Shown here: positions 1 to 64,000 of the stretch, piece after piece
How positions within the stretch are numbered: the stretch's first letter is position 1
Layout of the letters: each line of letters starts with the position of its first letter
Source of the DNA: Candidatus Fermentithermobacillus carboniphilus
GTDB taxonomy: Bacteria; Bacillota; Sulfobacillia; Fermentithermobacillales; Fermentithermobacillaceae
Reading direction: 5' to 3'
NCBI GenBank assembly: GCA_018208355.1
Contig: CP062796.1
Span: forward strand, 1,918,517 to 1,982,516
Length of the DNA: 64,000 nt
Position numbers and translations under genes: made by a program
The notes under the pieces: model-generated
Seen by the model: only the letters and a program-made list of their open reading frames with translations
What the model was told of the DNA's origin: nothing
Database searches by the model: none

Positions 1-1017
1 GGAAGCCATGGCCTCCAGGACGGCGAGTCCCTGGGTTTCGGATGGCGACGGAAAGAAGAACACCTGGGCTTTTCGATACTCGGCCGGCATACGGTCCCAC
101 GGCACAAATCCCCTGAATTCGACCGTCCCTTGTCTTGTCAAAGGCGCCAGGTCGTCCTCAAGTTCCTTTCTGAGAGGGCCATCTCCAGCAATGGTGAAGC
201 GAAAGTCCTTCCTGCCATCTGCGGGCGCTCCGGCGCCAGGGAAGCCCGCCGATTTTCCTCCCTCTCGTCCGTCCTCCAGCATTTTTATGACGCGAACCAG
301 GGTTCTGACACCCTTTTCGGTGCTCAGTCTTCCGGCATAGAGGACGTTGCACGGTTGATCGAAATCAGGACCGGAATGGCTTGGCGAAAAGCGACGGGTA
401 TCTATCCCAGAGGGTATGACGTGAATGGGGACAGTGATCCCGAAACTCCGGAGGGAGTTTGCCGCGAACACGGATGGAGCAATGACAGCGGTGAAGCGGT
501 TGTAAAATGACCTTGCCAGTGCCGATATCGTCCTTTCCGTGAGGTTCTTGGACGGATGTAAAAACGCTCCGCTTGTATTGAGGTTAGCGGTTCTTTCAGG
601 GGCCCTTTTCAAGAGATTCGCGGACCTTTGCGTCAAGATTGACGGTCCTGCCATAATGTTGGCATGGTAAGTCGCTATAGAGGGGATTTGCAGCTGCGCG
701 GATGCTAACAGCCCTATCCACCCTACGGGGTATACGGTATGAACGTGAATAATATCGGGCTTTATGGCTTGAAGGGCTTTCACCACTTTGGTGTACCCGT
801 AACCAAAGTAGGAGTCAGGTGGGATGCCGGGTAGCCAGGAAAGGGGAAAAGCGGGCACCAGTACGACCTTTCCCCGGTGTATGGTGCTTTTTTGGGGCAG
901 CGTGAAGACAGTCACCTGGTGACCCTGAGATACGAGGGCGTCGTGAAGACCGGTGACTGCCCTTGTGAGTCCACCGAGGTTTTGACGAAACGAATCTGAG
1001 AAGAATGCTATCTTGAG
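1..1017 (-). CDS. Glycosyltransferase family 4 (GT-B fold), partial (3' end runs off the window). Not in the ORF track because it has a GTG start and no stop inside the window.
   Basis: Manual translation of the minus strand from the GTG at 1015-1017 gives an uninterrupted ORF: VRLKIAFFSDSF...GGLTRAVTGLHDALVSQGHQVTVFT...KPDIIHVHTVYP...VLYAGRLSTEKGV...AQVFFFPSPSETQGLAVLEAMAS. The N-terminal Glyco_trans_4-like and C-terminal Glycos_transf_1 (EX7E-like) motifs are both present. Confidence 0.75.
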
Positions 1018-1019
1018 TC

Positions 1020-2207
1020 TCACCGACGCGACCCCGCCTGTGGCCTTTGCATCATCGCCATGAGCTCGGGAAGTACCTCTTGCGCAGCAATTTCACCCTC
1101 TCGGATTATTTCCCTTGCACGGTAAAACTGATGACCGTGAAAACCCTGGACACGTGGGCGAATCACCAAATCGGGCTTGATCCCGTCGCGCGGAGACTGG
1201 AGAAGACTTTCGGTGATATCGAAAGCTGCCAGTATCGCCTTGACCGTGCTCCAGCCTTCAGGCTCCCGACTTTCTTCAGGTTCTGTCTCCTCGTCGCTCG
1301 TTTTTTGACCGGCAGAGCCGGGTTTGGTCGTCTCCCCGGTAGAAAGAGCGCGGGCCAAGGTCATTTCCCCGTCTTCAGGCGTGCATTGATCGCCGTTATC
1401 TGAAATTAGTGCCCCGTAAATCCTGTTAAAAGTATTCTGTATGCGACTTCCGAACTTTTCTACGAACACCGCGCGAGCAAGATTCTCTGCGTAAGCGATC
1501 CTGTTTATTACTTCGCTTTCCGCAAACCCGAGTACCTCTTTCCACACGTGTCGGACGAACCCAACCGACACTCTTGCACCAGTTGCAGCGCGTGTCCAAA
1601 GGTCTGACCTGCTGAAGACGTCTACACCCAGGAGAACGGTAGCCCCCGTGTTAGCCAGTGCGTCAACAGGCATGAGGTCAACCAATCCTCCATCTACCAG
1701 CACGCGACCATTCACTTTGACCGGGGCGAAAAGACCCGGCACAGAAATGCTGGCTCTTACCGCATCGGCGATGCTGCCTTGCCTCAGAAACACCGGTTCT
1801 CCCGTTGCCAGGTCTGCCCCCACGATGACCAGAGAGATCCCTCGTTGCGAAACGTCCTCGAAAGTCATGTCTTTCGTGAACCGGCGTATCCCTTCGCGGA
1901 TGGATTCGCCTTTCAAAACTCCGCCTTTGAAGTAGATATCGGCATACTCAATTAAATCGCGCTTTCTGAGGGAGATCACAGTCTCTTCAAGTTCGTGGAG
2001 AGTTCCACATACATACGAGGCTGCAACGAGGGAACCGATGCTGGACCCGGATATGGCTGAAGGCAGAATGCCCGCCTTTTCCAATACTTTCAACACACCT
2101 ATGTGGCTAAGTCCCCGGGCTGCTCCGCCGCTGAGAGCTATCCCGAGAAGGGTCTCCTGAGAATAGCGCACGAAATTGCGACCTCCTGTTCGTTCAGCTG
2201 GCAACAC
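1020..2207 (-). CDS. Patatin-like phospholipase family protein
   Basis: Glycine-rich GGAARG loop, GxSxG nucleophile motif (GSSIGS) and a later DGG motif, all typical of patatin/cPLA2-like lipases. Confidence 0.85.
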   Translation of the reverse strand: MLPAERTGGRNFVRYSQETLLGIALSGGAARGLSHIGVLKVLEKAGILPSAISGSSIGSLVAASYVCGTLHELEETVISLRKRDLIEYADIYFKGGVLKGESIREGIRRFTKDMTFEDVSQRGISLVIVGADLATGEPVFLRQGSIADAVRASISVPGLFAPVKVNGRVLVDGGLVDLMPVDALANTGATVLLGVDVFSRSDLWTRAATGARVSVGFVRHVWKEVLGFAESEVINRIAYAENLARAVFVEKFGSRIQNTFNRIYGALISDNGDQCTPEDGEMTLARALSTGETTKPGSAGQKTSDEETEPEESREPEGWSTVKAILAAFDITESLLQSPRDGIKPDLVIRPRVQGFHGHQFYRAREIIREGEIAAQEVLPELMAMMQRPQAGSRR

Positions 2208-2394
2208 TCCAAGCAGATACGATTATAACTCACCGAGGTAAATCCAGGAAATGGTAGGGGCCGTAACAAGGTCAAGGTTCTAGGTTATCGCGGTTCCAGC
2301 GGTCCGGTTGCAGCTGAGTTTCGTTTTTGACCAAATTATGCAACTATGATAATATCTGCTTAGTTAGGTAGTTCCCCAAGAAGGGGGTGTATCC

Positions 2395-2685
2395 ATGCGG
2401 AATGTGCTCAGCCCGATTGAAGTCCGGGATAAGCTGGGTCGGATTATCGAGGAAGCTTACTACACCGGCAAACAGTTTATAATCGCCCGGCGCGGGAAGC
2501 CGATGGCTGCCATTGTCCCCATCAGCGAATACGAAAAATGGGAAAGAGAACGTGAGGAGTTCTTTGCTCTTATAGACAAGGTCTGGAAGGCCAACCGGGA
2601 GGTCGACCCGGATACGCTGGCACAAGATGTCGCCCAGGCCATTAGAGAGACGAGGGAAGGCGTAAATGCTCAAAGCGGTGCTTGA
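2395..2685 (+). CDS. Type II antitoxin, Phd/YefM family
   Basis: 96-aa protein with the YefM-like N-terminus (VRDKLGRIIEEAYYTGKQFIIARRGKPMAAIV). It overlaps the downstream PIN gene by 20 nt. A sigma-A-like promoter lies upstream at ~2330 (TTGACC..17 nt..TAATAT). Confidence 0.8.
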   Translation: MRNVLSPIEVRDKLGRIIEEAYYTGKQFIIARRGKPMAAIVPISEYEKWEREREEFFALIDKVWKANREVDPDTLAQDVAQAIRETREGVNAQSGA

Positions 2686-3085
2686 TACGAACGTCCTGGT
2701 CTCCGGTCTGATCAGCCCCAGCGGCATTCCAGCCCAACTGATCAGCGCGTGGCGCGGAAAGAAATTTGAACTGGTCATCTCCCCGGCCATTCTGCAAGAG
2801 CTCGCCGAAGTACTCCAGAGAGATAAAATAAAGCAGTACTATGAGCACATCGACAGAGATTTGGCTCAAAAATATGTCGCGGGCCTGAAGCGGTTTGCTA
2901 CGTTGGCGCCTGGCAAAGTCCAGATCCAGGGCGTATGTCCGGATCCGAACGACGACAAATTTGTCGCCGCTGCCCTAGAATCGCGAGCGGATTATATTGT
3001 GAGCGGGGACAACCGTTTGTTGAACCTTAAGGAGTACGAGGGAGTGAAGATACTGAAGCCAGCGGAATTCTTCGCACGGCTTTAA
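2666..3085 (+). CDS. PIN-domain toxin (VapC-like, putative toxin-antitoxin toxin component)
   Basis: 139 aa starting MLKAVLDTNVLVSGL, with the acidic PIN residues conserved (D..E..D..D). Translationally coupled to the Phd/YefM gene. Confidence 0.75.
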   Translation: MLKAVLDTNVLVSGLISPSGIPAQLISAWRGKKFELVISPAILQELAEVLQRDKIKQYYEHIDRDLAQKYVAGLKRFATLAPGKVQIQGVCPDPNDDKFVAAALESRADYIVSGDNRLLNLKEYEGVKILKPAEFFARL

Positions 3086-3109
3086 TTTCCGGTGATACAA
3101 CAACAAGAA

Positions 3110-3931
3110 TCAATTTTTCCAACCACCGGTTAAGTTGGGTCTGACAGACTCTTTAAGCTTGGGGAGAACGTCAACGGATATCTCGTCAGGAGTACCTTCC
3201 GCCTGTATCTTTCCGCCGGAAAGGACGATGACTCGCGTCGCCAGCGCGCGGACCTCGGAGAAGTCGTGACTTACCAGCACCGTCGTGGTGCCCGAGTCTT
3301 CCAGGATGCCGCGGAACTCCTTAAGCAAGCCATGCTTTGTCATGAGGTCCAGTGAGGCGAAAGGCTCGTCCAGAAATAGCACCTTCGGTTCGAGTACAAG
3401 GGCGCGCGCCAGAGCGGTCCTCTGGGCCTCGCCGCCAGAGAGGGTGTGAGCCATTTGGCCTGATAGGTGGGTGATGCCGAACCGTTCTAGCCAAGTATCG
3501 ACTCGCCTTTCTGCGTCGTCTTTCAATCCCCTGAGAGATAACCCCAGGCGCACGTTTTCCCTGACCGTGCCATCGAGTAGAAGAGGTTCCTGAAACACCA
3601 CGGCCATTTCACGCCTGACAGAGAGGACGTTCTTCCTGGTTACCTGGTGACCCCGGAAGAAAACCGCGCCCTTCGTGGGAAACTCCAGGCACGCGAGGAT
3701 GGTGAGGAGAGTGCTTTTCCCTGCCCCGTTCGGGCCCACGATCGCCAGGACTTCTCCCGGAAACACCGAAATGTCCTCGACCTTTAGAATGGTTTTACCC
3801 TGTTTTATGACAACGAGGTCTTTGGCCCGGATGACCGGACCAGAGGAGAAACCCTGTTTGTGCTCAATAATCTCGGCACCAGATTCCAGGTTATCCCGTC
3901 TTCTCCATGTCTTGTTCAACAGCATATTCAC
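3110..3931 (-). CDS. tupC: Tungstate ABC transporter ATP-binding protein (TupC-like)
   Basis: Walker A GPNGAGKST, ABC signature LSGGEAQR and Walker B LFLDEP. No C-terminal TOBE domain. The start overlaps the permease stop (ATGA). Sits in an operon with a TupA-type binding protein. Confidence 0.7.
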   Translation of the reverse strand: MNMLLNKTWRRRDNLESGAEIIEHKQGFSSGPVIRAKDLVVIKQGKTILKVEDISVFPGEVLAIVGPNGAGKSTLLTILACLEFPTKGAVFFRGHQVTRKNVLSVRREMAVVFQEPLLLDGTVRENVRLGLSLRGLKDDAERRVDTWLERFGITHLSGQMAHTLSGGEAQRTALARALVLEPKVLFLDEPFASLDLMTKHGLLKEFRGILEDSGTTTVLVSHDFSEVRALATRVIVLSGGKIQAEGTPDEISVDVLPKLKESVRPNLTGGWKN

Positions 3932-4710
3932 AGTCTTCTCCTTGACTGTTGTACCACCGTGAGGATGAAAGTTATTCCATAGCTCAGGGCCATTAGAATA
4001 AAACTCAAAGCGATAGCCACGTCGAAGTTGCCCTTGCTTATTTCCATGACAATCGCTGTAGTGAGGACTCTGGTGTAGTGCCGGACGTTTCCGCCCACAG
4101 CCATAGATGCCCCCACTTCGGAGATGACGCTGCCGAGGCCAGCCATGACTGCCGCAAGGAGCCCGAACCTACATTCCTTTATAATGAGCCACCAGAACTG
4201 GACGGGGGATGCCCCGAGTGCCATTATCTGTAGCCTGAGTTTGGGGTTCAGCTGTTGGACCGAAGCCATGGTGAACCCGGTAACGATGGGAGAAGCTATC
4301 ACGGCCTGGGCGATTACCATCGCAGTCGGTGTATACATGAGACCGAGGCTTCCCAGAGGTCCGTTGCGCCACAACAGGATGCTTACCCACAGGCCCGCCA
4401 CAGTAGGGGGAAGCCCCATCCCGGTGTTGACGGCACCCACTACAACCTTTCTGAAGCGGAACTGCGCCACGGCCAAATATAGCCCCAGGGGTATGCCTAT
4501 AGCCAGGCTTATCAAGGTAGCAAGACCGGAAACCCTGAGGGTCAGGAAGGTGATCTCAAGTATCTCAGGGTCTCGTGCCACTATGAGCCGTATTGCCTTG
4601 ATGAGGCCAGTATAAACTAAGTCCACAAGACCACCCCTGTACGAAAGCGTAGCAGCGTTACAGGTGTTTACCCGGGTTGGAAGGCCGCGGGCATACGGAC
4701 AGACGTACAA
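3928..4710 (-). CDS. tupB: Tungstate ABC transporter permease (TupB-like)
   Basis: Multi-TM BPD-transporter-like permease, located between the ATPase and the TupA-type binding protein. Confidence 0.7.
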   Translation of the reverse strand: MYVCPYARGLPTRVNTCNAATLSYRGGLVDLVYTGLIKAIRLIVARDPEILEITFLTLRVSGLATLISLAIGIPLGLYLAVAQFRFRKVVVGAVNTGMGLPPTVAGLWVSILLWRNGPLGSLGLMYTPTAMVIAQAVIASPIVTGFTMASVQQLNPKLRLQIMALGASPVQFWWLIIKECRFGLLAAVMAGLGSVISEVGASMAVGGNVRHYTRVLTTAIVMEISKGNFDVAIALSFILMALSYGITFILTVVQQSRRRL

Positions 4711-4781
4711 ACCGCCGCGGCGGTTCGCACATGCGGCTACTGGCTAAAGAACCCAGTGGGGATATGCGAACCGCCGAATGT

Positions 4782-5645
4782 CTAGAACTCGGGCTTCCCG
4801 GCATCTGGCACGAAAAGCGGCTCACCGAATTTGTCCACACCGAACTCGCCTATTATTTTCTGAGTCTCCGGTGAGACCATGAAGTCCACGAAAGCCTTGG
4901 CCCCTTTGGTGTTAACCTTTGGGAATTTCTCGGGATTCACCTGCATCACGTGGTAAATATTCAAGAGCGACTTGTCAGGGGAATGCTTACCTGTCCGGTC
5001 GCTCTGCACGAGAATCACGAGATTCAGGTTCTTCTTGAGGGCAAGGTACGTAGCTCTATCGGTCAACACGTAGCCACCCTTCTCCGATGCTATGTTGAGG
5101 GTTTGGCCCATGCCGGTCCCTGATTCCTGATACCAGGGTCCTCCAGGAGTAATCCCTGCCTCTTTCCAAATTTCCAATTCCTTCTTGTGAGTGCCAGAAT
5201 CATCCCCCCGGGAGATGAAAAGAGCTCCTGCTTTGGCTATCTTCTCGAAAGCCAAGGGTGCGCTACTTATTCCCCTGATGCCCGCTGGATCTTTTTCGGG
5301 TCCGCATATGATGAAGTCATTGTGCATGACAAGCTGGCGGTTTACGGCGGCCCCGCTCTTGACAACCTTTAATTCGGCTTCTGGTGCGTGGACCAGGAGG
5401 ACGTCGGCCTCACCCCGTTCTCCCATGGCAAGGGCTTGCCCTGTCCCTACCGCCACGGTCTTTACTCTGTATCCCGTCTTTTTCTCGAATAGCGGTATCA
5501 GCACATCCAAAAGGCCCGAATCTTGAGTGCTCGTTGTCGTAGCCAGTATGACATCTTTCTTGGTCGTGCAGCCTGCCAGAAAGATTACAGCGGTCAGCAC
5601 AAGCAATGCCACCGGCGCCATCGATTCCCGCAATTTCCGCGTCAT
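4782..5645 (-). CDS. tupA: Tungstate-binding lipoprotein TupA (substrate-binding protein)
   Basis: Lipoprotein signal peptide with lipobox LAGC. TupA-type TTSTxDSGLLD motif, then a type-II periplasmic-binding fold. Confidence 0.75.
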   Translation of the reverse strand: MTRKLRESMAPVALLVLTAVIFLAGCTTKKDVILATTTSTQDSGLLDVLIPLFEKKTGYRVKTVAVGTGQALAMGERGEADVLLVHAPEAELKVVKSGAAVNRQLVMHNDFIICGPEKDPAGIRGISSAPLAFEKIAKAGALFISRGDDSGTHKKELEIWKEAGITPGGPWYQESGTGMGQTLNIASEKGGYVLTDRATYLALKKNLNLVILVQSDRTGKHSPDKSLLNIYHVMQVNPEKFPKVNTKGAKAFVDFMVSPETQKIIGEFGVDKFGEPLFVPDAGKPEF

Positions 5646-5649
5646 GACT

Positions 5650-6630
5650 TCACTCGCCTCCGTTTTCGGAATGTGCGCATTCTGAAGCGATCCCCCGGAG
5701 GATCTCCAGCCCGTGAGGGAGGGCCGGGAGGATGGCCTCCAGGTTCTCTCTCACTCCCCGGGGGCTCCCGGGCAGGTTCACTATGAGCGTCCTGCCTCTT
5801 ATGCCGGCAACCGCGCGTGAGAGCATGGCCCTTTCTGTATGCCTTAAACCTTCGAGCCGCATGGCCTCGGGTATTCCCGGAACCTGTCTCTCTATGACGT
5901 CAAGGGTAGCTTCGGGAGTGACGTCCCTGGGCCCCAGGCCTGTCCCTCCGGTGGTGAGCACAAGGTCGATGCCTTTCTCGTCGCAAAGGCTCTTGAGTTC
6001 CGCGGCTATCACCTCACGCTCATCGGGCACAACTGTATAGTAGACTACCTCTCCCAGACCCCTTACCAGTTCCCTGATGACTTCGGCGCTCTTATCCTCT
6101 CGCTCACCCCTAGAACCTTTGTCGCTTGCCGTTAGGATGGCGATGCGGTTGGCGTTGTTGACCCTGATCTTGTCACCCGTTTTGACGCGGCCTCCTGAGA
6201 GAACTCTTGCGAAGATCCCTTCTCGTGGCATCACGCAATCCCCGGTCAGGCGGTAGATTTCGCAGCGGGTGTGGCATATCTTGCCGATCTGGGTTACTTC
6301 GAGGAGGACATGGTCCCCAACCTGAAGCCTTGTCCCGACCGGAAGGCTGGGCAAGTCGATCCCCCTTGTGGTCAGGTTTTCGGCAAAATCCCCTGGTTTG
6401 ACATGGAGTCCTCTCTGGCGAGCTTTTTCAATGCTTTCTTCCGCCAGGAGGCTTACCTGCCTGTGCCAGGGACCGGCGTGGGCGTCTCCCAGGAGTCCGT
6501 GGCCTACCTTCAGTTCCGCCTCTCCCACATTTTGCTTACGCGTGCCCTTTTTCTCGCTGATGCATACGGCCACGATTTCCCCGGCTACGCCCGGCGGTGT
6601 GCGTGTATCGTCTCCCATGTGGTCGCTCAT
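5650..6630 (-). CDS. MOSC domain-MogA/MoaB fusion protein (molybdopterin adenylyltransferase-like). Start taken at the internal MSDHMGDD, which overlaps the moaC stop.
   Basis: N-terminal half carries the MOSC beta-barrel motifs (VGEAELKVGHGLLGDAHAG...GDFAENLTT). C-terminal half is MogA/MoaB (LTTGGTGLGPRDVTPEA, GSPRGVRENLEAILP). The track ORF extends further upstream into moaC, which looks like an artefact. Confidence 0.7.
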   Translation of the reverse strand: MSDHMGDDTRTPPGVAGEIVAVCISEKKGTRKQNVGEAELKVGHGLLGDAHAGPWHRQVSLLAEESIEKARQRGLHVKPGDFAENLTTRGIDLPSLPVGTRLQVGDHVLLEVTQIGKICHTRCEIYRLTGDCVMPREGIFARVLSGGRVKTGDKIRVNNANRIAILTASDKGSRGEREDKSAEVIRELVRGLGEVVYYTVVPDEREVIAAELKSLCDEKGIDLVLTTGGTGLGPRDVTPEATLDVIERQVPGIPEAMRLEGLRHTERAMLSRAVAGIRGRTLIVNLPGSPRGVRENLEAILPALPHGLEILRGIASECAHSENGGE

Positions 6631-7127
6631 TCTTCCTCTCCCTCCCTTAGGTAGGTTCCGCTTTTTCCGCCCGATTTCTTCACCAGCCTTATGTCGGTTA
6701 TGACCATACTCTTGTCTACCGCCTTGCACATGTCGTAAAGGGCCAGGCACGCTACGGAGACCGCAGTGAGGGCCTCCATTTCGCACCCGGTTTTTCCTTC
6801 GAGCCTGACAGTTGACTGGACCTGTACCGACGAATCCTCAAAATCCGGGATAAGGTTCACTTCGACACCGTTGAGATTGAGGACGTGGCAGAGCGGGATG
6901 AGGTCCCAGGTTTTCTTGGCGGCCATTATGCCTGCTACTTGCGCCGCCGTCAAAACGTCGCCCTTTGGCATCTTGCCCTGGGTGATCATCTCCAGGGTCG
7001 CAGGTTTCATCTTCACTTTGCCTCTTGCCACCGCTTCGCGGGTGGTCGGAGGTTTTCCGCCAACGTCCACCATGCGGACACCCCCTTCGGGGCGGACATG
7101 GGTGAGAGCGGGATTTTCGCTTTTCAA
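6627..7127 (-). CDS. moaC: Cyclic pyranopterin monophosphate synthase MoaC
   Basis: Aligns along its length with E. coli MoaC motifs: LTHV...MVDVGGK, WDLIPLCH and GKTGCEMEALTAVSVACLALYDMCKA. Confidence 0.9.
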   Translation of the reverse strand: MKSENPALTHVRPEGGVRMVDVGGKPPTTREAVARGKVKMKPATLEMITQGKMPKGDVLTAAQVAGIMAAKKTWDLIPLCHVLNLNGVEVNLIPDFEDSSVQVQSTVRLEGKTGCEMEALTAVSVACLALYDMCKAVDKSMVITDIRLVKKSGGKSGTYLREGEEE

Positions 7128-7131
7128 GACA

Positions 7132-8115
7132 TCACCCCCCGATCTGGCACATCCGTCTCGCCTGTGCCTCGTAGCTGGCCAAATGGTGTGCTTGCGGTTT
7201 TAGCTCCAGAGCGCGGGCAAAAGCGTCTTTCACGAGCCGCCTGATTTCTTCATCTGTCTGCCCGCTTCTCAGGATGCCCTTCACGTCGATCTCCAGGTCT
7301 GAGGCAAGACAGGGGCGTATTTTCCCGTCGGCCGTGAGCCTCAAGCGATTGCACTCGGTACAGAACGGCCTCGACAGGGCGGCGATGAAACCTACGGTCC
7401 CTTCGCCTCCTTTGATCTTGAAGCTCTCGGCAGGGCCGGCTCCATCCGGATGGGGTACCGGCTCAAGTTCTCCCACCTTCTTGACCTCCGCCACTATCTC
7501 TTCCAGGGTCACGCGCCCGTCCCTGGCTACCGTCGGGTCCGGGCCAATCGGCATGACTTCGATGAAGCGGACGTGCACCGGCATTTCAAGAGAAAGCCGC
7601 GCCATGTCCTGTATCTCAGTGGAGTTCAAACCCGCTATGACCACCATGTTCAATTTGACAGGATTGAGTCCGGAGTCGACGGCGGCCCGAATCCCTGAAA
7701 GGACGTCATGTATGCTCCCACGCCTGGTTATCCGCCGGAATTTCTCCGGATCAAGGGTATCGAGGCTTATATTGACCCTACCGAGCCCCGCGTCTTTCAA
7801 GGGTTTTACCAGGGGTGCCAGCAAGGTGCCGTTGGTCGTCATGGATATATCCGGAATCCCCGCGGTTCGAATCCATTTCACTAGATCTATCAGGTCTTTT
7901 CTGACGAGAGGTTCTCCTCCAGTCAGGCGGATGTGGTTGATGCCCAGTTCTCTGGCCACGTCCACGATCCTCACGATCTCCTCGTACCGGAGGATTTCCT
8001 CGTGGCCCAGCGGCAGGACACCTTCTTCTGGCATGCAATAGATGCACCGGAGGTTACAGCGATCTGTCACCGAAATCCTCAAGTAATTAATGGTGCGCCC
8101 GAATCTGTCCTTCAC
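7132..8115 (-). CDS. moaA: GTP 3',8-cyclase MoaA (radical SAM)
   Basis: CNLRCIYC radical-SAM cluster motif near the N-terminus, plus the C-terminal second-cluster cysteines (FCTECNRLRLTADGKIRPC). Confidence 0.9.
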   Translation of the reverse strand: MKDRFGRTINYLRISVTDRCNLRCIYCMPEEGVLPLGHEEILRYEEIVRIVDVARELGINHIRLTGGEPLVRKDLIDLVKWIRTAGIPDISMTTNGTLLAPLVKPLKDAGLGRVNISLDTLDPEKFRRITRRGSIHDVLSGIRAAVDSGLNPVKLNMVVIAGLNSTEIQDMARLSLEMPVHVRFIEVMPIGPDPTVARDGRVTLEEIVAEVKKVGELEPVPHPDGAGPAESFKIKGGEGTVGFIAALSRPFCTECNRLRLTADGKIRPCLASDLEIDVKGILRSGQTDEEIRRLVKDAFARALELKPQAHHLASYEAQARRMCQIGG

Positions 8116-8216
8116 TCCGGCATGCTCTCCTTCCGCTTACTACTCTGGTCAGGTTACTTGTCCGGGTCACTTGACTTCATGTCCTGCTCACCCTATTGAG
8201 CCTTGCAGCGGACTCC

Positions 8217-10145
8217 TTACAGCGGCCACTGTACCTTACCGGTATCCCTCGTGTCGTAACCGCCCAAAGCTTCGACCTTCTGTTTGAACTCGGCCGTCCC
8301 GATGATTTCCAGCACGGCTTTGACTCCGGGATGATCGAGGTACTCAGCGGGTATGGCCAGGTCGTACCGTTCTTCCTGCCAGGGGATGAAATCCAAGCCG
8401 AGAGCCCTTGCGGCTGATAAAACGCCCAGTCCAACGTCTGCCGCCCCGCTCCTTACGGCCGCAGCTACCTGAGTGTGGGTGTACCCTTCTCTCTCATATC
8501 CCCGGATTTTTGCCGGGTCGATCCCCCTGAGCTTGAGATGATAGTCCAGGAGAACCCGTGTACCCGCGCCACGCTGCCTGTTGATGAAAGTCACATCGGG
8601 ACGGGTGAGATCCTCTATGTCTCTGATACCCTTGGGATTTTGCGGCAATACCATCAAACCCTGCTGCCTGTACACGAGGGTGATGAGGTAGATGTCCATA
8701 TCTTTCAGGTAGCGCTGGATATACGGGATATTGTAAATGCCCGTTTCTTCGTCGAGAAGGTGAGTCCCCGCCAAGTGACACTCCCGACGCCTCAACGCGA
8801 AAAGTCCCCCGAGGCTTCCCTGATTGGCGGAAGAAAGCGTCATCTCAGGATGCTTTTCTCTGAGCAGGCTCGCGATTATATCCAGGGTGAGATCGTGGCT
8901 TCCGATGGCAACCACGGTGCCCAGTATTTCCGACAAAGGCTTAAGGAGCTGTACCTCCACGCTGCTGCCTGCGGTGATACCTTCTTTCCCGCGCGGGACC
9001 ACCAGGATCCCATCCGCCCGCACCAGAGAAGTAGTCAGGGCGGCTCCCCTTGCGATAGGAGTCGCAACCAGCTTTTCTCCGACTTTTCCCAGCTTTACTC
9101 GGACGAATTCGTCTACTCCCATGGATGAAGCAATGTCCCGGGAAAGGGTGGCACGGGTAGTTTCGGGAACCGGTGCGGGAAGGCCCAAGAGGCTCATTAT
9201 TAGGAACTTTGTGTAAAGATCCATAGCCAGCGCGGCTGAAACGGGATACCCTGGGATCCCGAGGACAGGTTTTCCTCGAACTTTCCCCAGGATCACAGGT
9301 TTTCCCGGACGGGTGGCGATCCCGTGGACCAAAACCTCGCCGAGTTCTTCGACGACCCGGGAGGTGAAATCCTCTGACCCTGCCGAGGAGCCGGCGCCCA
9401 CCAGCACCACGTCTGAGGCAGATACCGCTTCGTCCACGGTTTTCTTAATAAGCTCGTAATCGTCGGGGATGATCTCGGTGACCCGGGGCTCCCCACCCCA
9501 GGTTTTTATCATCGCCGAAAATATGGTCGAGTTGAACTCTATGAGTTCTCCGGGCCCGGGGGACCGCGTGGGCGGGACCAGCTCTGTGCCCGTCGGGATG
9601 ATGGTCACAACGGGCCGCTTCCGGACCTGTATTTCCGTAACTCCCCCGGCTAGGAGCGCTCCCAGGTCTACGGGCCTGAGTTTGTGATTGGCGGGGAGTA
9701 TGAGCTCGGTTTCGACCATGTCTTCTCCGTACACTCTGACGTTTTCCCACGGCGCGACAGGCGCAATTATCTCCAAGAGCCCGTTTCCTCTGTCGTGAAG
9801 GTCTTCCACCATGATGACGGCGTTTGTACCTTCGGGTAGAGGATCCCCCGTATCGACCCAGAAAGCATCCTCGCCGACCTTCAGGAGCTTGGGTGCGGTT
9901 TCCCGGGCCCCGAAAGTTATTTCCGCGTTCACAGCCACGCCATCCATGGCGGCTGCGTGGAAGTGGGGAGAGGAGATCTTCGCGAACACAGGAGCTGCGG
10001 TCACCCTGTCAAGACAATCGGGCACGGGCAGAGTCTCGGGAGGCATGACCATTCCCCCGAACTCTCTTGCCAAAATCTTCTGCCCTTCGGTGTACGGTAT
10101 GTCTTTGAGGTAAACTTGTCGCCGGTGTCCAGTATCGCTGCTCAT
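8217..10145 (-). CDS. moeA: Molybdopterin molybdenum/tungsten-transferase MoeA fused to a C-terminal periplasmic-binding-protein-like domain
   Basis: N-terminal ~400 aa is MoeA (AMDGVAV..., GGVTEIQVRKRPVVTIIPTGTELV, MoCF_biosynth GxxGxSxG-like region). C-terminal ~230 aa has a type-II PBP fold (LRGIDPAKIRGYEREGYTHTQVAAAVRSGAADVGLGVLSAARALGLDF). Confidence 0.8.
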   Translation of the reverse strand: MSSDTGHRRQVYLKDIPYTEGQKILAREFGGMVMPPETLPVPDCLDRVTAAPVFAKISSPHFHAAAMDGVAVNAEITFGARETAPKLLKVGEDAFWVDTGDPLPEGTNAVIMVEDLHDRGNGLLEIIAPVAPWENVRVYGEDMVETELILPANHKLRPVDLGALLAGGVTEIQVRKRPVVTIIPTGTELVPPTRSPGPGELIEFNSTIFSAMIKTWGGEPRVTEIIPDDYELIKKTVDEAVSASDVVLVGAGSSAGSEDFTSRVVEELGEVLVHGIATRPGKPVILGKVRGKPVLGIPGYPVSAALAMDLYTKFLIMSLLGLPAPVPETTRATLSRDIASSMGVDEFVRVKLGKVGEKLVATPIARGAALTTSLVRADGILVVPRGKEGITAGSSVEVQLLKPLSEILGTVVAIGSHDLTLDIIASLLREKHPEMTLSSANQGSLGGLFALRRRECHLAGTHLLDEETGIYNIPYIQRYLKDMDIYLITLVYRQQGLMVLPQNPKGIRDIEDLTRPDVTFINRQRGAGTRVLLDYHLKLRGIDPAKIRGYEREGYTHTQVAAAVRSGAADVGLGVLSAARALGLDFIPWQEERYDLAIPAEYLDHPGVKAVLEIIGTAEFKQKVEALGGYDTRDTGKVQWPL

Positions 10146-10176
10146 GGCCGAACCTCCATTTAGATACCTTCGCGTT

Positions 10177-11583
10177 TCACGTGAGCCTCACTTCCACAAG
10201 GCTCCCCGCCTTCAACCCCTCGTACTCAAGTGGGATCACCACTTCTCCGTGGGATTTAACGAGGGTGGAGATGAGGCCCGATTTCCCCAGCACAGGGTCT
10301 GCCCAGAACTCTCCGTTTTCCAGGCGAAGCCTCACCCTGATGTGGTCTTCTCTTCCCGGGGCCGACGAGATGTTCCGGGAAAGCCTGGCCATCACGGTTT
10401 TTTCTCGGCTCAGGAAGTCGAAATGCAGGTCGAACGCAGTTTCGGAACCCTGTCGCGTGTTATGGGCCGTGGAGGCTGAACTTTTCTCGTATAACCGGAC
10501 CACCGCGGGTTTCACGAAGAGACTGAAAACGGTGAGGGCCGAAACAGGGTGACCCGGGAGTCCGAAAACAGGTTTATCCCTGCAAATGCCGAGTATTGCC
10601 GGTTTACCCGGCTTTAAGGCGACGCCGTGGACCAAAACTCCCGGAGGGCCGAGGTCGGAGATGACCTGGACTACAACGTCCCGGGTGCCCACGGAGCTTC
10701 CGCCTGACACAACCAGAAGGTCTGCTGTGTCCAACGCCTCCTCCAATGGCTGCCTGACATCTTCGTATGTGTCGCTTGAAATACCCAGCGTGATGGGTAT
10801 GGCGCCGCACGAGAGGGCGGATGCCGCCAGAGAGTATGTGTTTATGTCGCGGATCTGGCCCGGTCCGGGACTCTTGTCGGGAGGGACGATTTCATCGCCC
10901 GTGGAAAGGATGGCCACTCTGGGTCTCCTGAAGACCGGGACGGTGACGTGACCGAGAGCTGCAAGTGCCCCGATCTCGAAGGCCCTTAAGACCCTCCCCG
11001 TGAGGAGGAGGGTTTCCCCGGACGTCACGTCTTCGCCTTTGTGTATGACGTTTTCCCCGGGAGCGACGGGTTTTTTGACAAGGACAGTCCTGTCGTCCAG
11101 GAGATCCGTGTGTTCTATCATCACGCACGCATCGGCGCCACAAGGCAGGCTCCCGCCCGTCGGGATCCTTGCCGCCTGACCGGATAAGAGATTTTTCTCG
11201 GGCATGGCCCCCATTCGTATGTCTTCCACGATCTCAAGGATAGCGGGAAGCGCTTCGGTGGCTCCGAAAGTGTCTTTTGCCATTACCGCATAACCGTCTA
11301 CCGTCGATCTCGCGAAAGGAGGAACGTCTTCGCAGGCAAGGATATCCCGGGCAAGAACCCTCCCTGCCGCGGCGGTTATGTGTACTTCCTCGATATCGAG
11401 TGGCTTCACTTTCCATGCCTTTAACAGGATGTCTCTTGCTTGGTCCACGGTCTTGACGTCAAAGTAACTCTCCACTGTGCATCGAAACCCTCCAGGCCCA
11501 GAACTAAAATGAGCGCCTCCTTTGGCGCTCGCGACATCCCGAGACGGATCGCTTGTGCCTCTTGCGCTTTCAGGGCGGCTCAA
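10177..11583 (-). CDS. moeA: Molybdopterin molybdenumtransferase MoeA (second paralogue). The true start is probably an internal GTG near 11475.
   Basis: MoeA N-domain (STVDGYAVMAKD), MoCF domain (PVFGLPGHPVSA) and MoeA_C (ENGEFWADPVLGKSGLISTLVKSHGEVVIP). The first ~36 aa of the track ORF (TTG start) overlap the riboswitch expression platform. A GGAGGG Shine-Dalgarno precedes the GTG for VESYFDV. Confidence 0.85.
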   Translation of the reverse strand: MSRPESARGTSDPSRDVASAKGGAHFSSGPGGFRCTVESYFDVKTVDQARDILLKAWKVKPLDIEEVHITAAAGRVLARDILACEDVPPFARSTVDGYAVMAKDTFGATEALPAILEIVEDIRMGAMPEKNLLSGQAARIPTGGSLPCGADACVMIEHTDLLDDRTVLVKKPVAPGENVIHKGEDVTSGETLLLTGRVLRAFEIGALAALGHVTVPVFRRPRVAILSTGDEIVPPDKSPGPGQIRDINTYSLAASALSCGAIPITLGISSDTYEDVRQPLEEALDTADLLVVSGGSSVGTRDVVVQVISDLGPPGVLVHGVALKPGKPAILGICRDKPVFGLPGHPVSALTVFSLFVKPAVVRLYEKSSASTAHNTRQGSETAFDLHFDFLSREKTVMARLSRNISSAPGREDHIRVRLRLENGEFWADPVLGKSGLISTLVKSHGEVVIPLEYEGLKAGSLVEVRLT

Positions 11584-11639
11584 AAAGAACCGCCTTTTGC
11601 CACAAGTCGGCCTTATGACCGTTCCGTCTCTTGATATGA

Positions 11640-11758
11640 GACCTGCTCCTTTCCAAAGGAGGGAGGCGGGTCCGTTTCCAGACCAACCCTATCGGCCTTA
11701 ATCCATGGCTGCCTTAAAGGGCAACTTCAGGCCTTAAGGCTCGGAGCACATATTCAGT
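11640..11758 (-). ncRNA. Molybdenum-cofactor (Moco) riboswitch-like leader upstream of the moeA-moaA-moaC-mogA-tupABC operon
   Basis: The minus-strand transcript reads ...GCUCCGAGCC UUAAGGCCUGA ... GGUCUGGAAACGGACCCGCCUCCCUCC UUUGGAAAGGAGCAG. It contains the hallmark blocks CUCCGAGCC, GGAAAC, CCGCCUCCC and a terminal GGAAAGGAG, in the order expected for the Moco RNA motif. It lies ~60-165 nt upstream of a Moco-biosynthesis and tungstate-uptake operon. Coordinates are approximate. Confidence 0.6.
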
Positions 11759-11998
11759 TTAGTCCATTCTAACACATAGAAGTTGGATAGGTAAGGGTCG
11801 ACCTCATGATGTCAACCTCTTGATGTCGATGGCAAGTTTTTCTGTCACCCAACGGGCGTCCCGCTAATACACTGGAAAGACTCGGTGAAACCGGGAAGCG
11901 TTTGCGAAAGGTTCTCCCGGGATACCACCTCATCGGGGGCCGAGATACCGTTCGAGGTGGCCGGGAGTGACCAGAACTGCCGAGAGGGGACGAATTCC

Positions 11999-12676
11999 GT
12001 GGTTTTCGACTGGCATGCTATCATTTTATCTGCGGCGATGACGCTTGCGGTGAGCATGGATGGAGTCCTCGTAGGGGCCGCATTTTCCATCAGAGGACTT
12101 GCGTTGTCCGTGGAATCTTACTGGCTCATTGGCATGTGCACCGCCATCATGGTGACCGTTTCCATCGTTATCGGACGATTCATCTCTGTCTGGTTACCTC
12201 TTCGCCTCACCCGAGCCCTTGGAGCCGGGACCCTCAGCGGTTTCGGAGCATGGCAGCTCGGGCAGGCACTTTTAGCCAGGATGTCTCGGCGGAAGACGTC
12301 TAGGGGCGAAGGAAGCATTTGCACCGCCACTCGGGATGAGACGTTTGGGGGAGGGACCATCCGGACCGAAACCATCCGGGACATACTGGAAGAACCTATC
12401 CTGGCCGACCGGGACCTTTCGGGCACGGTGGATGCGCGTGAATCGGTCTTTCTGGGTATTGCCCTTGGCTTGGATGCTCTTGCGGCCGGGCTTGGCGCGT
12501 CGATGGCTGGTTTTTCTCTCGCCATTATCCCTTTGGTGGCCCTGGCGAGCCCCTTATTTGTGCACCTCGGAATTCTTTTGGGACGGCGCTTCGGGAGTAA
12601 AGTCCCCGAGAAAGATGGCCTTATTCCCGGGATTTTGCTTGTACTCATCGGGCTTTTGAAATTTCTCAGAATCTGA
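11999..12676 (+). CDS. ytaF: Sporulation membrane protein YtaF-like (DUF204/MntP-type duplicated membrane domain). The track ORF starts at 11885; the likely start is the GTG at 11999 or the ATG at 12038.
   Basis: Two DUF204-type repeats (LAVSMDGVLVGAAFSIRGL and ALGLDALAAGLGASMAGFS), separated by a charged linker (ADRDLSGTVDARESVFLGIALGLDA) as in YtaF. Confidence 0.55.
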   Translation: MVFDWHAIILSAAMTLAVSMDGVLVGAAFSIRGLALSVESYWLIGMCTAIMVTVSIVIGRFISVWLPLRLTRALGAGTLSGFGAWQLGQALLARMSRRKTSRGEGSICTATRDETFGGGTIRTETIRDILEEPILADRDLSGTVDARESVFLGIALGLDALAAGLGASMAGFSLAIIPLVALASPLFVHLGILLGRRFGSKVPEKDGLIPGILLVLIGLLKFLRI

Positions 12677-12693
12677 CGGGTCAGAAGGTCCTA

Positions 12694-12716
12694 TTGACGA
12701 CATAAGATGGTATAAT
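12694..12716 (+). promoter_or_regulatory. Candidate sigma-A promoter with an extended -10 element (TGgTATAAT) that would drive the mgtE leader
   Basis: TTGACG, an 11-nt spacer, then a TATAAT preceded by TG. About 260 nt of leader follow before the mgtE start. Confidence 0.4.
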
Positions 12717-12975
12717 TGCCGTGGCGTTATAGTCCTCGCAGCATTCTGATAGTTCAATCCGAAAGGTGGTGGTATGGTGTGGACGCCGGACCGAGTAGCG
12801 GTCAACCTGGGGATAAACTAAGACCAAACAGAATAGGACTCGCTCCGGAGGCTGTCTATGCCAGAACCTGCCGCCTTTTCGGGTCTCCCTGGTCGTTGAT
12901 GTTCGCCGCGTCTTGGGACAGGTAGGGCATTAGCGGTCGGTTTCGGCGAAGGGCTCCTCCGGGGATTTTTGGGAG

Positions 12976-14334
12976 GTGGAGCCCGTGGATCGTCCCTTAA
13001 AAGAAACCGTGACGGAACTCTTAGCAGCGGGCAATCGCCAGGAACTTGTGAACATCCTGGATGAGCTTCAGCCCTTTGACATCGCCGGCCTTCTCCTTGA
13101 CCTCGACGAGAAGGGACAGCTCGAAGTCTTGGGGGTACTTTCCCCGGATGTGGCGGCGGAGTCTCTCGAGCACCTGGACTACGACAACCAGTACCGGCTT
13201 TTAGACCATCTCGATGAAGATAAGGCTCGGGCCATCATAGCCGCCATGTCGGGCGACGCTCTGGTCGACCTTATCGGAGCCATCCATCCGCGTCAAGCGC
13301 GTGAGATTATGCGCCGCGTGCCTGAGAAGGACCTCCCCGAGATTCAGCTCCTCATGAGCTATCCGGAAAACTCGGCAGGAGGCCGGATGACCCTGGATTA
13401 CCTGGCTGTGAGGCAAGACTGGACGGTGGATAGGGTCATAGCCCATTTCAGGAAAGTGGGGCGGGAAGTCAAGATAACCAACTATGTGTATGTGGTTGAC
13501 AGAGAAGGGCGCCTGGCAGGTGTCGCATCCATGCGGGACGTTCTTCTGAGCGATCCGGGAACGCCGGTCTCAGAGATCATGTATACCAAGGTCGTGTCGG
13601 TGGAGGCTACGTCTGACCAGGAGGAAGCTGCCAAGATCTTGAGCCAGTACGATTTCGTAGCCCTTCCGGTGGTAAACGGCGGCGGGCGCCTCGTCGGAGT
13701 CATCACTGTGGACGATGTGCTTGACGTCATCGAAGAAGAGGATACAGAGGACATCCAGAGACTGGGTGGTAGCCAGCCCCTGGATGAACCTTACATGGAC
13801 GCGAGTTCGTTTAGCCTTTTCCGGAAGCGCATCGGCTGGCTTCTCGTGCTTTTCATCACAGAGTCTTTGACCGGGAACATTCTCCGCTATTATGAGGGAG
13901 TGTTGAGTCAGGTGGTGGCGCTGACCTTCTTCATCCCGCTCCTCATCGATACGGGCGGGAACTCGGGCTCCCAGGCTTCTACCCTGGTGATACGCGCAAT
14001 GGCTTTGGGTGAAGTTACTTTGCGAGATTTCCTATCGGTTGTCTGGAAGGAAATACGTATTGGAGCTGCCCTGGGGCTCACGATGGCGGGGGCTGCTTTT
14101 GCCTTCGCGAGGCTTTTGGGAGGCGACATTGGCATCGGTCTCACGGTGTCGGTCACCCTCTTTCTTGTCGTCATCGTGAGTTCTGTGGTGGGGGCAATTC
14201 TGCCAATACTTGGCAAGCGCCTGGGGGTGGACCCGGCAGTCGTATCCGCACCGTTGATAACCACCATTGTGGATTGTACCGGGCTTCTCATCTACTTCGA
14301 GGTCGCCAGGATTATACTAAGCCTGGGTCGCTGA
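12976..14334 (+). CDS. mgtE: Magnesium transporter MgtE (the likely start is the GTG at 12985, after a GGGAGGTGG ribosome-binding site)
   Basis: MgtE_N domain, tandem CBS domains (VYVVDREGRLAGVASMRDVL / ALPVVNGGGRLVGVITVDDVL) and a C-terminal MgtE membrane domain (PLLIDTGGNSGSQAST). Confidence 0.9.
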   Translation: MEPVDRPLKETVTELLAAGNRQELVNILDELQPFDIAGLLLDLDEKGQLEVLGVLSPDVAAESLEHLDYDNQYRLLDHLDEDKARAIIAAMSGDALVDLIGAIHPRQAREIMRRVPEKDLPEIQLLMSYPENSAGGRMTLDYLAVRQDWTVDRVIAHFRKVGREVKITNYVYVVDREGRLAGVASMRDVLLSDPGTPVSEIMYTKVVSVEATSDQEEAAKILSQYDFVALPVVNGGGRLVGVITVDDVLDVIEEEDTEDIQRLGGSQPLDEPYMDASSFSLFRKRIGWLLVLFITESLTGNILRYYEGVLSQVVALTFFIPLLIDTGGNSGSQASTLVIRAMALGEVTLRDFLSVVWKEIRIGAALGLTMAGAAFAFARLLGGDIGIGLTVSVTLFLVVIVSSVVGAILPILGKRLGVDPAVVSAPLITTIVDCTGLLIYFEVARIILSLGR

Positions 14335-14363
14335 ACCGGTTGCCCTCTGGCTACCTGCATAGG

Positions 14364-15881
14364 ATGAAGCCAGAAAAGGGATGGATCCGAAAGGATTTGC
14401 GCCTCTTCATATTGAAGGATCTCAAACTGGATGTCTCGGTCGTCAACAAAACGTTTGAGGGGGCGACTTTTTTGCCGGACATAATCGCTTTTTTGGACAA
14501 AAAGGCCGGAGAATTGCGGGAAATTTCGGACGCTGTGTGGGATTACGCGGAACTTGGTTTCAAAGAGTATAAGTCTTCAAAGGTGCAGGCAGATTACCTC
14601 GAAAGCCAGGGTTTTTCCGTAAAACGCGCAGCGGGTGGTATACCGACGGCCTTTGTAGCTGAATGGGGAGAAGGTCGGCCCATAATAGGGTTTTTGGGTG
14701 AATACGATGCCCTGGCAGGGGTGTCCCAGGAGGCGTCCTACATCAGGAAGCCCAGGGTCGAAGGAGCGCCTGGCCACGGGTGCGGACACAATCTTCTAGG
14801 TACCGCCTCCCTGGGAGCTGCCCTCGCTTTCAAAGAGGCGCTGGCCGAGATGAAAGTGCCGGGTACCGTCAGGTATTACGGCTGCCCCGCCGAGGAACTT
14901 CTGGCCGGAAAAGTGTACATGGCCCGGGAAGGTCTTTTTTCTGACCTGGATGTAGCCATAACATGGCATCCGGGTTCGCTCAACACCGTAAGGCTGGGAA
15001 GCGGCAACGCCATGAACTCGGCAAAGTTTCGGTTTCACGGGAAAACCGCCCACGCTGCGGCAGACCCTCATAATGGACGGTCGGCACTGGACGCGGTCGA
15101 ACTCATGAACGTAGGAGCCAACTACTTGAGGGAGCACGTGATAAACCAGGCCAGGATCCACTACGTCATAACCAACGGGGGTGGACAGCCTAACGTCGTG
15201 CCCGCCGAGGCTGAGGTCTGGTATTTCGTGAGAGCCCCTCACAGGCACCAGGTTGAAGAGATATATGAAAGGCTCGTTGACGTGGCCAAAGGTGCTGCTC
15301 TCATGACCGGTACGAGCTATGATATCGAATTCCTGACGGGATGCTACGAGGTCCTCATCAACGACGTCCTGGCCGAGGTGATGTGGCGCAACCTTCAGAA
15401 AGTGGGAGCTCCTGCGTTTGACGAGGATGACCTCGAATTTGCGAGAAGACTTTCTGAGACTTTCGACAAGGGTGTCGTGGAGAACCTCAGGAAGAGCCCT
15501 GAGTTCCAGGAGTATAAAGAACTACAGGGGCAGATCTTGAACACCACCCTCGTCCCGCCGCACGGGAAGGGTAGGTCGGGAGGAGGTTCCACAGACGTCG
15601 GAGACGTAAGCTGGATAGTCCCTACTGTCCAGGTTTCTACGGCGACGGTGCCGATCGGATGTCCCGGCCACTCGTGGCAGAATTGCGCTTCTTCTGGGAG
15701 CTCCATTGGGTTCAAAGGGATGATGGTTGCGGCCAAGGCTATGGCTTTATGCGGTCTCGATCTGATAGAGCATCCCGAGGAGATCAAGAGGGCCAAGGCC
15801 GAGTTCGACGAGAAAACGAAAGATTCGCCTTACAAGTGTCCCTTCCCGAAGGACCGGGAGTTTCCGCTGGACCAGTTCTGA
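14364..15881 (+). CDS. M20 family amidohydrolase (AbgB/p-aminobenzoyl-glutamate-hydrolase-like)
   Basis: M20 metal ligands and dimerisation domain (GHGCGHNLLGTASLGAALAF...YYGCPAEE...NGGGQPNVVP). The start is taken at the ATG at 14364, which lies after the mgtE stop. Confidence 0.8.
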   Translation: MKPEKGWIRKDLRLFILKDLKLDVSVVNKTFEGATFLPDIIAFLDKKAGELREISDAVWDYAELGFKEYKSSKVQADYLESQGFSVKRAAGGIPTAFVAEWGEGRPIIGFLGEYDALAGVSQEASYIRKPRVEGAPGHGCGHNLLGTASLGAALAFKEALAEMKVPGTVRYYGCPAEELLAGKVYMAREGLFSDLDVAITWHPGSLNTVRLGSGNAMNSAKFRFHGKTAHAAADPHNGRSALDAVELMNVGANYLREHVINQARIHYVITNGGGQPNVVPAEAEVWYFVRAPHRHQVEEIYERLVDVAKGAALMTGTSYDIEFLTGCYEVLINDVLAEVMWRNLQKVGAPAFDEDDLEFARRLSETFDKGVVENLRKSPEFQEYKELQGQILNTTLVPPHGKGRSGGGSTDVGDVSWIVPTVQVSTATVPIGCPGHSWQNCASSGSSIGFKGMMVAAKAMALCGLDLIEHPEEIKRAKAEFDEKTKDSPYKCPFPKDREFPLDQF

Positions 15882-15987
15882 GCGGGTGACCGTGAGAAAC
15901 TGCAATTCTTAGAAGCAGGGGCCGCGAACTGTTCGTATCCGACGGGATCAGGTAACTCTGAGAAACTACAATTCTTGGAAGATGTGT

Positions 15988-16014
15988 TCCCACGGGTTGA
16001 ATCCCGTGGGTTTT
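15988..16014. terminator. Hairpin terminator between convergent genes (M20 amidohydrolase on + and ogt on -)
   Basis: CCCACGGG ttgaat CCCGTGGG followed by TTTT. Confidence 0.5.
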
Positions 16015-16054
16015 AATCATGTGGGCCTTAATCATGTGGGCTAAGTAAGCAAGT

Positions 16055-16534
16055 TCACGTGGCTTTTCTGTCGTCCACGGAAACCCCTTCGTGCCGGAGG
16101 AGCCACTTTTTGACGGCAAGCCCGCCCCCGAATCCGCCGAGACCGGTCTTGGCGAGGACTCTGTGACAGGGTACCACGATGGCTACGGGATTTGCGGCGC
16201 AGGCGTTCCCGACAGCTCTCGCGGCTTTGGGCGACCCCAGGCTTTCGGCTATCTCCTGGTAGGTCCTGGTTTCACCGTAGGGGATTTTCTTAAGCTCCTC
16301 CCAGACCTTGAGGTGGAAAGGTGGCCCTTTCAGCGAAACAGGGATCGAAAACTCGGTCAGACGCCCTTGGAAGTAGAGCAGGATCTCGCGGATGGCTTTG
16401 TCGAGAACTTCCGAATCTCCGGGGGAGGCCTCCCCCAGGGTAGCGGGGGCTCCAAATTCGAGCCTGGTGAGGTATCCGTCCTCCACCGTGAGGGTCAGGG
16501 GGCCGATGGGCGTATCGATCTGCCTACTAGTCAT
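16055..16534 (-). CDS. ogt: Methylated-DNA--protein-cysteine methyltransferase (Ogt/MGMT)
   Basis: Active-site PCHRV motif plus the DNA-binding HTH (IPYGETRTYQEIAESLGSPKAARAVGNACAANP). Start at the internal ATG (MTSRQIDTPIG). Confidence 0.85.
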   Translation of the reverse strand: MTSRQIDTPIGPLTLTVEDGYLTRLEFGAPATLGEASPGDSEVLDKAIREILLYFQGRLTEFSIPVSLKGPPFHLKVWEELKKIPYGETRTYQEIAESLGSPKAARAVGNACAANPVAIVVPCHRVLAKTGLGGFGGGLAVKKWLLRHEGVSVDDRKAT

Positions 16535-16823
16535 GTTTATCAACCCGTTCCTGTATTGGTTTTTGAGTGAAATGCTCCGGATCAGCATGTTCTACGCAGT
16601 CTGTCCGGTGTCCTTCAGGTAGCCAAACGATGATCACTTGCCCCGGGCAATTGTGCCTACCGAACGTTACCCCGGGATGAACTGGGTCACAAGCGAGTAG
16701 GGCGCCCAAGGGGTTATCTCTATGGGAGTGGAGCTATCGGGTGCAACGGGCCGGTGCCCGGCGTAGAGACATAACCAGAAGGAGGGGGTGGGACAGGCAG
16801 GGAGGTTAAGGACCTAGGACTGA

Positions 16824-17273
16824 ATGTCCGGCAGGTGTGTGTCAATCGGCGCCGGCAATAAAGTCCGGCAGTATGTCTTGGACAATTGGGATGGGATAAA
16901 GACCTCCGATGAAGCTGCGAGCCTTGGAACGATTGAGGGACAGATATACCACCTGATAGCCAGGCGGATGAAGAGAGTGGGAGCCAGGTGGAGCCCGGAC
17001 GGTGCAGATAGGATGGCGCGGCTGCTCGCTGCAAAAGCAAACAATGAGTTAAACGATTATGCCAGCCAACCCGTGAAGAAGGTAAACAAAAGGTTAACAG
17101 CCTTGATAGACAGAACCAAACAGCATATCTCGGAAGACCCGGTCAAACACGCAGAGGACATTGGTGCGTGGCTGCGAGCCAAGGTGTCAGCGCTGCGTGG
17201 TCCCTACCAAAGCATACCGTTTGTCAAGTACGTTTTGCGGAAACTGGTCTATGTTTCATCTGCCAATATCTGA
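16824..17273 (+). pseudogene. Transposase-like C-terminal fragment (ISLre2/UPF0236-like RMKRxGxRWS motif), probably an IS remnant
   Basis: IEGQIYHLIARRMKRVGARWSPDGADRMARLLAAK resembles the conserved C-terminal block of ISLre2-family transposases. It is only 149 aa, with no catalytic domain. Confidence 0.4.
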
Positions 17274-17356
17274 CAGGGCAAAAACTTACTTACTAACTGT
17301 TGACACGGACCCGAGGAATTCCTTACTTGCTAAAAGAGGATATATAAGTTACTCTA

Positions 17357-17662
17357 ATGCTAGTAGGTTTACCGACCGTGGAAAGAGTGCTTACTGTTTC
17401 CGAGGTAGCAGAACGTCTCTCTGTTCACCCTAAAACGGTCTATAACATGCTGGAGCGGGGTGAACTCAGGGGGGTTAAGGTCGGACGGGTATGGCGCGTA
17501 CCGTCCGAAGAGTTGGAAGTCTTCTTGCGCGGCGGCAGGGCTGCTTGTGAAGAGCGACCTCTTCTGCGAGAGTACACGCGGAGGGAAATCCGTCGGTTTC
17601 TCGCGGCGGACAAGGTGGACGAAGAAACAATGCGCAAAGTGGAGCAACTGCTCTGCCAATGA
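17357..17662 (+). CDS. Excisionase/MerR-type HTH DNA-binding protein (putative antitoxin)
   Basis: LTVSEVAERLSVHPKTVYNMLERGELRGVKVGRVWRV is an excisionase-family HTH. Its stop overlaps the start of the PIN gene. Confidence 0.6.
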   Translation: MLVGLPTVERVLTVSEVAERLSVHPKTVYNMLERGELRGVKVGRVWRVPSEELEVFLRGGRAACEERPLLREYTRREIRRFLAADKVDEETMRKVEQLLCQ

Positions 17663-18120
17663 AACGCGTCTTTCTGGATGCGAGTTGCTGGGTCGCAGCT
17701 GCGGGTTCAGCTACCGTCGGCTCCTCACTCATCCTGAAGCTTGCTCGCGCCAGCCACGTTCGCTTGGTAGCGACCAGGCGGGTGCTCCAGGAGGCGGAAT
17801 ACAACATCCGGACCAAAATGGGGGAGGAATCCCTCCTCCGCTATTATCAGCTGCTGGGCTCGGTCGAGCTGGAGTTGGTTTCCCCGGTCACCTCGGAGGA
17901 GGAAGCGAAGTGGTTGAGCCTGGTCACCCCAAAAGATGCACACGTGCTAGCCGGGGCAGCCAAGGCAAAGGCCGACGTCTTGATTTCCCTGGACCGGCGC
18001 CACATCCTGACCGAACGTGCCCGCGAAGGATTTCCCATCCCAGTCCAGGACACGGGAGAATTTCTGCGGGGCATAGCTGAGAAGGTCGAATCACAACGGA
18101 GAGATTGTGGGGAGCCGTGA
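17659..18120 (+). CDS. PIN-domain protein (putative toxin of an HTH-PIN toxin-antitoxin pair)
   Basis: MKRVFLDASCWVAAAG...VLISLDRRHIL pattern with conserved acidic residues. Coupled to the upstream HTH gene. Confidence 0.65.
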   Translation: MKRVFLDASCWVAAAGSATVGSSLILKLARASHVRLVATRRVLQEAEYNIRTKMGEESLLRYYQLLGSVELELVSPVTSEEEAKWLSLVTPKDAHVLAGAAKAKADVLISLDRRHILTERAREGFPIPVQDTGEFLRGIAEKVESQRRDCGEP

Positions 18121-18161
18121 AGCAGCTGAAATCGATGGTTGTTCCCTGATTTGGTTATGCT

Positions 18162-18850
18162 GTAAGCGTCAAATGGTCCCCACATTGCAGGAAAAACTGC
18201 AGCGGGTTTGATGTGGGCATTCGAAGAGAAACAGGATAACTAGGCTTGCTGATTTACCCTGCAATAGTCGGGTAGAGAGTCCGACCACGGCTGCAGCTCG
18301 TCCAGATCGCCGTCTCCGAGGTTCGGCAGCTTTTCAAAGAGGTACTTCAAGTATTCGAACGGAATCAATCCGTTTTCTTTGGCTGTCTCCACAATGCTGT
18401 GGACAATGGAACTGGCCCTGGCACCTTTTGGCGTGTTACAGAACAGCCAGCCCTTCCGGCCTATCACGAACGGTTTGATTGAACGTTCGCAGCGGTTATT
18501 GTCGATCTCAAGCCTTCCGTCCAACAGGAAACGTTCAAGTTTGCTCCACTGGCTCTGGCAATACTTTATGGCCTGACCCAGTAGGCTCTGAGGCAGCACT
18601 CTGGACGACTGAGTCTTCAGCCAGGCTGAGAAAGCATCCAGAACAGGGCGGCTTCGTTCCAGCCGCGCCATGTATCGCTCTTCTGGACCAACATCGCTCA
18701 AGTCGCGTTCTATGGCAAAGAGCTCGTTGCAGAAGTTAAGCCCCTCCAAGGCAGTGGTTGGAGATGCCCGCTTGTCGGCTGGCAGTACGTTCAGTGCATC
18801 GTTGAACTTCCGCATCCCCGGAGCAACGTCACCAGGGCTGAAATGGCTAC
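18162..18850 (-). mobile_element. IS66-family remnant: intact terminal end (GTAAGCGTC...) plus only the C-terminal ~190 aa of the TnpC transposase (ORF 18240-18815). 5'-truncated.
   Basis: The ORF has IS66 TnpC C-terminal motifs (IDNNRCERSIKPFVIGRKGWLFCNTPKGARASSIVHSIVETAKENGLIPFEYL). GTAAGCG, typical of IS66 terminal inverted repeats, sits ~75 bp beyond the stop. Confidence 0.65.
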
Positions 18851-19265
18851 CATCTTGTATAGGATGCTAACGGGGGCGTTAAGTCATGGCCGTTGCCCCG
18901 CTTAGGCAAGTTGTTATTGGTGGAGTTGTAAGACTATAAGAACGCAAAGTGACCCGCCAATACAACCCTTATCAGATCCGAACTGTAATTCACAGCTTTG
19001 GTGTTGTCTTGCCCTCGTTGCCGGTTGTTTCCCGACTCTTCGCTCTCCGGTGAAACCGAAAACGTCTACATTTTGGACAGTATATGAAGATCACGCCCGG
19101 GAACAGGTGAATCGGAAAGTACATTTCCATATGAGATACTTCTCGATTGTATCCGCATACCTTACACGCTACTCTCGGCATAGTCACCACCCTTTCACAT
19201 ATCATTATAATGTAAGCATCACACTGTGCACACCTGGCGTCCCCATCAGACCTGAAGGATAATCT

Positions 19266-19397
19266 CCTCGAAACATCAATCGGGGAAGTTTTACTGTGAC
19301 CAAGGCTGAACAGCAACAGCGGCGTCAGGAATGGGAGAGGCGTATCGCTGAGTACCAAGCCAGCGGGCAGAGCGTTAAGGATTGGTGTGCTGCAAAC
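19266..19397 (+). pseudogene. IS66-family TnpA (OrfA) N-terminal fragment, truncated by the adjacent IS110-derived segment
   Basis: Translation VTKAEQQQRRQEWERRIAEYQASGQSVKDWCAANG matches the W..I..W..SG.S...C pattern of IS66 OrfA N-termini. The reading frame then runs into unrelated IS110 sequence and stops. Confidence 0.35.
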
Positions 19398-19846
19398 GGT
19401 TTTCGCCCTGCAGCAGGCGGTGAAGCGCTTCGTGTTTGAGGTACGCATTTGCTTGCGCCTGGGTGGCTATAGCTCCGGCACCTGCCAGTGCCAAGATGTA
19501 CCTGTTGCCCACTACTGGTCTGCAGGTGGTGATGGCTACACCGACTTCGAGATTGCTCTGGTCCACTGCGAGAATTGAGAAAGTGGAATCAATTGATTGT
19601 TCATGCACCATTCTTTTCCCTCCGGTTCAAGGGTTGTACGTTAGCAGTGGTCGTACTATGGGTCAGCAGTAGCGAGATTCTAGCGGCGAAAGAACTGGAT
19701 AGTTGGTTCTATTGGGGTATATTTCTTATGGAAGATTTCCTGCAGCGGGAAGAGAGGCGCGAGAAGAAATCCGGATTGCCGCTGACCCGTTATTTCTTCT
19801 CTGAGAAGGAGGCACGTTAATCACGTTTTGCTGTCATTTTGTTGTC
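19398..19846 (+). mobile_element. Solo 3'-end copy of the IS110-family element found complete at ~26800-28573 (~95% identical to 28124-28573)
   Basis: A direct read of both regions shows about 20 differences over ~450 bp. The copy covers the last ~45 codons of the transposase plus the whole ~315-bp 3' non-coding region. Both copies end at the identical GTTTTGCTGTCATTTTG(T/C)TGTC. Confidence 0.65.
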
Positions 19847-19849
19847 TCA

Positions 19850-20202
19850 AAAGAGTGATATCAACGGCTTGCGACGTGATATCGGCCTACGCAAAACTTA
19901 ACAAAGTCCAGCTGGAATTTCGTTGTCCGGAGGTTGTTCCGCCCGTTTGGGGAGATGAGGACCAACTGATTCACGCGTTCCTGAACCTTTTTCTCAACGG
20001 CATCCAGGCCATGCCTTCTGGCGGAAAACTCCTGATCGAGCTGGCCAGGAAATCTGGAGCCAGGTACATCCATATCTTCGTGACAGACTCCGGGGTTGGC
20101 ATACCTCTCGAGCACAGGGACCGGCTCTTCGACATGTTTTTCACCACAAAAACCGGCGGGACCGGACTTGGATTGCCTGCTAATCTACCCGAAGTGAGAT
20201 AG
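19850..20202 (+). pseudogene. Sensor histidine kinase C-terminal (HATPase_c) fragment. The gene's 5' part was replaced by IS sequence.
   Basis: N-box (HAFLNLFLNGIQA), G1 (VTDSGVGIP) and G2 (TKTGGTGLGL) motifs are present. There is no HisKA or sensor domain. It starts immediately at the IS110 right end. Confidence 0.6.
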
Positions 20203-20393
20203 CTCGTGTAATGAAGATATAGCGCAGATAAACCCGGGCTGCTATACTCATCTGTAACATGACCCCGGCTAAAAAGGGTAGCCCATGTTCGTAAGGCCTA
20301 AGATGGTAATAGATGGTTTTTAGCCATATTTCACATGAATGGGGGTGGTTTTAATCAGGAGAGAGCGCTTCGACCAAAGATTTTGCCATCGAA

Positions 20394-20738
20394 ATGGTAG
20401 GAGAAGGAAAAAGTAAGGAATACATAGGGAATATAAGCCTCATGAACATCGACTGGTTTTCGGGCACTGCAGAACTGGGTATTTTCATTGGGAACAAAGA
20501 TTACTGGGGCAAGGGATACGGAAGTGATGCCATAAGAACGGTTTTGCGCTTCGCTTTTCTCCAACTGGGCCTGAGAAAAGTATTTTTGCGGGTGATGGGG
20601 AGCAATTTTCGGGCGCAAAGGTGTTACAGAAAAGTGGGATTTAAAGAGGTAGGAAGGATGAAGGCACATCTCCTAAAAAACGGAGAATATGAAGATATGG
20701 TACTTATGGAGACCTTTAAAGAAGAGTTTGCTACTTAG
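20394..20738 (+). pseudogene. GNAT (RimL/RimJ-type) N-acetyltransferase lacking its N-terminal ~60 aa
   Basis: The ORF contains only motif A/B (IGNISLMNIDW...GIFIGNKDYWGKGYGSDAIRTVLRFAF...LRVMGSNFRAQRCYRKVGF). A possible N-terminal piece (MNGGGFNQERALRPKILPSKW) lies in another frame just upstream, consistent with a frameshift or deletion. Confidence 0.55.
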
Positions 20739-20794
20739 CCCCGTTGCGTCCGCGTTTTCCTTTGCCTTCCTCCGGCGCTGCCGCAGGTGCGGGT

Positions 20795-22159
20795 TTACGA
20801 GTTTAACTTTAGCCTGCGTGCTTTTTTCCTTATTGCTTCAATAATAGGAGGAAGCACCTGCTTTTTTCTGGACACGACTGCGTCCAAGAAGAAATGCGTT
20901 CTGCTTTTGACAGCGAATGCCTCCTGGATAAGGGAGGGATCCTGACTGTGCCAAAGGATTAGTGATCCGCTGGCTTGCACATCCGTGAGCATCATCACGA
21001 GCAAGTCGTAACGCCCGTCTTCCGCGAGGTTGGCCATCTCTTCCTGGACCTGTCTAATCACATCAGGCGGCACAGTACCATGTACCATGGTTTGACCTAT
21101 TCCCAGTTTCAAGCCCTCTATGTGGTATTCTTTAAAGTCTGAACGTATGATGTCCCTGGGATTCATCCCATCAATATTAGATCCGGCTGTCAGCATTTCT
21201 CTCCAGAGGTCTTCCAGACATATTCCAGCCCGTTCTGCCAAACTTCTTGCCTGGAAGATATCCTGTTCTGTGGTGGTTGGCGAACGGAAAGCCAGGGTAT
21301 CAGATAGTATGCCTGCACACAAAAGCCCGGCTGATTCTGGCCGCAGCGTAAGCCTTTTATCGGAAGCCATCTTCCCGATTATGGTCGACGTGGATCCGCA
21401 GGGATAGTTAACAAACATAATTGGCTGATCTGTCTGGACCGGGTTTATCCTGTGGTGATCAATGATCTCGAGGATCTTTGCTTCCCCGAGCCCTTCAACA
21501 GCCTGACTTAATTCATTGTGATCTACGAGGATGAACCACTTGCTTGGCCTTTCCAGCAGATGTTTCCTTCTCATGATGCCAAGGGGCTGCCCGTGTTCAT
21601 CTATTACCGGGAACTGCTTGTAATCAAAAACCCTCATTACTTCCTGAACTTCACTTATGGGATCATCAAGAGTGAAAGTTTTGATATCCTGGTCCTCCGT
21701 GAAAACGCCTGCGGCAACTTCCAAAGGTACGCGTTTTCCACTGCGTTTGCTGTCCTCGAATTCGCTTTCATCCAGGGGTAAACGCGAAAGAACTTCTCTG
21801 GCTATGTCGCCCGTCGTTACTATGCCGCAAAGTTTATTATCGTCGTCTACGACGCACACGCACTTAGCGTTTGCTTTCTTCATTACCTGCCAGCATTGAA
21901 AAAGAGATTCTTCCTTTCTCACGGTGATCGCTGGGTCTAAAGAAGCGTCTTTAACCTGGGGGTAAGCATTTTGGATTAATAGTGGAACATCAAAGCCGAA
22001 TTTCTTCAGAACATATGAAGTCTCCCCGTTAACAGGTCCAATTCGAACGGGTTGGGCAGAACACCCGGGTTCCAAAAGATTTTTGATTTCCGCATATACT
22101 ATGGCAGAAACTATTGAATCGCAATCTGGGTTTCTATGACCTACCACATATACAGGCAT
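20795..22159 (-). CDS. CBS-domain-containing manganese-dependent inorganic pyrophosphatase (DHH-CBS-CBS-DHHA2)
   Basis: DHH motifs (VVGHRNPDCDSIVSAIVYAE, LVDHNE, DHH), tandem CBS domains in the middle and a DHHA2 C-terminal region (GSTSTIIG). Start at the internal ATG 22159 with an AGGTGA ribosome-binding site. Confidence 0.8.
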   Translation of the reverse strand: MPVYVVGHRNPDCDSIVSAIVYAEIKNLLEPGCSAQPVRIGPVNGETSYVLKKFGFDVPLLIQNAYPQVKDASLDPAITVRKEESLFQCWQVMKKANAKCVCVVDDDNKLCGIVTTGDIAREVLSRLPLDESEFEDSKRSGKRVPLEVAAGVFTEDQDIKTFTLDDPISEVQEVMRVFDYKQFPVIDEHGQPLGIMRRKHLLERPSKWFILVDHNELSQAVEGLGEAKILEIIDHHRINPVQTDQPIMFVNYPCGSTSTIIGKMASDKRLTLRPESAGLLCAGILSDTLAFRSPTTTEQDIFQARSLAERAGICLEDLWREMLTAGSNIDGMNPRDIIRSDFKEYHIEGLKLGIGQTMVHGTVPPDVIRQVQEEMANLAEDGRYDLLVMMLTDVQASGSLILWHSQDPSLIQEAFAVKSRTHFFLDAVVSRKKQVLPPIIEAIRKKARRLKLNS

Positions 22160-22235
22160 TTTGATCACCTGAGGAGCTGTTTCTTCGAGATTATACCGAA
22201 AAAGTGCGCATAAAAGCAAAGTATGTGATTTCCTC

Positions 22236-23314
22236 TGTTACGGGACAGTGATATTGTCACCCTGTAACGGGACAGAGAAAATGTCACCATGGCGAGAGGA
22301 GACATTTCCTTGAACCCTAAGGAATACATCACGGAACAAGTGCTAGAAGGAAACCTAACGATCAAGCAGGCAGCAGAAATGCTCCAGCTCAGCGAGCAGC
22401 AGGTGAAACGGTTGAAGAAGGGGATGAAAGAAGAAGGGGTAGCAGCCCTGGCACATAAGAACAGAGGCCGCACCCCAAAACATGCCATATCCAAGGATAT
22501 CAGAGATATGGTCTGCTTGCTAGCAACGGGCATTTGCAAAGGTGCCAGCGCGAACCATATGGCCGAGTTGCTCACCGAAAATCACGGCATAAAGATATCC
22601 GCAAAATCGGTCATACGTATCTTGAGGTCAGCTGGGATAATCCCTGAGCCCAAGAAACAGCGCAGGCACCGCAAGGCACGCGAGCGCGCTCCTCAAGAAG
22701 GTCTTCTGGTCCAGATTGACGCCAGCCCATGTAATTGGCTAGAGGGCCGATGTCCTGAGCTTTCTCTGCACGGGGCAATAGATGATGCCACTGGTAAGAT
22801 ACTGGGCCTTTATTTCAGACCGGAGGAAGATCTACGCGGATACTTCGAGGTACTCATGCAGGTGGTGCAGCGGAATGGCGTCCCTAGATGCGTCTACAGC
22901 GATCGTCACACCATCTTCGTGTCGCCCAACAAGGACAAACTGACCATAGAGGAAGAACTAGAGGGCAAAACGGTCAATCTGACCCAGTTTGGAACTGCGT
23001 TGAATGAGCTGGGTATCTCGCATATCCAGGCAAGGTCCCCTGAGGCAAAAGGCCGTATCGAGAGGCTGCCCAACGCGGTCACAAACCTTCCCCAGACCAT
23101 CCATGGCTTCGCTTCTCGCTGCGTAAACCAGACCCAGACCCTATATCCGACTACTTCAGCAGCCATGCAAACAGGCACCTGGACCCCTCTGCAACCCTTA
23201 ATTCGTGGAAACACGGGGGCAGTTAACACTGCCCCCATCACATAACTAACAAGGAAGGTGACATTTTCACTGTCTCATAAACGTCCAAAAGGGGTGACAA
23301 AATCACTGTCCCTT
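22236..23314 (+). mobile_element. Small insertion sequence with imperfect terminal inverted repeats, each end carrying two copies of a ~21-27-bp motif (GGGACAGTGATATTGTCACCC). Encodes a degenerate rve-type (ISNCY/IS481-like) transposase (22289-23245).
   Basis: Left end GGGACAGTGATATTGTCACCC (22242-22262) plus a second copy GGGACAGAGAAAATGTCACC. Right end GGGGTGACAAAATCACTGTCCC (23291-23312) plus an inner copy GGTGACATTTTCACTGTCTC. The transposase has an HTH N-terminus and a DDE core (QIDASP...VYSDRHTIF...SPEAKGRIERL), but the C-terminus after ERL no longer looks transposase-like. The whole element is only ~1.08 kb. Confidence 0.6.
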
Positions 23315-23624
23315 GACAGAGAGAAGCCTAACCGTACAAGAAAGTACTTAACCGGGTGCTGAGTATGCGGGTTACCGCAGTGGTACCTTGTCCGTGCTAC
23401 CTTGCAGCCGGAAGACGGCGTGGGTTAGCCCATGATGGTGCTATGTAGCACCGCCGACCCTCGCACCCAAACCGCATCGATCTGCGGGTCGGCCCGTCGT
23501 GCCAGTCCGTGCACCGCGCGCCAGACGTCCCGGAACACCCTAAATGCCTTCCTACCGGATTCGACGATAGTCAGGCTGGATGCGGCCAGCCATCCCCGGC
23601 CGACAAACATCGCCCGAGGCAGCG

Positions 23625-24662
23625 TTATCCTGCCGCTTTATTGTAAGGATGCTGCTTGTCCTTGGCGGGCGACTTTCGCGACAGGTCTTCCCACTTTCCG
23701 CACCTTGAGCCCCACCGGGTCACGGGAGAGCCGTCTATCAGGATCTCTTGCACCTCGCACGAGTTGGCGCAGTCTTCGCAGATGAACCCGCGACTTTCGG
23801 CCGAGAATGAAGCCACGGTGCTGACTCCCCTGAAGTTACTCCGGGCGCCTGTCTCAAGCCACCTTTCTCGGGCGAACAGAGCTGCCCCGAGAGCTCCCAT
23901 GACCTTGAAATGAGGCGGCACCGTCACCTTCATGTCGATCTTCGTCTCAAGGGCCCACCGCATACCGACATTGGCGGCCACTCCTCCCTGAAACAGGACG
24001 CGGGGACGTATTGGCTGACCTCGTGCCACGTTGGTTATTAAGTTGGTGGCAAGGGCCATGCACAACCCCGCGATGAGATCTTCTTTTCTGTACCCCATCT
24101 GCTGCTTGTGGATCAGGTCCGATTTGGCAAACACGCCGCAGCGGCCCGCGATCCTCGCTGGCGACGACGACCTGAGGGCCCACTCGCCAAACTGTTCAAT
24201 TGGGATACCGGGGCGCGAAGCCTGATGGTCCAGGAACGATCCGGTGCCGGCGGTGCACACCATGTTCATGTTAAAGCTCACAGGGTATCCGTCCTTAAAG
24301 AATATGACTTTAGAATCCTGCCCGCCTATGTCAATGACGGTACCTACATCCGGAAACAGGAAAGACGCAGCCCGGGCGTGGGCCGAGATCTCATTCTTGA
24401 CGACATCGGCCCCGACGATGACCCGCGCCAGCTCCCTCCCCGAACCGGTGGTCCCGACCATGCGGATGGATTCGGTCAGACCCGCTGCTAGCAGGTGTCT
24501 GAAGCTCTCCTGAACGGCCCAGATCGGGCCCCCATGGTTGCGTATGTAGTCCTCAAACACGATGCTGCCGTTATCGGCTATGAGCACGAGCTTGGTCGTG
24601 AGGCTCCCTACATCTATGCCAAGGAAGCCATCCTTCGGTGGGGAAGATTGTGCCATGTTCAT
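23625..24662 (-). CDS. BadF/BadG/BcrA/BcrD-type ATPase (acyl-CoA dehydratase activase-like, YjiL-like). Start at MNMAQ, overlapping the upstream stop (ATGA).
   Basis: ASKHA-fold motifs: GIDVGSLTTKLVLI, DIGGQDSKVI, CTAGTGSFLD and GGVAANVGMRWALE. Confidence 0.75.
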   Translation of the reverse strand: MNMAQSSPPKDGFLGIDVGSLTTKLVLIADNGSIVFEDYIRNHGGPIWAVQESFRHLLAAGLTESIRMVGTTGSGRELARVIVGADVVKNEISAHARAASFLFPDVGTVIDIGGQDSKVIFFKDGYPVSFNMNMVCTAGTGSFLDHQASRPGIPIEQFGEWALRSSSPARIAGRCGVFAKSDLIHKQQMGYRKEDLIAGLCMALATNLITNVARGQPIRPRVLFQGGVAANVGMRWALETKIDMKVTVPPHFKVMGALGAALFARERWLETGARSNFRGVSTVASFSAESRGFICEDCANSCEVQEILIDGSPVTRWGSRCGKWEDLSRKSPAKDKQHPYNKAAG

Positions 24663-26092
24663 AGCCGCTTTTTCCTCCTTCCTGACAGCAACTCGCAGAA
24701 TGCCTCCAGCCTCGTCATGAGCCCCGCCAATCCCGTCTGCTCTGACACCGCCAGCGAGAGGACAGGTATATCTAGGTCGTTGGAAACCTTTACCAGTATG
24801 TTCTGAGCCACTATCTCCGGCATGCATGTGAAAGGAAAAACGTGAATCACTCCGTCCATACCTCTCCTGCTGGCCAGCACGGTTTCTCCCACGGTTTCCT
24901 GCCCGTGGCCGCCGACGGAAACGGGAATATAGCGTCCCGCGGCTCGGATAACCTCGAAGCGTTCCCATAGAGCCCGGGGAGTCTTCAACAGATGAGCGCC
25001 AACCCAGTTCGAGACATTGAGCCTCCTGTACACTCTCACCCGCGTATCGAGTGACCCCAAGACCTTCTCGATATCCCTATTGGCAAACGGCTCGTTGACG
25101 ACATAGATCTCACCGACCAGTGCTACCCTGAGGGGTTCTCCCGGATGAGTCCACAACTTTTTCATATCCCGCACGAACTCGGTGTAAACTGCCTCAACGC
25201 TCCTCATGTCAGTCGCAGCCTGAACCCCCGAAAGAAATTGCCTGTAGCGCCTGTCCCCAGCTCCTCTTTCCTCCTCCCGCGCGCGAGTCTCCCTGAGGAT
25301 GTCCTCGGCCCTGTCAAGCACGGCGAGTTTCTTCACGGCCAGCGATATTGCCCTGACCAGGGCACCGATCCTCGGGCTTCCTATCGCTTCCCTGACCACC
25401 TGCAGGAACCTCTCGCCCTTTTCCCTCCAGGGCAGCGGCGAATCAACCGCAAGGATCTTCACCCTGTATCCTGCACGGTGAAGTATCTGCTCCATGATCT
25501 GGGCATACCAGCCAAGGCGGCACCTGCCCTTCCCCTGGACCATCAGTATCCGGTCGACGCCTTTCTGGATGAGGCTCCTTATCTGGCCGAGCAAAGTCAC
25601 CATCGGATAACAGATGAACTCAGGGGCAAGTTCCCGGCCTAGGCTCACTACTCCATCTGATAGGGGTTCTGGCTCGACGACTCGGGTGCCAAGCTCTCGC
25701 AGCATCGACGTCACAGGGATCCTGAGGGTACCCATATCTACGATGCCCAGGACCCGACCACCTGAACCGCCAGCCCAGCCGCCGCTGTGCAGGGAGTTCA
25801 GGCCCGCGAGGACCGCCTCCCCGACGCCTTCTACCGCCGGACGGCCCGGGTTCAGGTCCCCCGGAGCAGACGGACCCGCGGATGGGCCCGAGGCGATCAA
25901 CTTCCCGAAGGCGTGTGCCTGCTTTAGGGATAGGTCCATGAATACCTCGAGACGGGTCAACAGGCCGGCTTCTCCCGTGTGTTCGTCGACTACCAGGCTG
26001 ATGAACGGTATCCCGTTATCCTCCGCCGCCTGTGCTATGTAGCTCTCTATAACCGATGCTGGACCGCACGAAAATGCCGACACCATTATCAT
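24659..26092 (-). CDS. Acyl-CoA dehydratase activase-related/HgdB-YjiM-like protein (C-terminal part of a DUF2229-type protein). Start taken at MIMVSAF.
   Basis: Repeated F.C.P-type motifs (MVSAFSCGPASV... and VIHVFPFTCMPEIVAQN) characteristic of DUF2229/CoA-enzyme-activase-associated proteins. The N-terminal 118 aa of the track ORF overlap the next gene and look spurious. Confidence 0.55.
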   Translation of the reverse strand: MIMVSAFSCGPASVIESYIAQAAEDNGIPFISLVVDEHTGEAGLLTRLEVFMDLSLKQAHAFGKLIASGPSAGPSAPGDLNPGRPAVEGVGEAVLAGLNSLHSGGWAGGSGGRVLGIVDMGTLRIPVTSMLRELGTRVVEPEPLSDGVVSLGRELAPEFICYPMVTLLGQIRSLIQKGVDRILMVQGKGRCRLGWYAQIMEQILHRAGYRVKILAVDSPLPWREKGERFLQVVREAIGSPRIGALVRAISLAVKKLAVLDRAEDILRETRAREEERGAGDRRYRQFLSGVQAATDMRSVEAVYTEFVRDMKKLWTHPGEPLRVALVGEIYVVNEPFANRDIEKVLGSLDTRVRVYRRLNVSNWVGAHLLKTPRALWERFEVIRAAGRYIPVSVGGHGQETVGETVLASRRGMDGVIHVFPFTCMPEIVAQNILVKVSNDLDIPVLSLAVSEQTGLAGLMTRLEAFCELLSGRRKKRL

Positions 26093-26112
26093 GCGGCGTA
26101 TCTTCCTGGTCT

Positions 26113-26775
26113 TCAGCAGATGAAGGGCAGAACCCAGTATGTGCCCCTCGATGGACCAGAGTTCTCGCCCTCGAATATGTCCCGCAGGTACTGTCGGCTT
26201 GCCTCCTCGGGTACCATTTCTGGAAGGATGACAGGGCCGTAAACCGATACTGTTCGAACTACCGTCCTCCCGAAGATGTCGTGCAGCACGTACGCATGCC
26301 CCAGGACAGCTGTGGCATCGTCCCCGGCGGCCCGGAGTGTGTTGCTCTCGGGGAAGTTCCGAAGATTCCGGAGAAGGCAGGCAGAGTCCGCACCTACCGC
26401 AACATCTCGCCCTTCGACGTAATCCGCTATGCAGCCGCATCCGCATGCCATGGCGATCACCGGATTTATGATCTGGTCCTCAGGAAGCCCGAGTCCGGCC
26501 TTCAGCATTGAGGCCAGGCCGATCATCTTGGGGCAGCAGTAGTTTTCCGGCGATATGGATACAGGGGTCGGAAGGAAGATGGCGTCCGCGCCGCAGTCGG
26601 TCAGCAGTTTCCTGGCGTGAGGAAAAGCGATCTTCACTGATATGCAGGGTTCGTCCGTGGGGCACAGCGTGAGCTGTTCAAGGTCCTTTGCGCTGGACGG
26701 AGGGCTTTCGACGAATTCAACTCCCAATTGGCTGAGAAATGTCCGATACAGCGGGAACAGGTAGTAGACTGTCAT
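26113..26775 (-). CDS. DUF2229 N-terminal domain protein (possibly the N-terminal half of a gene split from 24659-26092)
   Basis: MTVYYLFPLYRTFLSQLGVEFVESPP...CISVKIAFPHARKLL...AIFLPTPVSI matches the DUF2229 N-terminus. The ORF ends 20 nt before the next ORF's likely start in a different frame. Confidence 0.5.
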   Translation of the reverse strand: MTVYYLFPLYRTFLSQLGVEFVESPPSSAKDLEQLTLCPTDEPCISVKIAFPHARKLLTDCGADAIFLPTPVSISPENYCCPKMIGLASMLKAGLGLPEDQIINPVIAMACGCGCIADYVEGRDVAVGADSACLLRNLRNFPESNTLRAAGDDATAVLGHAYVLHDIFGRTVVRTVSVYGPVILPEMVPEEASRQYLRDIFEGENSGPSRGTYWVLPFIC

Positions 26776-26799
26776 CCACCACCCATTGCAGCGTTCGGT

Positions 26800-28573
26800 T
26801 TTGCAGGTTGGGCTGCCCCAGGGGCAACGCCCGTGTCACACAGTAGATTGAATAGGCAATTAGGAAACGGTGGGGTCGCCAGTTACGCCATCTTTTAATT
26901 GGAGGTGCGCATATGAATGCAGTCGGCATTGATGTGTCAAAAGGTAGAAGCGTGGTCGCCATCCTGCGGCCCGGTGGAGAGATCGTTGCCCGCCCGTATG
27001 AGGTCAGCCATACGAGAGACGGGCTGGCGCAGTTGGCAACACGTCTGAAGGACCTGCCCGGGGAGACCAGGGTGGTCATGGAGCATACCGGGCATCACTT
27101 CGAGTCCATCGCCCGCTCCCTGCATGAAGCTGGCATCTTCGTTAGCGTTGTCAATCCGCTTTTGATCCACCAGTATGGCAACAATTCGATCCGGAACGTG
27201 AAGACCGACCGGAAAGACGCTGTCAAACTGGCGAAGTACGCCTTGGACCGCTGGGCTGAGCTGCCTGCCTACACACCTGAGGATGAGAACCGCAGGATGC
27301 TGAGGATCTACAATCGGCAGTACAACCAGTACACGAAAATCAAGGTGATGCTGAAGAACAACCTGATCGCCCTGCTAGACCAGACGTTCCCGGGCGTCAA
27401 CACCCTGTTTTCAAGTCCCGCCCGTGAGGACGGTCACGAGAAATGGGTGGATTTCGCCGCCAAGTTCTGGCACTGCCAGGAAGTGACAAAGTTGTCTGAG
27501 CGGGCCTTCAAAGAGCGTTACGCCAAGTGGTGCAAGCGGAACGGCTACTGTTACGCAGATGACGCAGCCGGGCGGATTTACTCGGCGGCACAAGGGCAGG
27601 TGGGCGTGCTGCCAGCCAATGCCGCGACTAAATGCCTGGTCACTCAAGCCATCGAGCAATTGAATGCTGTGGCAGGGACTCTAGCGGCTGTCGGCCGTGA
27701 AATGCGCCGTTTGGCCTCGCTTTTGCCTGAGGCAGCCGTCGTCGGGCAAATGTACGGCGTCGGCCCGACGCTGGGTCCCCAGCTTATCGCCGAGATAGGC
27801 GACGTGCGGCGTTTCCACAGCAAGAAGGCCTTGGTGGCCTTTGCCGGCATTGACGCCCCACCCTACCAGTCAGGGAACTTTGATGCAAAGAAACGCACGA
27901 TCTCCAAGCGCGGCTCCCCGGCCTTACGGAAAGCCCTGTTTCAGACCATCTGCGGCATTCTGAGGCTGGGCTCGCCGGATTCGGAGGTCTATCAGTATTT
28001 GGCCAAGAAACGGGCGGAGGGGAAGCACTTCTACGTCTACATCATGGCAGGAGCCAACAAATTCCTGCGCATCTACGTCGAACCGCAGGTCTTGACGGCT
28101 CAGACTATGCAGGATCTGCTCCGGGTTTTCGCCCTGCAGCAGGCGGTGAAGCGCTTCGTGTTTGAGGTACGCATTTGTTTGTGCCTGGGTGGCTACAGCT
28201 CCGGCACCTGCCAGTGCCAAAGATGTACCTGTTGCCCACTGCTGGTCTGCAGGTGGTGATGGCTACACCGACTTCGAGGTTGCTCTGGTCCACTGCGAGA
28301 ATTGAGAAAGTGGAATCAGTTGATTGTTCATGCACCACTGTTTTCCCTCCGGTTCAAGGGTTGTACGTTAGCAGTGGTACGTACTCTGGGTCAGCAGTAG
28401 CGAGATTCTAGTGGCGAAAGAGCTGGATAGTTGGTTCGATTGGGGTATATTTCTATGGCAGATTTCCTGCAGCGGGAAGAGAGGCGCGAGAAGAAATCCG
28501 GATTTCCGCTGACCCGTTATTTCTTCTCTGAGAAGGAGGCACGTTCATCACGTTTTGCTGTCATTTTGCTGTC
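26800..28573 (+). mobile_element. IS110-family insertion sequence: transposase (26913-28259) plus a ~315-bp conserved 3' non-coding region. The left boundary is not resolved. It lies immediately 3' of tRNA-Pro.
   Basis: The transposase has the IS110/IS116/IS902 N-terminal DEDD domain (MNAVGIDVSKG...) and C-terminal domain (GVGPTLGPQLIAEIGDVRRFHSKKALVAFAGIDAPPYQSGNF). The 3' ~450 bp, including the non-coding part, is duplicated at 19398-19846. Confidence 0.8.
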
Positions 28574-28633
28574 AAACCGCCAGGGTCCTACAGACATGGG
28601 CCTTAGGGCAGAGGCATTATGCTTGGGTTTTAA

Positions 28634-28710
28634 TGGTCGGGGCGAGTGGATTTGAACCACCGACCTCATGGTCCCGAACCATGCGCGCTGCCAAGCTGCG
28701 CTACGCCCCG
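28634..28710 (-). tRNA. tRNA-Pro (anticodon CGG)
   Basis: The reverse complement folds as a canonical cloverleaf: acceptor CGGGGCG/CGCCCCG, D-arm GCGC-AGCUUGGCA-GCGC, anticodon stem CAUGG/CCAUG with loop UUCGGGA, T-arm GGUGG-UUCAAAU-CCACU, discriminator A and an encoded CCA. Confidence 0.85.
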
Positions 28711-28986
28711 ACGCAAGACATTATACCACCCGGTTGTGACGGATATCAACCGAAAGTACTGCTTGCCGAAAGTGCTGCTGGCCTTGCCTTGGCTCGCCTT
28801 CCCTCGCGGCTTCATCTACTGAAACTTTACACTGCCTACTGCTCCTACCGTGAGTTCGCTAGCACCGCTGATGCGGGCAAAGACGTACATTTGCTCAATC
28901 TTCCATGGCCTGTTAGAAAACGCGCTGCCTCTGTCGCCGAATAGATACTTGCGGTTGCAGGCATCCTTCAAATGGAGGTGCGTTAA

Positions 28987-29520
28987 ATGACACATCAACT
29001 GACCCAAAAGGAAAGGATGCTGTTGAGTGACCAGTTAAGCCACGAAGAGATCTGCATCCAGAAGTACTCGGGGTACGCGGAAAAGGCAAAAGATCCTGCG
29101 GTGCGGAACATGTTCAACCAGTTTGCCCGGGAAGAGCAGAACCACTACAACATGTTGAACCAGTTCCTGGGCGGCCAAATGTCCGGGGAGCAGGGAAGTC
29201 AAGTACAGCAGGGAGGGCAGGCAGGTAAGGCAGGGAGTTTACAGGGCAGCGGGTTTACCCTGAACTTCGGTGAGTCTCAGGTTCAGGGGCGGTACGTGGC
29301 AGGAGATCAGGCAAAAGCTGATCAGCAGGATTCATCTATGCTTCAGGACATGCTTATGACGGAAAAATACGTTTCCGGGACCTACGATACAGCCATCTTT
29401 GAAACCGTCAACCCAACTATCAGACAGTCTCTTCAGCATATCCAGGAAGATGAGCAAAAGCACGGCGAAGCCATCGCCAAGTACATGAAGGAACATGGCA
29501 TGTACCAGGTTCAACAATGA
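28987..29520 (+). CDS. cotF: Spore coat protein CotF-like (two Coat_F domains)
   Basis: N-terminal Coat_F repeat (LTQKERMLLSDQLSHEEICIQKYSGYAEKAKDPAVRNMFNQFAREEQNHYNMLNQFL) and a C-terminal repeat (LMTEKYVSGTYDTAIFETVNPTIRQSLQHIQEDEQKHGEAIAKYM), separated by a Gln/Gly-rich linker. Confidence 0.75.
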   Translation: MTHQLTQKERMLLSDQLSHEEICIQKYSGYAEKAKDPAVRNMFNQFAREEQNHYNMLNQFLGGQMSGEQGSQVQQGGQAGKAGSLQGSGFTLNFGESQVQGRYVAGDQAKADQQDSSMLQDMLMTEKYVSGTYDTAIFETVNPTIRQSLQHIQEDEQKHGEAIAKYMKEHGMYQVQQ

Positions 29521-29771
29521 CCGAGTGACTTGAAACAACGGCCGAAAGGTGATGGCGGCACTCTCCCAAAGCCCTGGGCTGGCGTGTCACGATCGACACC
29601 CTGCGTCCGGGGCTTCTTTTCCTGCATAATAACCTCAGAACGGTACATCTCGATGCATGGTAGGATCGAGAGTCTTTTTCGGCGAATTATTCTTGTCGGT
29701 GAGTTCTAAAGGGTCGTCCTTGTCCGGGGTTATCGTCTGCCGACGCTTGCCATCCAATTGGAGGTTTTCCC

Positions 29772-31592
29772 ATGTCGTACCTTTCCGAGGTAGGCGGTGT
29801 TGCTCAGGAAGTGTGCGACGCCATTGCCTCCGTGCTGGGCGTCGACGTTGAAATAGTTGATGATATGCTGGTAAGGATCGCGGGAACCGGCAAGTACCGC
29901 TCTCGGGTCGGTTGGTTTCTCGGAAGCGAAGGTGTTGTATACAAGCACGTCCTGCGTACCGGCAAGGGGGCGCTCTTAGCCAATCCCGGTAAAGAAGCAA
30001 TTTGTTCTATGTGCTCGAGGGCAGGGAATTGTGAGGAAACGGCGGAACTGTCTTCCCCGATAATCGTGGATGGTAGAACGGTAGGTGTAATCGGTCTTGT
30101 TTGTTTTGACCAGGAGCAGCGAGATCGACTCCTTTCTAGGATAGACTCACATAAGGAGTTCATCGGCCACATGGCGGGGCTCTTGGCAGCAAAGGCAGTC
30201 GAATCTCACATGTGGATGGAGAAAAAACTTGCTGCCGAAATCATAATGTTGCTCTTGGACAGGATAGATGAGGCCGTCATCGCCGTTGACCATCTCGGGA
30301 AACCCATCTACCTGAACCGCCGGGCTCGGAAAACATTTGAAATTCCCAACAGTGCGTCTCCTTTAGAGGATCACCCTGAATCAAAGCCATTCCGCGCGGC
30401 CATGGCCGTCCTGAGAGACGCCTTATCTTCCGGAAAACGGTACAGCCAAAGCGAGATATTCATGGATACTGGTACCGGGGAACAAGGTTTTATGGTATCT
30501 ACGAGCGTCCTCAGTGACGGCGGGAAAAACCTGGGTGCCATAGCTTCCTTCAGGCCGGTTTCGGAACTCCACCGGTGGGCGTATGACCTCACGCACGGGA
30601 GCGCCGGAGCGGTATTCGGTGTGGACTCACTTATCGGACAAAGTCGTTCCATAGCGGAACTAAAAGAGATTGCCCTCAAAGTTGCTAAGAGTCCTTCCAC
30701 CGTCCTTATCAGGGGGGAGAGCGGGACGGGCAAGGAACTTCTGGCGAGAGCCATCCACTCGGCCAGCGACCGGAAAGATAAGCCTTTTGTGGCCGTAAAC
30801 TGTGCAGCTATACCGGATGGCCTCTTGGAAAGCGAACTTTTCGGGTACGAGGAGGGGGCGTTCACCGGCGCCAGAAAGGGCGGCAAGCCGGGGAAATTTG
30901 AGATCGCCGACGGAGGAACGTTGTTCCTCGATGAGATCGGAGACATGTCTTTGCACCTCCAATCCAAACTATTGAGGGTTCTCCAGGAGCGCCAGGTTGA
31001 GAGACTGGGCTCCAACAAGCCCAGACGTTGTGACGTCAGGATCATTGCCGCCACCAACCAGGATTTGGAACGCAAAATGCAGAACGGGGAGTTCAGAGAC
31101 GATCTCTATTTCCGGCTGAGTGTCATACCGATATACATTCCTCCGCTTCGTGAAAGGCCAGAAGATGTCGAACCGTTGGTGCGTCACTTCGTCCGAAAAT
31201 ATGCGGAAATCATGGGCAAAAAGATCGACGATGTGGAACCTTCTGCATTGGAGCTCCTTAAGTCCTATTCTTGGCCCGGGAATGTCCGGGAGCTCGAGAA
31301 CGCCATCGAATATGCGGTAAACTTTGAGACAAAGGAGATTCTTACTGTAAAGAGCCTTCCGGCAAGAATACGGAGTTGTGGGAATGCTCAGGAGAAGGGC
31401 TTTGCCTCCGGGCTGCGGATCGAGGGTCGTGTGTCAGGAATTAAGGCTGCGGAGATCGACTTGATAAGGCAGGCGCTTAAAAAATACGGGACCAGCTATG
31501 AGGGAAAAAAACGAGCCGCGAGGGAATTAGGGATAGGTATTGCCACACTGTACAGGAAGATTTCCCGCTATCGGATCGAGGTATCAAACTGA
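29772..31592 (+). CDS. Sigma-54-dependent transcriptional activator (N-terminal sensory region, AAA+ sigma-54 interaction domain, C-terminal Fis-type HTH)
   Basis: [15 protein letters not shown] (Walker A), the GAFTGA-type loop ([15 protein letters not shown]), Walker [13 protein letters not shown] and a C-terminal HTH ([16 protein letters not shown]). A GGAGG ribosome-binding site precedes the ATG. Confidence 0.85.
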
Positions 31593-31753
31593 TAGGTCCA
31601 TATCATTTTGAGATTAACCCGCGAGCTTCTTCCAGTGATTCAAGATTCCAATATTGCGAGCGGATGATTGGGGGCCTTTTTGCTGGCGTCCAAAGCTTTC
31701 TATCAAAGTGATAAACCGCCCTCACGCGATTCCCAGAACGCACCGTCTTCTTG

Positions 31754-31785
31754 CATGGCATATCCGGGGCATATTTCTTGCTTTT
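31754..31785 (+). promoter_or_regulatory. Candidate sigma-54 (-24/-12) promoter upstream of the YgeY-like operon
   Basis: Two overlapping GG-N10-GC matches: TGGCATATCCGGGGCA and GGGCATATTTCTTGCT (-24 GG / -12 GC with correct spacing). They lie ~120 nt upstream of the first gene and directly downstream of the sigma-54 activator gene. Confidence 0.4.
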
Positions 31786-31901
31786 GCTAGTGTTCGGAGA
31801 ATCATCGAGCAGATGGCGACGGTTTAAGCCGAGCCTTTCCTTATTAACTGGGGCTTGAAGAGTTGGGACAAGGCACTACGTCTACAAGGGAGGCCAGAAA
31901 C

Positions 31902-33092
31902 TTGATCGATGACAAGAGAGCGGACGATGTAGTGGAACTATGCCGGAAGATGATCCGGCAGCCAAGCTTATCCGGACACGAAGAAGGTATGGCGGACCTC
32001 GTGCGTGAGACCATGAATGCTTTGGGCTACGACGAGGTGAATACCGACAAGTACGGTAACGTCGTTGGGAGGATCTCCTTTAAGCGGCCCGGGAAGAGGA
32101 TATTGTTCGAAGGACACATGGATCACGTGGACGTGGGAGATCTCTCGAAATGGACGGTAGATCCGTATGGTGCCACCGTCCGGGATGGGAAGATATTCGG
32201 GCGAGGAGCCACCGACATGAAAGGGAGCCTCGCTGCCATGATCGCCGCGGGAGCTTACCTCAAGGCAGACCACTACGATGACCTCGAGGGCGAAATCCTC
32301 GTTGCTGCCTCGGTTCACGAGGAATGTTTTGAAGGCGTCGCTTCCAGGGAAATCGGGGAGCGGTACCGGCCCGATTATGTGGTCATAGGGGAGGCTTCTT
32401 CGCTCAACGTCAAGAGAGGGCAAAGGGGGAGAGCCGAGGTTGTGCTTGAAACCCACGGCAAATCGGCTCATTCGTCCAACCCCGAAGAAGGTATAAATGC
32501 GGTCAAGAAGATGATTAAACTGCTTCAGGAGATAGAAAACTCATACGTTCCCCCAAAACAGGATGTACTGGGAAAAGGCATACTGGAGCTCACCGACATT
32601 ATTTCGTCGCCGTATCCGGGAGCCAGCGTAGTGCCTGCGAGATGCAGAGTTACGTTCGACAGACGCCTTCTAGTTGGAGAAACCGAAGAAAAGGTCCTCG
32701 CAGCCATACAGGACATCATCGATAAAATCGCCGCGCAAGACCCGGAGTTCCGGGCCACGGTGAGCATTGCGATAGGGGAAGACAAGTGTTATACAGGTGA
32801 ACCCATAAGGGCCAAGAGATTTGCTCCCGGTTGGCTTTTCCCGGAAGATCACGAGTTTGTGATAAAAGCGATGAAAGGACTCAAGAAAGCCGGCCTTTCG
32901 CCGAATCTCTCCCACTACGCTTTCTGCACCAACGGCAGCTACTATGCGGGCATTGCAGGGATTCCCACCATCGGATTTGGGGCGTCGCGGGAAGAACTGG
33001 CCCACGTGGTAGACGAGTATGTCGAAATTGACCAGCTCCTGAACGCATGCAAGGGATATTACGCCATAGCCCTGGAGGTTCTCCGGAGGTAG
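31902..33092 (+). CDS. YgeY-family M20 hydrolase (ArgE/DapE-like)
   Basis: M20 ligand and dimerisation motifs, plus KRGQRGRAEVVLETHGKSAHSSNPEEGINA, which recalls the YgeY-type RGQRGR block. Start taken at the TTG at 31902 with a GGGAGG site 8 nt upstream; the track ORF starts at 31863. Confidence 0.65.
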   Translation: MIDDKRADDVVELCRKMIRQPSLSGHEEGMADLVRETMNALGYDEVNTDKYGNVVGRISFKRPGKRILFEGHMDHVDVGDLSKWTVDPYGATVRDGKIFGRGATDMKGSLAAMIAAGAYLKADHYDDLEGEILVAASVHEECFEGVASREIGERYRPDYVVIGEASSLNVKRGQRGRAEVVLETHGKSAHSSNPEEGINAVKKMIKLLQEIENSYVPPKQDVLGKGILELTDIISSPYPGASVVPARCRVTFDRRLLVGETEEKVLAAIQDIIDKIAAQDPEFRATVSIAIGEDKCYTGEPIRAKRFAPGWLFPEDHEFVIKAMKGLKKAGLSPNLSHYAFCTNGSYYAGIAGIPTIGFGASREELAHVVDEYVEIDQLLNACKGYYAIALEVLRR

Positions 33093-33098
33093 CTCTAA

Positions 33099-34352
33099 AT
33101 GAGTAAAATCTTCGAACTACAGTGCGTTTTGTGCGGAAAGCGGTACCGCGAAGGAGAGGTGGAATATACCTGCCCATCCTGCGGCATGGACGGCACCTTA
33201 GACGTGCTTTACGACTATGACGTGGCGCGCAAGGCAATCAGCAGGGAAGCGCTGGCACAGAACAGGGATTACAGCTTGTGGAGATACTGGCCCATATTAC
33301 CCGTTCACGAACGAGATCACGTACCGCCGCTGTCGGTTGGTTGGACCCCGCTGTACGAGAGCGACAGATTGGCAGCGCAGTACGGAGTGAAGCGACTTTT
33401 CATCAAAGACGACGGGCGGAATCCCACAGGTTCCTTGAAGGACCGTGCCAGTGCCATAGCAGTCGGACGGGCTCTCGATCTAGGAAGGAAGGAGGTGAGT
33501 TGTTCCTCCACGGGAAACGCTGCAAGTTCTCTTGCCGGGTTTTGTACAGTTGCTTCTCTGAGAAGCACCATTTTTGTCCCCGAATCCGCTCCCGAGGCTA
33601 AAGTCACGCAGCTTCTCGTCTACGGTGCGCGTGTGGTACTGGTCAAGGGCGACTATAACGATGCGTTCAACCTGTCAGAAAAGGCCATCGAACGTTTCGG
33701 CTGGTACAACCGGAACTGCGCCATAAACCCGTATCTAGTCGAAGGCAAGAAAACTTGCGGCCTCGAGGTGGCAGAGCAGTTAGGTTGGGAAGTTCCGGAC
33801 TATTTGTTCGTCGCCGTTGGTGATGGGTGCATCATAAGCAGTTTCTACAAGGCTTTCCATGATCTCATAAAGCTCGGTATCACCGACAGGATGCCCCGTA
33901 TCGTAGGTGTGCAAGCAGAAGGATGTAAGCCTCTTGTCGAGGCCGTTAAGAGAGGTGAGTTTCGGGTCAAGGCTTTCGAAAAAGCGGATACGATAGCGGA
34001 TTCGATCGCGGTACGTCGGCCCAGAAACTGGGCCAAGGCTCTTCGGGCCGTACGGGAAAGTCAGGGTACGATGGTTTCGGTATCTGACGGGGAGATACTC
34101 TCGGCCATCCGTGAACTTGCCTGTAATACCGGTGTGTTTGCCGAACCTGCAGGCGCAGCTTCATTTGCCGGTTTCCGAAAGATGGCTCTATCAGGTCAAC
34201 TCCGGCAAGATGAAACCGCAGTAGTGGTCGTGACGGGAAATGGACTCAAAGATATCTCAAGTGCCAGGAAAGCCGTAGGGGATCCGATAGTCAGCCCGCC
34301 GGACATCGAGGCGTTCGTGAGGATCCTGAGCCGGGTAAAAGGTTTAGCATAA
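33099..34352 (+). CDS. Threonine synthase-like fold-type-II PLP enzyme with an N-terminal C4 zinc-ribbon
   Basis: CVLCGKRY...CPSCG zinc-ribbon, then a GSLKDRA PLP-lysine motif (compare ThrC TGSFKDRG) and a glycine-rich PLP phosphate loop (VAVGDGC). Confidence 0.65.
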   Translation: MSKIFELQCVLCGKRYREGEVEYTCPSCGMDGTLDVLYDYDVARKAISREALAQNRDYSLWRYWPILPVHERDHVPPLSVGWTPLYESDRLAAQYGVKRLFIKDDGRNPTGSLKDRASAIAVGRALDLGRKEVSCSSTGNAASSLAGFCTVASLRSTIFVPESAPEAKVTQLLVYGARVVLVKGDYNDAFNLSEKAIERFGWYNRNCAINPYLVEGKKTCGLEVAEQLGWEVPDYLFVAVGDGCIISSFYKAFHDLIKLGITDRMPRIVGVQAEGCKPLVEAVKRGEFRVKAFEKADTIADSIAVRRPRNWAKALRAVRESQGTMVSVSDGEILSAIRELACNTGVFAEPAGAASFAGFRKMALSGQLRQDETAVVVVTGNGLKDISSARKAVGDPIVSPPDIEAFVRILSRVKGLA

Positions 34353-34446
34353 GCAGTCCGTCATGTTCGAGGATACGGGGAACACCGTTTCCGCGGCAAT
34401 TGGCCGGTGCTTGATCAAAGATACAAACCTTGGAGGTCTGTCTAGG

Positions 34447-35835
34447 ATGTCGAAACCGCTGGTCTGGGGACCCACTTTCGATGAAATGCTTCATCCCGAA
34501 AAGATAGACCCTGAAATCAGGAAAAAAGCTCTTGAGGCAAGGGTTAAAGACCCCCTTTCACCAATAAATCTTTTCAATATCACGTGGAAGCAAGACAATG
34601 GTTCCCCATCGTACATGGTCCTGCCGAAAGAGCTGACGGGAGTGGATGCCAACATAATCGTCCTTTACGCGAGGGACTTCCCCACCGGGTCACACAAGGT
34701 GGGCGCTACGTACTCGGTCACCCTCGAAAAGCAGCTTCTCGGGGAAATTACCCCCGGAGAAGTTTCCCTCGTCTTTCCTTCCACCGGCAACTACGGGATA
34801 GGCGGGGCATGGGTGGGACCGAGGATGGGCTACGATACCCTGGTCGTGCTTCCCGAACTCATGAGTCGTGAGCGATTCGAGATGATCGAGAGATACGGAG
34901 CAAGATACATCAAGACTCCGGGGTGCGAATCCAGCGTCAAGGAAATCTACGACAAATGCAGGGAACTTTCGAAGGATCCTTCCATAAAGATACTCAACCA
35001 GTTTCAGGAGATGGCCAATTACAGGTTCCACTATTACGTGACAGGAAACACGGTAAAAGAGGTGGTCGAAGACCTTAAGCGAAAGGGCACTGGCAACGGA
35101 CGCTGCGCCGCTTTTGTGTCGGCCATGGGTTCTGCGGGGACCATCGCGGCAGGCGACCGTTTGAAGCAAGTCTTTCCAGAAACAAAAATCGTGGGCCTGG
35201 AACCTATCCAGTGCCCGACCCTGTACTGCAACGGGTACGGAGACCACGACATCCAAGGTATCGGCGACAAGCATGTCACGTGGATCCACAACGTCCTCAA
35301 CATGGACTGCCTCATGTGCATCGACGACATGGAGTGCAAACTCGGACTACAGCTCCTTACGGACCCCGTCGGGATGGATTACCTTTCGGGAAGCGTAGGG
35401 ATCTCGCCCGGCATCGTCCAGGAGATGTCCACGATATTTGGTATCTCGGGGGTCTGCAATGTTCTCGGTGCAATCAAGACGGCCAAGTATTACAGGCTGA
35501 ATAGCAGCCACAACGTGGTCACCATCCTCACGGACACGATAGACAGGTACAGGTCTGTCATGGCCGATCTCGATCGGAAGTTCGGCAGGATGACGAAGGA
35601 GACGGCGGCACAGCGGTATTACGGGATCTTCAAGAACGTCAAGCTCGACTACGTGCAGGAGGGGACGAGAGACACAAGAGACAGGTGGTTCAACCTGAAG
35701 TATTACACCTGGGTTGAGCAGCAGGGGAAAACGGTATCGGAGTTAAACGCCCAGCGGAACCCCGACTGGTGGCTCCAAGAACAAGCGAAGGTCGCGGAGA
35801 TTGATGCCCAGCTTAAGCAGGCGAGGGGTTTTTAG
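34447..35835 (+). CDS. Fold-type-II PLP-dependent enzyme (diaminopropionate ammonia-lyase/OrtB-like) with a ~60-aa C-terminal extension
   Basis: The block GSHKVGATYS aligns with the DpaL-type PLP-lysine block (AFKMLGGAYA). Also the glycine-rich SAMGSAGT loop. Start at the ATG at 34447 with a GGAGG site. Confidence 0.55.
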   Translation: MSKPLVWGPTFDEMLHPEKIDPEIRKKALEARVKDPLSPINLFNITWKQDNGSPSYMVLPKELTGVDANIIVLYARDFPTGSHKVGATYSVTLEKQLLGEITPGEVSLVFPSTGNYGIGGAWVGPRMGYDTLVVLPELMSRERFEMIERYGARYIKTPGCESSVKEIYDKCRELSKDPSIKILNQFQEMANYRFHYYVTGNTVKEVVEDLKRKGTGNGRCAAFVSAMGSAGTIAAGDRLKQVFPETKIVGLEPIQCPTLYCNGYGDHDIQGIGDKHVTWIHNVLNMDCLMCIDDMECKLGLQLLTDPVGMDYLSGSVGISPGIVQEMSTIFGISGVCNVLGAIKTAKYYRLNSSHNVVTILTDTIDRYRSVMADLDRKFGRMTKETAAQRYYGIFKNVKLDYVQEGTRDTRDRWFNLKYYTWVEQQGKTVSELNAQRNPDWWLQEQAKVAEIDAQLKQARGF

Positions 35836-35913
35836 GATTCAATCTAAACCGAGCCCCTAGAGGAATTGCCGAAGTTTACTTCTCTGATCATCTTCGGGGA
35901 AAGGAGGATCAGT

Positions 35914-37512
35914 GTGGCAGAGTTCGACCTTATCATAAAAAACGGTATGGTGGTAGATGGTACCGGTACTCCGGGTCAGCAGGCGGACGTCGCTATCGTA
36001 GGTGACAAAATCGCGGCCATAGGGCGGTTAGAAGGCTCTGTGGCAAGAAAGACTATCGATGCGACCGGGAAGGTTGTGTGTCCCGGTTTCATAGATACCC
36101 ATAGCCATTCGGATCTCCTCGTGTTGGACCAACCGTATATCGACCCGAAGGTGCGGCAAGGAGTTACCACGGAGGTCATAGGTCAGGATGGCATGTCCCT
36201 GGCCCCCGTGCGGGATGAGTACCTGTCTGCATGGAAAAAGGCAATGGCAGGTCTGGAAGGGAGTTACGACGTTGATTGGGACTGGCGTTCGGTAAGGGAG
36301 TATCTCGATAGAATAGAGTCTATGGATTTGGGCCCCAATTTTGCCTTTCTTGCACCTCACGGAAATATCAGGTTGACAGTTATGGGGCTGGACAACAGAG
36401 AACCCACTCCCGACGAACTTGAGAAGATGCAGGACCTCCTCAGCCAATGCCTCCGTGAAGGCGCCTTTGGGCTGTCAACCGGAATGATTTATCCGCCGTG
36501 CTGCTACGCGAAGACTTATGAGTTCGTCGCTCTGGGAAAAGTGCTGGCCGATGCCGGTGCCGTCTTTGTCACGCATCAGAGAAGCGAGGCTGACGACATA
36601 CTGAATTCGGCGGATGAGATACTGAAAATCGGCCGTGAGTCTGGCTGCCGGGTCCATTTTTCCCATTTCAAGGTCGCCGGGAAGAAGAATTGGTCAAAGA
36701 TTGACCCTTTATTCGAAAAACTCGATAGGGCCCGCGCCGATGGCATGACGATCTCTTTTGACCAGTATCCCTATGTTGCTGGCAGTACCATGCTGAGTGT
36801 GATACTTCCACCGTGGGCTCACGACGGTGGGACTGATAGACTCCTTGAAAGGCTCAAGGACCCGGTGCTCCGGGAAAAGATGAAAAAAGACATCAGAGAG
36901 GGGATCCCGGGCTGGGATAATTTTGTGGACTTCGCCGGTCTCGACGGCATTTTCGTGACGTTCGTGAAAACCGAAAAGAACCAGGATGCAATAGGAAAGA
37001 ATCTCGTGGAGTTAGGCGAGATGCGTAGGAAAGAGCCCCTGGACGCCGCATTTGATCTCCTCTTGGAAGAAGAAAACGTCGTTGGGATGGTGGATTTTTA
37101 CGGGACGGAAGAACACGTGGTTAGGATCATGACTCGCCCGGAGCAGAACGTCTCGACTGACGGGATAATGGGGGCAAAACCGCATCCAAGGCTCTACGGG
37201 ACCTTCCCGCGGATTCTCGGTAAATACGTCCGCGAAGAGAAGGTCATGTCCCTCGAAACGGCAATCTACAAGATGACCGGAAAGCCTGCGTCGGTTCTGG
37301 GGCTTAAGGACCGCGGGATCTTGAAAGAGGGATTTTTCGCCGATGTAGTCATCTTTGATCCCCAGACGGTCAAAGACACAGCCGATTACGTGAACCCCAG
37401 GCAGTATCCGGTGGGGATAGAGTATGTGTTTGTCAACGGCAAGATGATCGTCGAGTGCGGTCAACCGAGACCTCAAAGAGCGGGCAAAGTCCTGAGATTC
37501 TCCGGGAGGTGA
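35914..37512 (+). CDS. N-acyl-D-amino-acid deacylase (D-aminoacylase) family amidohydrolase
   Basis: D-aminoacylase-type N-terminus (DLIIKNGMVVDGTGTPG...VAIVGDKIAAIG), metal ligands (GFIDTHSHSD) and a C-terminal amidohydrolase_3 region (IEYVFVNGKMIVECGQ). Start at the GTG at 35914, 7 nt after AAGGAGG. Confidence 0.75.
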   Translation: MAEFDLIIKNGMVVDGTGTPGQQADVAIVGDKIAAIGRLEGSVARKTIDATGKVVCPGFIDTHSHSDLLVLDQPYIDPKVRQGVTTEVIGQDGMSLAPVRDEYLSAWKKAMAGLEGSYDVDWDWRSVREYLDRIESMDLGPNFAFLAPHGNIRLTVMGLDNREPTPDELEKMQDLLSQCLREGAFGLSTGMIYPPCCYAKTYEFVALGKVLADAGAVFVTHQRSEADDILNSADEILKIGRESGCRVHFSHFKVAGKKNWSKIDPLFEKLDRARADGMTISFDQYPYVAGSTMLSVILPPWAHDGGTDRLLERLKDPVLREKMKKDIREGIPGWDNFVDFAGLDGIFVTFVKTEKNQDAIGKNLVELGEMRRKEPLDAAFDLLLEEENVVGMVDFYGTEEHVVRIMTRPEQNVSTDGIMGAKPHPRLYGTFPRILGKYVREEKVMSLETAIYKMTGKPASVLGLKDRGILKEGFFADVVIFDPQTVKDTADYVNPRQYPVGIEYVFVNGKMIVECGQPRPQRAGKVLRFSGR

Positions 37513-37517
37513 ATCCA

Positions 37518-37808
37518 ATGAACGTCAACGAAAGGGATTACGATATCCGCGAGGTTGAAGTGGACGAAAGGTTTACGATTGCCAAACGAGAGATGCTCAT
37601 AACCTTCGTGGTTCAGCTTGCTTACACTTTCCTGATGCTGGTTGTCGCCTACAGTCTGGGTAAAGGAGATCCCACCTTGTACCGGTTCGTGATGGGAATG
37701 CCAGAGTGGTGGTTCTGGTGCCTGATCATCACCTTTGGGTTCCTCGGTCTGATTTACTACCTGGTGAGGCGAGTCTTCAAAGATATTCCCATAGATCCCT
37801 GGCTTTAA
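37518..37808 (+). CDS. Small two-TM membrane protein, DUF997/YhdT-like (typically paired with a sodium:solute symporter)
   Basis: 96 aa with two hydrophobic helices. It sits immediately upstream of an SSS-family transporter, as for E. coli yhdT-panF. GGAGGTG ribosome-binding site. Confidence 0.5.
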   Translation: MNVNERDYDIREVEVDERFTIAKREMLITFVVQLAYTFLMLVVAYSLGKGDPTLYRFVMGMPEWWFWCLIITFGFLGLIYYLVRRVFKDIPIDPWL

Positions 37809-37833
37809 TGGTGCTTGAAGGGAGTGAATTGGC

Positions 37834-39321
37834 GTGGAACTTACCGGAGCCAGAACGTCGGTTATAATCGCGTTCGTCCTCTATTCGCTAGCGCTGCTTC
37901 TCATCGCGGAGTTCAGCAGGCGAAGGATGGCCAAGAGCAGGCTCGACCAGTACGTTAGCGAGTTCTACACCGGAGGACGAGGGATGGGTTCCTGGGTCGT
38001 CGCCTTCATGGTGGCGGCAGGACTTTGCAGCGCAGGTACGTTCCTTGGAAGCCCGGGCCTTGCCTATAGTGTGGGCCTTGTTTTTCCGTTTGTGGTGATG
38101 GCCCAATCATTCATGAACTTTGTGGTCCTGGGGCAAGTGGGAAAGAAAATCGGCATTGTCGCGAGACGAGTGGACGCCCAGTCTTACCTCGACATTCTCA
38201 CCGAGAGGTACAACCACAGTAACTTCGTCCGGTGGTTCGGTGCTCTGGCCATCTGGATATTCTACACATCCAATATAGTCGCTCAGTTGAGTGGCGGAAC
38301 CCGTCTTATCCAGGTAATGACGGGGTTCCCGTATATTTGGTCTCTCCTTGCGTTCGGCCTTGTTGTCCTCGTATATACCGTTATGGGCGGAATCAAGGGA
38401 GTATCGACCGCGATTTTCTTCCAGGGCCTGGTCATGACGATATGTATCGTGATCCTTTTCGGAGTGCTTCTGGGCAAGATCTCGCCGATGGAAAACGCGT
38501 ACCGCCAAATCATTGAGACCAATCCCAAACTGGTTTCTCCCTGGGTATGGACGCCCGCATATTCTTTTTCAATGTTCGTTTCGCTTGGCCTCGTCACCAT
38601 AGGACAGCCCCACGGAGCCATGGCTTGTCTCACCTACAAGGATACAAAAGCTATGCACAGCGCAATGATTATAGGTGCGGCGGTAGTGGCCGTTTGGAGC
38701 GCGATGATCGTTTGGGCCGGAAATCTTGCTCACGCGGTTGTCCCGAAACTTTCTGTGCCTGATTACGTGATACCGTACGTAGCGGTGAACCTGATGCCAG
38801 GATGGGTAGCGGGCCTTGTTCTGGCGGGAGTCGCTGCTGCCATACAATCCACGATAGCCGCCGTGGTCCTGGTCATCAGCTCGGCCCTCGTTCGAGACAT
38901 GTATCTCGTGCTAAAGCCGACCAAAGATCCGAAAAAAATTCGGCGTGTGACGCTCGGTGCTACGGCAGTGGCGGCTCTCGTCCCTGTGCTCATCGCCATT
39001 AAGCCTCCGGCTGCTCTGCAGTGGTTCATCCTGTTTGCCATAGGAGGCCTCACGTCTTCGTTCTTCTGGCCCATGCTCCTCGGGCTATACTGGTGGCGTG
39101 CCAATGAGTACGGCGCCATAGCCGGGATGGTGGGCGGTATGGCTACCTTCATACTGGTTCAGGGTAAGATAATACCTTTCAACCTCGGAATGCATGGGAT
39201 TGTCATGGGGCTGATAGTTTCAGGGATCCTAACGGTCGCGGTCAGTCTTGCCACTCCTAAACCTCCGAGAAGAATCATTGAACTGTTCTGGGGTAAAACC
39301 AGGCCCGTCGAAGTCACATAG
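37834..39321 (+). CDS. Sodium:solute symporter (SSS family, PanF/PutP-like)
   Basis: 13-TM profile with SSS signature regions (GGRGMGSWVVAFMVAAGLCSAGTFLGSPGLAY...GLVVLVYTVMGGIKGVSTAIFFQG). Confidence 0.8.
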   Translation: MELTGARTSVIIAFVLYSLALLLIAEFSRRRMAKSRLDQYVSEFYTGGRGMGSWVVAFMVAAGLCSAGTFLGSPGLAYSVGLVFPFVVMAQSFMNFVVLGQVGKKIGIVARRVDAQSYLDILTERYNHSNFVRWFGALAIWIFYTSNIVAQLSGGTRLIQVMTGFPYIWSLLAFGLVVLVYTVMGGIKGVSTAIFFQGLVMTICIVILFGVLLGKISPMENAYRQIIETNPKLVSPWVWTPAYSFSMFVSLGLVTIGQPHGAMACLTYKDTKAMHSAMIIGAAVVAVWSAMIVWAGNLAHAVVPKLSVPDYVIPYVAVNLMPGWVAGLVLAGVAAAIQSTIAAVVLVISSALVRDMYLVLKPTKDPKKIRRVTLGATAVAALVPVLIAIKPPAALQWFILFAIGGLTSSFFWPMLLGLYWWRANEYGAIAGMVGGMATFILVQGKIIPFNLGMHGIVMGLIVSGILTVAVSLATPKPPRRIIELFWGKTRPVEVT

Positions 39322-39365
39322 CTTGGTCCGCTTGAACTTCTGCTTGAACTTTTTGATACATGATA

Positions 39366-39401
39366 CCGGCTGCAGGGATCATCTCTGCAGCCGGAGTTTT
39401 T
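39366..39401 (+). terminator. Rho-independent terminator after the symporter gene
   Basis: CCGGCTGCAGGgatcatctCTGCAGCCGG followed by AGTTTTT. Confidence 0.6.
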
Positions 39402-39681
39402 GTGCCCGTTACCTATCACGCTGCCCGATCGTCACCGGCGGAGTCGGGGCCGGTTTCAGGCATGCTGGCTGCGTGTTCACGAGTCCGGAACCTTGTCATC
39501 CGACGCTGGTTCTGAACGAAGAGAGTAATTGAGTGGTATAGGGACGAGTCACGAGCTAGGTGATGAGATAATTCTGAACGAAAATAGTGATTGAGTACTG
39601 AGCGGGCGGGCGAGATTCCGGGCCTGGCCTGCGGGTACCGGTTCCATTTTTCTACCGCACAGAAGGAGGTTAAATTCGCAC

Positions 39682-41889
39682 ATGAGAAGCCTTTCCAAGA
39701 TTCTGGCATGCCTCGTGCTCGGCGGGCTGTTGCTGGCATTATTTCCATCTGCAGCCTACGCCAGGCTCAATGCTTACGAGTGGAAGCTGATGCAGACACT
39801 CCAGGAGGCTGAGGCTTCAGGAGACACAGCCACTATGGTGAAGGTCCTCCTAGAACTCATAGATATCGAGGAACGCTACGACGACCTCGACTCCCACCAG
39901 CGCCTCGCGCCCTATTACCAGAAGCTCGGACGCTACTATGACAGCATAGGCGAATTTCAGAAGGCCCGGGAGTGCTTTCTGAAAGCGGGTTTTCACTGGC
40001 GGGCGATGAACGCTCCGGAGTCCGCGCTGGCGGATGATGCCAGGGCGAGGCAGTTGAATATCGAACTTGAACTCTTCCGTGAAGTTCCGGCCCAGGATTT
40101 GCCCGGCTATCCTCTTGCTCTCCACGAACCTGCGTGGGGAACGTACCTTGGAGGTCATTTTCCTCTGGACGGGAACGTGGGGATCAAGTATAGCAGAGTT
40201 CCCCTATATTACGGGAAGCCCCATGCCATCCTGGAATACGTCGAGTGGGGAAATCCCGTGCCCAACAATACCCTTGGACAGGTGAGGCAACTGGGAGTTC
40301 CACTGGAACTGGCCTTACAGCCCGCGTCAGGCCTTGAAAACGTGAAAGAAGACTCTTACATACGGAACCTTTTGACTCAGCTCAATTCCCTGGGGGTGCC
40401 GGTTTTCCTCCGATTCGGGGGAGAAATGAACGGTGGCTGGGTGATCTGGGGCAAGAACCCCTCGGTCTTCATAGAAAAATTCAGGCTGGTTGCGGACCTC
40501 GCCCACAAAATTGCTCCCAATGTGGCGATGGTCTTTTGCCCCAACCACGTGCCTGAGGATTACGAGAAGTATTACCCGGGTGACGAATATGTTGACTGGA
40601 TCGGGGTCAACTTCTACAGCGACTACTACATGGCAGGCGATCCTCACCTGCCTGAAACCACTCAGGCCATTTTCCAGGCCGGGAAGAAAGCCAACCCGGT
40701 AGATAAGCTCATCAAAATCTATGAGATGTTCTCTGATAGAAAACCCATAATGATAGGAGAGTTTGGGGTAAGTCATTACTCTGTCAGCACGAAAGAGGAC
40801 TGCCTGGATTGGGGGCTGAACCAGCTTTCGCAGGTGTACGGGTACCTACCCTTGAAGTTTCCCAGGATCAAGGCGGTGTTTTACTTCAGCGCGGACCAGG
40901 GGAGTCCCGACTATAAACCTTCCAACCGGTGGTCAAACTACTCCCTCGGGAGGGAACAGTTCAGATCCAGGTACCTTGAGGTCACGAAAAGCCCGTATTA
41001 CCTGTCGGGGAAGGATAGGGTTTCGCCTGTAAGGTATGCAAGCCTCCAGGAGGCGGGTCTTATCCCCGGGGAGAACAAAATCCTGGCTTACGTGCGGCTT
41101 CCGTATCCTTTTGCCGGAAAAGTTCGGTACGAGTTTGACGGGAAGATTGTAGGGGAAGCAGACTATGCTCCTTTTGCCATCTCGTTGAATATCCCGGAAA
41201 ACCTGGAGGGGATTCACCTTCTCACGGTGAGGACGTGGTATGCCGGAGGCAAAGAAGGGCCTGCCAAAACCTACGCCATAGACGGGGAAACGTTGCGGGT
41301 CCATCCTCTGTCAGGCGACCAGGTTCCGGTTGCCGCGTTTTCTGATCTCGAAGGGCACTGGGCCTTCCGGGAAATCGAAAAACTGACGGGTCTCGGAATC
41401 TTGAAAGGATACGGGGATGGGAGTTTCAGACCTGACGGCCCGATCACCAGAGCAGAATTCTTAAAGGTTCTCTTTGAGGTGGCGGGTATAACCGCGAAAA
41501 CCCCTGAAACAGAACCGGTGTCCCCCTATGAGACTTCACATTGGGCGGCGGCTCTCATCGATGCAGCAAGAGAGCGAAAGGTTATCCGGGATTCTCGCGG
41601 ACTTGACATCGCCGGCACGTTCCTCCCCGACGAGCCTTGTCCCCGGTGGGAAATGGCCGTTTATGCTGCCAGGGCCATTGGACTCCGGCCGAAGGACGTG
41701 GCCCGGACGAGTTTTTCCGACGATTCCGAGATACCGGAGGAGTGGAAGGGGACAATTCAGGCGGCAGTCGATGCGGGACTCATCCGGGGTCTTGACGGTA
41801 GAAGGTTTGGCCCGCGAGAGAGCATGACCCGGGCTCAGGCCTGCGTGATGGCCGTCCGGATCATGAGATACCTCAGCTCGGTCAAATGA
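39682..41889 (+). CDS. Secreted SLH-domain protein with a GH26-like (beta-mannanase-type) catalytic domain. Signal peptide, N-terminal helical/TPR-like region, three C-terminal SLH repeats.
   Basis: Signal peptide MRSLSKILACLVLGGLLLALFPSAAYA. GH26-type block (VFLRFGGEMNGGWVIWG...IMIGEFGV). Three SLH repeats (FSDLEGHWAFREIEKLTGLGILKGYGDGSFRPDGPITRAEF; HWAAALIDAA...; FSDDSEIPEEWKGTIQAAVDAGLIRGLDGRRFGPRESMTRAQA). Confidence 0.65.
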   Translation: MRSLSKILACLVLGGLLLALFPSAAYARLNAYEWKLMQTLQEAEASGDTATMVKVLLELIDIEERYDDLDSHQRLAPYYQKLGRYYDSIGEFQKARECFLKAGFHWRAMNAPESALADDARARQLNIELELFREVPAQDLPGYPLALHEPAWGTYLGGHFPLDGNVGIKYSRVPLYYGKPHAILEYVEWGNPVPNNTLGQVRQLGVPLELALQPASGLENVKEDSYIRNLLTQLNSLGVPVFLRFGGEMNGGWVIWGKNPSVFIEKFRLVADLAHKIAPNVAMVFCPNHVPEDYEKYYPGDEYVDWIGVNFYSDYYMAGDPHLPETTQAIFQAGKKANPVDKLIKIYEMFSDRKPIMIGEFGVSHYSVSTKEDCLDWGLNQLSQVYGYLPLKFPRIKAVFYFSADQGSPDYKPSNRWSNYSLGREQFRSRYLEVTKSPYYLSGKDRVSPVRYASLQEAGLIPGENKILAYVRLPYPFAGKVRYEFDGKIVGEADYAPFAISLNIPENLEGIHLLTVRTWYAGGKEGPAKTYAIDGETLRVHPLSGDQVPVAAFSDLEGHWAFREIEKLTGLGILKGYGDGSFRPDGPITRAEFLKVLFEVAGITAKTPETEPVSPYETSHWAAALIDAARERKVIRDSRGLDIAGTFLPDEPCPRWEMAVYAARAIGLRPKDVARTSFSDDSEIPEEWKGTIQAAVDAGLIRGLDGRRFGPRESMTRAQACVMAVRIMRYLSSVK

Positions 41890-42266
41890 CTGTTTTTCTC
41901 AAGACAAGTCATTCTTCTACAGGGGTGCGGCAACTTCTGTGTCAAAAAGATAGCCAGGAACAGCTCAGAGGATATTGACTGGGTTTACTCCATGGGATTA
42001 TCATCTATGTGTAATCTGCATATATATGATGAACATGAGTTTCGGCGTCAATGTTGAGGCAAGGCTTGGTAAAATACCGAAAATGACCTGAGAGATTCAA
42101 CAGAGACTAAGGCCAAACGCCGGCGGCCGACGTAACCGCAGGCTACCGGCCCAGGCAGGTGATAGCAGTGCATCACGGAAAGAATGGGGAGGATTTCTCG
42201 TGCTGCCAGAATGGCCATGGAGGAGGCCACAGGCCGCAGGTTTCCTGCGTTTGCGTGAGTTCCCGC

Positions 42267-42608
42267 ATGGAGCGCTTCATGGAACCCTGTCTTTTGCTTC
42301 TCTTGCTGGAAAAACCGTCGCACGGATATGACCTTATCTCTCGACTCGTGGAATTTGGGTTCGGGGAGAACCAGGACCCCGGTATGGTCTACCGGAACCT
42401 GCGGAGGCTCGAGGAACAGGGCATGATCAGTTCCAGGTGGGATACTGCGGGTGCAGGGCCGGCCAGACGTTTCTACGAAGTTACGGGGGAGGGAACCGAC
42501 TACCTGGCAGCCTGGGCTCAGACAATACGTCAGCACGTTAAGACCTTGGAAAAATTCCTCGAATGGTATGAGGCTCTTCGCAAGGGAGAAAGACCTTCTT
42601 CCACCTAG
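42267..42608 (+). CDS. PadR-family transcriptional regulator
   Basis: Winged-HTH PadR motifs (LLLLLEKPSHGYDLISRL...GMVYRNLRRLEEQGMISSRWDT...RRFYEVTGEG). Start at the internal ATG (MERFMEP). The longer track ORF starts in the promoter region. Confidence 0.8.
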   Translation: MERFMEPCLLLLLLEKPSHGYDLISRLVEFGFGENQDPGMVYRNLRRLEEQGMISSRWDTAGAGPARRFYEVTGEGTDYLAAWAQTIRQHVKTLEKFLEWYEALRKGERPSST

Positions 42609-42736
42609 CGGGGGGCTGGCGGGGCGGACTTGTCATAAGTCTTCTCTCTACTCGTGGGCTTTCGGACTTTGCTCTCTCAGGTTCGCCTTTCAAGGGCGAT
42701 TCGCCGGAGTTATACGGGGAGAGGAGGTGATAATCG

Positions 42737-43225
42737 ATGCGTTGCTGTGAAGGATACAGAGATGGACCTCGCGAAGGATGGCACGCGCACCACGGCTGCT
42801 GTGAAGGTGGTCGCGGCTTCCATGGAAATAGATGCTGCGAACCGGCACACAAAGGGTACTGGTGGGAGTGCTGCTGTGAGCGCCGCGACGAGAGTTGGTG
42901 CTGCCGGCCGGTTTACCACATCCATTGCCACGGATGTTGTTGCTGCTACCCTTATGCAGGAGGACCACACGGGCATCCCTGGAAGTGGCAAGAGCACCGC
43001 CACGCAGAAGCCTGCGAGTGCTGGCACGACGGGGACGCAGACAAAGAAAAGTTCGATTCAGAGGCACAAGTCAGGCTTCTGAAGAAGGCGGTAAAACACC
43101 TCAAAGGCAAGGTCGAGTGGCTGGAGGAAAAGGTTAACCGGCTCTCTTCGGAAACCACCGGGGTTTCAGAAGAACGCCAGGAGAAATCTGACTGTTGCGA
43201 CTGCGAAGACGGACAAGAACAATAA
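42737..43225 (+). CDS. Cys/His/Trp-rich protein with repeated CC doublets (~21 Cys and ~14 His in 162 aa) and a C-terminal coiled-coil. Function unknown; candidate metal- or redox-binding protein co-transcribed with PadR.
   Basis: A strong GGAGGTGA ribosome-binding site sits 6 nt before the ATG. The sequence is MRCCEGYRDGPREGWHAHHGCCEGGRGFHGNRCCEPAHKGYWWECCCERRDESWCCRPVYHIHCHGCCCCYPYAGGPHGHPWKWQEHRHAEACECWHDGD, then the coiled-coil AQVRLLKKAVKHLKGKVEWLEEKVNRL, then the C-terminal SDCCDCEDGQEQ. The DNA carries a recurring GCTGCTGTGA(A/G) unit. Confidence 0.55.
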   Translation: MRCCEGYRDGPREGWHAHHGCCEGGRGFHGNRCCEPAHKGYWWECCCERRDESWCCRPVYHIHCHGCCCCYPYAGGPHGHPWKWQEHRHAEACECWHDGDADKEKFDSEAQVRLLKKAVKHLKGKVEWLEEKVNRLSSETTGVSEERQEKSDCCDCEDGQEQ

Positions 43226-43465
43226 CGGTTCCGCATGGGTCCTGTGAAGTGACATAAGACGGGCCGGAGGTAGATTCTCCTTTCTCGTGCCGGCGAAGTA
43301 GTTTGTGAGCGGCAGGAAAGGAGCTCTCCGGCCTTTTCCTTCTGTCCCCATACGATTTTCCGAATCCTGGTGACGTGCCCCTAAATGCCCTGACGTCTGC
43401 AGGAACGACGCTTGTCCCGCGAGAATCATAACTGTCAACTACTTTCAGATCTGAGGTGAAGAAAT

Positions 43466-44698
43466 ATGGTGTTAGCGGTCAAAAACGCGACCCTCTTCGA
43501 CGGGTCAGGCGCCCCTCCTTACGGTCCTACCACCGTTATTGTCGAAGGTGACAGGATCGCTTCCGTGGGGCCGTCAGCAGAGGTTCAGATCCCCGAAAAC
43601 TGTGAGATCCTGGACGCAGCCGGGAAGTTCCTGATGCCCGGGCTCATAGACAGCCACGTACATATCACCGGCTCAGGTGATCCAAACCGGTTGAAAGCGT
43701 TGAAGGAACTGGTCCCCCACCAGGCGATAAGGGCGGCTCTCAATGCCAGGGCGACGCTTGAGGCGGGCTTTACCGCCATAAGGGACGCAGGAGCGGGCTT
43801 TCTGGTAGACGTAGCCCTGAAACAGGCAATTAACGAAGGGCTTGTTCCGGGACCCAGGATGCAGGTAGCTTGCCGGGGATTGTCGATCACCGGAGGGCAC
43901 GGCGATACCAGGAATGGCTGGCCGCCCGAGGTGGAGTTCAAAGGAAGATATGTGGTAGACAGCCCCGACGAAGCCCGCAGGGCAGCGCGTGAGCAGCTCA
44001 GAGATGGGGCTGACCACATAAAACTTCACGCCACAGGCGGCGTAATGTCTGAGGGCGACGTCCCAACGGCTAGAGGATTGACCATCGACGAGATGAGGGC
44101 CGCAATTGAAGAGGCCCACAACGTCGGTAAGAAAGCCATGGCCCACGCCCAGGGTTCTACCGGCATAAAAAACGCGATCCTGGCCGGCGTCTCTTCGATC
44201 GAGCACGGATTCTATCTCACAGATGAAATCATTGAACTGATGTTGAAGAAAGATGTGTTCCTGGTCCCGACCCTTGCCGCGGTCCATCACATAGTCGAAA
44301 AGGGAACAGAGGCGGGAATCCCCGAGTACGGCGTGAGGAAAGCCAAAGAGGCTCAGAAAGCCCATCTCGAAAGCTTCGCCAAGGCATATAAGGCGGGCGT
44401 GAAAATCGCCATGGGCACCGATGCGGCCACGCCGTTCAACTACCACGGAAAGAACGCTCTTGAGCTCGAACTCATGGTGAAAGCCGGGATGAAACCCATG
44501 GACGCTCTTCTCGCGGCGACCAAGATGGGAGCAGAGCTTATGGGTTGGGGCGACAGGATGGGCCAGGTGAAGCCGGGTTATTGGGCGGACCTGATCCTGG
44601 TCGATGGGAACCCGCTTGAAGACATACGTGTCCTCCAGGATGTTTCAAGAATCAAAGTTGTCATGAAGGCAGGCAAGATAGAGGTCCGAAGGCAGTAG
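43466..44698 (+). CDS. Metal-dependent amidohydrolase (COG1228, prolidase/imidazolonepropionase-like family)
   Basis: LIDSHVHITG metal ligands, KLHATGGV and a C-terminal amidohydrolase block (GTDAATPF...ADLILVDGNPLEDI). Confidence 0.8.
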   Translation: MVLAVKNATLFDGSGAPPYGPTTVIVEGDRIASVGPSAEVQIPENCEILDAAGKFLMPGLIDSHVHITGSGDPNRLKALKELVPHQAIRAALNARATLEAGFTAIRDAGAGFLVDVALKQAINEGLVPGPRMQVACRGLSITGGHGDTRNGWPPEVEFKGRYVVDSPDEARRAAREQLRDGADHIKLHATGGVMSEGDVPTARGLTIDEMRAAIEEAHNVGKKAMAHAQGSTGIKNAILAGVSSIEHGFYLTDEIIELMLKKDVFLVPTLAAVHHIVEKGTEAGIPEYGVRKAKEAQKAHLESFAKAYKAGVKIAMGTDAATPFNYHGKNALELELMVKAGMKPMDALLAATKMGAELMGWGDRMGQVKPGYWADLILVDGNPLEDIRVLQDVSRIKVVMKAGKIEVRRQ

Positions 44699-44772
44699 AC
44701 GGTCTTGAATCAGGCGGCGGTTCCCTTCCCCGGGCTACCGCCGCCGGTGATATGTTAAGCCCTATCCTTTAC

Positions 44773-45150
44773 CTATGCGGAAGCACCTTCCCGCCGGGAA
44801 GCAGTATCTCCTTGCATGTAGTCCAAAAGATTCATCGCATCTTGTAGGATTTTCTGGATGTCGGCCAGGACAACGAGGACCCTTTCCTCCGCTTCTATGA
44901 ATCGTTTTACGGGGCCATGCATGTTGACGATTTCCTGTATGCGTCCGAGAGCGGCTTTTTGCTTTTCGTCGAGCTCTTTGCCGGTGAGAATAGCCGATTG
45001 GGCGGCCAACTGGTGGGTCCTGTATTCCCTGAGGATCGATAACGCCTGCGGGTTTTCTAAAATAGCCTGTTTAGCCTTCTGATACTCTTTGTATTCCTCG
45101 CTTCCTTTAAGCTCACGGGCAAGCTCGTAGGCCTTATCGTACACAGCCAT
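44773..45150 (-). CDS. YlbF/YmcA-family regulatory protein (DUF964)
   Basis: 125-aa helical protein (YDKAYELARELKGSEEYKEYQKAKQAILENP) typical of the YlbF/YheA family of Firmicutes. Confidence 0.65.
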   Translation of the reverse strand: MAVYDKAYELARELKGSEEYKEYQKAKQAILENPQALSILREYRTHQLAAQSAILTGKELDEKQKAALGRIQEIVNMHGPVKRFIEAEERVLVVLADIQKILQDAMNLLDYMQGDTASRREGASA

Positions 45151-45193
45151 TTACAGAAAGCCCCCTCCACCGTTTCTTTCAATGTCCGCACCT

Positions 45194-46183
45194 CTAACGA
45201 TAGATGGTGAACGCCGGAGAAGGCAAGAGAATCGTCGCTAGAATCCCCACCAAGAATGCGGAGAGGACGAGTAATCCTAGAATTGACAGCACCGCGCCCT
45301 TATTGCGAGACTCTTTGAGAAGCACCAGAACGCCTATGCCGGCGTTGGAAGTAAGCGCGCTCAAGGTGGCGGGGAACGACATCATGCCGGACAAGAAGGC
45401 TTCCGCCACTGCCACCGACGTGGCGCAGGAAGGGATCAGGCCTATTAGTGCGGCGACGAGAGGTTGCCAGAATCCCAGTCCGGTCAAGCCACGTATGAGG
45501 TTTTCACCCAGCATGTGCCCGGCAAAGTTCAAAAGACACGAAAGCACGAAAACCATGGCAAGAGTCCTTGCCGTCCTGTTTAAAGCATGGCTCGCCATAT
45601 CGAGGAAAGTCGCTTTTCCGCCGATGCAGGAGTCCACCTCACGGCCCGCCTTATTTGAATGCCTCCGGGCTCTCCCCGAACCGCACATGCAGAAATCCCC
45701 GGATTCCGCGGGCCTCTCGAAATCGGCAGGAAGACCTTCCGTAGTGTCAGTATCAGGCAAGCGTCCCAACCGAGCCGTGGCCAGGTTGACGGAGATGCCG
45801 ACGACCGCACCCCAGACGAATTTCGTTACGATAAGAGGCACAACGAAAGGCAAAGAGGACCGGTTGGCGAGGAGGATGGGTAGGGCTTCGTCGGAAGTGG
45901 AGATATAGGCGGCCAGCAGGGAACCGGCGGGTATCAGCCCTGCCAAGTACAACATGGTAGCTGCCACCGAGAAACCGCACTGGGGAAGCAATCCCAATAT
46001 CGAGGCGAAAATAGGGCCCAGTATGGGCTGTCCGGTGGCCCTTGCCAGCCAAGACTCTCTTGTTCTGTGTGATACGGCTTCTACCAGAAGAAAAACGGCG
46101 AAAAGTAGAGGGAGCATAGCCCCTGTATGTTCAAGTCCTTCTAACAGTACCTCGCGTAGGTGCTCAAGCACTCGTTCGTCCAA
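45194..46183 (-). CDS. Polytopic membrane permease with duplicated Cys-containing TM motifs (ArsP_2/DUF2899-like putative metal(loid) exporter)
   Basis: Two homologous halves with LLPQCGFSVAATMLY and LIPSCATSVAVAEAF in transmembrane helices, plus a Cys-rich cytoplasmic loop (CMCGSGRARRHSNKAGREVDSC). Confidence 0.35.
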   Translation of the reverse strand: MDERVLEHLREVLLEGLEHTGAMLPLLFAVFLLVEAVSHRTRESWLARATGQPILGPIFASILGLLPQCGFSVAATMLYLAGLIPAGSLLAAYISTSDEALPILLANRSSLPFVVPLIVTKFVWGAVVGISVNLATARLGRLPDTDTTEGLPADFERPAESGDFCMCGSGRARRHSNKAGREVDSCIGGKATFLDMASHALNRTARTLAMVFVLSCLLNFAGHMLGENLIRGLTGLGFWQPLVAALIGLIPSCATSVAVAEAFLSGMMSFPATLSALTSNAGIGVLVLLKESRNKGAVLSILGLLVLSAFLVGILATILLPSPAFTIYR

Positions 46184-46376
46184 AGAGCAACGCCTCCGTA
46201 GGACAAGTTTAAGAGAAGTGCCCTCAAGTAATTCTTACCACTTTGTGTCAAGATATGCCGGACACAAGAGCAACCATAGACATCCAGAGTATGAGCGACA
46301 GGGGGCGCTGAAGCGCCGAGTTCCTGAGTAGTAGTTCATAGCTATTGACTACAAGTTGAGTTATATAATTCGCATA

Positions 46377-46405
46377 TTGACATTATTAATATTCCGATTT
46401 ACTAT
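46377..46405 (+). promoter_or_regulatory. Candidate sigma-A promoter for the ABC-2 exporter operon
   Basis: TTGACA, a 17-nt spacer, then TACTAT, in an AT-rich intergenic region ~45 nt upstream of the ABC ATPase start. Confidence 0.4.
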
Positions 46406-46447
46406 TTTAAGGCAAAGTCTTAACTGGCACCCAAGGGGTGACGACAA

Positions 46448-47473
46448 ATGAGCGTCTTGTCGAAAGACATGCCGTGTGCTTCCCGAGACTTCCTGGAACC
46501 GAATTTCCTTGCCGTAAAACACCTGCGGAAGACTTTCTTGGATAAGAAGCGCAAAGTGGAAGCCATCAAGGACATCTCCTTCTCGGTGGGCAAAGGGGAA
46601 ATGGTGGGGCTTTTGGGGCCCAACGGAGCAGGGAAGACCACAACCATCAAATGCATCCTCGGCCTCGTGAAACCCGATTCCGGGGACATAACGGTGTCGG
46701 GGATAGATTGCCGCAGAAATCCCAGAGAGGCTTCAAAGAACATGGCCGCAGTGCTCGAAGGCGCGAGGAATGTATATTGGCGGCTGACTGTATGGGAGAA
46801 CATCATCTTCTTTGCGGGGATACACGGGGTGTCTGTAGTCAAAGGTAAGGAATACTTCGAATATCTCCTCGAGGAGCTTAAACTGAAAGATAAGCGCGAT
46901 ACCGAAGTCAGAAACCTTTCAAGCGGATATAAGCAAAAGACGGCGGTTGCCTGCGCCCTTGCTAAAATGACGCCTCTTGTGTTCCTGGATGAGCCGACGC
47001 TGGGACTTGACGTTGAGTCTTCCTACGAACTTAGAGAGGCACTCAAGAGGCTTCAATCCGAAGAAAAGAGGACCATAATCGTTTCCAGCCACGACATGCG
47101 CGTCATCCAGGATGTCTGCAGCCGCGTCATCATCGTCTCTGGCGGCAAGGTAGTGGTGGACGCCGGCGTCGAGGAACTTCTATCTCTCTTCAGGACGAGG
47201 AGCTACAGGATAGTCCTTTCGCGGAACGGAAATGGTACATCGCTCGAAGAAATCAGGCGCAAAATGACGCAAGTATTCCCACAAGCCGGGATGACCGAAA
47301 CCCGGGACACCGTAGAAATCAAAGTTGACCTCAAGAACGCTTTTGAGATCTACGAACTCGTCGATACACTGAGGGATTTAAGAGCTGCCATCGAGACAAT
47401 TTCACAGGAAGAAGTGGACCTTGAGCGGGCATTTTTGGAGATCGTTCGGAGGGAGAATGAAATATGTGGCTAG
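46448..47473 (+). CDS. ABC transporter ATP-binding protein (ABC-2/DrrA-like exporter ATPase)
   Basis: Walker A GPNGAGKTT, signature LSSGYKQK, Walker B VFLDEPTLGLD and a C-terminal DrrA-like extension. Confidence 0.85.
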   Translation: MSVLSKDMPCASRDFLEPNFLAVKHLRKTFLDKKRKVEAIKDISFSVGKGEMVGLLGPNGAGKTTTIKCILGLVKPDSGDITVSGIDCRRNPREASKNMAAVLEGARNVYWRLTVWENIIFFAGIHGVSVVKGKEYFEYLLEELKLKDKRDTEVRNLSSGYKQKTAVACALAKMTPLVFLDEPTLGLDVESSYELREALKRLQSEEKRTIIVSSHDMRVIQDVCSRVIIVSGGKVVVDAGVEELLSLFRTRSYRIVLSRNGNGTSLEEIRRKMTQVFPQAGMTETRDTVEIKVDLKNAFEIYELVDTLRDLRAAIETISQEEVDLERAFLEIVRRENEICG

Positions 47474-48237
47474 TTGCGCTGAAATCTTCTTGGAGACAGA
47501 GTTTTCAACTTATGACGCGATACATGTTCAACATGGTCTCGGGACTCGTGACGATGTATATTATCTTTCTCATGCTCTTCTTCGGGGTCAAAGCGGTCGG
47601 CGGCAGCGCTCTCAATCTTGGGGATACGCTTGAAGGCCTTTTTACCGGTTACGTGGTGTGGATGATCGTCATTATAGGATACCAGGACCTTGCCTACGGC
47701 GTCACCAACGAGGCGCAAACCGGAACTCTCGAACAACTGTATCTATCTCCCGTGGGTTACAGGTGGTTAGCATTTTTCACACAGCTGTTTAACTCACTGA
47801 TATATTTGACCGAAATCACCGTAATGGTGGTCATCATGATGCTCACGACCGGAAAGTGGCTCCACCTCGACCTCGTCAGCGTGTTTCCGCTGTTTGCGGC
47901 AGTCTATGCTCAGGCTTTGGGTCTTGGTTTTGCCCTTGCGGGTCTTGCCCTGGTTTACAAGAGAATCCAGGCCTTCTTCCAGATCGTCACCTTTGGGGTA
48001 ATAGGATTCTTTTTCATCCCCTGGGACAGGTTTCCCTGGGCCAAGTACCTGCCTTTTGCCATGGGAAGGTATCTTCTTGAAAAAGTCATGGCAGGTGGTC
48101 TGAGGCTGTGGCAGCTCGACGGGTCAGATATCCTCGTGCTTCTCATTTCCACCGGCATGTATCTGGGGCTGGGCATTTTAGCGTTTTCCGCGGGAGAGAG
48201 CCGCGCCAAGGCCAAAGGATTCCTGGGACAGTACTGA
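47464..48237 (+). CDS. ABC-2 family transporter permease
   Basis: 6-TM ABC-2 permease. Its start overlaps the ATPase stop. Confidence 0.7.
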   Translation: MWLVALKSSWRQSFQLMTRYMFNMVSGLVTMYIIFLMLFFGVKAVGGSALNLGDTLEGLFTGYVVWMIVIIGYQDLAYGVTNEAQTGTLEQLYLSPVGYRWLAFFTQLFNSLIYLTEITVMVVIMMLTTGKWLHLDLVSVFPLFAAVYAQALGLGFALAGLALVYKRIQAFFQIVTFGVIGFFFIPWDRFPWAKYLPFAMGRYLLEKVMAGGLRLWQLDGSDILVLLISTGMYLGLGILAFSAGESRAKAKGFLGQY

Positions 48238-48243
48238 CATCCT

Positions 48244-48774
48244 TCAAGTGCCAGAGGTCGAGTCGTCTTCTCCGGTGCCTTTACGGATGCGGGCCTTTTC
48301 CGGTCGGCCGCTGCGGCCCGACGACCGTCTGAGCCTCTCTTCCAATCGCCTTAGAGGGATAAGGACCGCCAGTATTATGACCGTGGAGGCTACAGCGTAG
48401 CCGTAAAGCTTCATGCCGGAGGCGAGGCCCAGGGCCGAGACCGCCCAGAGACTTGCGGCAGTCGTGAGCCCACGCACGCGTAACCCGCTCCTCAATATGG
48501 TTCCGGCTCCCAAAAAGCCGATGCCTGACACCACCTGGGCGGCGATCCTTCCCGGGTCGGCGACATTACCGAACCTGCTATAAACCTCGACCGACACCAA
48601 CATCACCAGGGCCGATCCCACTGCCACCAGTATGTGTGTGCGAAAACCTGCCGGCCTTTCTATGCTCTCCCTTTCCATGCCGATAATCCCTCCCAGCACC
48701 GCGGCAACCGTGAGAGGGAGAAGGACCGAAGTCACCTGAGATAAAAACCCCATGAGTTCCATCTCCGGAAACAT
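48244..48774 (-). CDS. mgtC: MgtC/SapB family membrane protein
   Basis: MgtC signature N-terminal membrane domain (GGIIGMERESIERPAGFRTHILVAVGSAL...GIGFLGAGTILR). Confidence 0.8.
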   Translation of the reverse strand: MFPEMELMGFLSQVTSVLLPLTVAAVLGGIIGMERESIERPAGFRTHILVAVGSALVMLVSVEVYSRFGNVADPGRIAAQVVSGIGFLGAGTILRSGLRVRGLTTAASLWAVSALGLASGMKLYGYAVASTVIILAVLIPLRRLEERLRRSSGRSGRPEKARIRKGTGEDDSTSGT

Positions 48775-48980
48775 TGTTTCCGTCCTGGAGGAACTTTAAA
48801 GGTCCTTCATGAACTTATCTTCTACCGGGGACAAACGCGCCGAATTTACCCGAAGCGGCCCATGGAAGCCGGGCCCGGTCTAGGCGGAGTACTTAGTAGC
48901 TATTGGCAGGGGTCGATCAGCCCTTGAGGGCCAGGCTTCGTGCAGCGTTCTGGCTGACCGTGTAATTTTCTGGGAGGAGA

Positions 48981-49982
48981 TTGGACATGAAAAGAAAGGC
49001 CAGACCACTTCATGCAGGAGATGTTGTCGCAATCGTCGCACCGTCCGGCGCGGTGCACAGGGAGTCTCTTTCCAGGGGGATAAAGATCCTCGAGTCCTGG
49101 GGATTCCGCGTGAAGGTAGGTTCTTCGGTCTTCAACCGCTACGGATATCTGGCGGGCACTGACGAGGAGCGGGCCCGAGATTTCATGACGGCGTGGGAAG
49201 ACCAGGAAGTTAAAGGGGTCATAGCTGCCAGAGGCGGTTACGGAGCCATGCGGATCCTGCCCTACCTGGACTTTGATATGATCAGGAAAAACCCCAAGAT
49301 CCTCCTGGGCTTTTCAGACATAACCGCGCTTCACCTCGCCCTCTGGAAAGAAACCGGCCTCGTGACTTTTCACGGGCCCGTGGCCGAAGTCGGAGAGGAA
49401 GGATTTTTGAGGTACAACGAGAGGATCCTGCGGGACGTCCTTTTGGGGACCTGGCCTCCCGGACACCTGTCTCTTCCTCATGAGAACGGTGGAGAGGCAA
49501 CTGCAAACGACGTCCAACGTGACACACGAGATCCGGATTCACGGGAACAAGGGCTGCGGGTCCTTGAACCGGGTGAAGCTACAGGGGAACTCGTAGGAGG
49601 AAATCTTTCTCTGATCGCATCGACGATCGGGACTCGCTGGGAACTGGATACCCGGGGAAAAATCCTCTTTCTCGAAGATGTCGGGGAAAAGCCGTATCGC
49701 GTTGACAGGATGCTCTGCCAGTTGAAGCTCGCGGGAAAACTGGACGATGCAGCCGGTTTCTGTCTCGGAGATTTTACGGACTGCGAGCCAGACCCGGGAA
49801 GACCCTCTTTCCAGGTGGAAGAGGTACTGGCGCAGTACTTTAGAGGATGCGGGAAACCGTGTATCGCGGGCCTTCCCGCAGGCCACGGCGAACTGAGGGC
49901 GACTTTACCTCTTGGCGTTTTGGTGAGGATCACCACTTCGCCTCCTTCTATAGAATTCCTTGAAAGAGCTCTTGAAAAATGA
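48981..49982 (+). CDS. ldcA: LD-carboxypeptidase (muramoyltetrapeptide carboxypeptidase, S66 family)
   Basis: Ser-nucleophile block (ILLGFSDITALHLAL), GDVVAIVAPSG N-terminus and the catalytic Glu/His region (ILFLEDVGEKPYRVDRML...GHG). Confidence 0.8.
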   Translation: MDMKRKARPLHAGDVVAIVAPSGAVHRESLSRGIKILESWGFRVKVGSSVFNRYGYLAGTDEERARDFMTAWEDQEVKGVIAARGGYGAMRILPYLDFDMIRKNPKILLGFSDITALHLALWKETGLVTFHGPVAEVGEEGFLRYNERILRDVLLGTWPPGHLSLPHENGGEATANDVQRDTRDPDSREQGLRVLEPGEATGELVGGNLSLIASTIGTRWELDTRGKILFLEDVGEKPYRVDRMLCQLKLAGKLDDAAGFCLGDFTDCEPDPGRPSFQVEEVLAQYFRGCGKPCIAGLPAGHGELRATLPLGVLVRITTSPPSIEFLERALEK

Positions 49983-50150
49983 ACGTATGGGACCCCTGAG
50001 AGGATTGAACGGTCCCTGTTCTGTGAGCTTTGAACTATTCTTCGGATTAGAACGGGACGTAGAACTACAGGCCCGATGAAGGAGAACTGGTTCTCGTATC
50101 GAAGTTAACCCTGTTACCGTCGATTAAACTTTAATCCACGGAGAGGAGGA

Positions 50151-51314
50151 TTGTCTTTGTTAGCGATCAAGAATGGCAAAATATTTACTGTCACGGGGCC
50201 CGTTATCGAGAAGGGCACGATACTTGTGGAAAACGGTAAAATCGTCGAGGTCGGCGAAAATGTCTCTGTCCCGGCCGGCGCGGAGGTAGTGGATGCCTCG
50301 GGAAAACTTATCTTCCCGGGCTTTATCGATGCCCACTGCCATCTTGGGATGTGGGAAACCGCCATCGGTTTTGAGGGAGATGACGGAAATGAAATGACCG
50401 ACCCTGTAACGCCCCACTTGAGAGCCATAGACGGTTTCAATCCCCTGGATGATACCGTGAGAGAGGCGAGGGAAGGTGGAGTCACCGCCTGCGCGACAGG
50501 GCCGGGAAGCGCCAACGTGATCGGGGGTACTTTCATGGCCATAAAGACCGTGGGAGACCGCGTCGACGATATGGTCATCAAAGACCCTGTAGCGATGAAA
50601 ATCGCTTTCGGAGAGAACCCCAAGAGAGTCTACAACTCCAAGAACAAGATGCCGATGACCCGGATGGGTACGGCTGCCCTCCTGAGGGAGGCCCTCTCGA
50701 AGGCGAAGAGGTATAAGGAGCAAATCGAGAGAGCGGGCGACGACCTCTCTAAGTTCCCGGCTTTCGATGCCAAACTTGAGGCACTTCTTCCCGTCTTGCG
50801 GGGCGAGATTCCTCTGAAAGCCCACGCCCACCGGGCCGATGACATTTTCACCGCTCTCAGGATCGCCAAAGAGTTTGGGGTCAAGATTACCCTGGATCAT
50901 TGCACCGAAGGGCACCTCATAGCCGGGCACATCGCCAAAGAAGGCGTACCGGCCATTGTCGGTCCCTCTTTCGGCCACAAGACCAAGTTTGAGCTCAAGA
51001 ACAAGACTTTCGAGACTCCGGGCATCCTGGCACGGGCCGGTATCAAAGTTGCCATAACCACCGACTCGCCGGTAGTGCCCCTTGAAACGCTGCCTCTCAT
51101 GGCGGGGTTTGCCGTAAAATCCGGCATGGACCCGGAGGCGGCGCTCAAGGCCATTACCATAAATCCTGCCGAGATCATAGGTATCCAGGATAGGGTCGGT
51201 AGCCTTGAACCGGGAAAGGACGCGGACATTGCCATCTTCGAGGGGCATCCCTTTGAAATCGCGTCCAAAGCTTGGATGGTGCTGATCGACGGAAAAGTGG
51301 TGTTCAAGAGATAA
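50151..51314 (+). CDS. Amidohydrolase-family protein (metal-dependent hydrolase, COG1228/COG1574-like)
   Basis: GFIDAHCHLGMWE metal-binding HxH motif and a C-terminal amidohydrolase block (TTDSPVVP...DADIAIFEGHPFE). Confidence 0.75.
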   Translation: MSLLAIKNGKIFTVTGPVIEKGTILVENGKIVEVGENVSVPAGAEVVDASGKLIFPGFIDAHCHLGMWETAIGFEGDDGNEMTDPVTPHLRAIDGFNPLDDTVREAREGGVTACATGPGSANVIGGTFMAIKTVGDRVDDMVIKDPVAMKIAFGENPKRVYNSKNKMPMTRMGTAALLREALSKAKRYKEQIERAGDDLSKFPAFDAKLEALLPVLRGEIPLKAHAHRADDIFTALRIAKEFGVKITLDHCTEGHLIAGHIAKEGVPAIVGPSFGHKTKFELKNKTFETPGILARAGIKVAITTDSPVVPLETLPLMAGFAVKSGMDPEAALKAITINPAEIIGIQDRVGSLEPGKDADIAIFEGHPFEIASKAWMVLIDGKVVFKR

Positions 51315-51613
51315 CGGGTAAGTAACGTCTAGAGGCAGTTTCCTGTGAATTAGGCAAAACACGGGTGCTGGCGATTCAAGTTGCCACATATCGCGCGAAC
51401 TACGTGACTGCGGAAGGACGTTAGGAGGGTGGGCTCGAAGAAATCCAGGGCTCGCCCTCCTCACGTATAGAAGTCATTGTACAAAGGTCTTAATTCTGTT
51501 GGTCGCGACAAAGACTCCTGAAGGAAAGAGTCGGGCATGAGTTGGAGCGTCGTCAAAATGCAGCGTTAGGGTCATTGCCGGAGGTGATTCCCGTGTATGT
51601 AATTCTGGCGGGG

Positions 51614-52801
51614 ATGATGTATACCCCGTTCCTCTCCAGGCGTGATGCATGGGTCCTGGTAAATGAGGACTCGGGGTTGATAGAGGACGTAGGCCAGGGG
51701 CCGTGTCCCGTAGAGGGTGTTCCGGTGATCGACGCCGGGGATGCCATCCTTTGCCCTGGATTCATCGATATCCATGTCCACGCCGGCGGAGGGGCCGACC
51801 CTCTATCGGAAGCGTTGAAGGGCGGAGATGTTGCAGAAGCTCTTCTCAAAATGGGGAAGTATGAGGCAACTTCAGGCGTGACTTCCTTCCTGCCTACGAC
51901 CGGAGCTTTGCCCGACGAGGTTCACCTCAGGTTGCTGGGCGCCATACACGATTTGGTGAAAAGATCGCCTCTTTCAGAAACGCGCCAAAGAGGCGCCCTG
52001 ATCTTAGGCGTCAACCTCGAAGGGCCTTTTATCTCTAGAAAAAGAAAAGGCGCTCAGCCGGAAGAGTTCATACAACCTCCTCGCCTTGAAAAGGCGAGGC
52101 GACTTTTGGAGGCATATCCGGGAGTGGCCAGGATCATGACCGTGGCTCCCGAACTCGAGGGTGCAATACCGGTAATCGAATACCTCGTCAGTAATGGCAT
52201 CGTGGCCTGTCTGGGCCACTCAGATGCCTCATACCGTGAAGCTGTTGTCGGGATTGAAGCGGGGATTTCCCACGTGGCCCACGTTTTTTCCGGAATGCGC
52301 GGGTTCCACCACAGGGACCCGGGTGCTCTCGGAGCGGTACTCCTCGATGATAGGGTAACGTGTGAACTCATCATGGATAATGTGCATGTCAGCCCCGAAG
52401 CTGCCAAGATCCTGATCAGGCTGAAAGGAGCCGACAAGATCTGTCTCATCACCGACGCCATCGCGGCCGCGGGGCTCCCTGACGGATACTATGAGCTGTA
52501 CGGCAGGCAGGTGAAAGTGGAGTCGGGGCGGGCCACCCTCCCTGACGGTACCCTGGCGGGTAGTACCCTTACGCTGGCTGAGGCAGTCAAAAATATGGTT
52601 AATCTGGTTGAAGTCCCTGTGAGTGAAGCCCTGAGGATGGCGACTTATAATCCCGCAAGAGTGGTCGGGATTTCCGATCGCAAGGGAAGCATACGCAGGG
52701 GTATGGATGCCGACCTGACTTTGCTTGATGAGGATTTTTCAGTCAGGGCTACGGTGGTTGGTGGCAGAGTGGTTTACCGGAAGGAGGGCAAAGTTGGATG
52801 A
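51614..52801 (+). CDS. nagA: N-acetylglucosamine-6-phosphate deacetylase NagA (start uncertain; the track ORF begins at 51542)
   Basis: NagA motifs GFIDIHVHAGGGAD, the nucleophile-loop GHSDASY, HVFSGM and ITDAIAAAGLPDGYYEL. Confidence 0.75.
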   Translation: MMYTPFLSRRDAWVLVNEDSGLIEDVGQGPCPVEGVPVIDAGDAILCPGFIDIHVHAGGGADPLSEALKGGDVAEALLKMGKYEATSGVTSFLPTTGALPDEVHLRLLGAIHDLVKRSPLSETRQRGALILGVNLEGPFISRKRKGAQPEEFIQPPRLEKARRLLEAYPGVARIMTVAPELEGAIPVIEYLVSNGIVACLGHSDASYREAVVGIEAGISHVAHVFSGMRGFHHRDPGALGAVLLDDRVTCELIMDNVHVSPEAAKILIRLKGADKICLITDAIAAAGLPDGYYELYGRQVKVESGRATLPDGTLAGSTLTLAEAVKNMVNLVEVPVSEALRMATYNPARVVGISDRKGSIRRGMDADLTLLDEDFSVRATVVGGRVVYRKEGKVG

Positions 52802-52937
52802 CGACCGCCTGGGCAGAGTTCCTCCAGAGATTCAGTTCGCCGGCTCTTGACCGAACGCGTTTTTAGCCGGAGGAAAGCGAGGACGCGTTGCAGAATGGAA
52901 TCTAAATGGTCTCCATACGGCAGTTTGTTCTATCACC

Positions 52938-53930
52938 ATGCTGGCTAAATGTTATCCAGGTGAGGTGATCTCGGTGAGTTTCAAGGCAACGCTGGAAGTC
53001 TTCTCTTTTCTGGACAGCGCCAAAGTGAACGGTGAGAGCGTTGCGGACATGCTGCGTTCTCAAGGTGTGAAAGATGTAACGGTAAGGCAAGTCCACGGCG
53101 AGCGGGGCCACACAGATTTCATCAAGGCAGTCATCCCGGGGAGCAGGGGCAAGAAAAACGGTGGTACCGCCCCGACTCTCGGCGTCATAGGCCGCCTTGG
53201 AGGGATAGGGGCGAGACCCGAGAGGATAGGCCTTGTATCTGACGGTGACGGGGCGGTGGCCGCGCTGGCAGTGGCATTGAAACTCGGCAGGATGGCGGAA
53301 AATGGAGACGTTCTTCCTGGAGATGTCATCGTCGCCACTCACATATGTCCTCAAGCGCCCACCATCCCGCACGAACCGGTCCCTTTCATGGGTTCACCCG
53401 TGGACATGGCGATCATGAACCGCTTCGAGGTAGACCCGGACATGGACGCGATCCTGTCCATCGATACGACCAAAGGTAACCGCATCATCAACACCCGGGG
53501 ATTTGCGATTTCGCCCACGGTCAAAGAAGGATACATCCTGCGGGTTTCTGAAGACCTCCTCGAAATCATGAGCATCACCACCGGCAAGTTGCCGGTCACT
53601 TTTCCCATCACGATGCAGGACATAACCCCTTACGGCAACGGGATATACCACCTCAACAGCATACTTCAGCCTGCCACGGCGACTTCTGCTCCCTGTGTAG
53701 GTGTGGCTATCACCGCCGAGACTCCCGTGCCCGGCTGCGCCACCGGGGCAAGTCACGTGACTGATATCGAAGAGGTTGTGCGGTTTGTCATCGAGGTGGC
53801 TAAGTCCTTTACTTCCGGGAAATGCGCTTTCTACGATCCGGATGAATTCCGAAGGCTGGTCGATCTTTATGGACCCATGACCCACCTTCAGACGCTTGGG
53901 AAATCTAAAGGGGAGGCGTCTTTCCGATGA
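52938..53930 (+). CDS. DUF1177-domain protein
   Basis: Good length and composition match to DUF1177 (~330 aa, VIVATHICPQAPTIPHEPVPFMGSPVDMAIMNRFEVDPDMDAILSIDTTKGNRIINTRGFAISP). Translationally coupled (ATGA) to an AroM-family gene, its usual partner. Confidence 0.55.
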   Translation: MLAKCYPGEVISVSFKATLEVFSFLDSAKVNGESVADMLRSQGVKDVTVRQVHGERGHTDFIKAVIPGSRGKKNGGTAPTLGVIGRLGGIGARPERIGLVSDGDGAVAALAVALKLGRMAENGDVLPGDVIVATHICPQAPTIPHEPVPFMGSPVDMAIMNRFEVDPDMDAILSIDTTKGNRIINTRGFAISPTVKEGYILRVSEDLLEIMSITTGKLPVTFPITMQDITPYGNGIYHLNSILQPATATSAPCVGVAITAETPVPGCATGASHVTDIEEVVRFVIEVAKSFTSGKCAFYDPDEFRRLVDLYGPMTHLQTLGKSKGEASFR

Positions 53931-54598
53931 AGCGGGTTATCGGAACCGTGACCATAGGTCAATCTCCGAGGGTGGATCTTATCCCGGAGATGAAAGCGAT
54001 CCTGGGTCCCGATGTAGAGATCATTGAAGGGGGAGCTCTGGATGGACTTTCCCTGGAGGAAGTGAAACGCTATTATCCGGGACCCGACGATTACGTCCTC
54101 GTAACCCGCATGGCTGACGGTACGGAAGTAAAAATCGCCAAGCGTCACATCATCGGTCGGATGCAGGCCCAAATCGATAGGCTGGTCCGAGAAGGAGCGG
54201 AAGTTATCGCGCTGGTATGCACGGGCGAATTCCCGCCTTTTAAGTGCGACAGGCTCATCGTCGAACCCCAAAAAGTGCTCTACGGCGTGACACGGGCCCT
54301 CGCACTCGAACTGAAACTGGGGGTTGTAATTCCAGACCAATCACAGGTTCCGGCTGCATATAGAAAGTGGTCCGGAGCGGCCAGAGAGGTGAGGGTGGAA
54401 GCGGCTTCGCCATATAGTTCCGGGGACGATATCGTCCGGGCTTCAAAAGCGCTCCGCGAATGGGGGGCTCAGGTGGTAGTCATGGACTGCATCGGTTACA
54501 CCCTCGGCAATAAGGCGGTTGTAAAAGAGATTGTGGGCGGACCGGTCATCCTGGCCCGCTCAGTCGTTGCGAGAGTGTTGTCTGAGCTCGTTTCATAG
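53927..54598 (+). CDS. AroM-family protein
   Basis: MKRVIGTVTIGQSPRVDLIPEM...ALVCTGEFPPF...VVVMDCIGYT matches the AroM (PF07302) pattern. Confidence 0.6.
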   Translation: MKRVIGTVTIGQSPRVDLIPEMKAILGPDVEIIEGGALDGLSLEEVKRYYPGPDDYVLVTRMADGTEVKIAKRHIIGRMQAQIDRLVREGAEVIALVCTGEFPPFKCDRLIVEPQKVLYGVTRALALELKLGVVIPDQSQVPAAYRKWSGAAREVRVEAASPYSSGDDIVRASKALREWGAQVVVMDCIGYTLGNKAVVKEIVGGPVILARSVVARVLSELVS

Positions 54599-54610
54599 GG
54601 GGCTGGAGCA

Positions 54611-55861
54611 ATGAAGATAACCGGTGATTTGGGAAGATCACGGGAACAGGCGCAAGTACAAGAAAAAAACTCAACATGGCTTCGGGACCGGTCTGTAGCC
54701 ACCAGGTGCGTGCACTCGGGTAGTTTGCCTCTCCCGTCAAAGACGCGTCCTAAAGTCATGCCCATATTTTCCACTTCGGTATTTTCCTTCGATTACCTTG
54801 ACCAGATCGATGAGGTGTACGAAGGGAAGATCCCCGGTTACGTATATTCAAGGATGCGCAATCCTGGGATAGAGGCTCTGGAGGAAGCGGTGGCGTCTCT
54901 CGAGAACACACCTGGGGCCGTGGCTTTCTCGTCGGGGATGGCGGCCATAACTCTGTCGGTGTTATCGGAGGTGTCAAAAGGCGACCACGTCGTCGCGGCC
55001 AAAGTTCTTTACGGCGGGACTTACACCTTTTTCAAGGATGAGCTCCCGAAACGGGGCGTCGAGACCACTTTTGTTGACATAAACGATCTCGACGCTGTCA
55101 AGAGCGCCATGAAGCCGAACACCAAGATACTCTACTGCGAGACCATCTCCAATCCCTTGATGGAGGTTTCAGACCTTGAACGCCTGGCCGAGATTGCCCA
55201 TTCGACCGGGGCCAGGTTGTTCGTGGACAACACTTTCGCCTCACCGATATTATGCAGGCCTTTTGAATACGGGGCGGACCTCGTCATTCACAGCGGGACG
55301 AAGTATTTGAACGGACATAGCGATGTGACCGCAGGGATAGTGTGTGGCGGCAAGGACCTTGTGGCGGGAATCAGGAGCTTAGCCACAATGTACGGCCCCG
55401 TCCTATCGCCTTTTGATGCCTGGCTCCTTTTAAGGGGACTCCGTACTCTGCATCTCCGGATGCAGCGACACTCAGAGAACGCCCAAAAACTGGCGGAGTT
55501 TCTGAAAAATCACCCGAAGGTGACTTGTGTCCACTACCCGGGTCTCGAGTCATCGCCCTACCATTCTCTTGCCAGGAAATACCTTAAGAAAGGTTACGGC
55601 GGGATGTTGAGTTTTGAAGTGATTGGCGGTATCCAAGGGGCGCGGAGAGTTATAGATTCGCTTAAGATGGTGGAACTAGTGCCCAGCCTGGCGGGTATCT
55701 CAACAACAGTATCCCACCCAGGCAAAACCTCTCATAGGGCCGTCCCTCTGAACGAACGGGAAGCCTTCGGGGTGGGCGATGGTCTCATCCGCGTTTCCGT
55801 CGGGGTCGAGGAGTACGGTGACATAGAGGAAGACTTCCGTCAGGCGCTGGCTGCCATCTAA
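54611..55861 (+). CDS. Cys/Met-metabolism PLP-dependent enzyme (methionine gamma-lyase/cystathionine gamma-synthase family)
   Basis: Typical family blocks: YSRMRNPGIEALEEAVASLE, the PLP-lysine region (HSGTKYLNGHSD) and the C-terminal SLAGISTTVSHP. Confidence 0.8.
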   Translation: MKITGDLGRSREQAQVQEKNSTWLRDRSVATRCVHSGSLPLPSKTRPKVMPIFSTSVFSFDYLDQIDEVYEGKIPGYVYSRMRNPGIEALEEAVASLENTPGAVAFSSGMAAITLSVLSEVSKGDHVVAAKVLYGGTYTFFKDELPKRGVETTFVDINDLDAVKSAMKPNTKILYCETISNPLMEVSDLERLAEIAHSTGARLFVDNTFASPILCRPFEYGADLVIHSGTKYLNGHSDVTAGIVCGGKDLVAGIRSLATMYGPVLSPFDAWLLLRGLRTLHLRMQRHSENAQKLAEFLKNHPKVTCVHYPGLESSPYHSLARKYLKKGYGGMLSFEVIGGIQGARRVIDSLKMVELVPSLAGISTTVSHPGKTSHRAVPLNEREAFGVGDGLIRVSVGVEEYGDIEEDFRQALAAI

Positions 55862-55955
55862 TGCCCGGCGAGCCTCTCTTTTCCCGCAAAGAAGGTCTAT
55901 AATGATTATTATAAGGTGCTCTTGTCGGGTTTTCTCCGGGAGGGTACCTTGATGT

Positions 55956-57215
55956 TTGCGAGAACCGAACAGTCCGGTGTCCGGGCAATTCGTCCCGGGG
56001 TCTTTCCGGGTGGGTGAGAACCTGAAGATCAAGGTGCGGCCCGAAGATTTTGTAGTGAGAGAAAGAGTGACCCTCGCTTTCTCTCCAGAGGGTCCCTACA
56101 GGATATATGTCCTCGAAAAGCGCTTCTGGAATACCATAGACGCCCTGAGGCTCATAGCGGAAAAAAACCGCGTCCCTTTATCAGAGATCGGTTACGGGGG
56201 CCGGAAAGACCGGTACGGGCTGACCTTCCAGCACATCTCTGTTCCGCGCATCTATGAGCTGAATTTAGAAGAACCCAACGTCAAGCTCACTTTCCTTGGA
56301 TACTCGGGTGACTTCGTTTCTCCGGAAGTCCTGGAAGGAAATGATTTCGAGCTCACTCTGAGAGATATAGACCCTTCCCAGGAGGGGTACCTGGAAAGAC
56401 GCCTTGAGGAGATTTGCCGGTGGGGGTTTCCCAACTACTTCGACGATCAGAGATTCGGCAGCGTGGAGCACCCGGATGAGTTTTTCGCCGAGAGGCTGAT
56501 AAAGAACCATTACAGGGGTGCTCTCAAGATATATTTTACCGCTATCTTCCCGGGTTACAAAAAGGCCGAGAAAGAAAGACGCCGGAAAATCGAGGAATGC
56601 TTCGGGAACTGGGACGAGGTCGAGAGATTGTCCCGGACCCCCGTAGAGAGAATGATTGCCAGGATACTCAAGGAGGGCGGAAGCAAGAGAAACCTGGTCC
56701 GTGCCATAAACGCCATACCCAAGGAGGAACTCTCAATGTTTTTCGCGGCGTACCAAAGCTATCTGTGGAATAAGACCCTGGAACGCATCCTGCCGCGGTA
56801 CGCCGGAGATCTTTTCGGGGTTAAAGGGAAGATTATGACTTACTATTTCTACCGGCGGCTCGGCGAGAAAGAGTTTTCGTACCTTTCTGGCTTGGAGATA
56901 CCGGTTGTCGCCCAGCATCTCGAGCCTGCGCCTCCTGAAGTCCGGGATGTCATAGAAGAGGTTCTGGAAGAAAGGGGTATCAGGCCGAACCAGTTCAACC
57001 TCAGGGATATCCGGAAAGTATATTTCAAATCTTTCCTGAGGCGTGCGATAGTGGTGCCCGGGGAATTCCGCAGAGGTCCTTTCAAAGATGACGAACTATA
57101 CCCGGGCAAGAGAAAACTCGAACTCGGGTTTTTTCTTCCTGCTGGTTCTTTTGCCACGATGATGGTCAAGTCACTGACTCTCTTTGCTCGGGCAGAAGGC
57201 GGGGAAGACTCTTGA
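55956..57215 (+). CDS. truD: tRNA pseudouridine(13) synthase TruD
   Basis: N-terminal PEDFVVRE, the catalytic block (GYGGRKDRYGLTFQHISV) and the FPNYFDDQRFG motif. Confidence 0.8.
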   Translation: MREPNSPVSGQFVPGSFRVGENLKIKVRPEDFVVRERVTLAFSPEGPYRIYVLEKRFWNTIDALRLIAEKNRVPLSEIGYGGRKDRYGLTFQHISVPRIYELNLEEPNVKLTFLGYSGDFVSPEVLEGNDFELTLRDIDPSQEGYLERRLEEICRWGFPNYFDDQRFGSVEHPDEFFAERLIKNHYRGALKIYFTAIFPGYKKAEKERRRKIEECFGNWDEVERLSRTPVERMIARILKEGGSKRNLVRAINAIPKEELSMFFAAYQSYLWNKTLERILPRYAGDLFGVKGKIMTYYFYRRLGEKEFSYLSGLEIPVVAQHLEPAPPEVRDVIEEVLEERGIRPNQFNLRDIRKVYFKSFLRRAIVVPGEFRRGPFKDDELYPGKRKLELGFFLPAGSFATMMVKSLTLFARAEGGEDS

Positions 57216-57356
57216 AAATGGAAGTGCCGAGAGTTACAGGCATCGGGATTCACAGGTGTGACGGCCTTTAGATGTGAAGGAATACAGGTATGAAAGTTCA
57301 CGGGCTTGGAAGATTACACGTCTTCAGGGTTAAAACGAGTGAAAGGACTGAGGATT

Positions 57357-58418
57357 TTGCAAAAAACGGGCGACTTTTCGGACTACCTCGTCTCGGGGCT
57401 GAGTTCCGACGGAAGGTTTCGGGTCCTGGCGGTGAGAACTACCGCTCTTGTGGAAGAGGCCCGGAGACGTCACTGTGCTTCAAGGACCGGTACTGCCGCA
57501 CTGGGGCGGGTTCTCACGGGGGCGGTCCTGATGGCGGGCACCCTGGATGAAGACCAATCGGTTACGCTGCGTTTTTTGGGAAACGGACCTGGAGGCGGCA
57601 TCATCGCTGAAGCGAGAAACGAGGGAGACATGATAACTGCGAGAGGCTACATGGGAGATCCATCGGTTGAGTTGCCTCTTTCACCCCAGGGCAAGCTTGA
57701 TGTAGGCGGAGTCGTCGGCAAAGACGGGTTTCTCTATGTCACAAAAGACCTCGGGTTGAAGGAACTGTATACAGGAAGCGCAAAGATCCAGTCAGGAGAG
57801 GTGGGCCTGGACATCGCCTACTATTACACTGTGTCCGAACAGCTCCCGTCGGCTGTATCTATAGGAGTGAGAGTAGGCGGTACGGTTATGGATCAGACCG
57901 GGGCGGCTGCCCGCCACAGACCCGGTGAGCTTGGCACTTCAGAAGAAACTGAGGATGGCCGGCGTGTCGTGTCAGGTGCCGGTGGACTCATGGTGCAGCT
58001 CATGCCGGGTGCGGAAGACGAAGAGACTGGCGTTGCCATATCGAAGATTCAGGATAACTTGGAACGCATGGGTTCAGTGAGTCTCCTTATCCAGGAAGGC
58101 AGGCCTCCGGAGCAACTCGTGGAGGCCGCTTTCGAAGGTGTCCGGGAGGTTACCCTCATGAGGAAGGTGCCGGTGACCTTCTCCTGCCGCTGTTCGCGGG
58201 ACAGGGCGGTTTCGGCTATCGTCAGCATGGGACGGGAAGAGGTGGAGAAACTGGCGGACGAAAAAGATGAGATAGAGGTGAGGTGCCACTTCTGTAACGA
58301 AGTCCACAGGTTCTCCCGGGAAGAACTCCGGGAGATCGCGAGATCCATGGGGGACACAGCCTCAAGCAACGACCCAAGGTCCGAGCCAGACGACTTTAAA
58401 GAAGCAAAGCAGGGGTAA
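57357..58418 (+). CDS. hslO: Hsp33 redox-regulated chaperone (HslO)
   Basis: Hsp33 N-domain (DYLVSGLSSDGRFRVLAVRTTALVEEARRRH) and the C-terminal zinc centre CRCSRD...CHFCNEVH (CxC...CxxC). Start taken at the TTG after the AGGACTGAGGA ribosome-binding site; the track ORF starts at 57306. Confidence 0.8.
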   Translation: MQKTGDFSDYLVSGLSSDGRFRVLAVRTTALVEEARRRHCASRTGTAALGRVLTGAVLMAGTLDEDQSVTLRFLGNGPGGGIIAEARNEGDMITARGYMGDPSVELPLSPQGKLDVGGVVGKDGFLYVTKDLGLKELYTGSAKIQSGEVGLDIAYYYTVSEQLPSAVSIGVRVGGTVMDQTGAAARHRPGELGTSEETEDGRRVVSGAGGLMVQLMPGAEDEETGVAISKIQDNLERMGSVSLLIQEGRPPEQLVEAAFEGVREVTLMRKVPVTFSCRCSRDRAVSAIVSMGREEVEKLADEKDEIEVRCHFCNEVHRFSREELREIARSMGDTASSNDPRSEPDDFKEAKQG

Positions 58419-58423
58419 CGGTC

Positions 58424-59500
58424 ATGTTGCTCTTGACGACGTGCAGCTACATACCTATCGAGATCCCCGTGGCGCTCGGAATTCCAGCGAGGCGGGCTTT
58501 TCCGCGCGGCCAAAAACCTGTTGCAGAATCGTACGTCCCCAGGGACTTTTGCCCTTACTCCAGGGCAGTCTTTAGTCTGGCCAAGGAATTGGAAGATACG
58601 AGTGAACCTGGTCTCGTGTTGGCTATAGCGGGTTCGTGCGATGCCATGAGGAGGGTATACGACGCCGTAAGGATGTACGGAAATGTCCCTACATTGTTTG
58701 TGGACGTTCCCAGGACTGGCGATGACCTGGCAGTCGGGTACTTCGCTTCGGTCCTGAGAAGATTCGCGCGGGAACTTGCGGCGCAGTCGACGGGACAGGC
58801 TACCGGCGAGGAAGAACTGGAAGAGCGTCTGTGGCGCGCGATAAGGTTACTGGATGACTTGAGAGATGTGGCAAAAAACTATGCTGACATGTCGAGTTCT
58901 TCCAGCCAGCGGCTTGAGATGCTTTTTGCCCTCGAACGCTACCTTGGCATGAAAGACATGGAAGACGCCGAACGAGCAGGTACCGACGGGCTGGTTGAAT
59001 ACCTCGTTTCGGAAGGGTTTGTCCCGGGGGAGATGAAGTCATTGACCGAAGATGGGCCTCCGGTGATCCTCACGGGAACCTACTGTCTGGATACCTCCAT
59101 GGCGGAAGCTCTGGATGAATGCGGATTTAAGGTGGCGGCCCTGGATTCTTGCTGGGGGATACGGGGATTGGAACCAGGGGAAGTACAAGATGGTGGAGAC
59201 CCATTTCTGGCGCTGGCCGGGGCGTATCTCCGGAAGACTCCGTGCCCCAGAATCCTCCAAAAAGACGCGCGCATTCTGGCGCTGGATAAACTCCTGGACG
59301 ATAACCCCGGTATCCGGGGGATCGTGTACTACCTTCCCAAGTTCTGCGACCAGGGTTATTACGACTATGTGGAGGTAAAGACCTTTGCCAAAAGGAAACA
59401 TTTGCCCCTCCTGATGGTAGAAGGGGACTATGGAGCGGGCAAGTGGGCACAAACGAAAACCCGGCTTATGGCCTTCTTGGAACTGCTGGAACAGGGCTGA
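58424..59500 (+). CDS. 2-hydroxyacyl-CoA dehydratase family subunit (HgdB/HadC/FldC-like, small subunit)
   Basis: HGD-D family N-terminus (MLLLTTCSYIPIEIPVALGIP) and conserved cluster-binding cysteines (GSCDAM, DSCWG, PKFCDQG). Confidence 0.7.
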   Translation: MLLLTTCSYIPIEIPVALGIPARRAFPRGQKPVAESYVPRDFCPYSRAVFSLAKELEDTSEPGLVLAIAGSCDAMRRVYDAVRMYGNVPTLFVDVPRTGDDLAVGYFASVLRRFARELAAQSTGQATGEEELEERLWRAIRLLDDLRDVAKNYADMSSSSSQRLEMLFALERYLGMKDMEDAERAGTDGLVEYLVSEGFVPGEMKSLTEDGPPVILTGTYCLDTSMAEALDECGFKVAALDSCWGIRGLEPGEVQDGGDPFLALAGAYLRKTPCPRILQKDARILALDKLLDDNPGIRGIVYYLPKFCDQGYYDYVEVKTFAKRKHLPLLMVEGDYGAGKWAQTKTRLMAFLELLEQG

Positions 59501-59635
59501 AAAAGTCCCTTGGACCTGCCCCGATGTTTGATGGTACGGATGGCGGTATGTAAGCCAAACATGATCAAATGGAATTCCTGTTCATCGGATGGAATTCCAG
59601 TTAAGTTAAGTCTCTGGCGGAGGGATTGAGGGACG

Positions 59636-60931
59636 TTGTGGCCGCGCTTTTTCAGGCTACATAAATCACCGACCCAGGGAAATTTCCCGGAAAAGGCCTT
59701 GAGGTTCTTGCTCGAAAGGGGTTTTACCTACAAGGCCGTTGAGACCTACTTGGCCAGAAAAAGCAATGGTCAGAAATCTTACCAGGAAGTAGCCGCATCA
59801 GGGATCTTGACCGAGCTTCGCCAGGCCTACCGGAGAGAAAGACCGGTGATCTATACCACCGCTTTTGTACCGACGGAACTGGTATACGGCCTCGGTGCGG
59901 TCCCTTTTCTCCCGGAGGTATGGAGCGGCTTTGCCGCGTCACTGGGCGTCGCTCCGAGAGCTATACACATTTCGGAATCCCTGGGATATTCGCAAGATCT
60001 CTGCAGCTTCCACAGGTGCGGTCTTGGCCTCTTCGGGATGGGGATACTGCCGAATCCCTCTGCGGTTATAGTATCGTCCCACCTTTGCGACGGAGGCAGG
60101 CGATCCCTTTACTACCACAGCCGTGTCGCCGGATGTCCCCTGTACGTCCTGGATGTCCCGTATTCGTTCGACAGGGAAGCCAGGGTTTTTTTGGCTCGGC
60201 AGATCGAGCATGTGGCCCAGGATCTGGTCAGAAAAGTTCCCGGGTTGTCCTTAGACCACATGAGACGGGCAATAGAGGCCTCGAACGGGGCAAGGAGGGT
60301 GTACCTCGACGTGTGCCGGGTGAGAAGGAATGTCCCATCTCCCTGGAGAGGAAGCGAGGCCCTGAATTACGTCTCGGTGTTTCTTTCCTCCTGGGGAAGC
60401 GGGTGGCTTCCCGAGTTTTATGGGGAACTTTTGAGATACCTGGAGAGAACCGTGAGGACCTGCGCATTTCCGGTCGGAAATGAGAGGCACAGGCTGCTGT
60501 GGTTGAACCTCCGGCCGTATTACAGGACCCCGATTTTCGATTTCCTGGAAAAGCAATTCTCGACGTCCATAGCCTTCGAAGAGTATAGCAAGCTGTACTG
60601 GCCCGAGATCGACCCGGACAATTGGGCGGAAGGACTTGCGGAAAAGATGATGTCTAACTTCGGTTGGGGGCCCCTTGAAAGAAGGATTCACGCCGTATGG
60701 TCTATGGTGGAGGATTATTCCATCGACGGGGTCGTTCAATTCAACCAATGGGGCTGCAGGCAGTCCAATGGTGGGGCGAGGCCGCTGAGAGACTTTCTAC
60801 AAAAAAGAGGAATCCCGTTCCTCGAGTTGGATGGCGATGGGGTTGATGCCGGGAACTCCGGTTCAGCCCAGGCCATCACAAGGTTGTCTGCCTTCCTTGA
60901 GATGCTGGATTCACGTGGGGTGATCGCTTGA
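59636..60931 (+). CDS. 2-hydroxyacyl-CoA dehydratase family subunit (HgdA/HadB/FldB-like, large subunit)
   Basis: HGD-D family blocks (VIYTTAFVPTELVYGLGAVPF, DLCSFHRCG, HLCDGG, FNQWGCRQS). Confidence 0.7.
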   Translation: MWPRFFRLHKSPTQGNFPEKALRFLLERGFTYKAVETYLARKSNGQKSYQEVAASGILTELRQAYRRERPVIYTTAFVPTELVYGLGAVPFLPEVWSGFAASLGVAPRAIHISESLGYSQDLCSFHRCGLGLFGMGILPNPSAVIVSSHLCDGGRRSLYYHSRVAGCPLYVLDVPYSFDREARVFLARQIEHVAQDLVRKVPGLSLDHMRRAIEASNGARRVYLDVCRVRRNVPSPWRGSEALNYVSVFLSSWGSGWLPEFYGELLRYLERTVRTCAFPVGNERHRLLWLNLRPYYRTPIFDFLEKQFSTSIAFEEYSKLYWPEIDPDNWAEGLAEKMMSNFGWGPLERRIHAVWSMVEDYSIDGVVQFNQWGCRQSNGGARPLRDFLQKRGIPFLELDGDGVDAGNSGSAQAITRLSAFLEMLDSRGVIA

Positions 60932-61704
60932 CCGTCGCGGTTGGCGTAGATTCAGGTTCGACGACCACGAAAGTGGTGGTCCTGGTAAACGGGAAAGTTG
61001 CCTGCACTACCTCGGCGGTGACAGGTCCAGACCCGGCGAAGACAGCTTCGCTCTGTATTGATAAAGCTCTTTCCGAATGCGGGCACACTTTCCGGGAAAT
61101 AAGTTGTCTGGTTGCCACAGGGTACGGTAGGGAAAGAGTATCTGGCGCGACCAGGATCCTCACCGAGATAACATGTCACGCCAGAGGTGCCCACGCCATG
61201 GTTCCTGCAGCCCGGACGATAATCGATATCGGAGGCCAGGACTCTAAGGTCATAAGACTTGACGAAAGAGGTTTCGTCCAGGACTTCATAATGAACGACA
61301 AGTGTGCGGCGGGTACCGGACGTTTTCTCGAAGTCATGGCCGCCCGTCTCCAAGTGGGGCTCGATGAGTTCGGAGAGGAGTGGGGGAGGGCGCGGGGTTC
61401 TGTAAAGATCTCCAGTACGTGCACGGTTTTTGCCGAATCCGAGATCATCAGTCTTATTTCTGCCGGCGTGAAGAGGCCTGAAGTCATCAAAGGCCTGTGC
61501 AACGCCATAGCGGGGCGGGTTGCGAGCATGGCCAGGAGGGTCGGTATCGAGCCTGCGGTAGTTTTCACGGGCGGCGTCAGCCTCAATGAGGGAGTGAGGC
61601 GGGCGCTGGAGGATGCTCTCTCCCAGAAAATCGTGGTTCCGCCCATGTCACAATTTATGGGGGCTTACGGGGCTGCGTTATTTGCCCAAGACCTTGTAGA
61701 ATGA
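60928..61704 (+). CDS. CoA-substrate-specific enzyme activase (HgdC/HadI-type ATP-dependent [4Fe-4S] activator)
   Basis: VGVDSGSTTTKVVVL, DIGGQDSKVI, DKCAAGTGRFLE and GGVSLNEGVRRALE motifs. The cluster-bridging Cys is in the STCTVFAESE region. The TTG start overlaps the upstream stop. Confidence 0.8.
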   Translation: MTVAVGVDSGSTTTKVVVLVNGKVACTTSAVTGPDPAKTASLCIDKALSECGHTFREISCLVATGYGRERVSGATRILTEITCHARGAHAMVPAARTIIDIGGQDSKVIRLDERGFVQDFIMNDKCAAGTGRFLEVMAARLQVGLDEFGEEWGRARGSVKISSTCTVFAESEIISLISAGVKRPEVIKGLCNAIAGRVASMARRVGIEPAVVFTGGVSLNEGVRRALEDALSQKIVVPPMSQFMGAYGAALFAQDLVE

Positions 61705-61792
61705 TGGCAGCATACCCTCTGGATCGGCCGAAAGTAAAGAGCCCCCGGCGTCACTGTCCCTTTGTGGGATCTATCGCGGTTCCGCCTCAGTC

Positions 61793-62221
61793 TTACCTGA
61801 GGTTCTCGGCGATCTCCCGGATTCGCCGTTCTTCCTCCGACCGTGGCTCAGGCAGCACAATACCGTGGGGGACAGGCCGACCCTCGGTGTCTACCTTAAC
61901 GAATGTTACGAACCCGTCAACCATGGGGTTGGGGCTATCGTTCTTAATGACGCGGCCGAATACCGTAAGACTAGTGCGGCCCGCTCGTACAGGGAATGTG
62001 CGAAACGTGAGGATGTCGCCTTTGCTGGCGGGAGTCGTAAATTCTAGACCATGGAGTTTTAGACAAACTACCTCCTCTGGACGGCCAATAGTACGGCAGG
62101 CAGCGATAAAACAGGCTTCAATGAACCACTCCGCCATCCGTCCGGCGAACAGGGTACCGTGATGGTTAAGGTCCTCCTCTTTGATGAGACGTGCAACGAT
62201 TACAGGCTCGAGCGATGTCAT
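61793..62221 (-). CDS. Hotdog-fold acyl-CoA thioesterase (YciA/4HBT-like)
   Basis: LNHHGTLFAGRMAEWFIEACFIAA...GDILTF is a 4HBT/YciA-type hotdog motif. Confidence 0.7.
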   Translation of the reverse strand: MTSLEPVIVARLIKEEDLNHHGTLFAGRMAEWFIEACFIAACRTIGRPEEVVCLKLHGLEFTTPASKGDILTFRTFPVRAGRTSLTVFGRVIKNDSPNPMVDGFVTFVKVDTEGRPVPHGIVLPEPRSEEERRIREIAENLR

Positions 62222-62577
62222 TGTCCGAATCTCCTCCCCAGTGTGTCATCGGACCATTTTATCACAAATGGGCGCTTGACAATGTAGACGATCGTTGCCC
62301 AAACCAACATTTACATAAACCAGCATCGCGTGAGCCACTATAATGACGCGCTTCGCTGTAGTCTGGCGGCTCCAGTCTGGTGCCCGATATTACGCCGGGT
62401 GGGCGTGATGGCAGGATTGCACTCCTTAGAGCCGCTGATATATCACTTCGCGGGAAAGAGGCACTGTATCAGGGGGCGCTCCCACCAGGTTGACAGAATA
62501 AAGAAAGGAAGCATAGAATGCCGTTTGATGCAATCTGCTGGACAAGCAGCATTCAGTGTGTAAAGGGGCTAAGTTCC

Positions 62578-64000
62578 ATGGTATTGCTTACCGTTTCGAT
62601 CCTCACAGGATTGCTTTCGGTGACAGTGGCTTTATGGACTTTCTTAGGCCTGAAAAAGATCAAGGGCCGTACTGAACGTATGGCTGAAATTGCCGGTTAC
62701 ATAGCTATTGGAGTCAGGGCGTACCTTTCGCGACAGCTTAAGACCATTTTGATGATCACCCCGCTGATCGCGCTGGTGGTCTACGCTTTCAACGGCCTGG
62801 CCGTTGCCGTCACCTTTATCTTGGGCGTCGTCACGTCCCTTACTACTGCGTTCCTGGGGATGGGCGCGGCGGTACGCGCCAACGTCAGGACGGCGGAGGA
62901 TGCCACCGAGTCACCTTTGCGGGCGTTCCACACGTCTGTATATGGCGGTTCGGTTATGGGGTTCTCCGTCATCGGGTTCAGCCTGGTGGTCCTGTCTGTG
63001 CTTTACTACCTGCTGCGTAACCCTGAGGTTCTCGTAGGTTTCGGTTTCGGAGCAAGTCTGGCAGCTTTCTTTGCCCAGATCGGCGGAGGGATCTACACCA
63101 AGTCAGCTGACGTGGGGGCGGACCTGGTAGGCAAGATCGAGCAGCGCATTCCCGAGGACGATCCTCGGAATCCGGCTGTTATCGCCGACCTCGTGGGCGA
63201 CAATGTCGGCGACTGCGCCGGCCGCGGCTCCGACCTGTTCCAGACTTTTTCTGATGACATCGTCACGGGGATGCTTTTCGCAGCGGCGACAACCGAGAGG
63301 TACGGCCCGCTCGTGATATTCTTTCCGTTACTGCTGCAATGTGTAGGGGTCATATCATCCATTGCGGGCGTCCTCTCCATACGAGCCTTCCGGTCGGCGA
63401 AGCCTGAATCAGCTTTCAATGCCGGGATGCTCGTCAATACCACCCTTGCTACGGTTGGATCGTTCATCGTGTCCAAGCTCTTGCTGAATGACCTGAGTAT
63501 TTTCCTGAGCGCGTTTCTCGGAATCCTGGTTACATTGGTTGCCGCCTTCTTCACCCGCTACTATGCCGGGTCAGGCGGCAAGCCCGTGCAGAAGATCGCT
63601 GAGGCTTCAAAGCGCGGCGTAGCGCTGAATATCATAACGGGTCTGGCGTACGGGCTCCAGAGCCCTCTCGCGTCTATCGTCATGATAGTGGTCGCGGTGT
63701 CAGTCGCGTACCTGGTCTCGGGCGCTGTTGCGTCCTCACTCTTGGCCGTCGTGGCGGTGAACATAGGCACGGACCTGTTAATCGGATTCATCATGACAGC
63801 CGATGCCTTCGGCCCCATCACCGATAATGCAGCGGGAATTGCCGAGATGTCCGGGGCAAGCGATGCTGTTGTCAGCTCGCTGTCGGCGCTGGACTCGGTA
63901 GGTAACACCATGAAGGCCACTACCAAGGCGTATGCTATGTCTTCGGGGACTGTGACCTCATTCGTCTTGTTCGCGACGTTTTTCTCCTTGGTCCGCATTA
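62578..64000 (+). CDS. hppA: Membrane-bound proton/sodium-translocating pyrophosphatase (HppA), partial; the 3' end lies beyond the window. Not in the ORF track.
   Basis: Manual translation from the ATG at 62578 (AAAGGGG ribosome-binding site): MVLLTVSILTGLL...GGGIYTKSADVGADLVGKIE...DNVGDCAGRGSDLF...GPITDNAAGIAEMS. These are hallmark H+-PPase motifs. The ORF is open to the window end. Confidence 0.85.
   Translation, partial: MVLLTVSILTGLLSVTVALWTFLGLKKIKGRTERMAEIAGYIAIGVRAYLSRQLKTILMITPLIALVVYAFNGLAVAVTFILGVVTSLTTAFLGMGAAVRANVRTAEDATESPLRAFHTSVYGGSVMGFSVIGFSLVVLSVLYYLLRNPEVLVGFGFGASLAAFFAQIGGGIYTKSADVGADLVGKIEQRIPEDDPRNPAVIADLVGDNVGDCAGRGSDLFQTFSDDIVTGMLFAAATTERYGPLVIFFPLLLQCVGVISSIAGVLSIRAFRSAKPESAFNAGMLVNTTLATVGSFIVSKLLLNDLSIFLSAFLGILVTLVAAFFTRYYAGSGGKPVQKIAEASKRGVALNIITGLAYGLQSPLASIVMIVVAVSVAYLVSGAVASSLLAVVAVNIGTDLLIGFIMTADAFGPITDNAAGIAEMSGASDAVVSSLSALDSVGNTMKATTKAYAMSSGTVTSFVLFATFFSLVRI

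Follow-up and report, generated by a model that had tools for sequence, protein, structure and literature searches.

Eight co-directional genes (moeA, moeA-PBP_like, moaA, moaC, MOSC-mogA, tupA, tupB and tupC) were found on the minus strand of the window, the whole 64,000-nucleotide stretch of DNA that was analysed, downstream of a Moco-family riboswitch aptamer lacking stem P3. In the explanation that we regard as likely as a whole, they are transcribed as one unit in an uncultured bacterium of the Bacillota. The operon combines tungstate uptake with the synthesis of the tungsten/molybdenum pterin cofactor and is of the ordinary bacterial type, and the leader points to its repression by a known cofactor-sensing RNA family. 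The tungsten reading, the Tuco subclass and both gene fusions are already described in the literature. The first-pass annotation had listed TupABC together with moaA, moaC, two moeA paralogues and a mogA-like gene, and all eight genes were located as follows.

10177..11475, minus strand: moeA paralogue 1, 432 aa, domains I-IV only, GTG start (Pfam MoeA_N, MoCF_biosynth, MoeA_C)
8217..10145, minus strand: moeA paralogue 2 with C-terminal PBP_like domain, 642 aa (NF011068, PF12727)
7132..8115, minus strand: moaA, GTP 3',8-cyclase, radical SAM (TIGR02666 377 bits, cutoff 284; Pfam Radical_SAM, Mob_synth_C)
6627..7127, minus strand: moaC, cyclic pyranopterin monophosphate synthase (TIGR00581 209.5 bits, cutoff 141.5; PF01967)
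5650..6630, minus strand: MOSC-mogA, YuaD-like MOSC joined to MogA/MoaB-type molybdopterin adenylyltransferase, 326 aa
4782..5645, minus strand: tupA-like tungstate-binding lipoprotein (matches to PDB 3LR1 and 5MY5; NF041772 below cutoff)
3928..4626, minus strand: tupB-like ABC permease, 232 aa in the L001 gene call (NF038017 261.8 bits, cutoff 100)
3110..3925, minus strand: tupC-like ABC ATPase closing the operon, 271 aa in the L001 gene call (PF00005)

The gene identities were supported directly by these matches. The start of moeA paralogue 1 is preceded by the Shine-Dalgarno (SD) sequence GGAGGG at 11488-11493; the gene was also called at 432 aa on L001, and its N-terminus aligned with the starts in L033 and L035. 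In the proposed pathway, tungstate import by TupABC would be coupled to the pterin-cofactor pathway in a single transcript. cPMP would be made by MoaA and MoaC, molybdopterin would be adenylylated by the MogA domain, and metal would be inserted by two non-redundant MoeA paralogues, one of which bears a cytoplasmic PBP_like domain predicted to bind oxyanions. Neither moaD, moaE, moeB and mobA nor a W- or Mo-dependent enzyme was detected among the window ORFs scanned. A convergent PhdYeFM/PIN pair lies on the plus strand beyond tupC.

The five-gene core moeA / moeA-PBP / moaA / moaC / MOSC-mogA was kept in 10 other loci, including the complete genome of Thermosediminibacter oceani. In T. oceani DSM 16646 (CP002131; locus L037) the gene order and both fusions are identical, and the MOSC-MogA protein shares 66% identity with that of the window. 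Unlike the window operon, the T. oceani locus has no tupABC downstream and no RF01055 match upstream.

The following features were determined in the leader.

11766..11771, minus strand: putative extended -10 box TAGAAT with an upstream TG, read from the sequence
11630..11758, minus strand: Moco/Tuco riboswitch aptamer of the subclass without stem P3 (Rfam RF01055)
11653..11662, minus strand: aptamer 3' core CCUCCUUUGG (P5 mini-hairpin and loop), proposed 5' strand of an antiterminator, complementary to 11516-11525
11626..11642, minus strand: GTCTC-ATATCAA-GAGAC inverted repeat (GTCTC 11642-11638, GAGAC 11630-11626), not counted as part of the switch
11502..11530, minus strand: conserved terminator-like hairpin GAGCGCC-AAAGGA-GGCGCUC (11511-11530) and then AUUUUAGUU, from the terminator scan
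11516-11525, minus strand: CCAAAGGAGG within the hairpin, proposed 3' strand of the antiterminator, complementary to CCUCCUUUGG

The identity of the aptamer was supported directly by cmscan, in which RF01055 matched over the full model (1-135) with 68.4 bits (gathering score 36) and E 2.3e-14, in agreement with the Moco-family riboswitch that had been placed upstream of the operon. A repeat search on a 501-nt region returned RF01055 at E 1.8e-16, and no other Rfam family matched the leader at E<=1. The Moco-RNA sequence blocks named earlier, CUCCGAGCC, GGAAAC, CCGCCUCCC and GGAAAGGAG, were all present in the aptamer. Among six related aptamers, 95.8% of the cells in helices P1, P2, P4 and P5 were paired and 13 pairs were changed on both sides; the pairing was equalled by 0 of 500 shuffles, and the slid controls were 26-58% paired. 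The absence of P3 was observed directly: the cmscan alignments of the window aptamer and of all five related ones have gaps in the P3 columns. The same operon is headed by a P3-less aptamer in L033, L034, L035 and L040, and the leader sequence is identical in L001. The end of the aptamer model lies 154 nt from the moeA GTG on the same strand; the first-pass annotation had estimated about 165 nt. The -10 region could be aligned across the leaders of the window, L033, L034 and L035, and the consensus promoter scan did not list the exact TAGAAT site. Given this -10 box, the predicted transcription start is at about 11759, which is the aptamer's first base, and transcription would begin just upstream of the P3-less Moco-family aptamer.

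The expression platform is probably transcriptional and would operate via the hairpin at 11511-11530. In the terminator scan this hairpin had a 7-bp stem with 6 GC pairs, a 6-nt loop and the tail ATTTTAGTTC; its energy was -13.1 kcal/mol. It occurs once in the window, sits between the aptamer and the moeA start codon, and is conserved in L033, L034 and L035 despite differing spacers. Counted from where P1 ends (GGAGCA), the hairpin comes after about 54 nt in L033 and L034, after 113 nt in the window (99 nt when counted from the last position of the aptamer model) and after 227 nt in L035, where a further terminator-like hairpin lies in between. The complementarity of the hairpin to the aptamer was likewise observed directly: CCUCCUUUGG is a perfect 10-nt complement of 11516-11525, a length attained by just 12 of 2000 dinucleotide shuffles. 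In each of five leaders, which represent effectively three lineages, 0.1-2% of the shuffles reached a complement of 10-11 nt to the aptamer core. In L040 the pairing is retained with different bases, CCCUCAUGG/CCAUGAGGG, in GGUUGCC-AUGAG-GGCAGCC followed by UUUCUCU. The complementarity of the hairpin loop to the aptamer 3' core suggests an antiterminator pairing between the two. When the cofactor is scarce, the aptamer core CCUCCUUUGG would pair with CCAAAGGAGG, i.e. the loop and inner stem of the hairpin, which would block the hairpin and let RNA polymerase read into moeA. When the cofactor is bound, the aptamer would retain its core and the GC-rich hairpin and U tract would form at 11502-11530, with predicted termination 35 nt ahead of the start codon turning off all eight genes.

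Several observations bear on the strength of this model. The alternative folds are 1.5-3.6 kcal/mol apart, and the unconstrained MFE fold already holds both the aptamer and the terminator, which counts against a switch. The long spacers of the window and L035 are awkward for co-transcriptional switching, and the U tracts are moderate (AUUUUAGUU, AAAUUAUUU, AAUUUGUUU). Moreover, the CCUCC of the aptamer core is anti-SD-like, and part of its complementarity to the GGAGG-containing loop is therefore cheap. Alternatively, the hairpin may not be a riboswitch-controlled terminator but an independent element, for example an SD mimic or decoy, a protein-binding site or an RNA-stability element, or the switch may work at the level of translation. 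Such readings would fit the perfect AAAGGAGG in the hairpin loop, the moderate U tract, the long and variable distance from the aptamer, the RBS sequestors used by the Eubacterium limosum Tuco riboswitches on tupABC and wor1 (PMC11725836), and the second L040 aptamer, before tupA, which has no such complement. However, in L033 and L034 no start codon or ORF follows AAAGGAGG and in-frame stops are present. The SD that serves moeA, GGAGGG, is a distinct element located 18-23 nt beyond the hairpin. With 10-11 nt the complement is much longer than an SD, L040 keeps the pairing without an SD-like sequence (CCAUGAGGG), and the hairpin with its T-run was recognised as a terminator by the scan. We consider the non-terminator roles unlikely. 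The first-pass annotation had also proposed a transcriptional platform, assigning it to the GTCTC...GAGAC hairpin directly after the aptamer; the kind of platform probably stands, whereas its placement is very unlikely to be right. The 5-bp inverted repeat at 11626-11642 is real and overlaps the extended 3' side of P1, but it has neither conservation nor a U tract, GAGACGGAACGG coming next, and the terminator scan did not report it. It is also missing from the MFE fold, where the partner of GAGACGGA is UCCGUCUC at about 11551-11544. The repeat belongs to an insertion (alignment columns 161-183) absent from L033, L034 and L035, in all of which the riboswitch and the terminator downstream of it are retained.

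Among the closest known systems are the P3-lacking Moco RNAs ('Tuco'; RF01055) described by Regulski et al. 2008 (PMC2408646). They share with the window the aptamer core, the absence of P3, and a position ahead of genes for MPT biosynthesis and tup genes in a Clostridia-type organism, and some of them are followed by intrinsic terminators. They differ in that the window terminator lies 113 nt beyond P1 (99 nt beyond the aptamer model) and in that the antiterminator proposed here draws on the P5 loop region and not on P1. In the Syntrophomonas wolfei operon for MPT synthesis and molybdate/tungstate transport three tandem aptamers are found (PMC2408646) vs the single one here. The Tuco riboswitches of E. 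limosum are also without P3 and control tupABC and W-related operons; their platforms combine a hairpin with a stretch complementary to one conserved helix of the aptamer, and of the five platforms two are of the terminator type (PMC11725836). There, tupABC is controlled translationally and the cofactor-biosynthesis genes are under Rex and not a riboswitch (PMC11725836), unlike the window, in which one riboswitch heads biosynthesis and transport jointly. Pairing of the terminator loop with the variable P5 loop of the aptamer over 54-227 nt may be a distinct long-range design of the Tuco platform.

The absence of P3 and the retained oxyanion-site residues of TupA support the tungsten reading, and the leader indicates the tungsten cofactor (Tuco) as the presumed ligand of the aptamer. 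P3-less Moco RNAs tend to occur with tupA/tupB and with Tuco use, Tuco markers being present in 17 of 19 organisms with such RNAs, although the assignment is correlative and has stated exceptions (PMC2408646). In E. limosum, P3-less Tuco riboswitches occur with terminator or RBS-sequestor platforms (PMC11725836). The marker of the subclass, tupA-like and tupB-like genes in the same operon, is present in the window. Among the relatives retrieved, 5 of 6 tupABC-containing operons had the RF01055 riboswitch and none of the 5 lacking tupABC did; these loci are phylogenetically non-independent. The alternative is that the operon and riboswitch serve Moco, or Mo and W alike, with an aptamer that senses Moco or a shared metal-pterin and a Tup-like transporter that imports molybdate too. 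Molybdate is bound by TupA proteins as well, with a Kd in the nM range (PMC5517513), moaA, moaC, mogA and moeA are shared between both cofactors, and the window ORFs scanned include no tungstoenzyme. In addition, TupA and TupB fell under their NCBIfam equivalog cutoffs, and the P3 rule is a correlation. Against this stand the P3-less aptamer and its markers, the riboswitch distribution, the co-occurrence of the MoeA-PBP paralogue with TupA (PMC11733289), and the full TTTS/His/Arg/Thr/Asp site of TupA, the characterised members of which favour tungstate about 1000-fold or more (PMC5517513). We judge the molybdenum or mixed reading to be improbable. The tungsten bias suspected earlier is supported by the P3-less aptamer, the TupA site residues and the position of MoeA-PBP beside a second moeA and tupA, a pattern known from PMC11733289.

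The TupA-like protein matched PDB 3LR1 with E 1.1e-68 and 5MY5 with E 6.4e-63. Its segments ATTTSTQDSGLL, LLVHAP, FISRGDDSGTH and LTDRATY aligned with 3LR1 and 3MUQ, and the site segments TTTSTQDSGLL, VHA, SRGDDSGT and LTDR were conserved. The TTTS, His, Arg-x5-Thr and Asp are kept, the last four residues being the equivalents of His59, Arg118, Thr124 and Asp170, which together with TTTS make up the TupA site (PMC5517513). The sole NCBIfam match of this protein was NF041772 (228.8 bits, cutoff 400), and the TupB model NF041773 gave 156.6 bits with the TupB-like protein (cutoff 320). Due to the unmet cutoffs the names 'TupA-like' and 'TupB-like' were used; these models are still the best or only specific matches.

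The MoeA-PBP_like protein matched the equivalog NF011068 with 768 bits (cutoff 534; residues 8-639, profile 2-644 of 647) and the PF12727 domain with 261 bits. Its MoeA part matched PDB 1UZ5, 1XI8 and 1WU2, and no PDB sequence match was obtained for the PBP_like domain. Oxyanion binding by this domain is a prediction; a non-significant BLAST alignment (E 0.07) placed its FINRQRGAGT over FISRGDDSGT of TupA. The fusion had been called unusual, a view that the curated NF011068 equivalog and its discussion in PMC10102598 and PMC11733289 do not support: MoeA-PBP_like is known from archaea, from Desulfovibrio and from bacteria that carry TupA, adjoins a second moeA and co-occurs with TupA (PMC10102598, PMC11733289). 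The same pairing of a PF12727-tailed MoeA with a plain MoeA is known from archaeal MoeA1 (PMC11733289) and from D. vulgaris DVU0951 and DVU2990 (PMC10102598), and in the window, too, the MoeA1-PBP_like/MoeA2 pair occurs together with TupA. The two paralogues are 37% identical in the window and 33% in D. vulgaris, the AOR W cofactor of which needs both MoeA types (PMC10102598). The window pair is another bacterial member without substantive difference from the known pair.

In MOSC-MogA, the MOSC domain (PF03473, with the MOSC beta-barrel fold) scored above the gathering score and the MogA/MoaB domain (PF00994 / TIGR00177, Mog/Cnx1G fold) above the domain cutoff, while MogA fell below its NCBIfam equivalog cutoff. 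The homologue search gave at least 8000 candidates; the architecture was read for the 120 matches listed, and among these MOSC and MoCF_biosynth were both present in 120 of 120, named genomes included. MOSC-MogA is a common joining of neighbouring genes, contrary to its earlier description as unusual. The first-pass annotation had also raised a missed stop, to be checked at 6630 and 8900, as a source of the fusion ORFs. No evidence in favour of such an artefact, or of a frameshift near either position, was found, and the probability is negligible: 6630 is a normal ATGA overlap of the moaC TGA stop with the ATG of the separate MOSC-mogA gene, behind GGGAGGGAGAGG; the identical 326-aa protein was called on two independent Logan assemblies; proteins of this two-domain type number in thousands; the AF2 model is confident across the junction; and MoeA-PBP matches the 647-position NF011068 model end to end. 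The reality and abundance of the fusions are directly supported.

The YuaD-like MOSC motif reads GDAHAG...TQIGKxCxxxCx8C, and its three cysteines, C119, C123 and C132, were invariant in sets of 25 and of 43 sequences. For this three-Cys subfamily no biochemical characterisation was found in the literature and no PDB entry was detectable by sequence. It is conceivable, though quite unlikely, that tungsten-cofactor synthesis includes an undescribed step, after cPMP has formed and before MPT is adenylylated, which the YuaD-like MOSC performs. Sulfur delivery and hand-off of a dithiolene intermediate are candidate roles for MOSC in this operon without moaD and moaE. The MOSC module stands alone in the YuaD-like proteins (PDB 1ORU) and is fused to MogA in the window. 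In the MoaC/MOSC fusion (NCBIfam NF011069) it is joined to MoaC on its N-terminal side, whereas in the window MogA lies on its C-terminal side. The module occurs on its own, joined to MoaC, joined to MogA and once, in the MoaC-MOSC-MogA triple fusion P0250, joined to both.

The first-pass annotation had described a minus-strand operon joining tungstate uptake (tup) genes with moaA, moaC, two moeA paralogues and a mogA-like gene. All eight genes were found, co-directional and downstream of a riboswitch aptamer:

11630-11758, minus strand: RF01055 aptamer (Molybdenum/Tungsten riboswitch)
11511-11530, minus strand: terminator-like hairpin, tail to ~11502, from a terminator scan; unique in the window
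10177-11475, minus strand: moeA
8217-10145, minus strand: moeA with C-terminal PBP_like domain
7132-8115, minus strand: moaA
6627-7127, minus strand: moaC
5650-6630, minus strand: MOSC-mogA, 326 aa
4782-5645, minus strand: tupA-like binding protein
3928-4626, minus strand: tupB-like permease
3110-3925, minus strand: tupC-like ATPase

The intergenic spacing from moeA to tupC was tight (31, 101, 4, -4, 4, 155 and 2 nt), and the operon end is closed by a convergent PhdYeFM antitoxin/PIN toxin pair at 2395-3085 (+). Every component passed the membership tests that were run, except for a few NCBIfam equivalog cutoffs. In the tupA-tupB gap (4627-4781, minus strand), a long inverted repeat, CGGCGGTTCGCATAT ... 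ATGTGCGAACCGCCG, with arms about 30 nt apart, lies immediately downstream of the tupA stop codon. It may act between the cistrons as a stabiliser or attenuator that sets how much binding protein is made relative to permease.

The Rfam scan of the whole window at the gathering threshold gave two matches, one of them RF01055, with 68.4 bits (gathering score 36, E 2.3e-14) over model positions 1-135. The Moco-family leader of the earlier reading was thereby confirmed, and all the sequence blocks quoted in it lie inside the alignment. Stems P1, P2, P4 and P5 were supported by the aptamers of five other leaders: 95.8% of the cells were paired and 13 pairs were changed on both sides, a pairing reached by 0 of 500 shuffles, with slid controls at 26-58%. 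The P3 stem is missing from the window aptamer in the cmscan alignment. A permissive Rfam scan of the leader gave no further RNA family for the 154-nt spacer. A gene for a YtaF-like (Mntp family) sporulation membrane protein (11885-12676, plus strand) runs divergently from the riboswitch promoter. This neighbour is kept in the related loci L033 and L034 and, with MgtE and an M20 peptidase, points to local synteny and an origin in spore-forming Bacillota.

The five-gene core was found in unchanged order in ten further loci, including the complete genome of Thermosediminibacter oceani (L037). The tupABC genes follow the core in the window, L033, L034, L035, L039 and L040 and are absent from L036, L037, L038, L041 and L042. 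A P3-less RF01055 aptamer was located 5' of moeA in the window, L033, L034, L035 and L040; none was detected in L039 or in the operons lacking tup. The riboswitch thus occurred in 5 of 6 operons with tupABC versus 0 of 5 without, a suggestive association among fetched loci that are not phylogenetically independent. Scans of reference genomes (queried with the plain MoeA) and JGI metagenomes returned only relatives of at most 51% identity (Nitrospirota, Paenibacillus and others), in which the aptamer model built in the analysis detected no riboswitch. Three more contigs were inspected: two had operons with neither tup genes nor a riboswitch, and the third was cut off.

The earlier preference for tungsten over molybdenum was favoured by both the P3-less aptamer and the residues of the TupA site, by reasoning that has already been published. 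P3-less RNAs make up 58 of 176 Moco RNAs, associate with MPT-biosynthesis genes and match almost perfectly to Tuco (tungsten cofactor) metabolism as judged by tupA/tupB (Regulski et al. 2008, PMC2408646); the same rule was applied again in the E. limosum work (PMC11725836). The tupA-like protein matched the solved TupA structures 3LR1 (1.1e-68) and 5MY5 (6.4e-63) and keeps the oxyanion-site residues TTTS, His, Arg-x5-Thr and Asp. The TupA and TupB scores were under the NCBIfam equivalog cutoffs, and molybdate is also bound by TupA proteins with nM affinity (PMC5517513). No tungsto- or molybdoenzyme, moaD, moaE, moeB or mobA was found among the window ORFs scanned.

A transcriptional expression platform had been proposed on the basis of a GTCTC...GAGAC hairpin. 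Transcriptional control is probably correct, but by another element: the repeat exists at 11626-11642, has no U tract, is absent from the minimum-free-energy fold and sits in an insertion missing from L033, L034 and L035. The leaders of the window, L033, L034 and L035 share another hairpin, GAGCGCC-AAAGGA(G)-GGCGCUC, with a U-rich tail after it. The distance to it from the P1 end (GGAGCA) is ~54 nt in L033 and L034, compared with 113 nt for the window and 227 nt for L035, yet the hairpin is kept. The sequence CCAAAGGAGG, which makes up its loop and inner stem, is perfectly complementary in antiparallel orientation to CCUCCUUUGG at 11653-11662, the segment forming the P5 mini-hairpin and variable loop of the aptamer 3' core. 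In dinucleotide shuffles, a complement of this length was reached in 12 of 2000 for the window and 42 of 2000 for L035, and the 11-nt complements of L033 and L034 in 2 and 5 of 2000, respectively. The moeA leader of L040 has a different P5 loop, CCCUCAUGG, and a different terminator, GGUUGCC-AUGAG-GGCAGCC then UUUCUCU, with the loop region CCAUGAGGG; the pairing is therefore preserved through different bases, at a length reached in 28 of 2000 shuffles. The total energies of the forced terminator and forced antiterminator were 1.5-3.6 kcal/mol apart in all five leaders. A reading in which the AAAGGAGG hairpin provides the ribosome-binding site for a small ORF or an extended MoeA was rejected, since in L033 and L034 in-frame stops occur and no start codon follows the hairpin.

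We infer from this pairing that the riboswitch is a transcriptional OFF switch. With the cofactor bound, the aptamer core would be held and the terminator would form, halting transcription 35 nt before the moeA GTG; with no cofactor, the core would pair with the terminator loop and the polymerase would read through. The same logic was described for the E. limosum Tuco riboswitches (PMC11725836) and, more generally, in Regulski et al. 2008 (PMC2408646). The reading is weakened by the long aptamer-hairpin spacers, the modest U tracts, the anti-SD-like CCUCC and an additional terminator-like hairpin in the L035 leader (4612-4830, plus strand), where GACCGA...UCGGUC and AUUUUUU come straight after the aptamer. 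It is weakened also by the few independent lineages. The scans and contigs gave no new leaders, and the antiterminator test thus rests on five.

Several other leader elements were observed. An out-of-frame uORF of seven codons (11459-11482, minus strand; ATG CAC AGT GGA GAG TTA CTT TGA) overlaps the moeA GTG; it starts 5 nt past a GGAGGG Shine-Dalgarno, from which the annotated GTG is 12 nt away, and is identical in an independent assembly. L040 carries a second P3-less RF01055 aptamer (10990-11106, plus strand) within the operon, directly upstream of tupA. No complement to a downstream hairpin was detected for this copy, and its platform is therefore probably different, possibly translational. 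Between the Tuco terminator and moeA of L040 lies an ORF of ~60 aa (5178-5358, plus strand; VDAIKKEQ...KIMACQLGCF) with its own SD, AAAGGAGGG; no Pfam match is recorded for it, and the window leader lacks a counterpart. In L035, a stretch containing CCGCCUCCC ahead of the conserved terminator may be a decayed second aptamer, and the edge of the contig (1-140, minus strand) carries a c-di-AMP riboswitch (RF00379, 85.4 bits).

Both fusion architectures of the first-pass annotation are genuinely present; their description as unusual did not hold. The MOSC-mogA start codon and the moaC stop codon share an ATGA, preceded by GGGAGGGAGAGG; position 6630 is thus an ordinary coupled junction of two genes. 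The exact 326-aa MOSC-MogA was found in the same operon on two independent Logan assemblies, one with an identical leader, and MoeA-PBP matched a 647-position curated model end to end. Assembly or missed-stop artefacts were ruled out by these three results. MoeA-PBP_like is the NCBIfam equivalog NF011068 (768 bits, cutoff 534). The two MoeAs of the window are 37% identical and resemble the D. vulgaris pair DVU0951 (PF12727) and DVU2990, which are 33% identical, show a cofitness of 0.85 and are both needed for the AOR tungsten cofactor (Trotter et al. 2023, PMC10102598). The MoeA1-PBP fusion is archaeal and present in some bacteria, adjoins a second moeA and co-occurs with TupA; an AlphaFold model suggested that the PBP domain channels oxyanion to the MoeA active site (Martinez et al. 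2025, PMC11733289). The PBP_like domain, at about residues 405-642, had no significant BLAST similarity to the window's own TupA (E 0.07), and PDB sequence searches with the PBP_like and MOSC halves gave no match for either; the MOSC half was placed by fold search only. The TunR/TupR regulators reportedly carry a related PBP-like tungstate sensor domain.

Among the matches listed from at least 8000 candidates, all 120 MOSC-MogA homologues, down to 52% identity, contained both PF03473 and PF00994; Thermosediminibacter oceani, Thermovorax and Fervidicola are among the named genomes. The exhaustive search with the MOSC half alone gave 304 representative clusters at E<=1e-30. The best 150 of these comprised 24 MOSC-MogA, 7 MoaC-MOSC, 1 MOSC-MoaC, 1 MoaC-MOSC-MogA, 45 stand-alone forms and 72 of unclear or fragmentary type ('MOSC + unmatched extension'), the last being probably fragments or over-called starts, which leaves the proportions rough. 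The three-cysteine signature GDAHAG...TQIGKxCxxxCx8C was invariant across all MOSC forms, with Cys119, Cys123 and Cys132 as its cysteines in the window protein. These architectures indicate that adjacent genes of the pathway have been joined repeatedly, MOSC-MogA being one such case; the occurrence of MOSC proteins in operons for the Mo/W cofactor was already noted in 2006.

The earlier sequence reading was accurate; the significance of the locus beyond annotation is slight. An arrangement in which a P3-less aptamer precedes genes for MPT biosynthesis and tungstate transport was already described in 2008 for a Clostridia-type organism. In an uncultured Bacillota lineage, the locus is a clean and complete instance of a probable tungsten-cofactor regulon under riboswitch control, with uptake and biosynthesis behind a single aptamer. 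It may serve as a compact test case for whether P3-less aptamers sense the tungsten cofactor, for the published proposal of tungstate channelling into MoeA by the PBP_like domain and for the role of the pathway-linked three-cysteine MOSC module, all three questions having been posed earlier in the literature.

Elsewhere in the window, a second PIN-domain ORF (17659-18120, plus strand) lies near an IS66 transposase fragment (18240-18815, minus strand), and an IS110-family transposase (26913-28259, plus strand) adjoins a tRNA gene (28637-28710, minus strand; 62.9 bits). Two sets of 2-hydroxyacyl-CoA dehydratase-type genes, with HGD-D components and BcrAD/BadFG activator ATPases, were found at 23625-26446 (-) and 58424-61704 (+). 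The plus-strand run at 29772-55861 begins with a sigma-54 activator, followed by an M20 peptidase, two PALP enzymes and four amidohydrolases, and also holds a sodium:solute symporter, a DUF1177 protein and a Cys/Met PLP enzyme; it looks like a sigma-54-controlled catabolic island for amino acids or N-heterocycles.

Follow-up and report, generated by a model that had tools for sequence, protein, structure and literature searches.

Does the group of minus-strand genes that lies between two insertion sequences (IS) beside a tRNA gene in Candidatus Fermentithermobacillus carboniphilus Bu02 encode a working enzyme module, or what is left of one? We analyzed the locus within a window of 64,000 nucleotides, the whole stretch of DNA considered here, starting from an initial annotation that described three genes, two of them possibly halves of one gene broken by a frameshift. 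Our conclusion is that the locus is very probably the remnant of a two-gene operon that is dead in Bu02. The features that bear on this reading, in window coordinates, are as follows.

22233-23321, plus strand: remnant of an ISNCY-family element (1,089 bp); its terminal inverted repeats, at 22233-22288 and 23257-23321, are imperfect
23625-24662, minus strand: HgdC/BcrAD-type activator ATPase, 345 aa, with a Cys-rich C-terminal extension (Pfam, TIGR00241)
24659-26775, minus strand: DUF2229-family (PlsA/Ger-like) Fe-S reductase/dehydratase component, ~730 aa, a pseudogene annotated as ORFs of 220 aa and 477 aa (11-homologue profile)
24659-26092, minus strand: 477-aa ORF QUL98237.1 ("CoA protein activase"), with partial HGD-D and DUF2229 matches
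26113-26775, minus strand: 220-aa ORF QUL98238.1 ("hypothetical"), matching DUF2229 profile positions 9-126
26161-26163, minus strand: frameshift, a 1-nt deletion in GAG AA(N) CTC TGG, where homologues read EGEKMW
26341-26448, minus strand: 36 in-frame codons without family homology, replacing profile positions 117-179 (63 positions)
26766-28076, plus strand: IS110-family element, 3'-truncated, 92.3% identical to positions 3855-5164 of contig L007 over exactly that span
26913-28259, plus strand: IS110 transposase ORF, 448 aa (DEDD_Tnp_IS110 and Transposase_20 in Pfam/NCBIfam)

The 220-aa and 477-aa ORFs are one gene. The stop codon of the former reaches to 26113, and after a gap of 20 nt an ATG follows at 26092 in the -1 frame. 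When the window ORFs were compared with Pfam, DUF2229 (PF09989) was matched with E values of 3e-20 and 1e-9 and HGD-D with an E value of 2e-11. Using a family profile made from 11 intact homologues, we found matches in one frame at 26772-26449 (profile positions 10-116) and 26340-26161 (180-239) and in a second frame at 26173-24665 (positions 236-721); by tblastn, the two matches to the split gene overlap at 26164-26170. A single inserted base restores the reading ...IFEGE(K)LWSIEGH..., and the homologues of the repaired protein that were listed, at least 120 of them, are all single chains of 690-790 aa with ~100% coverage. The suspected splitting of one DUF2229 gene by a frameshift is thus borne out, and since the two ORFs are one gene, the three minus-strand genes become two. 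QUL98237.1 and QUL98238.1 should therefore be replaced by one flagged pseudogene. The ORFs themselves, both IS elements, the tRNA gene and the gap all lie at, or a few bases from, the places where the initial annotation had put them. The same module, now of two genes, also exists away from mobile elements, as the order DUF2229 then ATPase without a nearby IS was found at three independent loci, Neomoorella thermoacetica among them. One homologue, P0046, is a natural fusion with the reductase first and the ATPase second, the order of the operon.

The frameshift, at codon ~205, is accompanied by losses on its 5' side. Family homology begins only at profile position 10: ~11 codons at the start of the gene are gone together with all sequence 5' of them, the left end of the IS110 element (26766) adjoins codon ~12 and provides the 220-aa ORF with its start, ATG-ACA-GTC, and the sequence beyond 26765 is IS110. 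Further into the gene, a segment conserved in the family as KDxPxxWxxxW..AA..LGV..aLrxGlxaW is replaced by the 36 codons at 26341-26448. Identity to the family in this block is 0.10 in the window, compared to 0.23-0.41 for all others, and no family match was found there in any frame (short-word tblastn and the family profile, three frames). We rejected further frameshifts within the block, as the matches were weak and mutually inconsistent (best E value 0.005 in a tiny search space). Because the replacement is in frame, it could represent lineage-specific divergence instead of damage. Compared with intact homologues, then, the gene has a disrupted frame, seen also in an Illumina-only contig described below, and has lost its start codon, N terminus and upstream region. 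Its 3' 347 codons differ from those of a relative at three residues (omega 0.05), with the relative's contig ending 460 nt before the frameshift site; thus, either the inactivation is recent or this part is still constrained.

The partner ATPase has an open reading frame. BcrAD_BadFG covers residues 14-264 (E value 6e-50) and is followed by an 80-aa C-terminal extension with the motif FxCxDCxNxCE...RWGSRCGKW; TIGR00241 scores 190 bits against a cut-off of 125, and PDB matches include HgdC (1hux), MbdQ (9gai_D), HadI (4eht) and DCCP-R (7yyl_E). Conserved along with the Cys-rich tail are C136 and C175, which align with cysteines of MbdQ and which, from the published HgdC structures, we take to be the [4Fe-4S] ligands. 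Partner ATPases at homologous loci are 340-380 aa long and 62-77% identical and keep the motif. Compared to P0241, the ATPase of a 97%-identical relative, the window protein shows 12 differences. When these were polarized with P0241 and 111 homologues, nine of the 10 polarizable changes were derived in the window and one in the relative. Three of the window residues (A137T, L151P and E180K) fall at positions that are invariant in 110-111 of the 111 homologues, and the total of four deviations at conserved columns lies inside the upper tail of the homologues' range.

Both IS elements are defective. Homology between the IS110 element and its intact copy stops at 28076, 48 nt short of the transposase stop, and the element is incomplete: the last ~15 transposase codons are absent and the ORF reads through into flanking DNA, while full-length homologues, at 403 aa, align to 87% of the 448-aa ORF. 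An exact 26-mer from the start of this transposase had no match in a genome contig collection that lacks Bu02. The transposase of the other element ends early, after profile position 242 of 368, and the annotated "ISNCY transposase" is a remnant. Homology to relatives is lost at 22236 (contig L175) and at 23339, 17 nt beyond the ISNCY end (contig L170). The truncation of the DUF2229 gene by IS110, its lost internal segment, the defects of the two IS elements and the larger 12-kb patchwork to which the operon belongs had all escaped the initial annotation.

To place the operon in its surroundings, we traced synteny through clusters of flank proteins and then their contigs. The relative GCA_012840505.1 is collinear with the window up to 16624 (97.7%) and from 28628 onward (96.7%), with a different gene set of ~17 kb between ogt and tRNA-Pro. 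The corresponding part of the window is specific to this strain and comprises the following.

16625-28627, no strand assigned: strain-specific stretch of 12 kb from ogt to the tRNA-Pro 3' end, with the operon, four defective IS and several gene fragments
19398-19846, minus strand: DUF1028 gene 5' fragment and upstream region, the first of two copies, which share 95.8% identity
20179-22236, minus strand: block of a 5'-deleted GNAT gene and a CBS-DHH pyrophosphatase gene, collinear with relative contig L175, of low GC3
28077-28573, minus strand: DUF1028 gene 5' fragment and upstream region, copy 2, which has a frameshift and is severed by the truncated IS110
28634-28710, minus strand: tRNA-Pro(CGG), whose 3' end bounds the variable stretch on the right

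The stretch adjoins a tRNA 3' end and is absent from the close relative at this site. There was no integrase among the ORFs scanned, and the 3' 25-mer of the tRNA had no second copy with up to three mismatches allowed, so the stretch cannot be classified as a classical integrative island. It resembles decaying accessory regions in being variable and bounded by a tRNA 3' end, but differs in having neither integrase nor att repeat. Likewise, the locus resembles known cases of IS-mediated inactivation and pseudogene decay near tRNA genes in its 5' IS insertion, secondary deletions and frameshift and in the decay of the partner gene through missense changes. An Rfam scan of 19000-29500 returned the tRNA alone, and promoter and terminator predictions near the operon did not exceed what shuffled sequence would give. 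For the flanking sigma-54 activator gene, the best matches in genome and metagenome contigs were 42-43% identical, with no close relative.

Could the gene be intact after all, or functional as it stands? Assemblies based on Nanopore reads often have indels. The closed Bu02 genome, metagenome-assembled, was built from MinION reads with Flye and polished with Pilon (PMC10215811), and a frameshift produced by sequencing or assembly would leave a gene that is really intact. We give this almost no credence. Through Table S3 we identified SRR24392716 as the Illumina run of the same sample; in the Logan k-mer assembly of this run alone, contig L001 is 100% identical to the window over 22608-26795, deletion included, and the deletion is therefore not a Nanopore error. 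(The contig ends at 26795, 30 nt into the IS110 element that starts at 26766; 30 is one below what we take to be the k-mer size of Logan.) The deletion site, GAGAACTCTGG, contains no homopolymer, and no single-base error would explain the loss of ~11 codons and of an internal segment. That the two halves work, as separately translated subunits or through programmed -1 ribosomal frameshifting, with an intact ATPase, is also very unlikely, even though the characterized Clostridium perfringens enzyme likewise comes from two genes, plsA and plsR (CPE1194/1195; PMC12838417). A plausible ribosome-binding site (AGGAAG) lies ~9 nt upstream of the ATG of the 477-aa ORF, and a truncated product may be made from it; the low omega of the 3' part would also fit, as would the retention of every residue that is invariant in the family, the lost segment aside. 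However, the break falls at no domain border but inside the first module, ~30 residues before the AFSCGP cysteine motif, and the upstream ORF, with its N terminus lost, starts at an ATG derived from IS110 that has no Shine-Dalgarno sequence. Among the more than 100 homologues listed, none is split, and the ATPase is substituted at invariant positions. Programmed frameshifting was rejected, as the shift site has no slippery heptamer and one nucleotide of a conserved codon is missing.

The presence of IS elements and a tRNA gene had been read as a sign of horizontal acquisition. As far as this means variable DNA, it holds, since a 97%-identical relative differs here. A discrete, recently transferred, IS-bracketed unit of three genes resembling a composite transposon is highly improbable, as the stretch is a 12-kb patchwork. 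IS elements do flank both sides, the operon has GC3 values among the highest in the window (z +1.7 to +2.4), and the site beside tRNA-Pro differs from that of the relative. Yet the codon-usage distance of the operon is ordinary, the two IS are of different families and both defective, we saw no target-site duplications at either end of the ISNCY element, and the IS110 element interrupts the operon rather than flanking it. The lack of an integrase and of a repeat of the tRNA 3' end also argues against such a unit. In another sample, moreover, a 97%-identical copy of the operon has a different downstream flank and a junction without ISNCY, which indicates that the operon predates the present IS arrangement.

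What the operon once encoded can be approached through intact homologues. Because the window gene is broken, the fold was examined in the intact homologue P0003, which matches DUF2229 profile positions 1-215 and has an HGD-D tail. All 14 PDB matches to its AF2 model (pLDDT 87.7) at E values of 1e-3 or below were HadBC, BzdNO, MbdON or DCCP (1e-7 to 3e-4); when the DUF2229 profile was compared with PDB sequences, only a marginal match to DCCP emerged (best E value 0.009 over 65 residues). ATP-driven electron injection is the mechanism common to 2-hydroxyacyl-CoA dehydratase, class I benzoyl-CoA reductase and DCCP systems. The module resembles HgdAB/HgdC, HadBC/HadI, BzdNOPQ, MbdONPQ and DCCP/DCCP-R in an ATPase with both cluster cysteines and in the modeled fold of its partner. 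It differs from them in having both catalytic modules on a single chain, in its marginal sequence similarity to solved structures, in its Pfam family, DUF2229, and in the additional 80-residue Cys-rich tail of its ATPase.

By domain composition, the family appears to belong to the PlsA/Ger branch of the BCR/HAD/DCCP superfamily, and not with YjiL/YjiM, the type to which it was initially assigned. Escherichia coli YjiL and YjiM are of the same superfamily, but YjiL (255 aa, 37% identical to the ATPase core) has no Cys-rich extension, and YjiM (383 aa) has one full HGD-D and no DUF2229, with a 31-residue local match to the family (E value 0.007). The module was also called uncharacterized, a label that is not supported, as DUF2229 with BcrAD_BadFG is the combination of PlsA/PlsR and Ger (PMC13159169, PMC12838417). 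In membrane glycerolipids, these enzymes convert the acyl ester at sn-1 to a vinyl or alkyl ether (PMC13159169, PMC12838417, PMC9702350), and they share with the module a BcrAD_BadFG activation domain, DUF2229 and HGD-D-like reduction/dehydration domains (PMC13159169). Single-gene forms of PlsA occur in Enterococcus, Lactococcus and Bifidobacterium, and Ger occurs in Thermotoga maritima (Tmari_0479) and D. alkenivorans. Ger and single-gene PlsA carry two N-terminal activation domains ahead of DUF2229 (BBD), an arrangement shared by every confirmed alkyl-ether producer (PMC13159169), whereas the window's family has one activation domain, placed after the reductase (a C-terminal fusion in P0046), and a Cys-rich tail; the window copy differs further in being a pseudogene. 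For PlsA homologues that lack an activation domain, the role has been called unclear (PMC13274423). N. thermoacetica, which carries the two-gene module, makes plasmalogen-derived DMAs.

We favor a decaying two-gene operon. When intact, its first gene would have encoded a protein of ~730 aa with two HAD/BCR/DCCP-type modules (DUF2229 and HGD-D-like tails) and Fe-S-type conserved cysteines, and its second an ATPase that, by analogy with HgdC, HadI and DCCP-R, would form a dimer around a [4Fe-4S] cluster. By the same analogy, ATP hydrolysis by the second product would push a low-potential electron into the first. Decay may have begun with insertion of IS110 at codon ~12 of the first gene, followed by a deletion that would have taken the right end of the element together with the gene's start and promoter, a 1-nt deletion that shifted the frame, and replacement of the conserved segment. 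The ATPase gene, by then purposeless and probably not expressed, would have accumulated damaging substitutions. With its first gene beheaded by an IS and shifted by a one-base deletion, this is an ordinary dying accessory locus. If the operon is dead, Bu02 cannot use the module, and ether-lipid formation or a related reduction cannot be inferred from its presence; metabolic inference from metagenome-assembled genomes needs a check for split DUF2229 genes.

The window also holds, as first described, a second HgdABC-like set, which is the one that resembles the YjiL/YjiM type.

58424-61704, plus strand: canonical set, apparently intact, of HGD-D (358 aa), HGD-D (431 aa) and BcrAD_BadFG activase (258 aa)

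Its activase is 41% identical to P0241. It is conceivable, though unlikely, that the intact relatives of the operon form an enzyme class of their own, a two-gene branch of PlsA/Ger in which the reductase comes first and is followed by a single activase with a Cys-rich tail and whose substrate may not be a glycerolipid sn-1 ester, and that the open ATPase of Bu02 may have been kept because it cross-activates the dehydratase of this second set. For studying such a sub-architecture of the plasmalogen-synthase family, an organism with an intact copy, for example N. thermoacetica, would be preferable. The two-gene branch is widespread in thermophilic anaerobes, occurring in Neomoorella, Thermanaeromonas, Ammonifex, Desulforudis, Limnochordia and Bipolaricaulota.

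Together, the minus-strand genes at 23625-26775 are a two-gene operon, now pseudogenised, that belongs to the PlsA/Ger-like branch of the BCR/HAD/DCCP superfamily. The region around them, adjoining tRNA-Pro, is variable, decaying and riddled with IS elements. All features listed in the initial annotation, including a second HgdABC-like set, are present. The 477-aa ORF is identical to QUL98237.1 of 'Candidatus Fermentithermobacillus carboniphilus' Bu02.

Features of the operon, its surroundings and the second set
22233-23321: ISNCY-type remnant with imperfect inverted repeats
23625-24662, minus strand: ATPase, 345 aa; BcrAD_BadFG over residues 14-264, TIGR00241 at 190 bits, last 80 residues an extension
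24659-26092, minus strand: 477-aa ORF; partial HGD-D and DUF2229 matches
26113-26775, minus strand: 220-aa ORF; DUF2229 profile positions 9-126
26913 (start): IS110 transposase
28634-28710: tRNA-Pro(CGG)
58424-61704: second set; HGD-D, HGD-D, BcrAD_BadFG

A 20-nt gap separates the end of the 220-aa ORF from the next ATG, which opens an ORF in the -1 frame. We joined the two frames between IFEGE and LWSIEGH and searched 5.8 billion proteins with this query. Except for the window's own 477-aa call, the best 120 matches were single proteins, nearly all of 690-790 aa, and most of them aligned over ~100% of the repaired query, with 37-59% of residues identical. The consensus of the homologues at the junction is IFEGEKMWxIEGHILG. 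Restoring one base changes GAG AAC TCT GG to GAG AAN CTC TGG, indicating that the gene has lost 1 nt at 26161-26163. A tblastn comparison with four homologues gave a pair of matches, one per frame, overlapping at 26164-26170, and a profile of 11 homologues matched at positions 180-239 in the frame upstream of the lesion (26340-26161) and at 236-721 in the downstream frame (26173-24665). Thus, of the two readings offered initially, a frameshift or two normally fused genes, the frameshift is borne out: the homologues are continuous and the frames of a single gene switch at 26161-26170.

Bu02 is represented by a closed MAG (2,316,832 bp) recovered from a coal-fire gas vent. For its assembly, one sample supplied both the MinION reads (assembled with Flye, polished with Pilon) and the Illumina reads (PMC10215811). 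A sequencing artefact was largely ruled out as the source of the frameshift, since the deletion site is not a homopolymer and a Logan contig of SRR24392716, the Illumina data set from the same sample (Table S3, PMC10215811), is 100% identical to window positions 22608-26795.

The DUF2229 gene has two further lesions. Homologues begin MRVGVPRxLSFYYLFPLY, whereas the window ORF begins MTVYYLFPLY, and its profile match starts at position 10. An IS110 copy from another metagenome (contigs L007/L008), 92% identical, aligns to exactly 26766-28076, and the Logan contig ends at 26795, 30 nt inside the IS110 repeat, a break that is expected if Logan assemblies use k = 31. Together, these observations identify ATG-ACA-GTC-T (26775-26766) as IS sequence. 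What remains of the native gene begins at codon ~12; the original start codon, ribosome-binding site and promoter have been lost. Profile positions 117-179, which include the conserved KDxPxxWxxxW..AA..LGV..aLrxGlxaW, could not be matched in any frame, and 36 unrelated in-frame codons (26448-26341) occupy their place. Within this block, the identity of the window to the other sequences is 10%, compared to 23-41% for each of those; outside it, its similarity to the homologues is on par with theirs. A search of the divergent segment for compensating frameshifts gave only weak, mutually inconsistent matches.

The normal module was seen in three loci of different organisms, one of them Neomoorella thermoacetica: a DUF2229 gene of 727-746 aa with a BcrAD_BadFG gene of 339-378 aa immediately after it. 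Neighbouring genes differ between these loci, and no IS elements were found near the module in any of the three. One 1,081-aa homologue (P0046) is a fusion of the DUF2229 protein and the ATPase in unchanged order. Partner ATPases in these modules share 62-77% identity with that of the window, and all carry the tail FxCxDCxNxCE...RWGSxCGKW, so the long C-terminal extension is a family trait.

The window ATPase ORF is open and keeps both cysteines that align with cysteines of MbdQ and HgdC. A search with this ATPase identified a relative's copy (P0241) with 97% identity; it lies on a Logan contig of 2,474 nt from another sample (L170), which aligns to window positions 25702-23339 at 97.0%. Between the two sequences, dS is 0.08 for both genes; omega is 0.19 for the ATPase (12 amino-acid differences) and 0.05 for the final 347 codons of the DUF2229 gene (three differences). 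As omega is low in the disrupted gene's 3′ portion, inactivation was probably recent relative to the split from the relative. When polarised against 111 homologues, nine of the 12 ATPase differences were derived in the window, one in the relative, and two were ambiguous. A137T, L151P, and E180K occur at positions with a single residue in 110-111 of the 111 homologues, and T134M at a position that is only Thr or Ser among them. The window ATPase has four deviations at conserved columns in total, which places it no further out than the upper tail of the homologues. The substitutions fit relaxed selection after loss of the partner.

For an intact DUF2229 homologue (P0003), an AlphaFold2 model from a 61-sequence alignment reached pLDDT 87.7 and pTM 0.89. 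The only matches to this model at E<=1e-3 were (R)-2-hydroxyisocaproyl-CoA dehydratase, BzdNO, MbdON, and the double-cubane cluster protein; comparison by sequence only gave a marginal DCCP match and nothing else. Conserved cysteines in the first half (LCPTDEPC, YCCPK, AFSCGP) and second half (EFICYP, GKGRCRLGWYAQ, PFTCMPE) appear to be of the kind that binds Fe-S clusters. Ger, a modified anaerobic plasmalogen synthase PlsA, starts with two BcrAD_BadFG domains and continues with DUF2229 and HGD-D pieces (PMC13159169). PlsA homologues without the activation domain also occur in Bacillota genomes, where their role was called unclear (PMC13274423). The family described here fits that description, but with an activase encoded next door. 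For the substrate of this single-activase sub-architecture, intact carriers are the better place to look.

The operon had been labelled YjiL/YjiM type, which we do not retain. E. coli YjiM has one complete HGD-D domain in 383 aa, lacks DUF2229, and aligns with P0003 only over a local stretch of 31 residues. E. coli YjiL, at 255 aa, shows 37% identity to the ATPase core and has no tail. The YjiL/YjiM type is represented by the window's second set, whose activase is 41% identical to P0241. That canonical Hgd-like set is apparently intact; within 55956-62162, TruD and Hsp33 genes are followed by HGD-D, HGD-D, the activase, and a 153-aa ORF for which no Pfam match was found. The N. thermoacetica DUF2229 module likewise lies near a TruD gene (L004/L005 10122-11282), probably by coincidence.

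Cluster look-ups with flank proteins led to a relative, MAG GCA_012840505.1, which occurs in biogas-fermenter assemblies too. Collinearity of this MAG with the window extends up to 16624 (97.7%) and resumes from 28628 (96.7%), six bases beyond the tRNA-Pro 3′ end. Between these flanks it carries ~17 kb of other genes (L171 1-9635; L176 1-9911), comprising ArsD/ArsA, an SNF2+NOV_C helicase, AAA_13, DUF1156, DUF499, and DUF433-PIN, which looks like a defence and resistance island. The interval from ogt to tRNA-Pro is a point at which gene content is swapped. In the window, this 12-kb stretch (16625-28627) is a patchwork of defective IS elements, gene fragments and the operon.

Other features of the patchwork
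16824-17273: UPF0236/ISLre2-type transposase fragment, 149 aa of a 477-aa protein
18240-18815: IS66 transposase fragment, C-terminal 191 aa of a 521-aa protein
within 16625-28627: HTH-PIN pair
19398-19846 and 28124-28573: two DUF1028 5′ fragments with upstream region
19828-20202: isolated histidine-kinase fragment, HATPase_c profile positions 1-77 of 111
20179-20738: GNAT gene with a 153-bp deletion relative to L175 3328-4042
20795-22159: intact CBS-DHH pyrophosphatase

The DUF1028 fragments form a direct repeat (451 bp, 95.8% identity, 3 gaps, copies 8.7 kb apart). The second copy is frameshifted and ~47 nt longer, reaching the truncated IS110; the histidine-kinase fragment ORF starts inside the repeat. 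The GNAT gene, 179 aa in a 96.5%-identical relative contig (L175), has lost its start within the 153 bp; what is left of it, 114 aa, stands in the NCBI annotation as a normal gene.

The operon has high GC3 for the window (z +1.7 to +2.4) with ordinary codon usage. GC3 of the pyrophosphatase (0.49) and of the GNAT fragment (20394-20738; 0.47) is far below that of 36 other window ORFs (mean 0.63, sd 0.03), suggesting that this block has a foreign origin separate from that of the adjoining operon. L175, which carries the pyrophosphatase block, loses homology at 22236 and L170, which carries the operon, at 23339, at or near the ISNCY ends, indicating that the present neighbours were joined by rearrangement. 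As the 17 nt (23322-23338) between the ISNCY right end and the start of L170 homology match neither, the junction is no simple insertion. The proposed horizontal acquisition is supported, as horizontal or at least accessory status, for the whole region, where the collinear relative carries other genes between 16624 and 28628. It does not extend to an IS-bracketed islet moving as a discrete unit: the region is a patchwork, homology breaks at the ISNCY ends, and neither an integrase nor a repeat of the tRNA 3′ end was found.

Both IS elements are also defunct. Of the 368 positions of its profile, the ISNCY transposase matches only 2-242. The IS110 transposase has full-length relatives of 403 aa, which cover 87% of the 448-aa ORF in the window; homology to the intact IS110 copy ends at 28076, 48 nt short of its stop codon, and past this point the ORF continues into the DUF1028 gene fragment. 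The 147-nt left non-coding end of IS110 (26766-26912), which in this family encodes the guide (bridge) RNA, is still present. No Rfam match was found in this end, and the NCBIfam label of the transposase is 'RNA-guided'.

Follow-up and report, generated by a model that had tools for sequence, protein, structure and literature searches.

In the fermentative Firmicute Candidatus Fermentithermobacillus carboniphilus, the gene cluster described here probably represents a catabolic operon which is self-contained and depends on sigma-54. It lies in a stretch of 64,000 nt (contig CP062796.1, positions 1,918,517 to 1,982,516, forward strand) which was analysed as a whole and is referred to as the window. 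Its seven genes most likely constitute a tightly regulated unit for the import and breakdown of doubly carbamoylated 2,3-diaminopropionate (DAP). The operon is a variant of the known uricolysis pathway, with the usual last enzyme swapped for an uncharacterised pair of vitamin-B6 enzymes. The original prediction had seen kinship to the E. coli ygeW-ygeX-ygeY-hyuA neighbourhood and a pathway for uptake and degradation of an N-modified or D-configured amino acid or diamino acid, which is backed by comparative genomics and by the biochemical literature of 2025 (PMC12507026; bioRxiv 10.1101/2025.04.24.650524). While the substrate had been regarded as unassignable, the comparative context and the 2025 literature now allow a substrate class to be proposed, namely 2,3-diureidopropionate or albizziin, from which DAP would be formed.

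All seven open reading frames are located on the forward strand and profile matches confirm the domain content ascribed to them. Downstream of the gene for the enhancer-binding protein (EBP) lie the -24/-12 promoter and then six genes in the same direction, closed by a strong terminator (see Table). Gene set and direction thus agree with the original prediction of six tightly packed genes. The proposed maximum gap of 30 nt, however, does not hold throughout, as ribosome binding sites and homologue lengths shift four starts: that of the YgeY gene to TTG 31899 (8 nt past AGGGAGG), that of the CysK-like gene to ATG 34447 (GGAGG ahead; homologues comprise 460-465 aa), that of the D-aminoacylase gene to GTG 35914 (6 nt past AAGGAGG) and that of the DUF997 gene to ATG 37518 (after GGGAGG). 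Upon this revision two intergenic gaps amount to 94 and 78 nt. The terminator, predicted at 39366-39401, is present (39366-39394 with the 13-bp stem, followed by AGTTTTTGTG) and constitutes the strongest terminator-like site within 29400-39800.

Table. Features of the operon and its control region (window coordinates)
Feature	Position	Strand	Characteristics
Sigma-54 EBP, PrdR-like	29772..31592	+	GAF/PAS-like sensor, AAA+ with GAFTGA, HTH_8
Putative EBP binding site 1	31582..31594		TATCAAACTGATA; exact TATCA-N3-TGATA palindrome; overlaps EBP gene end
Putative EBP binding site 2	31601..31613		TATCATTTTGAGA; one mismatch; 19-nt spacing to site 1
Putative EBP binding site 3	31701..31713		TATCAAAGTGATA; exact match; 66 nt upstream of promoter
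Sigma-54 (-24/-12) promoter-like site	31767..31782	+	GGGCATATTTCTTGCT; GGGCAT-N5-TTGCT; 9/11 consensus positions; GG and GC dinucleotides intact
YgeY-family M20 amidohydrolase, UacY-accompanying subtype	31899..33092	+	NF009555 (YgeY) 482.5 bits, cut-off 321
ThrC-like fold-type-II PLP enzyme	33099..34352	+	N-terminal Zn ribbon, two CxxC pairs; 35-38% identity to solved threonine synthases
CysK/CBS-like PLP enzyme	34447..35835	+	462 aa; PALP domain; extra N- and C-terminal helices; partner of ThrC-like enzyme
UacY-type D-aminoacylase homologue (DAA)	35914..37512	+	PDB 1m7j at 7e-94, 3gip at 3e-86
DUF997 (YhdT-like) small membrane protein, presumed symporter accessory subunit	37518..37808	+	PF06196 at 72 bits
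PanF-like SSS sodium:solute symporter	37834..39321	+	PF00474 at 205 bits
Intrinsic terminator, operon end	39366..39404	+	13-bp stem, 9 GC pairs, then AGTTTTTGTG

The first gene encodes a sigma-54 EBP, as anticipated, which matches the Pfam families GAF, Sigma54_activat (246 bits), AAA_lid_14 and HTH_8 and harbours a Walker A motif at residue 315 and GAFTGA at residue 362. PrdR is its top NCBIfam match, albeit below the cut-off (399 bits vs 795). The promoter, expected at about 31754-31785, was located within this segment. Taken alone this match is weak, and across the window the sigma-54 pattern is not enriched (32 matches vs 24.8 expected). The significance of the site arises from the conservation of equivalent sites in related loci. 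Full-length EBP orthologues (39-68% identity) precede the same module type in L002, L005, L006, L007, L012, L057, L058, L060, L103, L106 and L110, and in these 11 of the 12 related EBP-bearing loci a site scoring 10-11/11 is found at the equivalent position right after the EBP gene (background of matches scoring at least 10/11: 0.027 per kb). About three copies of TATCA-N3-TGATA, whose exact form has a background of 0.019 per kb, precede the sigma-54 promoter at a distance of 50-300 nt in 10-11 of the 12 loci. Tandem pairs of these boxes at 17-22 nt spacing are also seen in related loci, and the boxes of putative sites 2 and 3 are kept in the alignment with L005. Judged from such sequence conservation, the comparative evidence for sigma-54 control of the operon appears strong, and the regulator and binding motif shared across loci point to one regulon. 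The EBP would bind the three sites and, on sensing its ligand, activate the promoter; our guess at this inducer would be DAP or a ureido derivative thereof.

As described in two 2025 reports, reductive uric-acid degradation forms DAP from 2,3-diureidopropionate, whose ureido groups are removed by YgeY and UacY (Li 2025, PMC12507026; Liu 2025, bioRxiv 10.1101/2025.04.24.650524), with activities measured on the enzymes of C. difficile and E. coli. CdHyuA and CdUacY of C. difficile convert ureidomethylhydantoin to albizziin, which YgeY and YgeX convert to pyruvate (PMC12507026; PMC12990295; bioRxiv 10.1101/2025.04.24.650524). In the C. difficile-type pathway the D-aminoacylase homologue UacY replaces YgeW/YqeA (PMC12507026), which accounts for the absence of carbamoyltransferase and carbamate kinase already noted in the original prediction.

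The identification of the M20 hydrolase as YgeY-type is borne out by its NF009555 score, although it stays below the cut-off of TIGR03526 (280.9 vs 321.5 bits). It is 50-73% identical to M20 proteins encoded beside DAA/UacY homologues but only 33% to the clostridial YgeY adjoining YgeW. The putative N-acyl-D-amino-acid deacylase is indeed a D-aminoacylase homologue and retains His67, His69, His220, His250, Lys252, Tyr283, Asp366 and Arg377, with Cys96 replaced by an Asp which is invariant throughout the family. Homologues of the YgeY and the DAA (50-59% identity, for the DAA 52-59%) reside inside complete clusters, alongside a subunit of the xanthine dehydrogenase type and genes resembling SsnA, HyuA and UacX. 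By context, the YgeY and DAA of the window are orthologous with those of UacY/YgeY clusters. We thus propose that they correspond to YgeY and UacY, the latter assignment being suggested by context and the conserved D-aminoacylase residues. In F. carboniphilus, we infer, the DAA would hydrolyse the 2-ureido group of D-2,3-diureidopropionate and the M20 enzyme the 3-ureido group, both steps yielding DAP, 2 CO2 and 2 NH3. These hydrolase steps are characterised chemistry; the earlier view of an uncharacterised pathway still applies to the PLP enzyme pair and to the stand-alone organisation.

The ThrC-like enzyme possesses the predicted zinc ribbon, and a structure corresponding to its N-terminal domain is found in 9k3c (TMq 0.79). 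It exceeds the cut-offs of two NCBIfam models for threonine synthase (NF006050, TIGR00260) and keeps the PLP lysine motif S-x-K-D-R. Nevertheless, we rejected its assignment as threonine synthase: compared to the solved threonine synthases, three motifs are substituted in all 121 family members (STGNT by STGNA, NPxR[LI]EG by NP[YFW]L[VLI]EG and VGNAGN by VGDGC) and the context is catabolic across loci, so that its homologues, too, are probably not bona fide threonine synthases, as had been considered. In addition, the family gains invariant Asp residues. DpaL was rejected as well (51.7 bits vs a cut-off of 276 in NF006058), and the cysteate synthase model yields 100 bits (cut-off 325). The second PLP enzyme, predicted to be DpaL/OrtB-like, turned out to be CysK/CBS-like instead (19.7 bits with the DpaL model), while scoring under every CysK/CysM/CBS/SbnA cut-off. 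In its AF2 model (pLDDT 90.5) the core resembles CysK/CAS/CBS (TM ~0.8, ~25% identity), whereas the helical extensions of roughly 60 N-terminal and 100 C-terminal residues match no solved counterpart. The enzyme has the lysine motif, an Asn loop reading STGN and a GISG serine; visual alignment places a Gly-rich GSAGT segment at the phosphate loop of CysK. This family, 59-86% identical across Bacillota, Chloroflexota, Acidobacteriota and Verrucomicrobiota, also occurs solitarily in Verrucomicrobiota and some Chloroflexota, with purine genes absent nearby; its reaction may therefore be wider than DAP metabolism.

Regarding the PLP genes per locus, 33 loci contain ThrC-like plus CysK-like, 30 DpaL alone, five DpaL plus CysK-like and none DpaL plus ThrC-like. 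In about 140 loci the ThrC-like gene is always accompanied by the CysK-like one, which is its obligate partner. Within the DAA-selected sample, the CysK-like gene is present in 7/7 ThrC-like but 1/27 DpaL loci (Fisher p = 1.5e-6, a test which overstates independence since the loci are phylogenetically related). RidA is found in 11/35 DpaL loci vs 1/33 loci with the pair. Rather than one of them being an addition, as originally suggested, both enzymes appear to take the place of YgeX/DpaL jointly. They would act together to convert DAP to a central metabolite, pyruvate or possibly serine.

The synteny search suggested in the original prediction revealed the order EBP-YgeY-ThrC-like-CysK-like-DAA in L005. 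Around DAA homologues the order DpaL-YgeY-DAA(-RidA) recurs, directly followed by AmhB-UacX-AmhA-Xdh in L089, L100, L103, L105, L107, L108, L115 and L117. L118 shows the order SsnA (629 bits)-UacX-ThrC-like-CysK-like-Se-dependent XDH (1341 bits)-YgeY-DAA. Purine clusters of Chloroflexota and Acidobacteriota (with YgeY, YgeW, carbamate kinase, SsnA-like, deaminase and F420 genes) harbour the ThrC-like/CysK-like pair and no DpaL. YgeY/DAA homologues are, however, commoner in stand-alone DpaL-YgeY-UacY-transporter modules than in complete clusters: 18 of the 23 DAA loci covering at least 6 kb on each side are stand-alone with dedicated SSF, MFS, TRAP or Na:Ala transporters. In the 64 kb window, with 29 kb upstream and 25 kb downstream, no homologue of Xdh, SsnA, HyuA, UacX or YgeW is found, which gives the cluster the appearance of a module that scavenges late intermediates of uricolysis.

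The YhdT-like protein and the sodium:solute symporter were recognised correctly. Since the symporter exceeds the cut-off of the panF equivalog TIGR02119 (347 vs 328 bits), pantothenate transport is conceivable. A pathway substrate is favoured because the pair belongs to a catabolic operon, because L065 carries a DUF997-SSS pair (40% and 64% identity) after RidA-DpaL-YgeY-DAA, and because other versions of the module carry unrelated SSF, MFS, TRAP or Na:Ala carriers. The symporter would import a compound from the late part of anaerobic uric-acid breakdown by the reductive (2,8-dioxopurine) route, foremost D-2,3-diureidopropionate, alternatively albizziin or 3-amino-2-ureidopropionate.

Alternatively, though with distinctly lower probability, the cluster may form the terminal part of a complete reductive uric-acid/purine pathway whose upper genes (Xdh-type dehydroxylase, UacX/YgfK, SsnA, HyuA) are situated elsewhere in the chromosome. 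The substrate would then be made intracellularly, leaving the symporter to take up DAP, albizziin or purine, for example. Close YgeY and DAA homologues in complete clusters (L070, L103, L107, L117, L118), EBP orthologues heading some of these (e.g. L103) and an inspected stretch of 64 kb within a genome of 2.3 Mb are consistent with this, whereas the lack of upper-pathway homologues on either flank and the prevalence of stand-alone loci with their own transporter and regulator argue against it. Moreover, known urate permeases are members of the NCS2 family and not of the SSS type. According to the published genome description of Bu02, whose main text lacks the word "purine", the organism ferments peptides, amino acids and GlcNAc (PMC10215811). 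If the scavenging reading is true, the stand-alone layout serves the uptake and use of late uricolysis leftovers; should the upper genes be present elsewhere in the genome, the operon is instead the usual final section of an entire uricolytic pathway.

We regard it as rather improbable that the operon degrades another, purine-unrelated N-acylated or N-carbamoylated D-amino acid (e.g. N-acyl-D-serine, -D-threonine, -D-cysteine or a cell-wall D-amino-acid peptide), with the PLP enzymes acting as dehydratases or desulfhydrases on the freed amino acid. In the sister modules a diaminopropionate ammonia-lyase of equivalog level fills the PLP slot (TIGR03528 572-620 bits, cut-off 532), the same YgeY and DAA subtypes reside within bona fide uricolytic clusters containing SsnA and Se-dependent XDH, and the common regulon speaks against it, too. 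This stands against the breadth of the D-aminoacylase family, whose PDB relatives use N-acyl-D-Glu and other N-acyl-D-amino acids, the generic deacylase character of M20 enzymes, and the capability of ThrC and CysK scaffolds for beta-elimination on serine or cysteine; the organism has also been described as a peptide and amino acid scavenger (PMC10215811). Hardly credible is the annotation at face value, i.e. a threonine synthase of biosynthetic function together with a cysteine synthase and an importer for pantothenate, placed beside two hydrolases by chance. Although the cut-offs of NF006050, TIGR00260 and TIGR02119 are passed and public records label homologues "threonine synthase" and "cysteine synthase family protein", it conflicts with the family-wide motif replacement, with CysK-like scores far under every CysK/CysM cut-off and with a single sigma-54/EBP-controlled operon including hydrolases and transporter, whose cross-phylum syntenic partners are purine-catabolic genes.

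Compared to known systems, the proposed DAP-forming operon resembles most closely the C. difficile-type UacX/UacY cluster (PMC12507026) in combining a YgeY M20 enzyme and a D-aminoacylase homologue replacing YgeW/YqeA with a subsequent fold-type-II PLP step. In contrast to that cluster, the window lacks Xdh, UacX, SsnA and HyuA, adds the DUF997/SSS importer and exchanges YgeX/DpaL for the ThrC-like/CysK-like pair; in the accessible text of PMC12507026 we found no mention of a sigma-54 EBP or of the TATCA-N3-TGATA motif. With the YgeW/carbamate kinase-type pathway (2025 bioRxiv; Li et al. 2025) the proposed chemistry shares the removal of both ureido groups from 2,3-diureidopropionate, a YgeY-family member and a PLP enzyme acting on DAP. 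Yet the YgeY of the window is another subtype, YgeX is missing, and the hydrolytic UacY type substitutes for phosphorolytic YgeW plus carbamate kinase, so that no ATP would be gained from the ureido group. The PLP pair occupies the same operon position as fold-type-II DpaL/YgeX (TIGR03528), next to YgeY, UacY or YgeW, a transporter and an EBP, but shows no family-level homology to this single protein. The ThrC-like enzyme has the core fold of class-II threonine synthase and cysteate synthase (CapA2, PDB 9k3c), differing in the motifs and context given above, and the CysK-like enzyme that of the beta-replacement enzymes CysK/CysM/CBS/SbnA, from which its low identity, its length and its ties to purine and DAP catabolic genes set it apart. 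E. coli yhdT-panF is the identical type of gene pair, in the window placed inside a catabolic operon. Finally, the EBP shares the N-terminal sensory region, the AAA+ domain with GAFTGA, HTH_8 and a catabolic operon in a fermenter with the PrdR-type EBPs of amino-acid-fermenting Firmicutes, from which it is distinguished by its score far below the PrdR cut-off, its target operon and the binding motif defined in the present analysis.

The operon comprises seven co-directional open reading frames on the forward strand (29772-39321), which are listed in the table together with control elements and neighbouring features of the window. PDB sequence searches were consistent with the profile-based identities of the encoded proteins. 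True start codons were set from the positions of ribosome-binding sites (RBS) and from homologue lengths. As a consequence of this revision two intergenic gaps amount to 94 nt and 78 nt, so that the spacing of at most 30 nt given in the original prediction does not hold throughout. The host, Ca. Fermentithermobacillus carboniphilus, comes from soil heated by coal fires; this uncultured thermophile is fermentative and is described as a peptide and amino acid scavenger (PMC10215811). Downstream, the operon is flanked by the gene of an SLH/GH26 protein, while a CotF/rubrerythrin-like gene lies between the gene of the sigma-54 enhancer-binding protein (EBP) and an IS110-family transposase gene about 1.5 kb upstream of it; the operon may have been acquired or rearranged. 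Elsewhere in the window a compact cluster with an amidohydrolase gene at its start is found, as well as two groups of genes of the BcrAD/BadFG activator and 2-hydroxyacyl-CoA dehydratase (HGD-D) type, which are typical of amino acid fermentation via 2-hydroxyacyl-CoA dehydration.

Coordinates of the operon, its control elements and further features of the window
Feature	Start	End	Strand	Remarks
BcrAD/BadFG-type activator ATPase and HGD-D family genes	23625	26446	-	
IS110-family transposase gene	26913	28259		
CotF/rubrerythrin-like gene	28987	29520		
EBP gene	29772		+	GAF-like N-terminus, Sigma54_activat, AAA lid, HTH_8 (profile search)
Putative EBP site	31582	31594		TATCA-N3-TGATA match
Putative EBP site	31601	31613		TATCA-N3-TGATA match
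Putative EBP site	31701	31713		TATCA-N3-TGATA match
Sigma-54 promoter match	31767	31782		GGGCATATTTCTTGCT
YgeY-family M20 hydrolase	31899		+	Start from RBS position and homologue length
ThrC-like PLP enzyme	33099		+	Two CxxC pairs
CysK-like PALP-domain protein	34447		+	Probable start, from RBS position and homologue length
D-aminoacylase homologue	35914	37512	+	Start from RBS position and homologue length
DUF997 protein	37518		+	Directly upstream of the symporter
PanF-like sodium:solute symporter	37834	39321	+	TIGR02119
Terminator	39366	39404		13-bp GC-rich hairpin and T-run, ends the operon
Amidohydrolase	43466	44698		Xaa-Pro-dipeptidase-like
Compact cluster	50151	55861	+	Amidohydrolase, NagA-like deacetylase, DUF1177, PRK10481-family protein, Cys/Met-metabolism PLP enzyme
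Amidohydrolase	50151	51314		Unassigned
Amidohydrolase	51542	52801		NagA-like
BcrAD/BadFG-type activator ATPase and HGD-D family genes	59636	61704	+	

Efforts towards gout probiotics draw on the reductive degradation of uric acid by anaerobes, a pathway elucidated only in 2025, when two studies reconstructed it (PMC12507026; bioRxiv 10.1101/2025.04.24.650524; commentary PMC12990295). Urate is reduced to 2,8-dioxopurine, which YgfK or UacX then dearomatises; ring opening by SsnA and HyuA leads to 2,3-diureidopropionate, from which YgeW (with carbamate kinase) and YgeY strip the two ureido groups to yield 2,3-diaminopropionate (DAP), from which the diaminopropionate ammonia-lyase YgeX/DpaL forms pyruvate and ammonia (PMC12507026; 10.1101/2025.04.24.650524). 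In C. difficile the D-aminoacylase homologue UacY takes the place of YgeW/YqeA, and in vitro UacY and HyuA convert ureidomethylhydantoin to albizziin (PMC12507026). E. coli YgeY is the only YgeY demonstrated to yield DAP by hydrolysing albizziin or 3-amino-2-ureidopropionate (PMC12507026; 10.1101/2025.04.24.650524), and E. coli YgeX accepts both DAP isomers (PMC12507026).

Like the C. difficile pathway, the operon under study pairs an M20 enzyme of the YgeY family with a D-aminoacylase homologue (DAA). In profile searches the M20 enzyme reaches 482.5 on NF009555 (cut-off 321) and 280.9 on TIGR03526 (cut-off 321.5). The M20 genes of clusters containing UacX and a xanthine-dehydrogenase-type gene (Xdh) are 50% to 58% identical to it (L089, L100, L103, L105 and L117; L-numbers designate the related loci compared, which were read with flanks of +/-10 kb), in contrast to just 33% for clostridial YgeY found with YgeW. 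D-aminoacylase homologues which are 52% to 59% identical to DAA occur beside YgeY, a PLP enzyme gene and UacX-, SsnA- and HyuA-like genes in clusters without YgeW (L070, L089, L100, L103, L105, L107, L108, L115, L117, L118). Since these homologues of both hydrolases reside in UacY-type uricolytic clusters and the YgeW-linked YgeY is distant, we assign the two enzymes, as judged from gene context, to the subtypes of such clusters. DAA matches the PDB entries 1m7j (7e-94) and 3gip (about 1e-86) and keeps the residues which in 1m7j contact the metal or the substrate carboxylate (His67, His69, His220, His250, Lys252, Tyr283, Asp366, Arg377). The zinc ligand Cys96 of 1m7j and 3gip is replaced by an aspartate (residue 92 of DAA; QDG versus NCG). 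This exchange is invariant in the family and may mark a ureido-hydrolysing clade.

A metagenome scan with the D-aminoacylase family alignment yielded 80 loci, the gene order of which was read by panel tblastn. The order DpaL-YgeY-DAA(-RidA) recurs among them and at L089, L100, L103, L105, L107, L108, L115 and L117 runs straight into AmhB-UacX-AmhA-Xdh, AmhA being an SsnA/HyuA-like amidohydrolase gene. Locus L118 (563-11602) harbours a complete uricolytic cluster of the order SsnA (NF005540, 629 bits), UacX-like, ThrC-like, CysK-like, selenium-dependent XDH (TIGR03311, 1341 bits), YgeY and DAA, in which the two PLP enzymes occupy the usual place of YgeX. In the stand-alone modules of L072, L085, L106 and L109, YgeY and DAA flank an extra amidohydrolase, 28% to 32% identical to AmhA of locus L001. 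Possibly a hydantoinase, this enzyme would raise the entry point to ureidomethylhydantoin.

The first of the two fold-type-II PLP enzymes, ThrC-like, exceeds the cut-offs of the threonine synthase models (NF006050, 346.7 versus 303; TIGR00260, 220.5 versus 167.1) and shares 35% to 38% identity with solved threonine synthases (1e-56 to 1e-73 in the PDB search). Three motifs common to the threonine synthases of Aquifex, Thermus and Bacillus are, however, substituted in all 121 family members examined. STGNT is changed to STGNA, NPxR[LI]EG to NP[YFW]L[VLI]EG and VGNAGN to VGDGC, and an invariant ADSI is present instead of ATAI. In the enzyme of the window these motifs accordingly show Ala in place of Thr, Leu in place of Arg and Asp in place of Asn. 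From the Thermus thermophilus structures we take the replaced Thr, Arg and Asn to bind the substrate phosphate; a literature search on phosphate-site residues of threonine synthase did not find the roles of these three. The loss of phosphate-site residues together with the gain of two aspartates would fit a substrate bearing an ammonium group rather than a phosphate. For the N-terminal Zn-ribbon domain a structural match is offered by the cysteate synthase CapA2 (9k3c), a ThrC relative whose substrate is a C3 amino acid. An assignment of ThrC-like as DpaL was rejected (51.7 bits on NF006058 with a cut-off of 276; no match to TIGR03528).

The second PLP enzyme had been described in the original prediction as DpaL/OrtB-like, a classification which we abandon: OrtB gave no match, the DpaL model NF006058 only 19.7 bits and TIGR03528 no match. 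Its best relatives are CysK, CysM and CBS, every one far below the cut-off (about 1e-26 to CysK/CBS in the PDB). It falls short of the cysteine synthase models, scoring 120 versus 351 on TIGR01139 and 87 versus 394 on TIGR01138, and comprises 462 residues versus about 300 to 320 for CysK/CysM. The catalytic motifs of CysK are kept, and the AF2 model (pLDDT 90.5) displays N- and C-terminal helical extensions without a solved counterpart. An exact-sequence lookup of the 490-residue open reading frame found nothing, and its annotated start is probably wrong. Fold searches of the PDB with the PLP enzymes returned generic CysK/CBS and threonine synthase neighbours only and assigned no reaction. Identities of 59% to 86% across Bacillota, Chloroflexota, Acidobacteriota and Verrucomicrobiota indicate an unusually conserved family. 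CysK-like proteins of 59% to 63% identity are also encoded without purine or DAP genes nearby (L037-L041, L048, L053 and L056 in Verrucomicrobiota; L027 and L028 in Chloroflexota), for which reason the basic reaction of the enzyme may be more general. Their neighbours encode a UDP-glucose dehydrogenase, an Fe-S protein, an NYN-domain protein, a transglutaminase and an argininosuccinate lyase, and no informative clue to function emerged from these neighbourhoods in Verrucomicrobiota and some Chloroflexota. A role in selenium or sulfur delivery to a Mo-hydroxylase was set aside because CysK-like is present in Xdh-free operons (window, L002, L005-L007).

Considering all fetched loci, ThrC-like and CysK-like occur together at 33, DpaL alone at 30, DpaL with CysK-like at five and DpaL with ThrC-like at none. 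Within the loci selected by D-aminoacylase, CysK-like accompanies ThrC-like in seven of seven cases and DpaL in one of 27 (Fisher p = 1.5e-6, the significance of which is overstated as the loci are phylogenetically related). Both genes of the pair adjoin in Bacillota and are at most about 1.5 kb apart in Chloroflexota, Acidobacteriota and Synergistota. In the purine clusters of Anaerolineae a family-2 glycosyltransferase gene consistently lies between them (8689-9738 in L020; equivalent positions in other Chloroflexota loci). Pair-bearing purine clusters contain YgeY, YgeW, carbamate kinase, an SsnA-like amidohydrolase, deaminases of the adenine/guanine type and F420 genes, and no DpaL. L005 repeats the order EBP-YgeY-ThrC-like-CysK-like-DAA of the window. 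Sister modules carry a genuine DpaL as their PLP gene (TIGR03528, 572 to 620 bits versus a cut-off of 532). They are arranged as EBP-DpaL-YgeY-SSF-DAA in Clostridium cochlearium (L057), EBP-DpaL-YgeY-DAA-MFS in Sporolituus thermophilus (L058), RidA-DpaL-YgeY-DAA-SSF on a Tissierellia contig (L061) and EBP-DpaL-RidA-Na:Ala symporter-CysK-like in Wukongibacter (L002); Anaerosphaera (L060) holds a further one. Because ThrC-like excludes DpaL whereas CysK-like does not, we take ThrC-like to stand in functionally for DpaL, and CysK-like to supply something which DpaL does not need, the handling of a D-isomer being one candidate.

The EBP (PF00158, 246 bits; HTH_8, 27 bits) features the Walker A motif GESGTGKE at residue 315 and GAFTGA at residue 362; PrdR is its best named relative, with a score far below the cut-off of the PrdR model. 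Scanning the region in which a sigma-54 promoter had been anticipated disclosed a site agreeing with nine of 11 consensus positions, GG and GC being intact. On its own this match is weak evidence. As the sigma-54 pattern is not enriched across the window (32 matches versus 24.8 expected), the site was judged by its conservation. At the equivalent position of eleven loci in which an EBP 39% to 68% identical to that of the window precedes the same kind of operon (L002, L005, L006, L007, L012, L057, L058, L060, L103, L106, L110), 10 or 11 of the 11 positions match, the background of such matches being 0.027 per kb in 2 Mb of fetched DNA. Sigma-54 control is strongly supported by this conservation alongside related EBPs. 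Inverted repeats were also sought in the promoter region with a seed-based method, which gave no hit. Alignment of the intergenic regions of the window and L005 brought out two conserved boxes, which were generalised to the palindrome TATCA-N3-TGATA and followed by pattern scan. About three copies, usually including a tandem pair spaced by 17 to 22 nt, are located 50 to 300 nt upstream of the promoter at 11 of 12 related loci (background of the exact motif 0.019 per kb), and the three putative sites of the window are among only five matches within 64 kb (0.73 expected). Promoter and upstream sites together present the anatomy expected of an EBP-dependent promoter and point to a conserved regulon, which across Firmicutes offers a handle for regulon prediction and inducible expression. 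In the Wukongibacter operon the same EBP type and motif are found with no hydrolases adjoining, which makes DAP or a close compound a plausible inducer.

In the model best supported by these comparisons, the symporter would import a ureido derivative of DAP, the UacY-like enzyme would remove the N2-carbamoyl group of the D-isomer, YgeY would remove the N3-carbamoyl group and the ThrC-like/CysK-like pair would dispose of DAP; the D-isomer would originate from D-specific hydantoinase and aminoacylase steps. The symporter exceeds the PanF cut-off (TIGR02119, 347.4 versus 328 bits) and adjoins a DUF997 gene as PanF does YhdT, yet in this operon context pantothenate is doubtful as its substrate. 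Homologues of Xdh, UacX, SsnA, HyuA and YgeW are absent from the 64 kb window. Its three amidohydrolases outside the operon were rejected as SsnA or HyuA, each being dissimilar to the SsnA/HyuA-like genes of L001. Of 23 D-aminoacylase loci flanked by 6 kb or more of sequence on either side, 18 likewise lack the upper pathway and carry dedicated transporters and regulators. This organisation suggests that the operon is a module for scavenging late intermediates of uricolysis; alternatively, the pathway may be split, the upper uricolytic genes lying elsewhere in the genome. That the lower half of the pathway is frequently found by itself, together with a transporter and a regulator of its own, suggests an exchange of diureidopropionate, albizziin or DAP among community members.

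Regarding the product of the pair, RidA is encoded within 6 kb at 11 of 35 DpaL loci versus one of 33 pair loci (p = 0.003). In a Synergistota module (L059, 8754-21248; L063, 3457-16535) a LysR gene is followed by YgeY-(YgeY)-ThrC-like-GlyA-CysK-like-DAA-TRAP transporter-formate-THF ligase. Here, GlyA, placed between the two PLP genes, encodes a genuine serine hydroxymethyltransferase, with about 645 bits on NF000586, and CysK-like is 40% identical to that of the window. The scarcity of RidA at pair loci and the presence of GlyA and formate-THF ligase suggest that the pair may operate without setting 2-aminoacrylate free, the Synergistota layout hinting at serine and C1-THF units downstream of it. 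We hypothesise that serine is the product. That the pair constitutes an unrecognised two-enzyme DAP route which, in at least five phyla, replaces DpaL by beta-replacement chemistry without free 2-aminoacrylate, for example DAP + H2O -> serine + NH3, perhaps inverting the D-isomer delivered by the D-specific hydrolases, is a tentative proposal, which we regard as rather unlikely. If true, the stand-alone sigma-54 operon would be a cross-feeding module by which non-purinolytic fermenters live on uricolysis intermediates excreted by others.

The original prediction of a sigma-54-controlled uptake-and-degradation operon for an N-modified or D-configured amino acid or diamino acid is supported and can be sharpened. 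Compared with the known systems, the hydrolase chemistry is part of the recently described uricolytic pathway. Its final YgeX step is not universal, as the pair is present instead at loci of Bacillota, Synergistota, Chloroflexota and Acidobacteriota, as well as in a single record that bears the label Cyanobacteria. Two abundant, highly conserved, functionally uncharacterised PLP families gain a concrete substrate hypothesis. The published survey scored any PF00291 protein as YgeX (PMC12507026). Surveys at the Pfam level cannot separate the pair from YgeX, since public records name its members "threonine synthase" and "cysteine synthase". Literature searches for the pair, for albizziin lyases and for diureidopropionate returned nothing beyond the 2025 uricolysis papers. 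With respect to these, three aspects appear to be new: the ThrC-like/CysK-like pair standing in for YgeX, the common occurrence of the lower module by itself with a dedicated importer, and the conserved regulon of EBP, promoter and TATCA-N3-TGATA.
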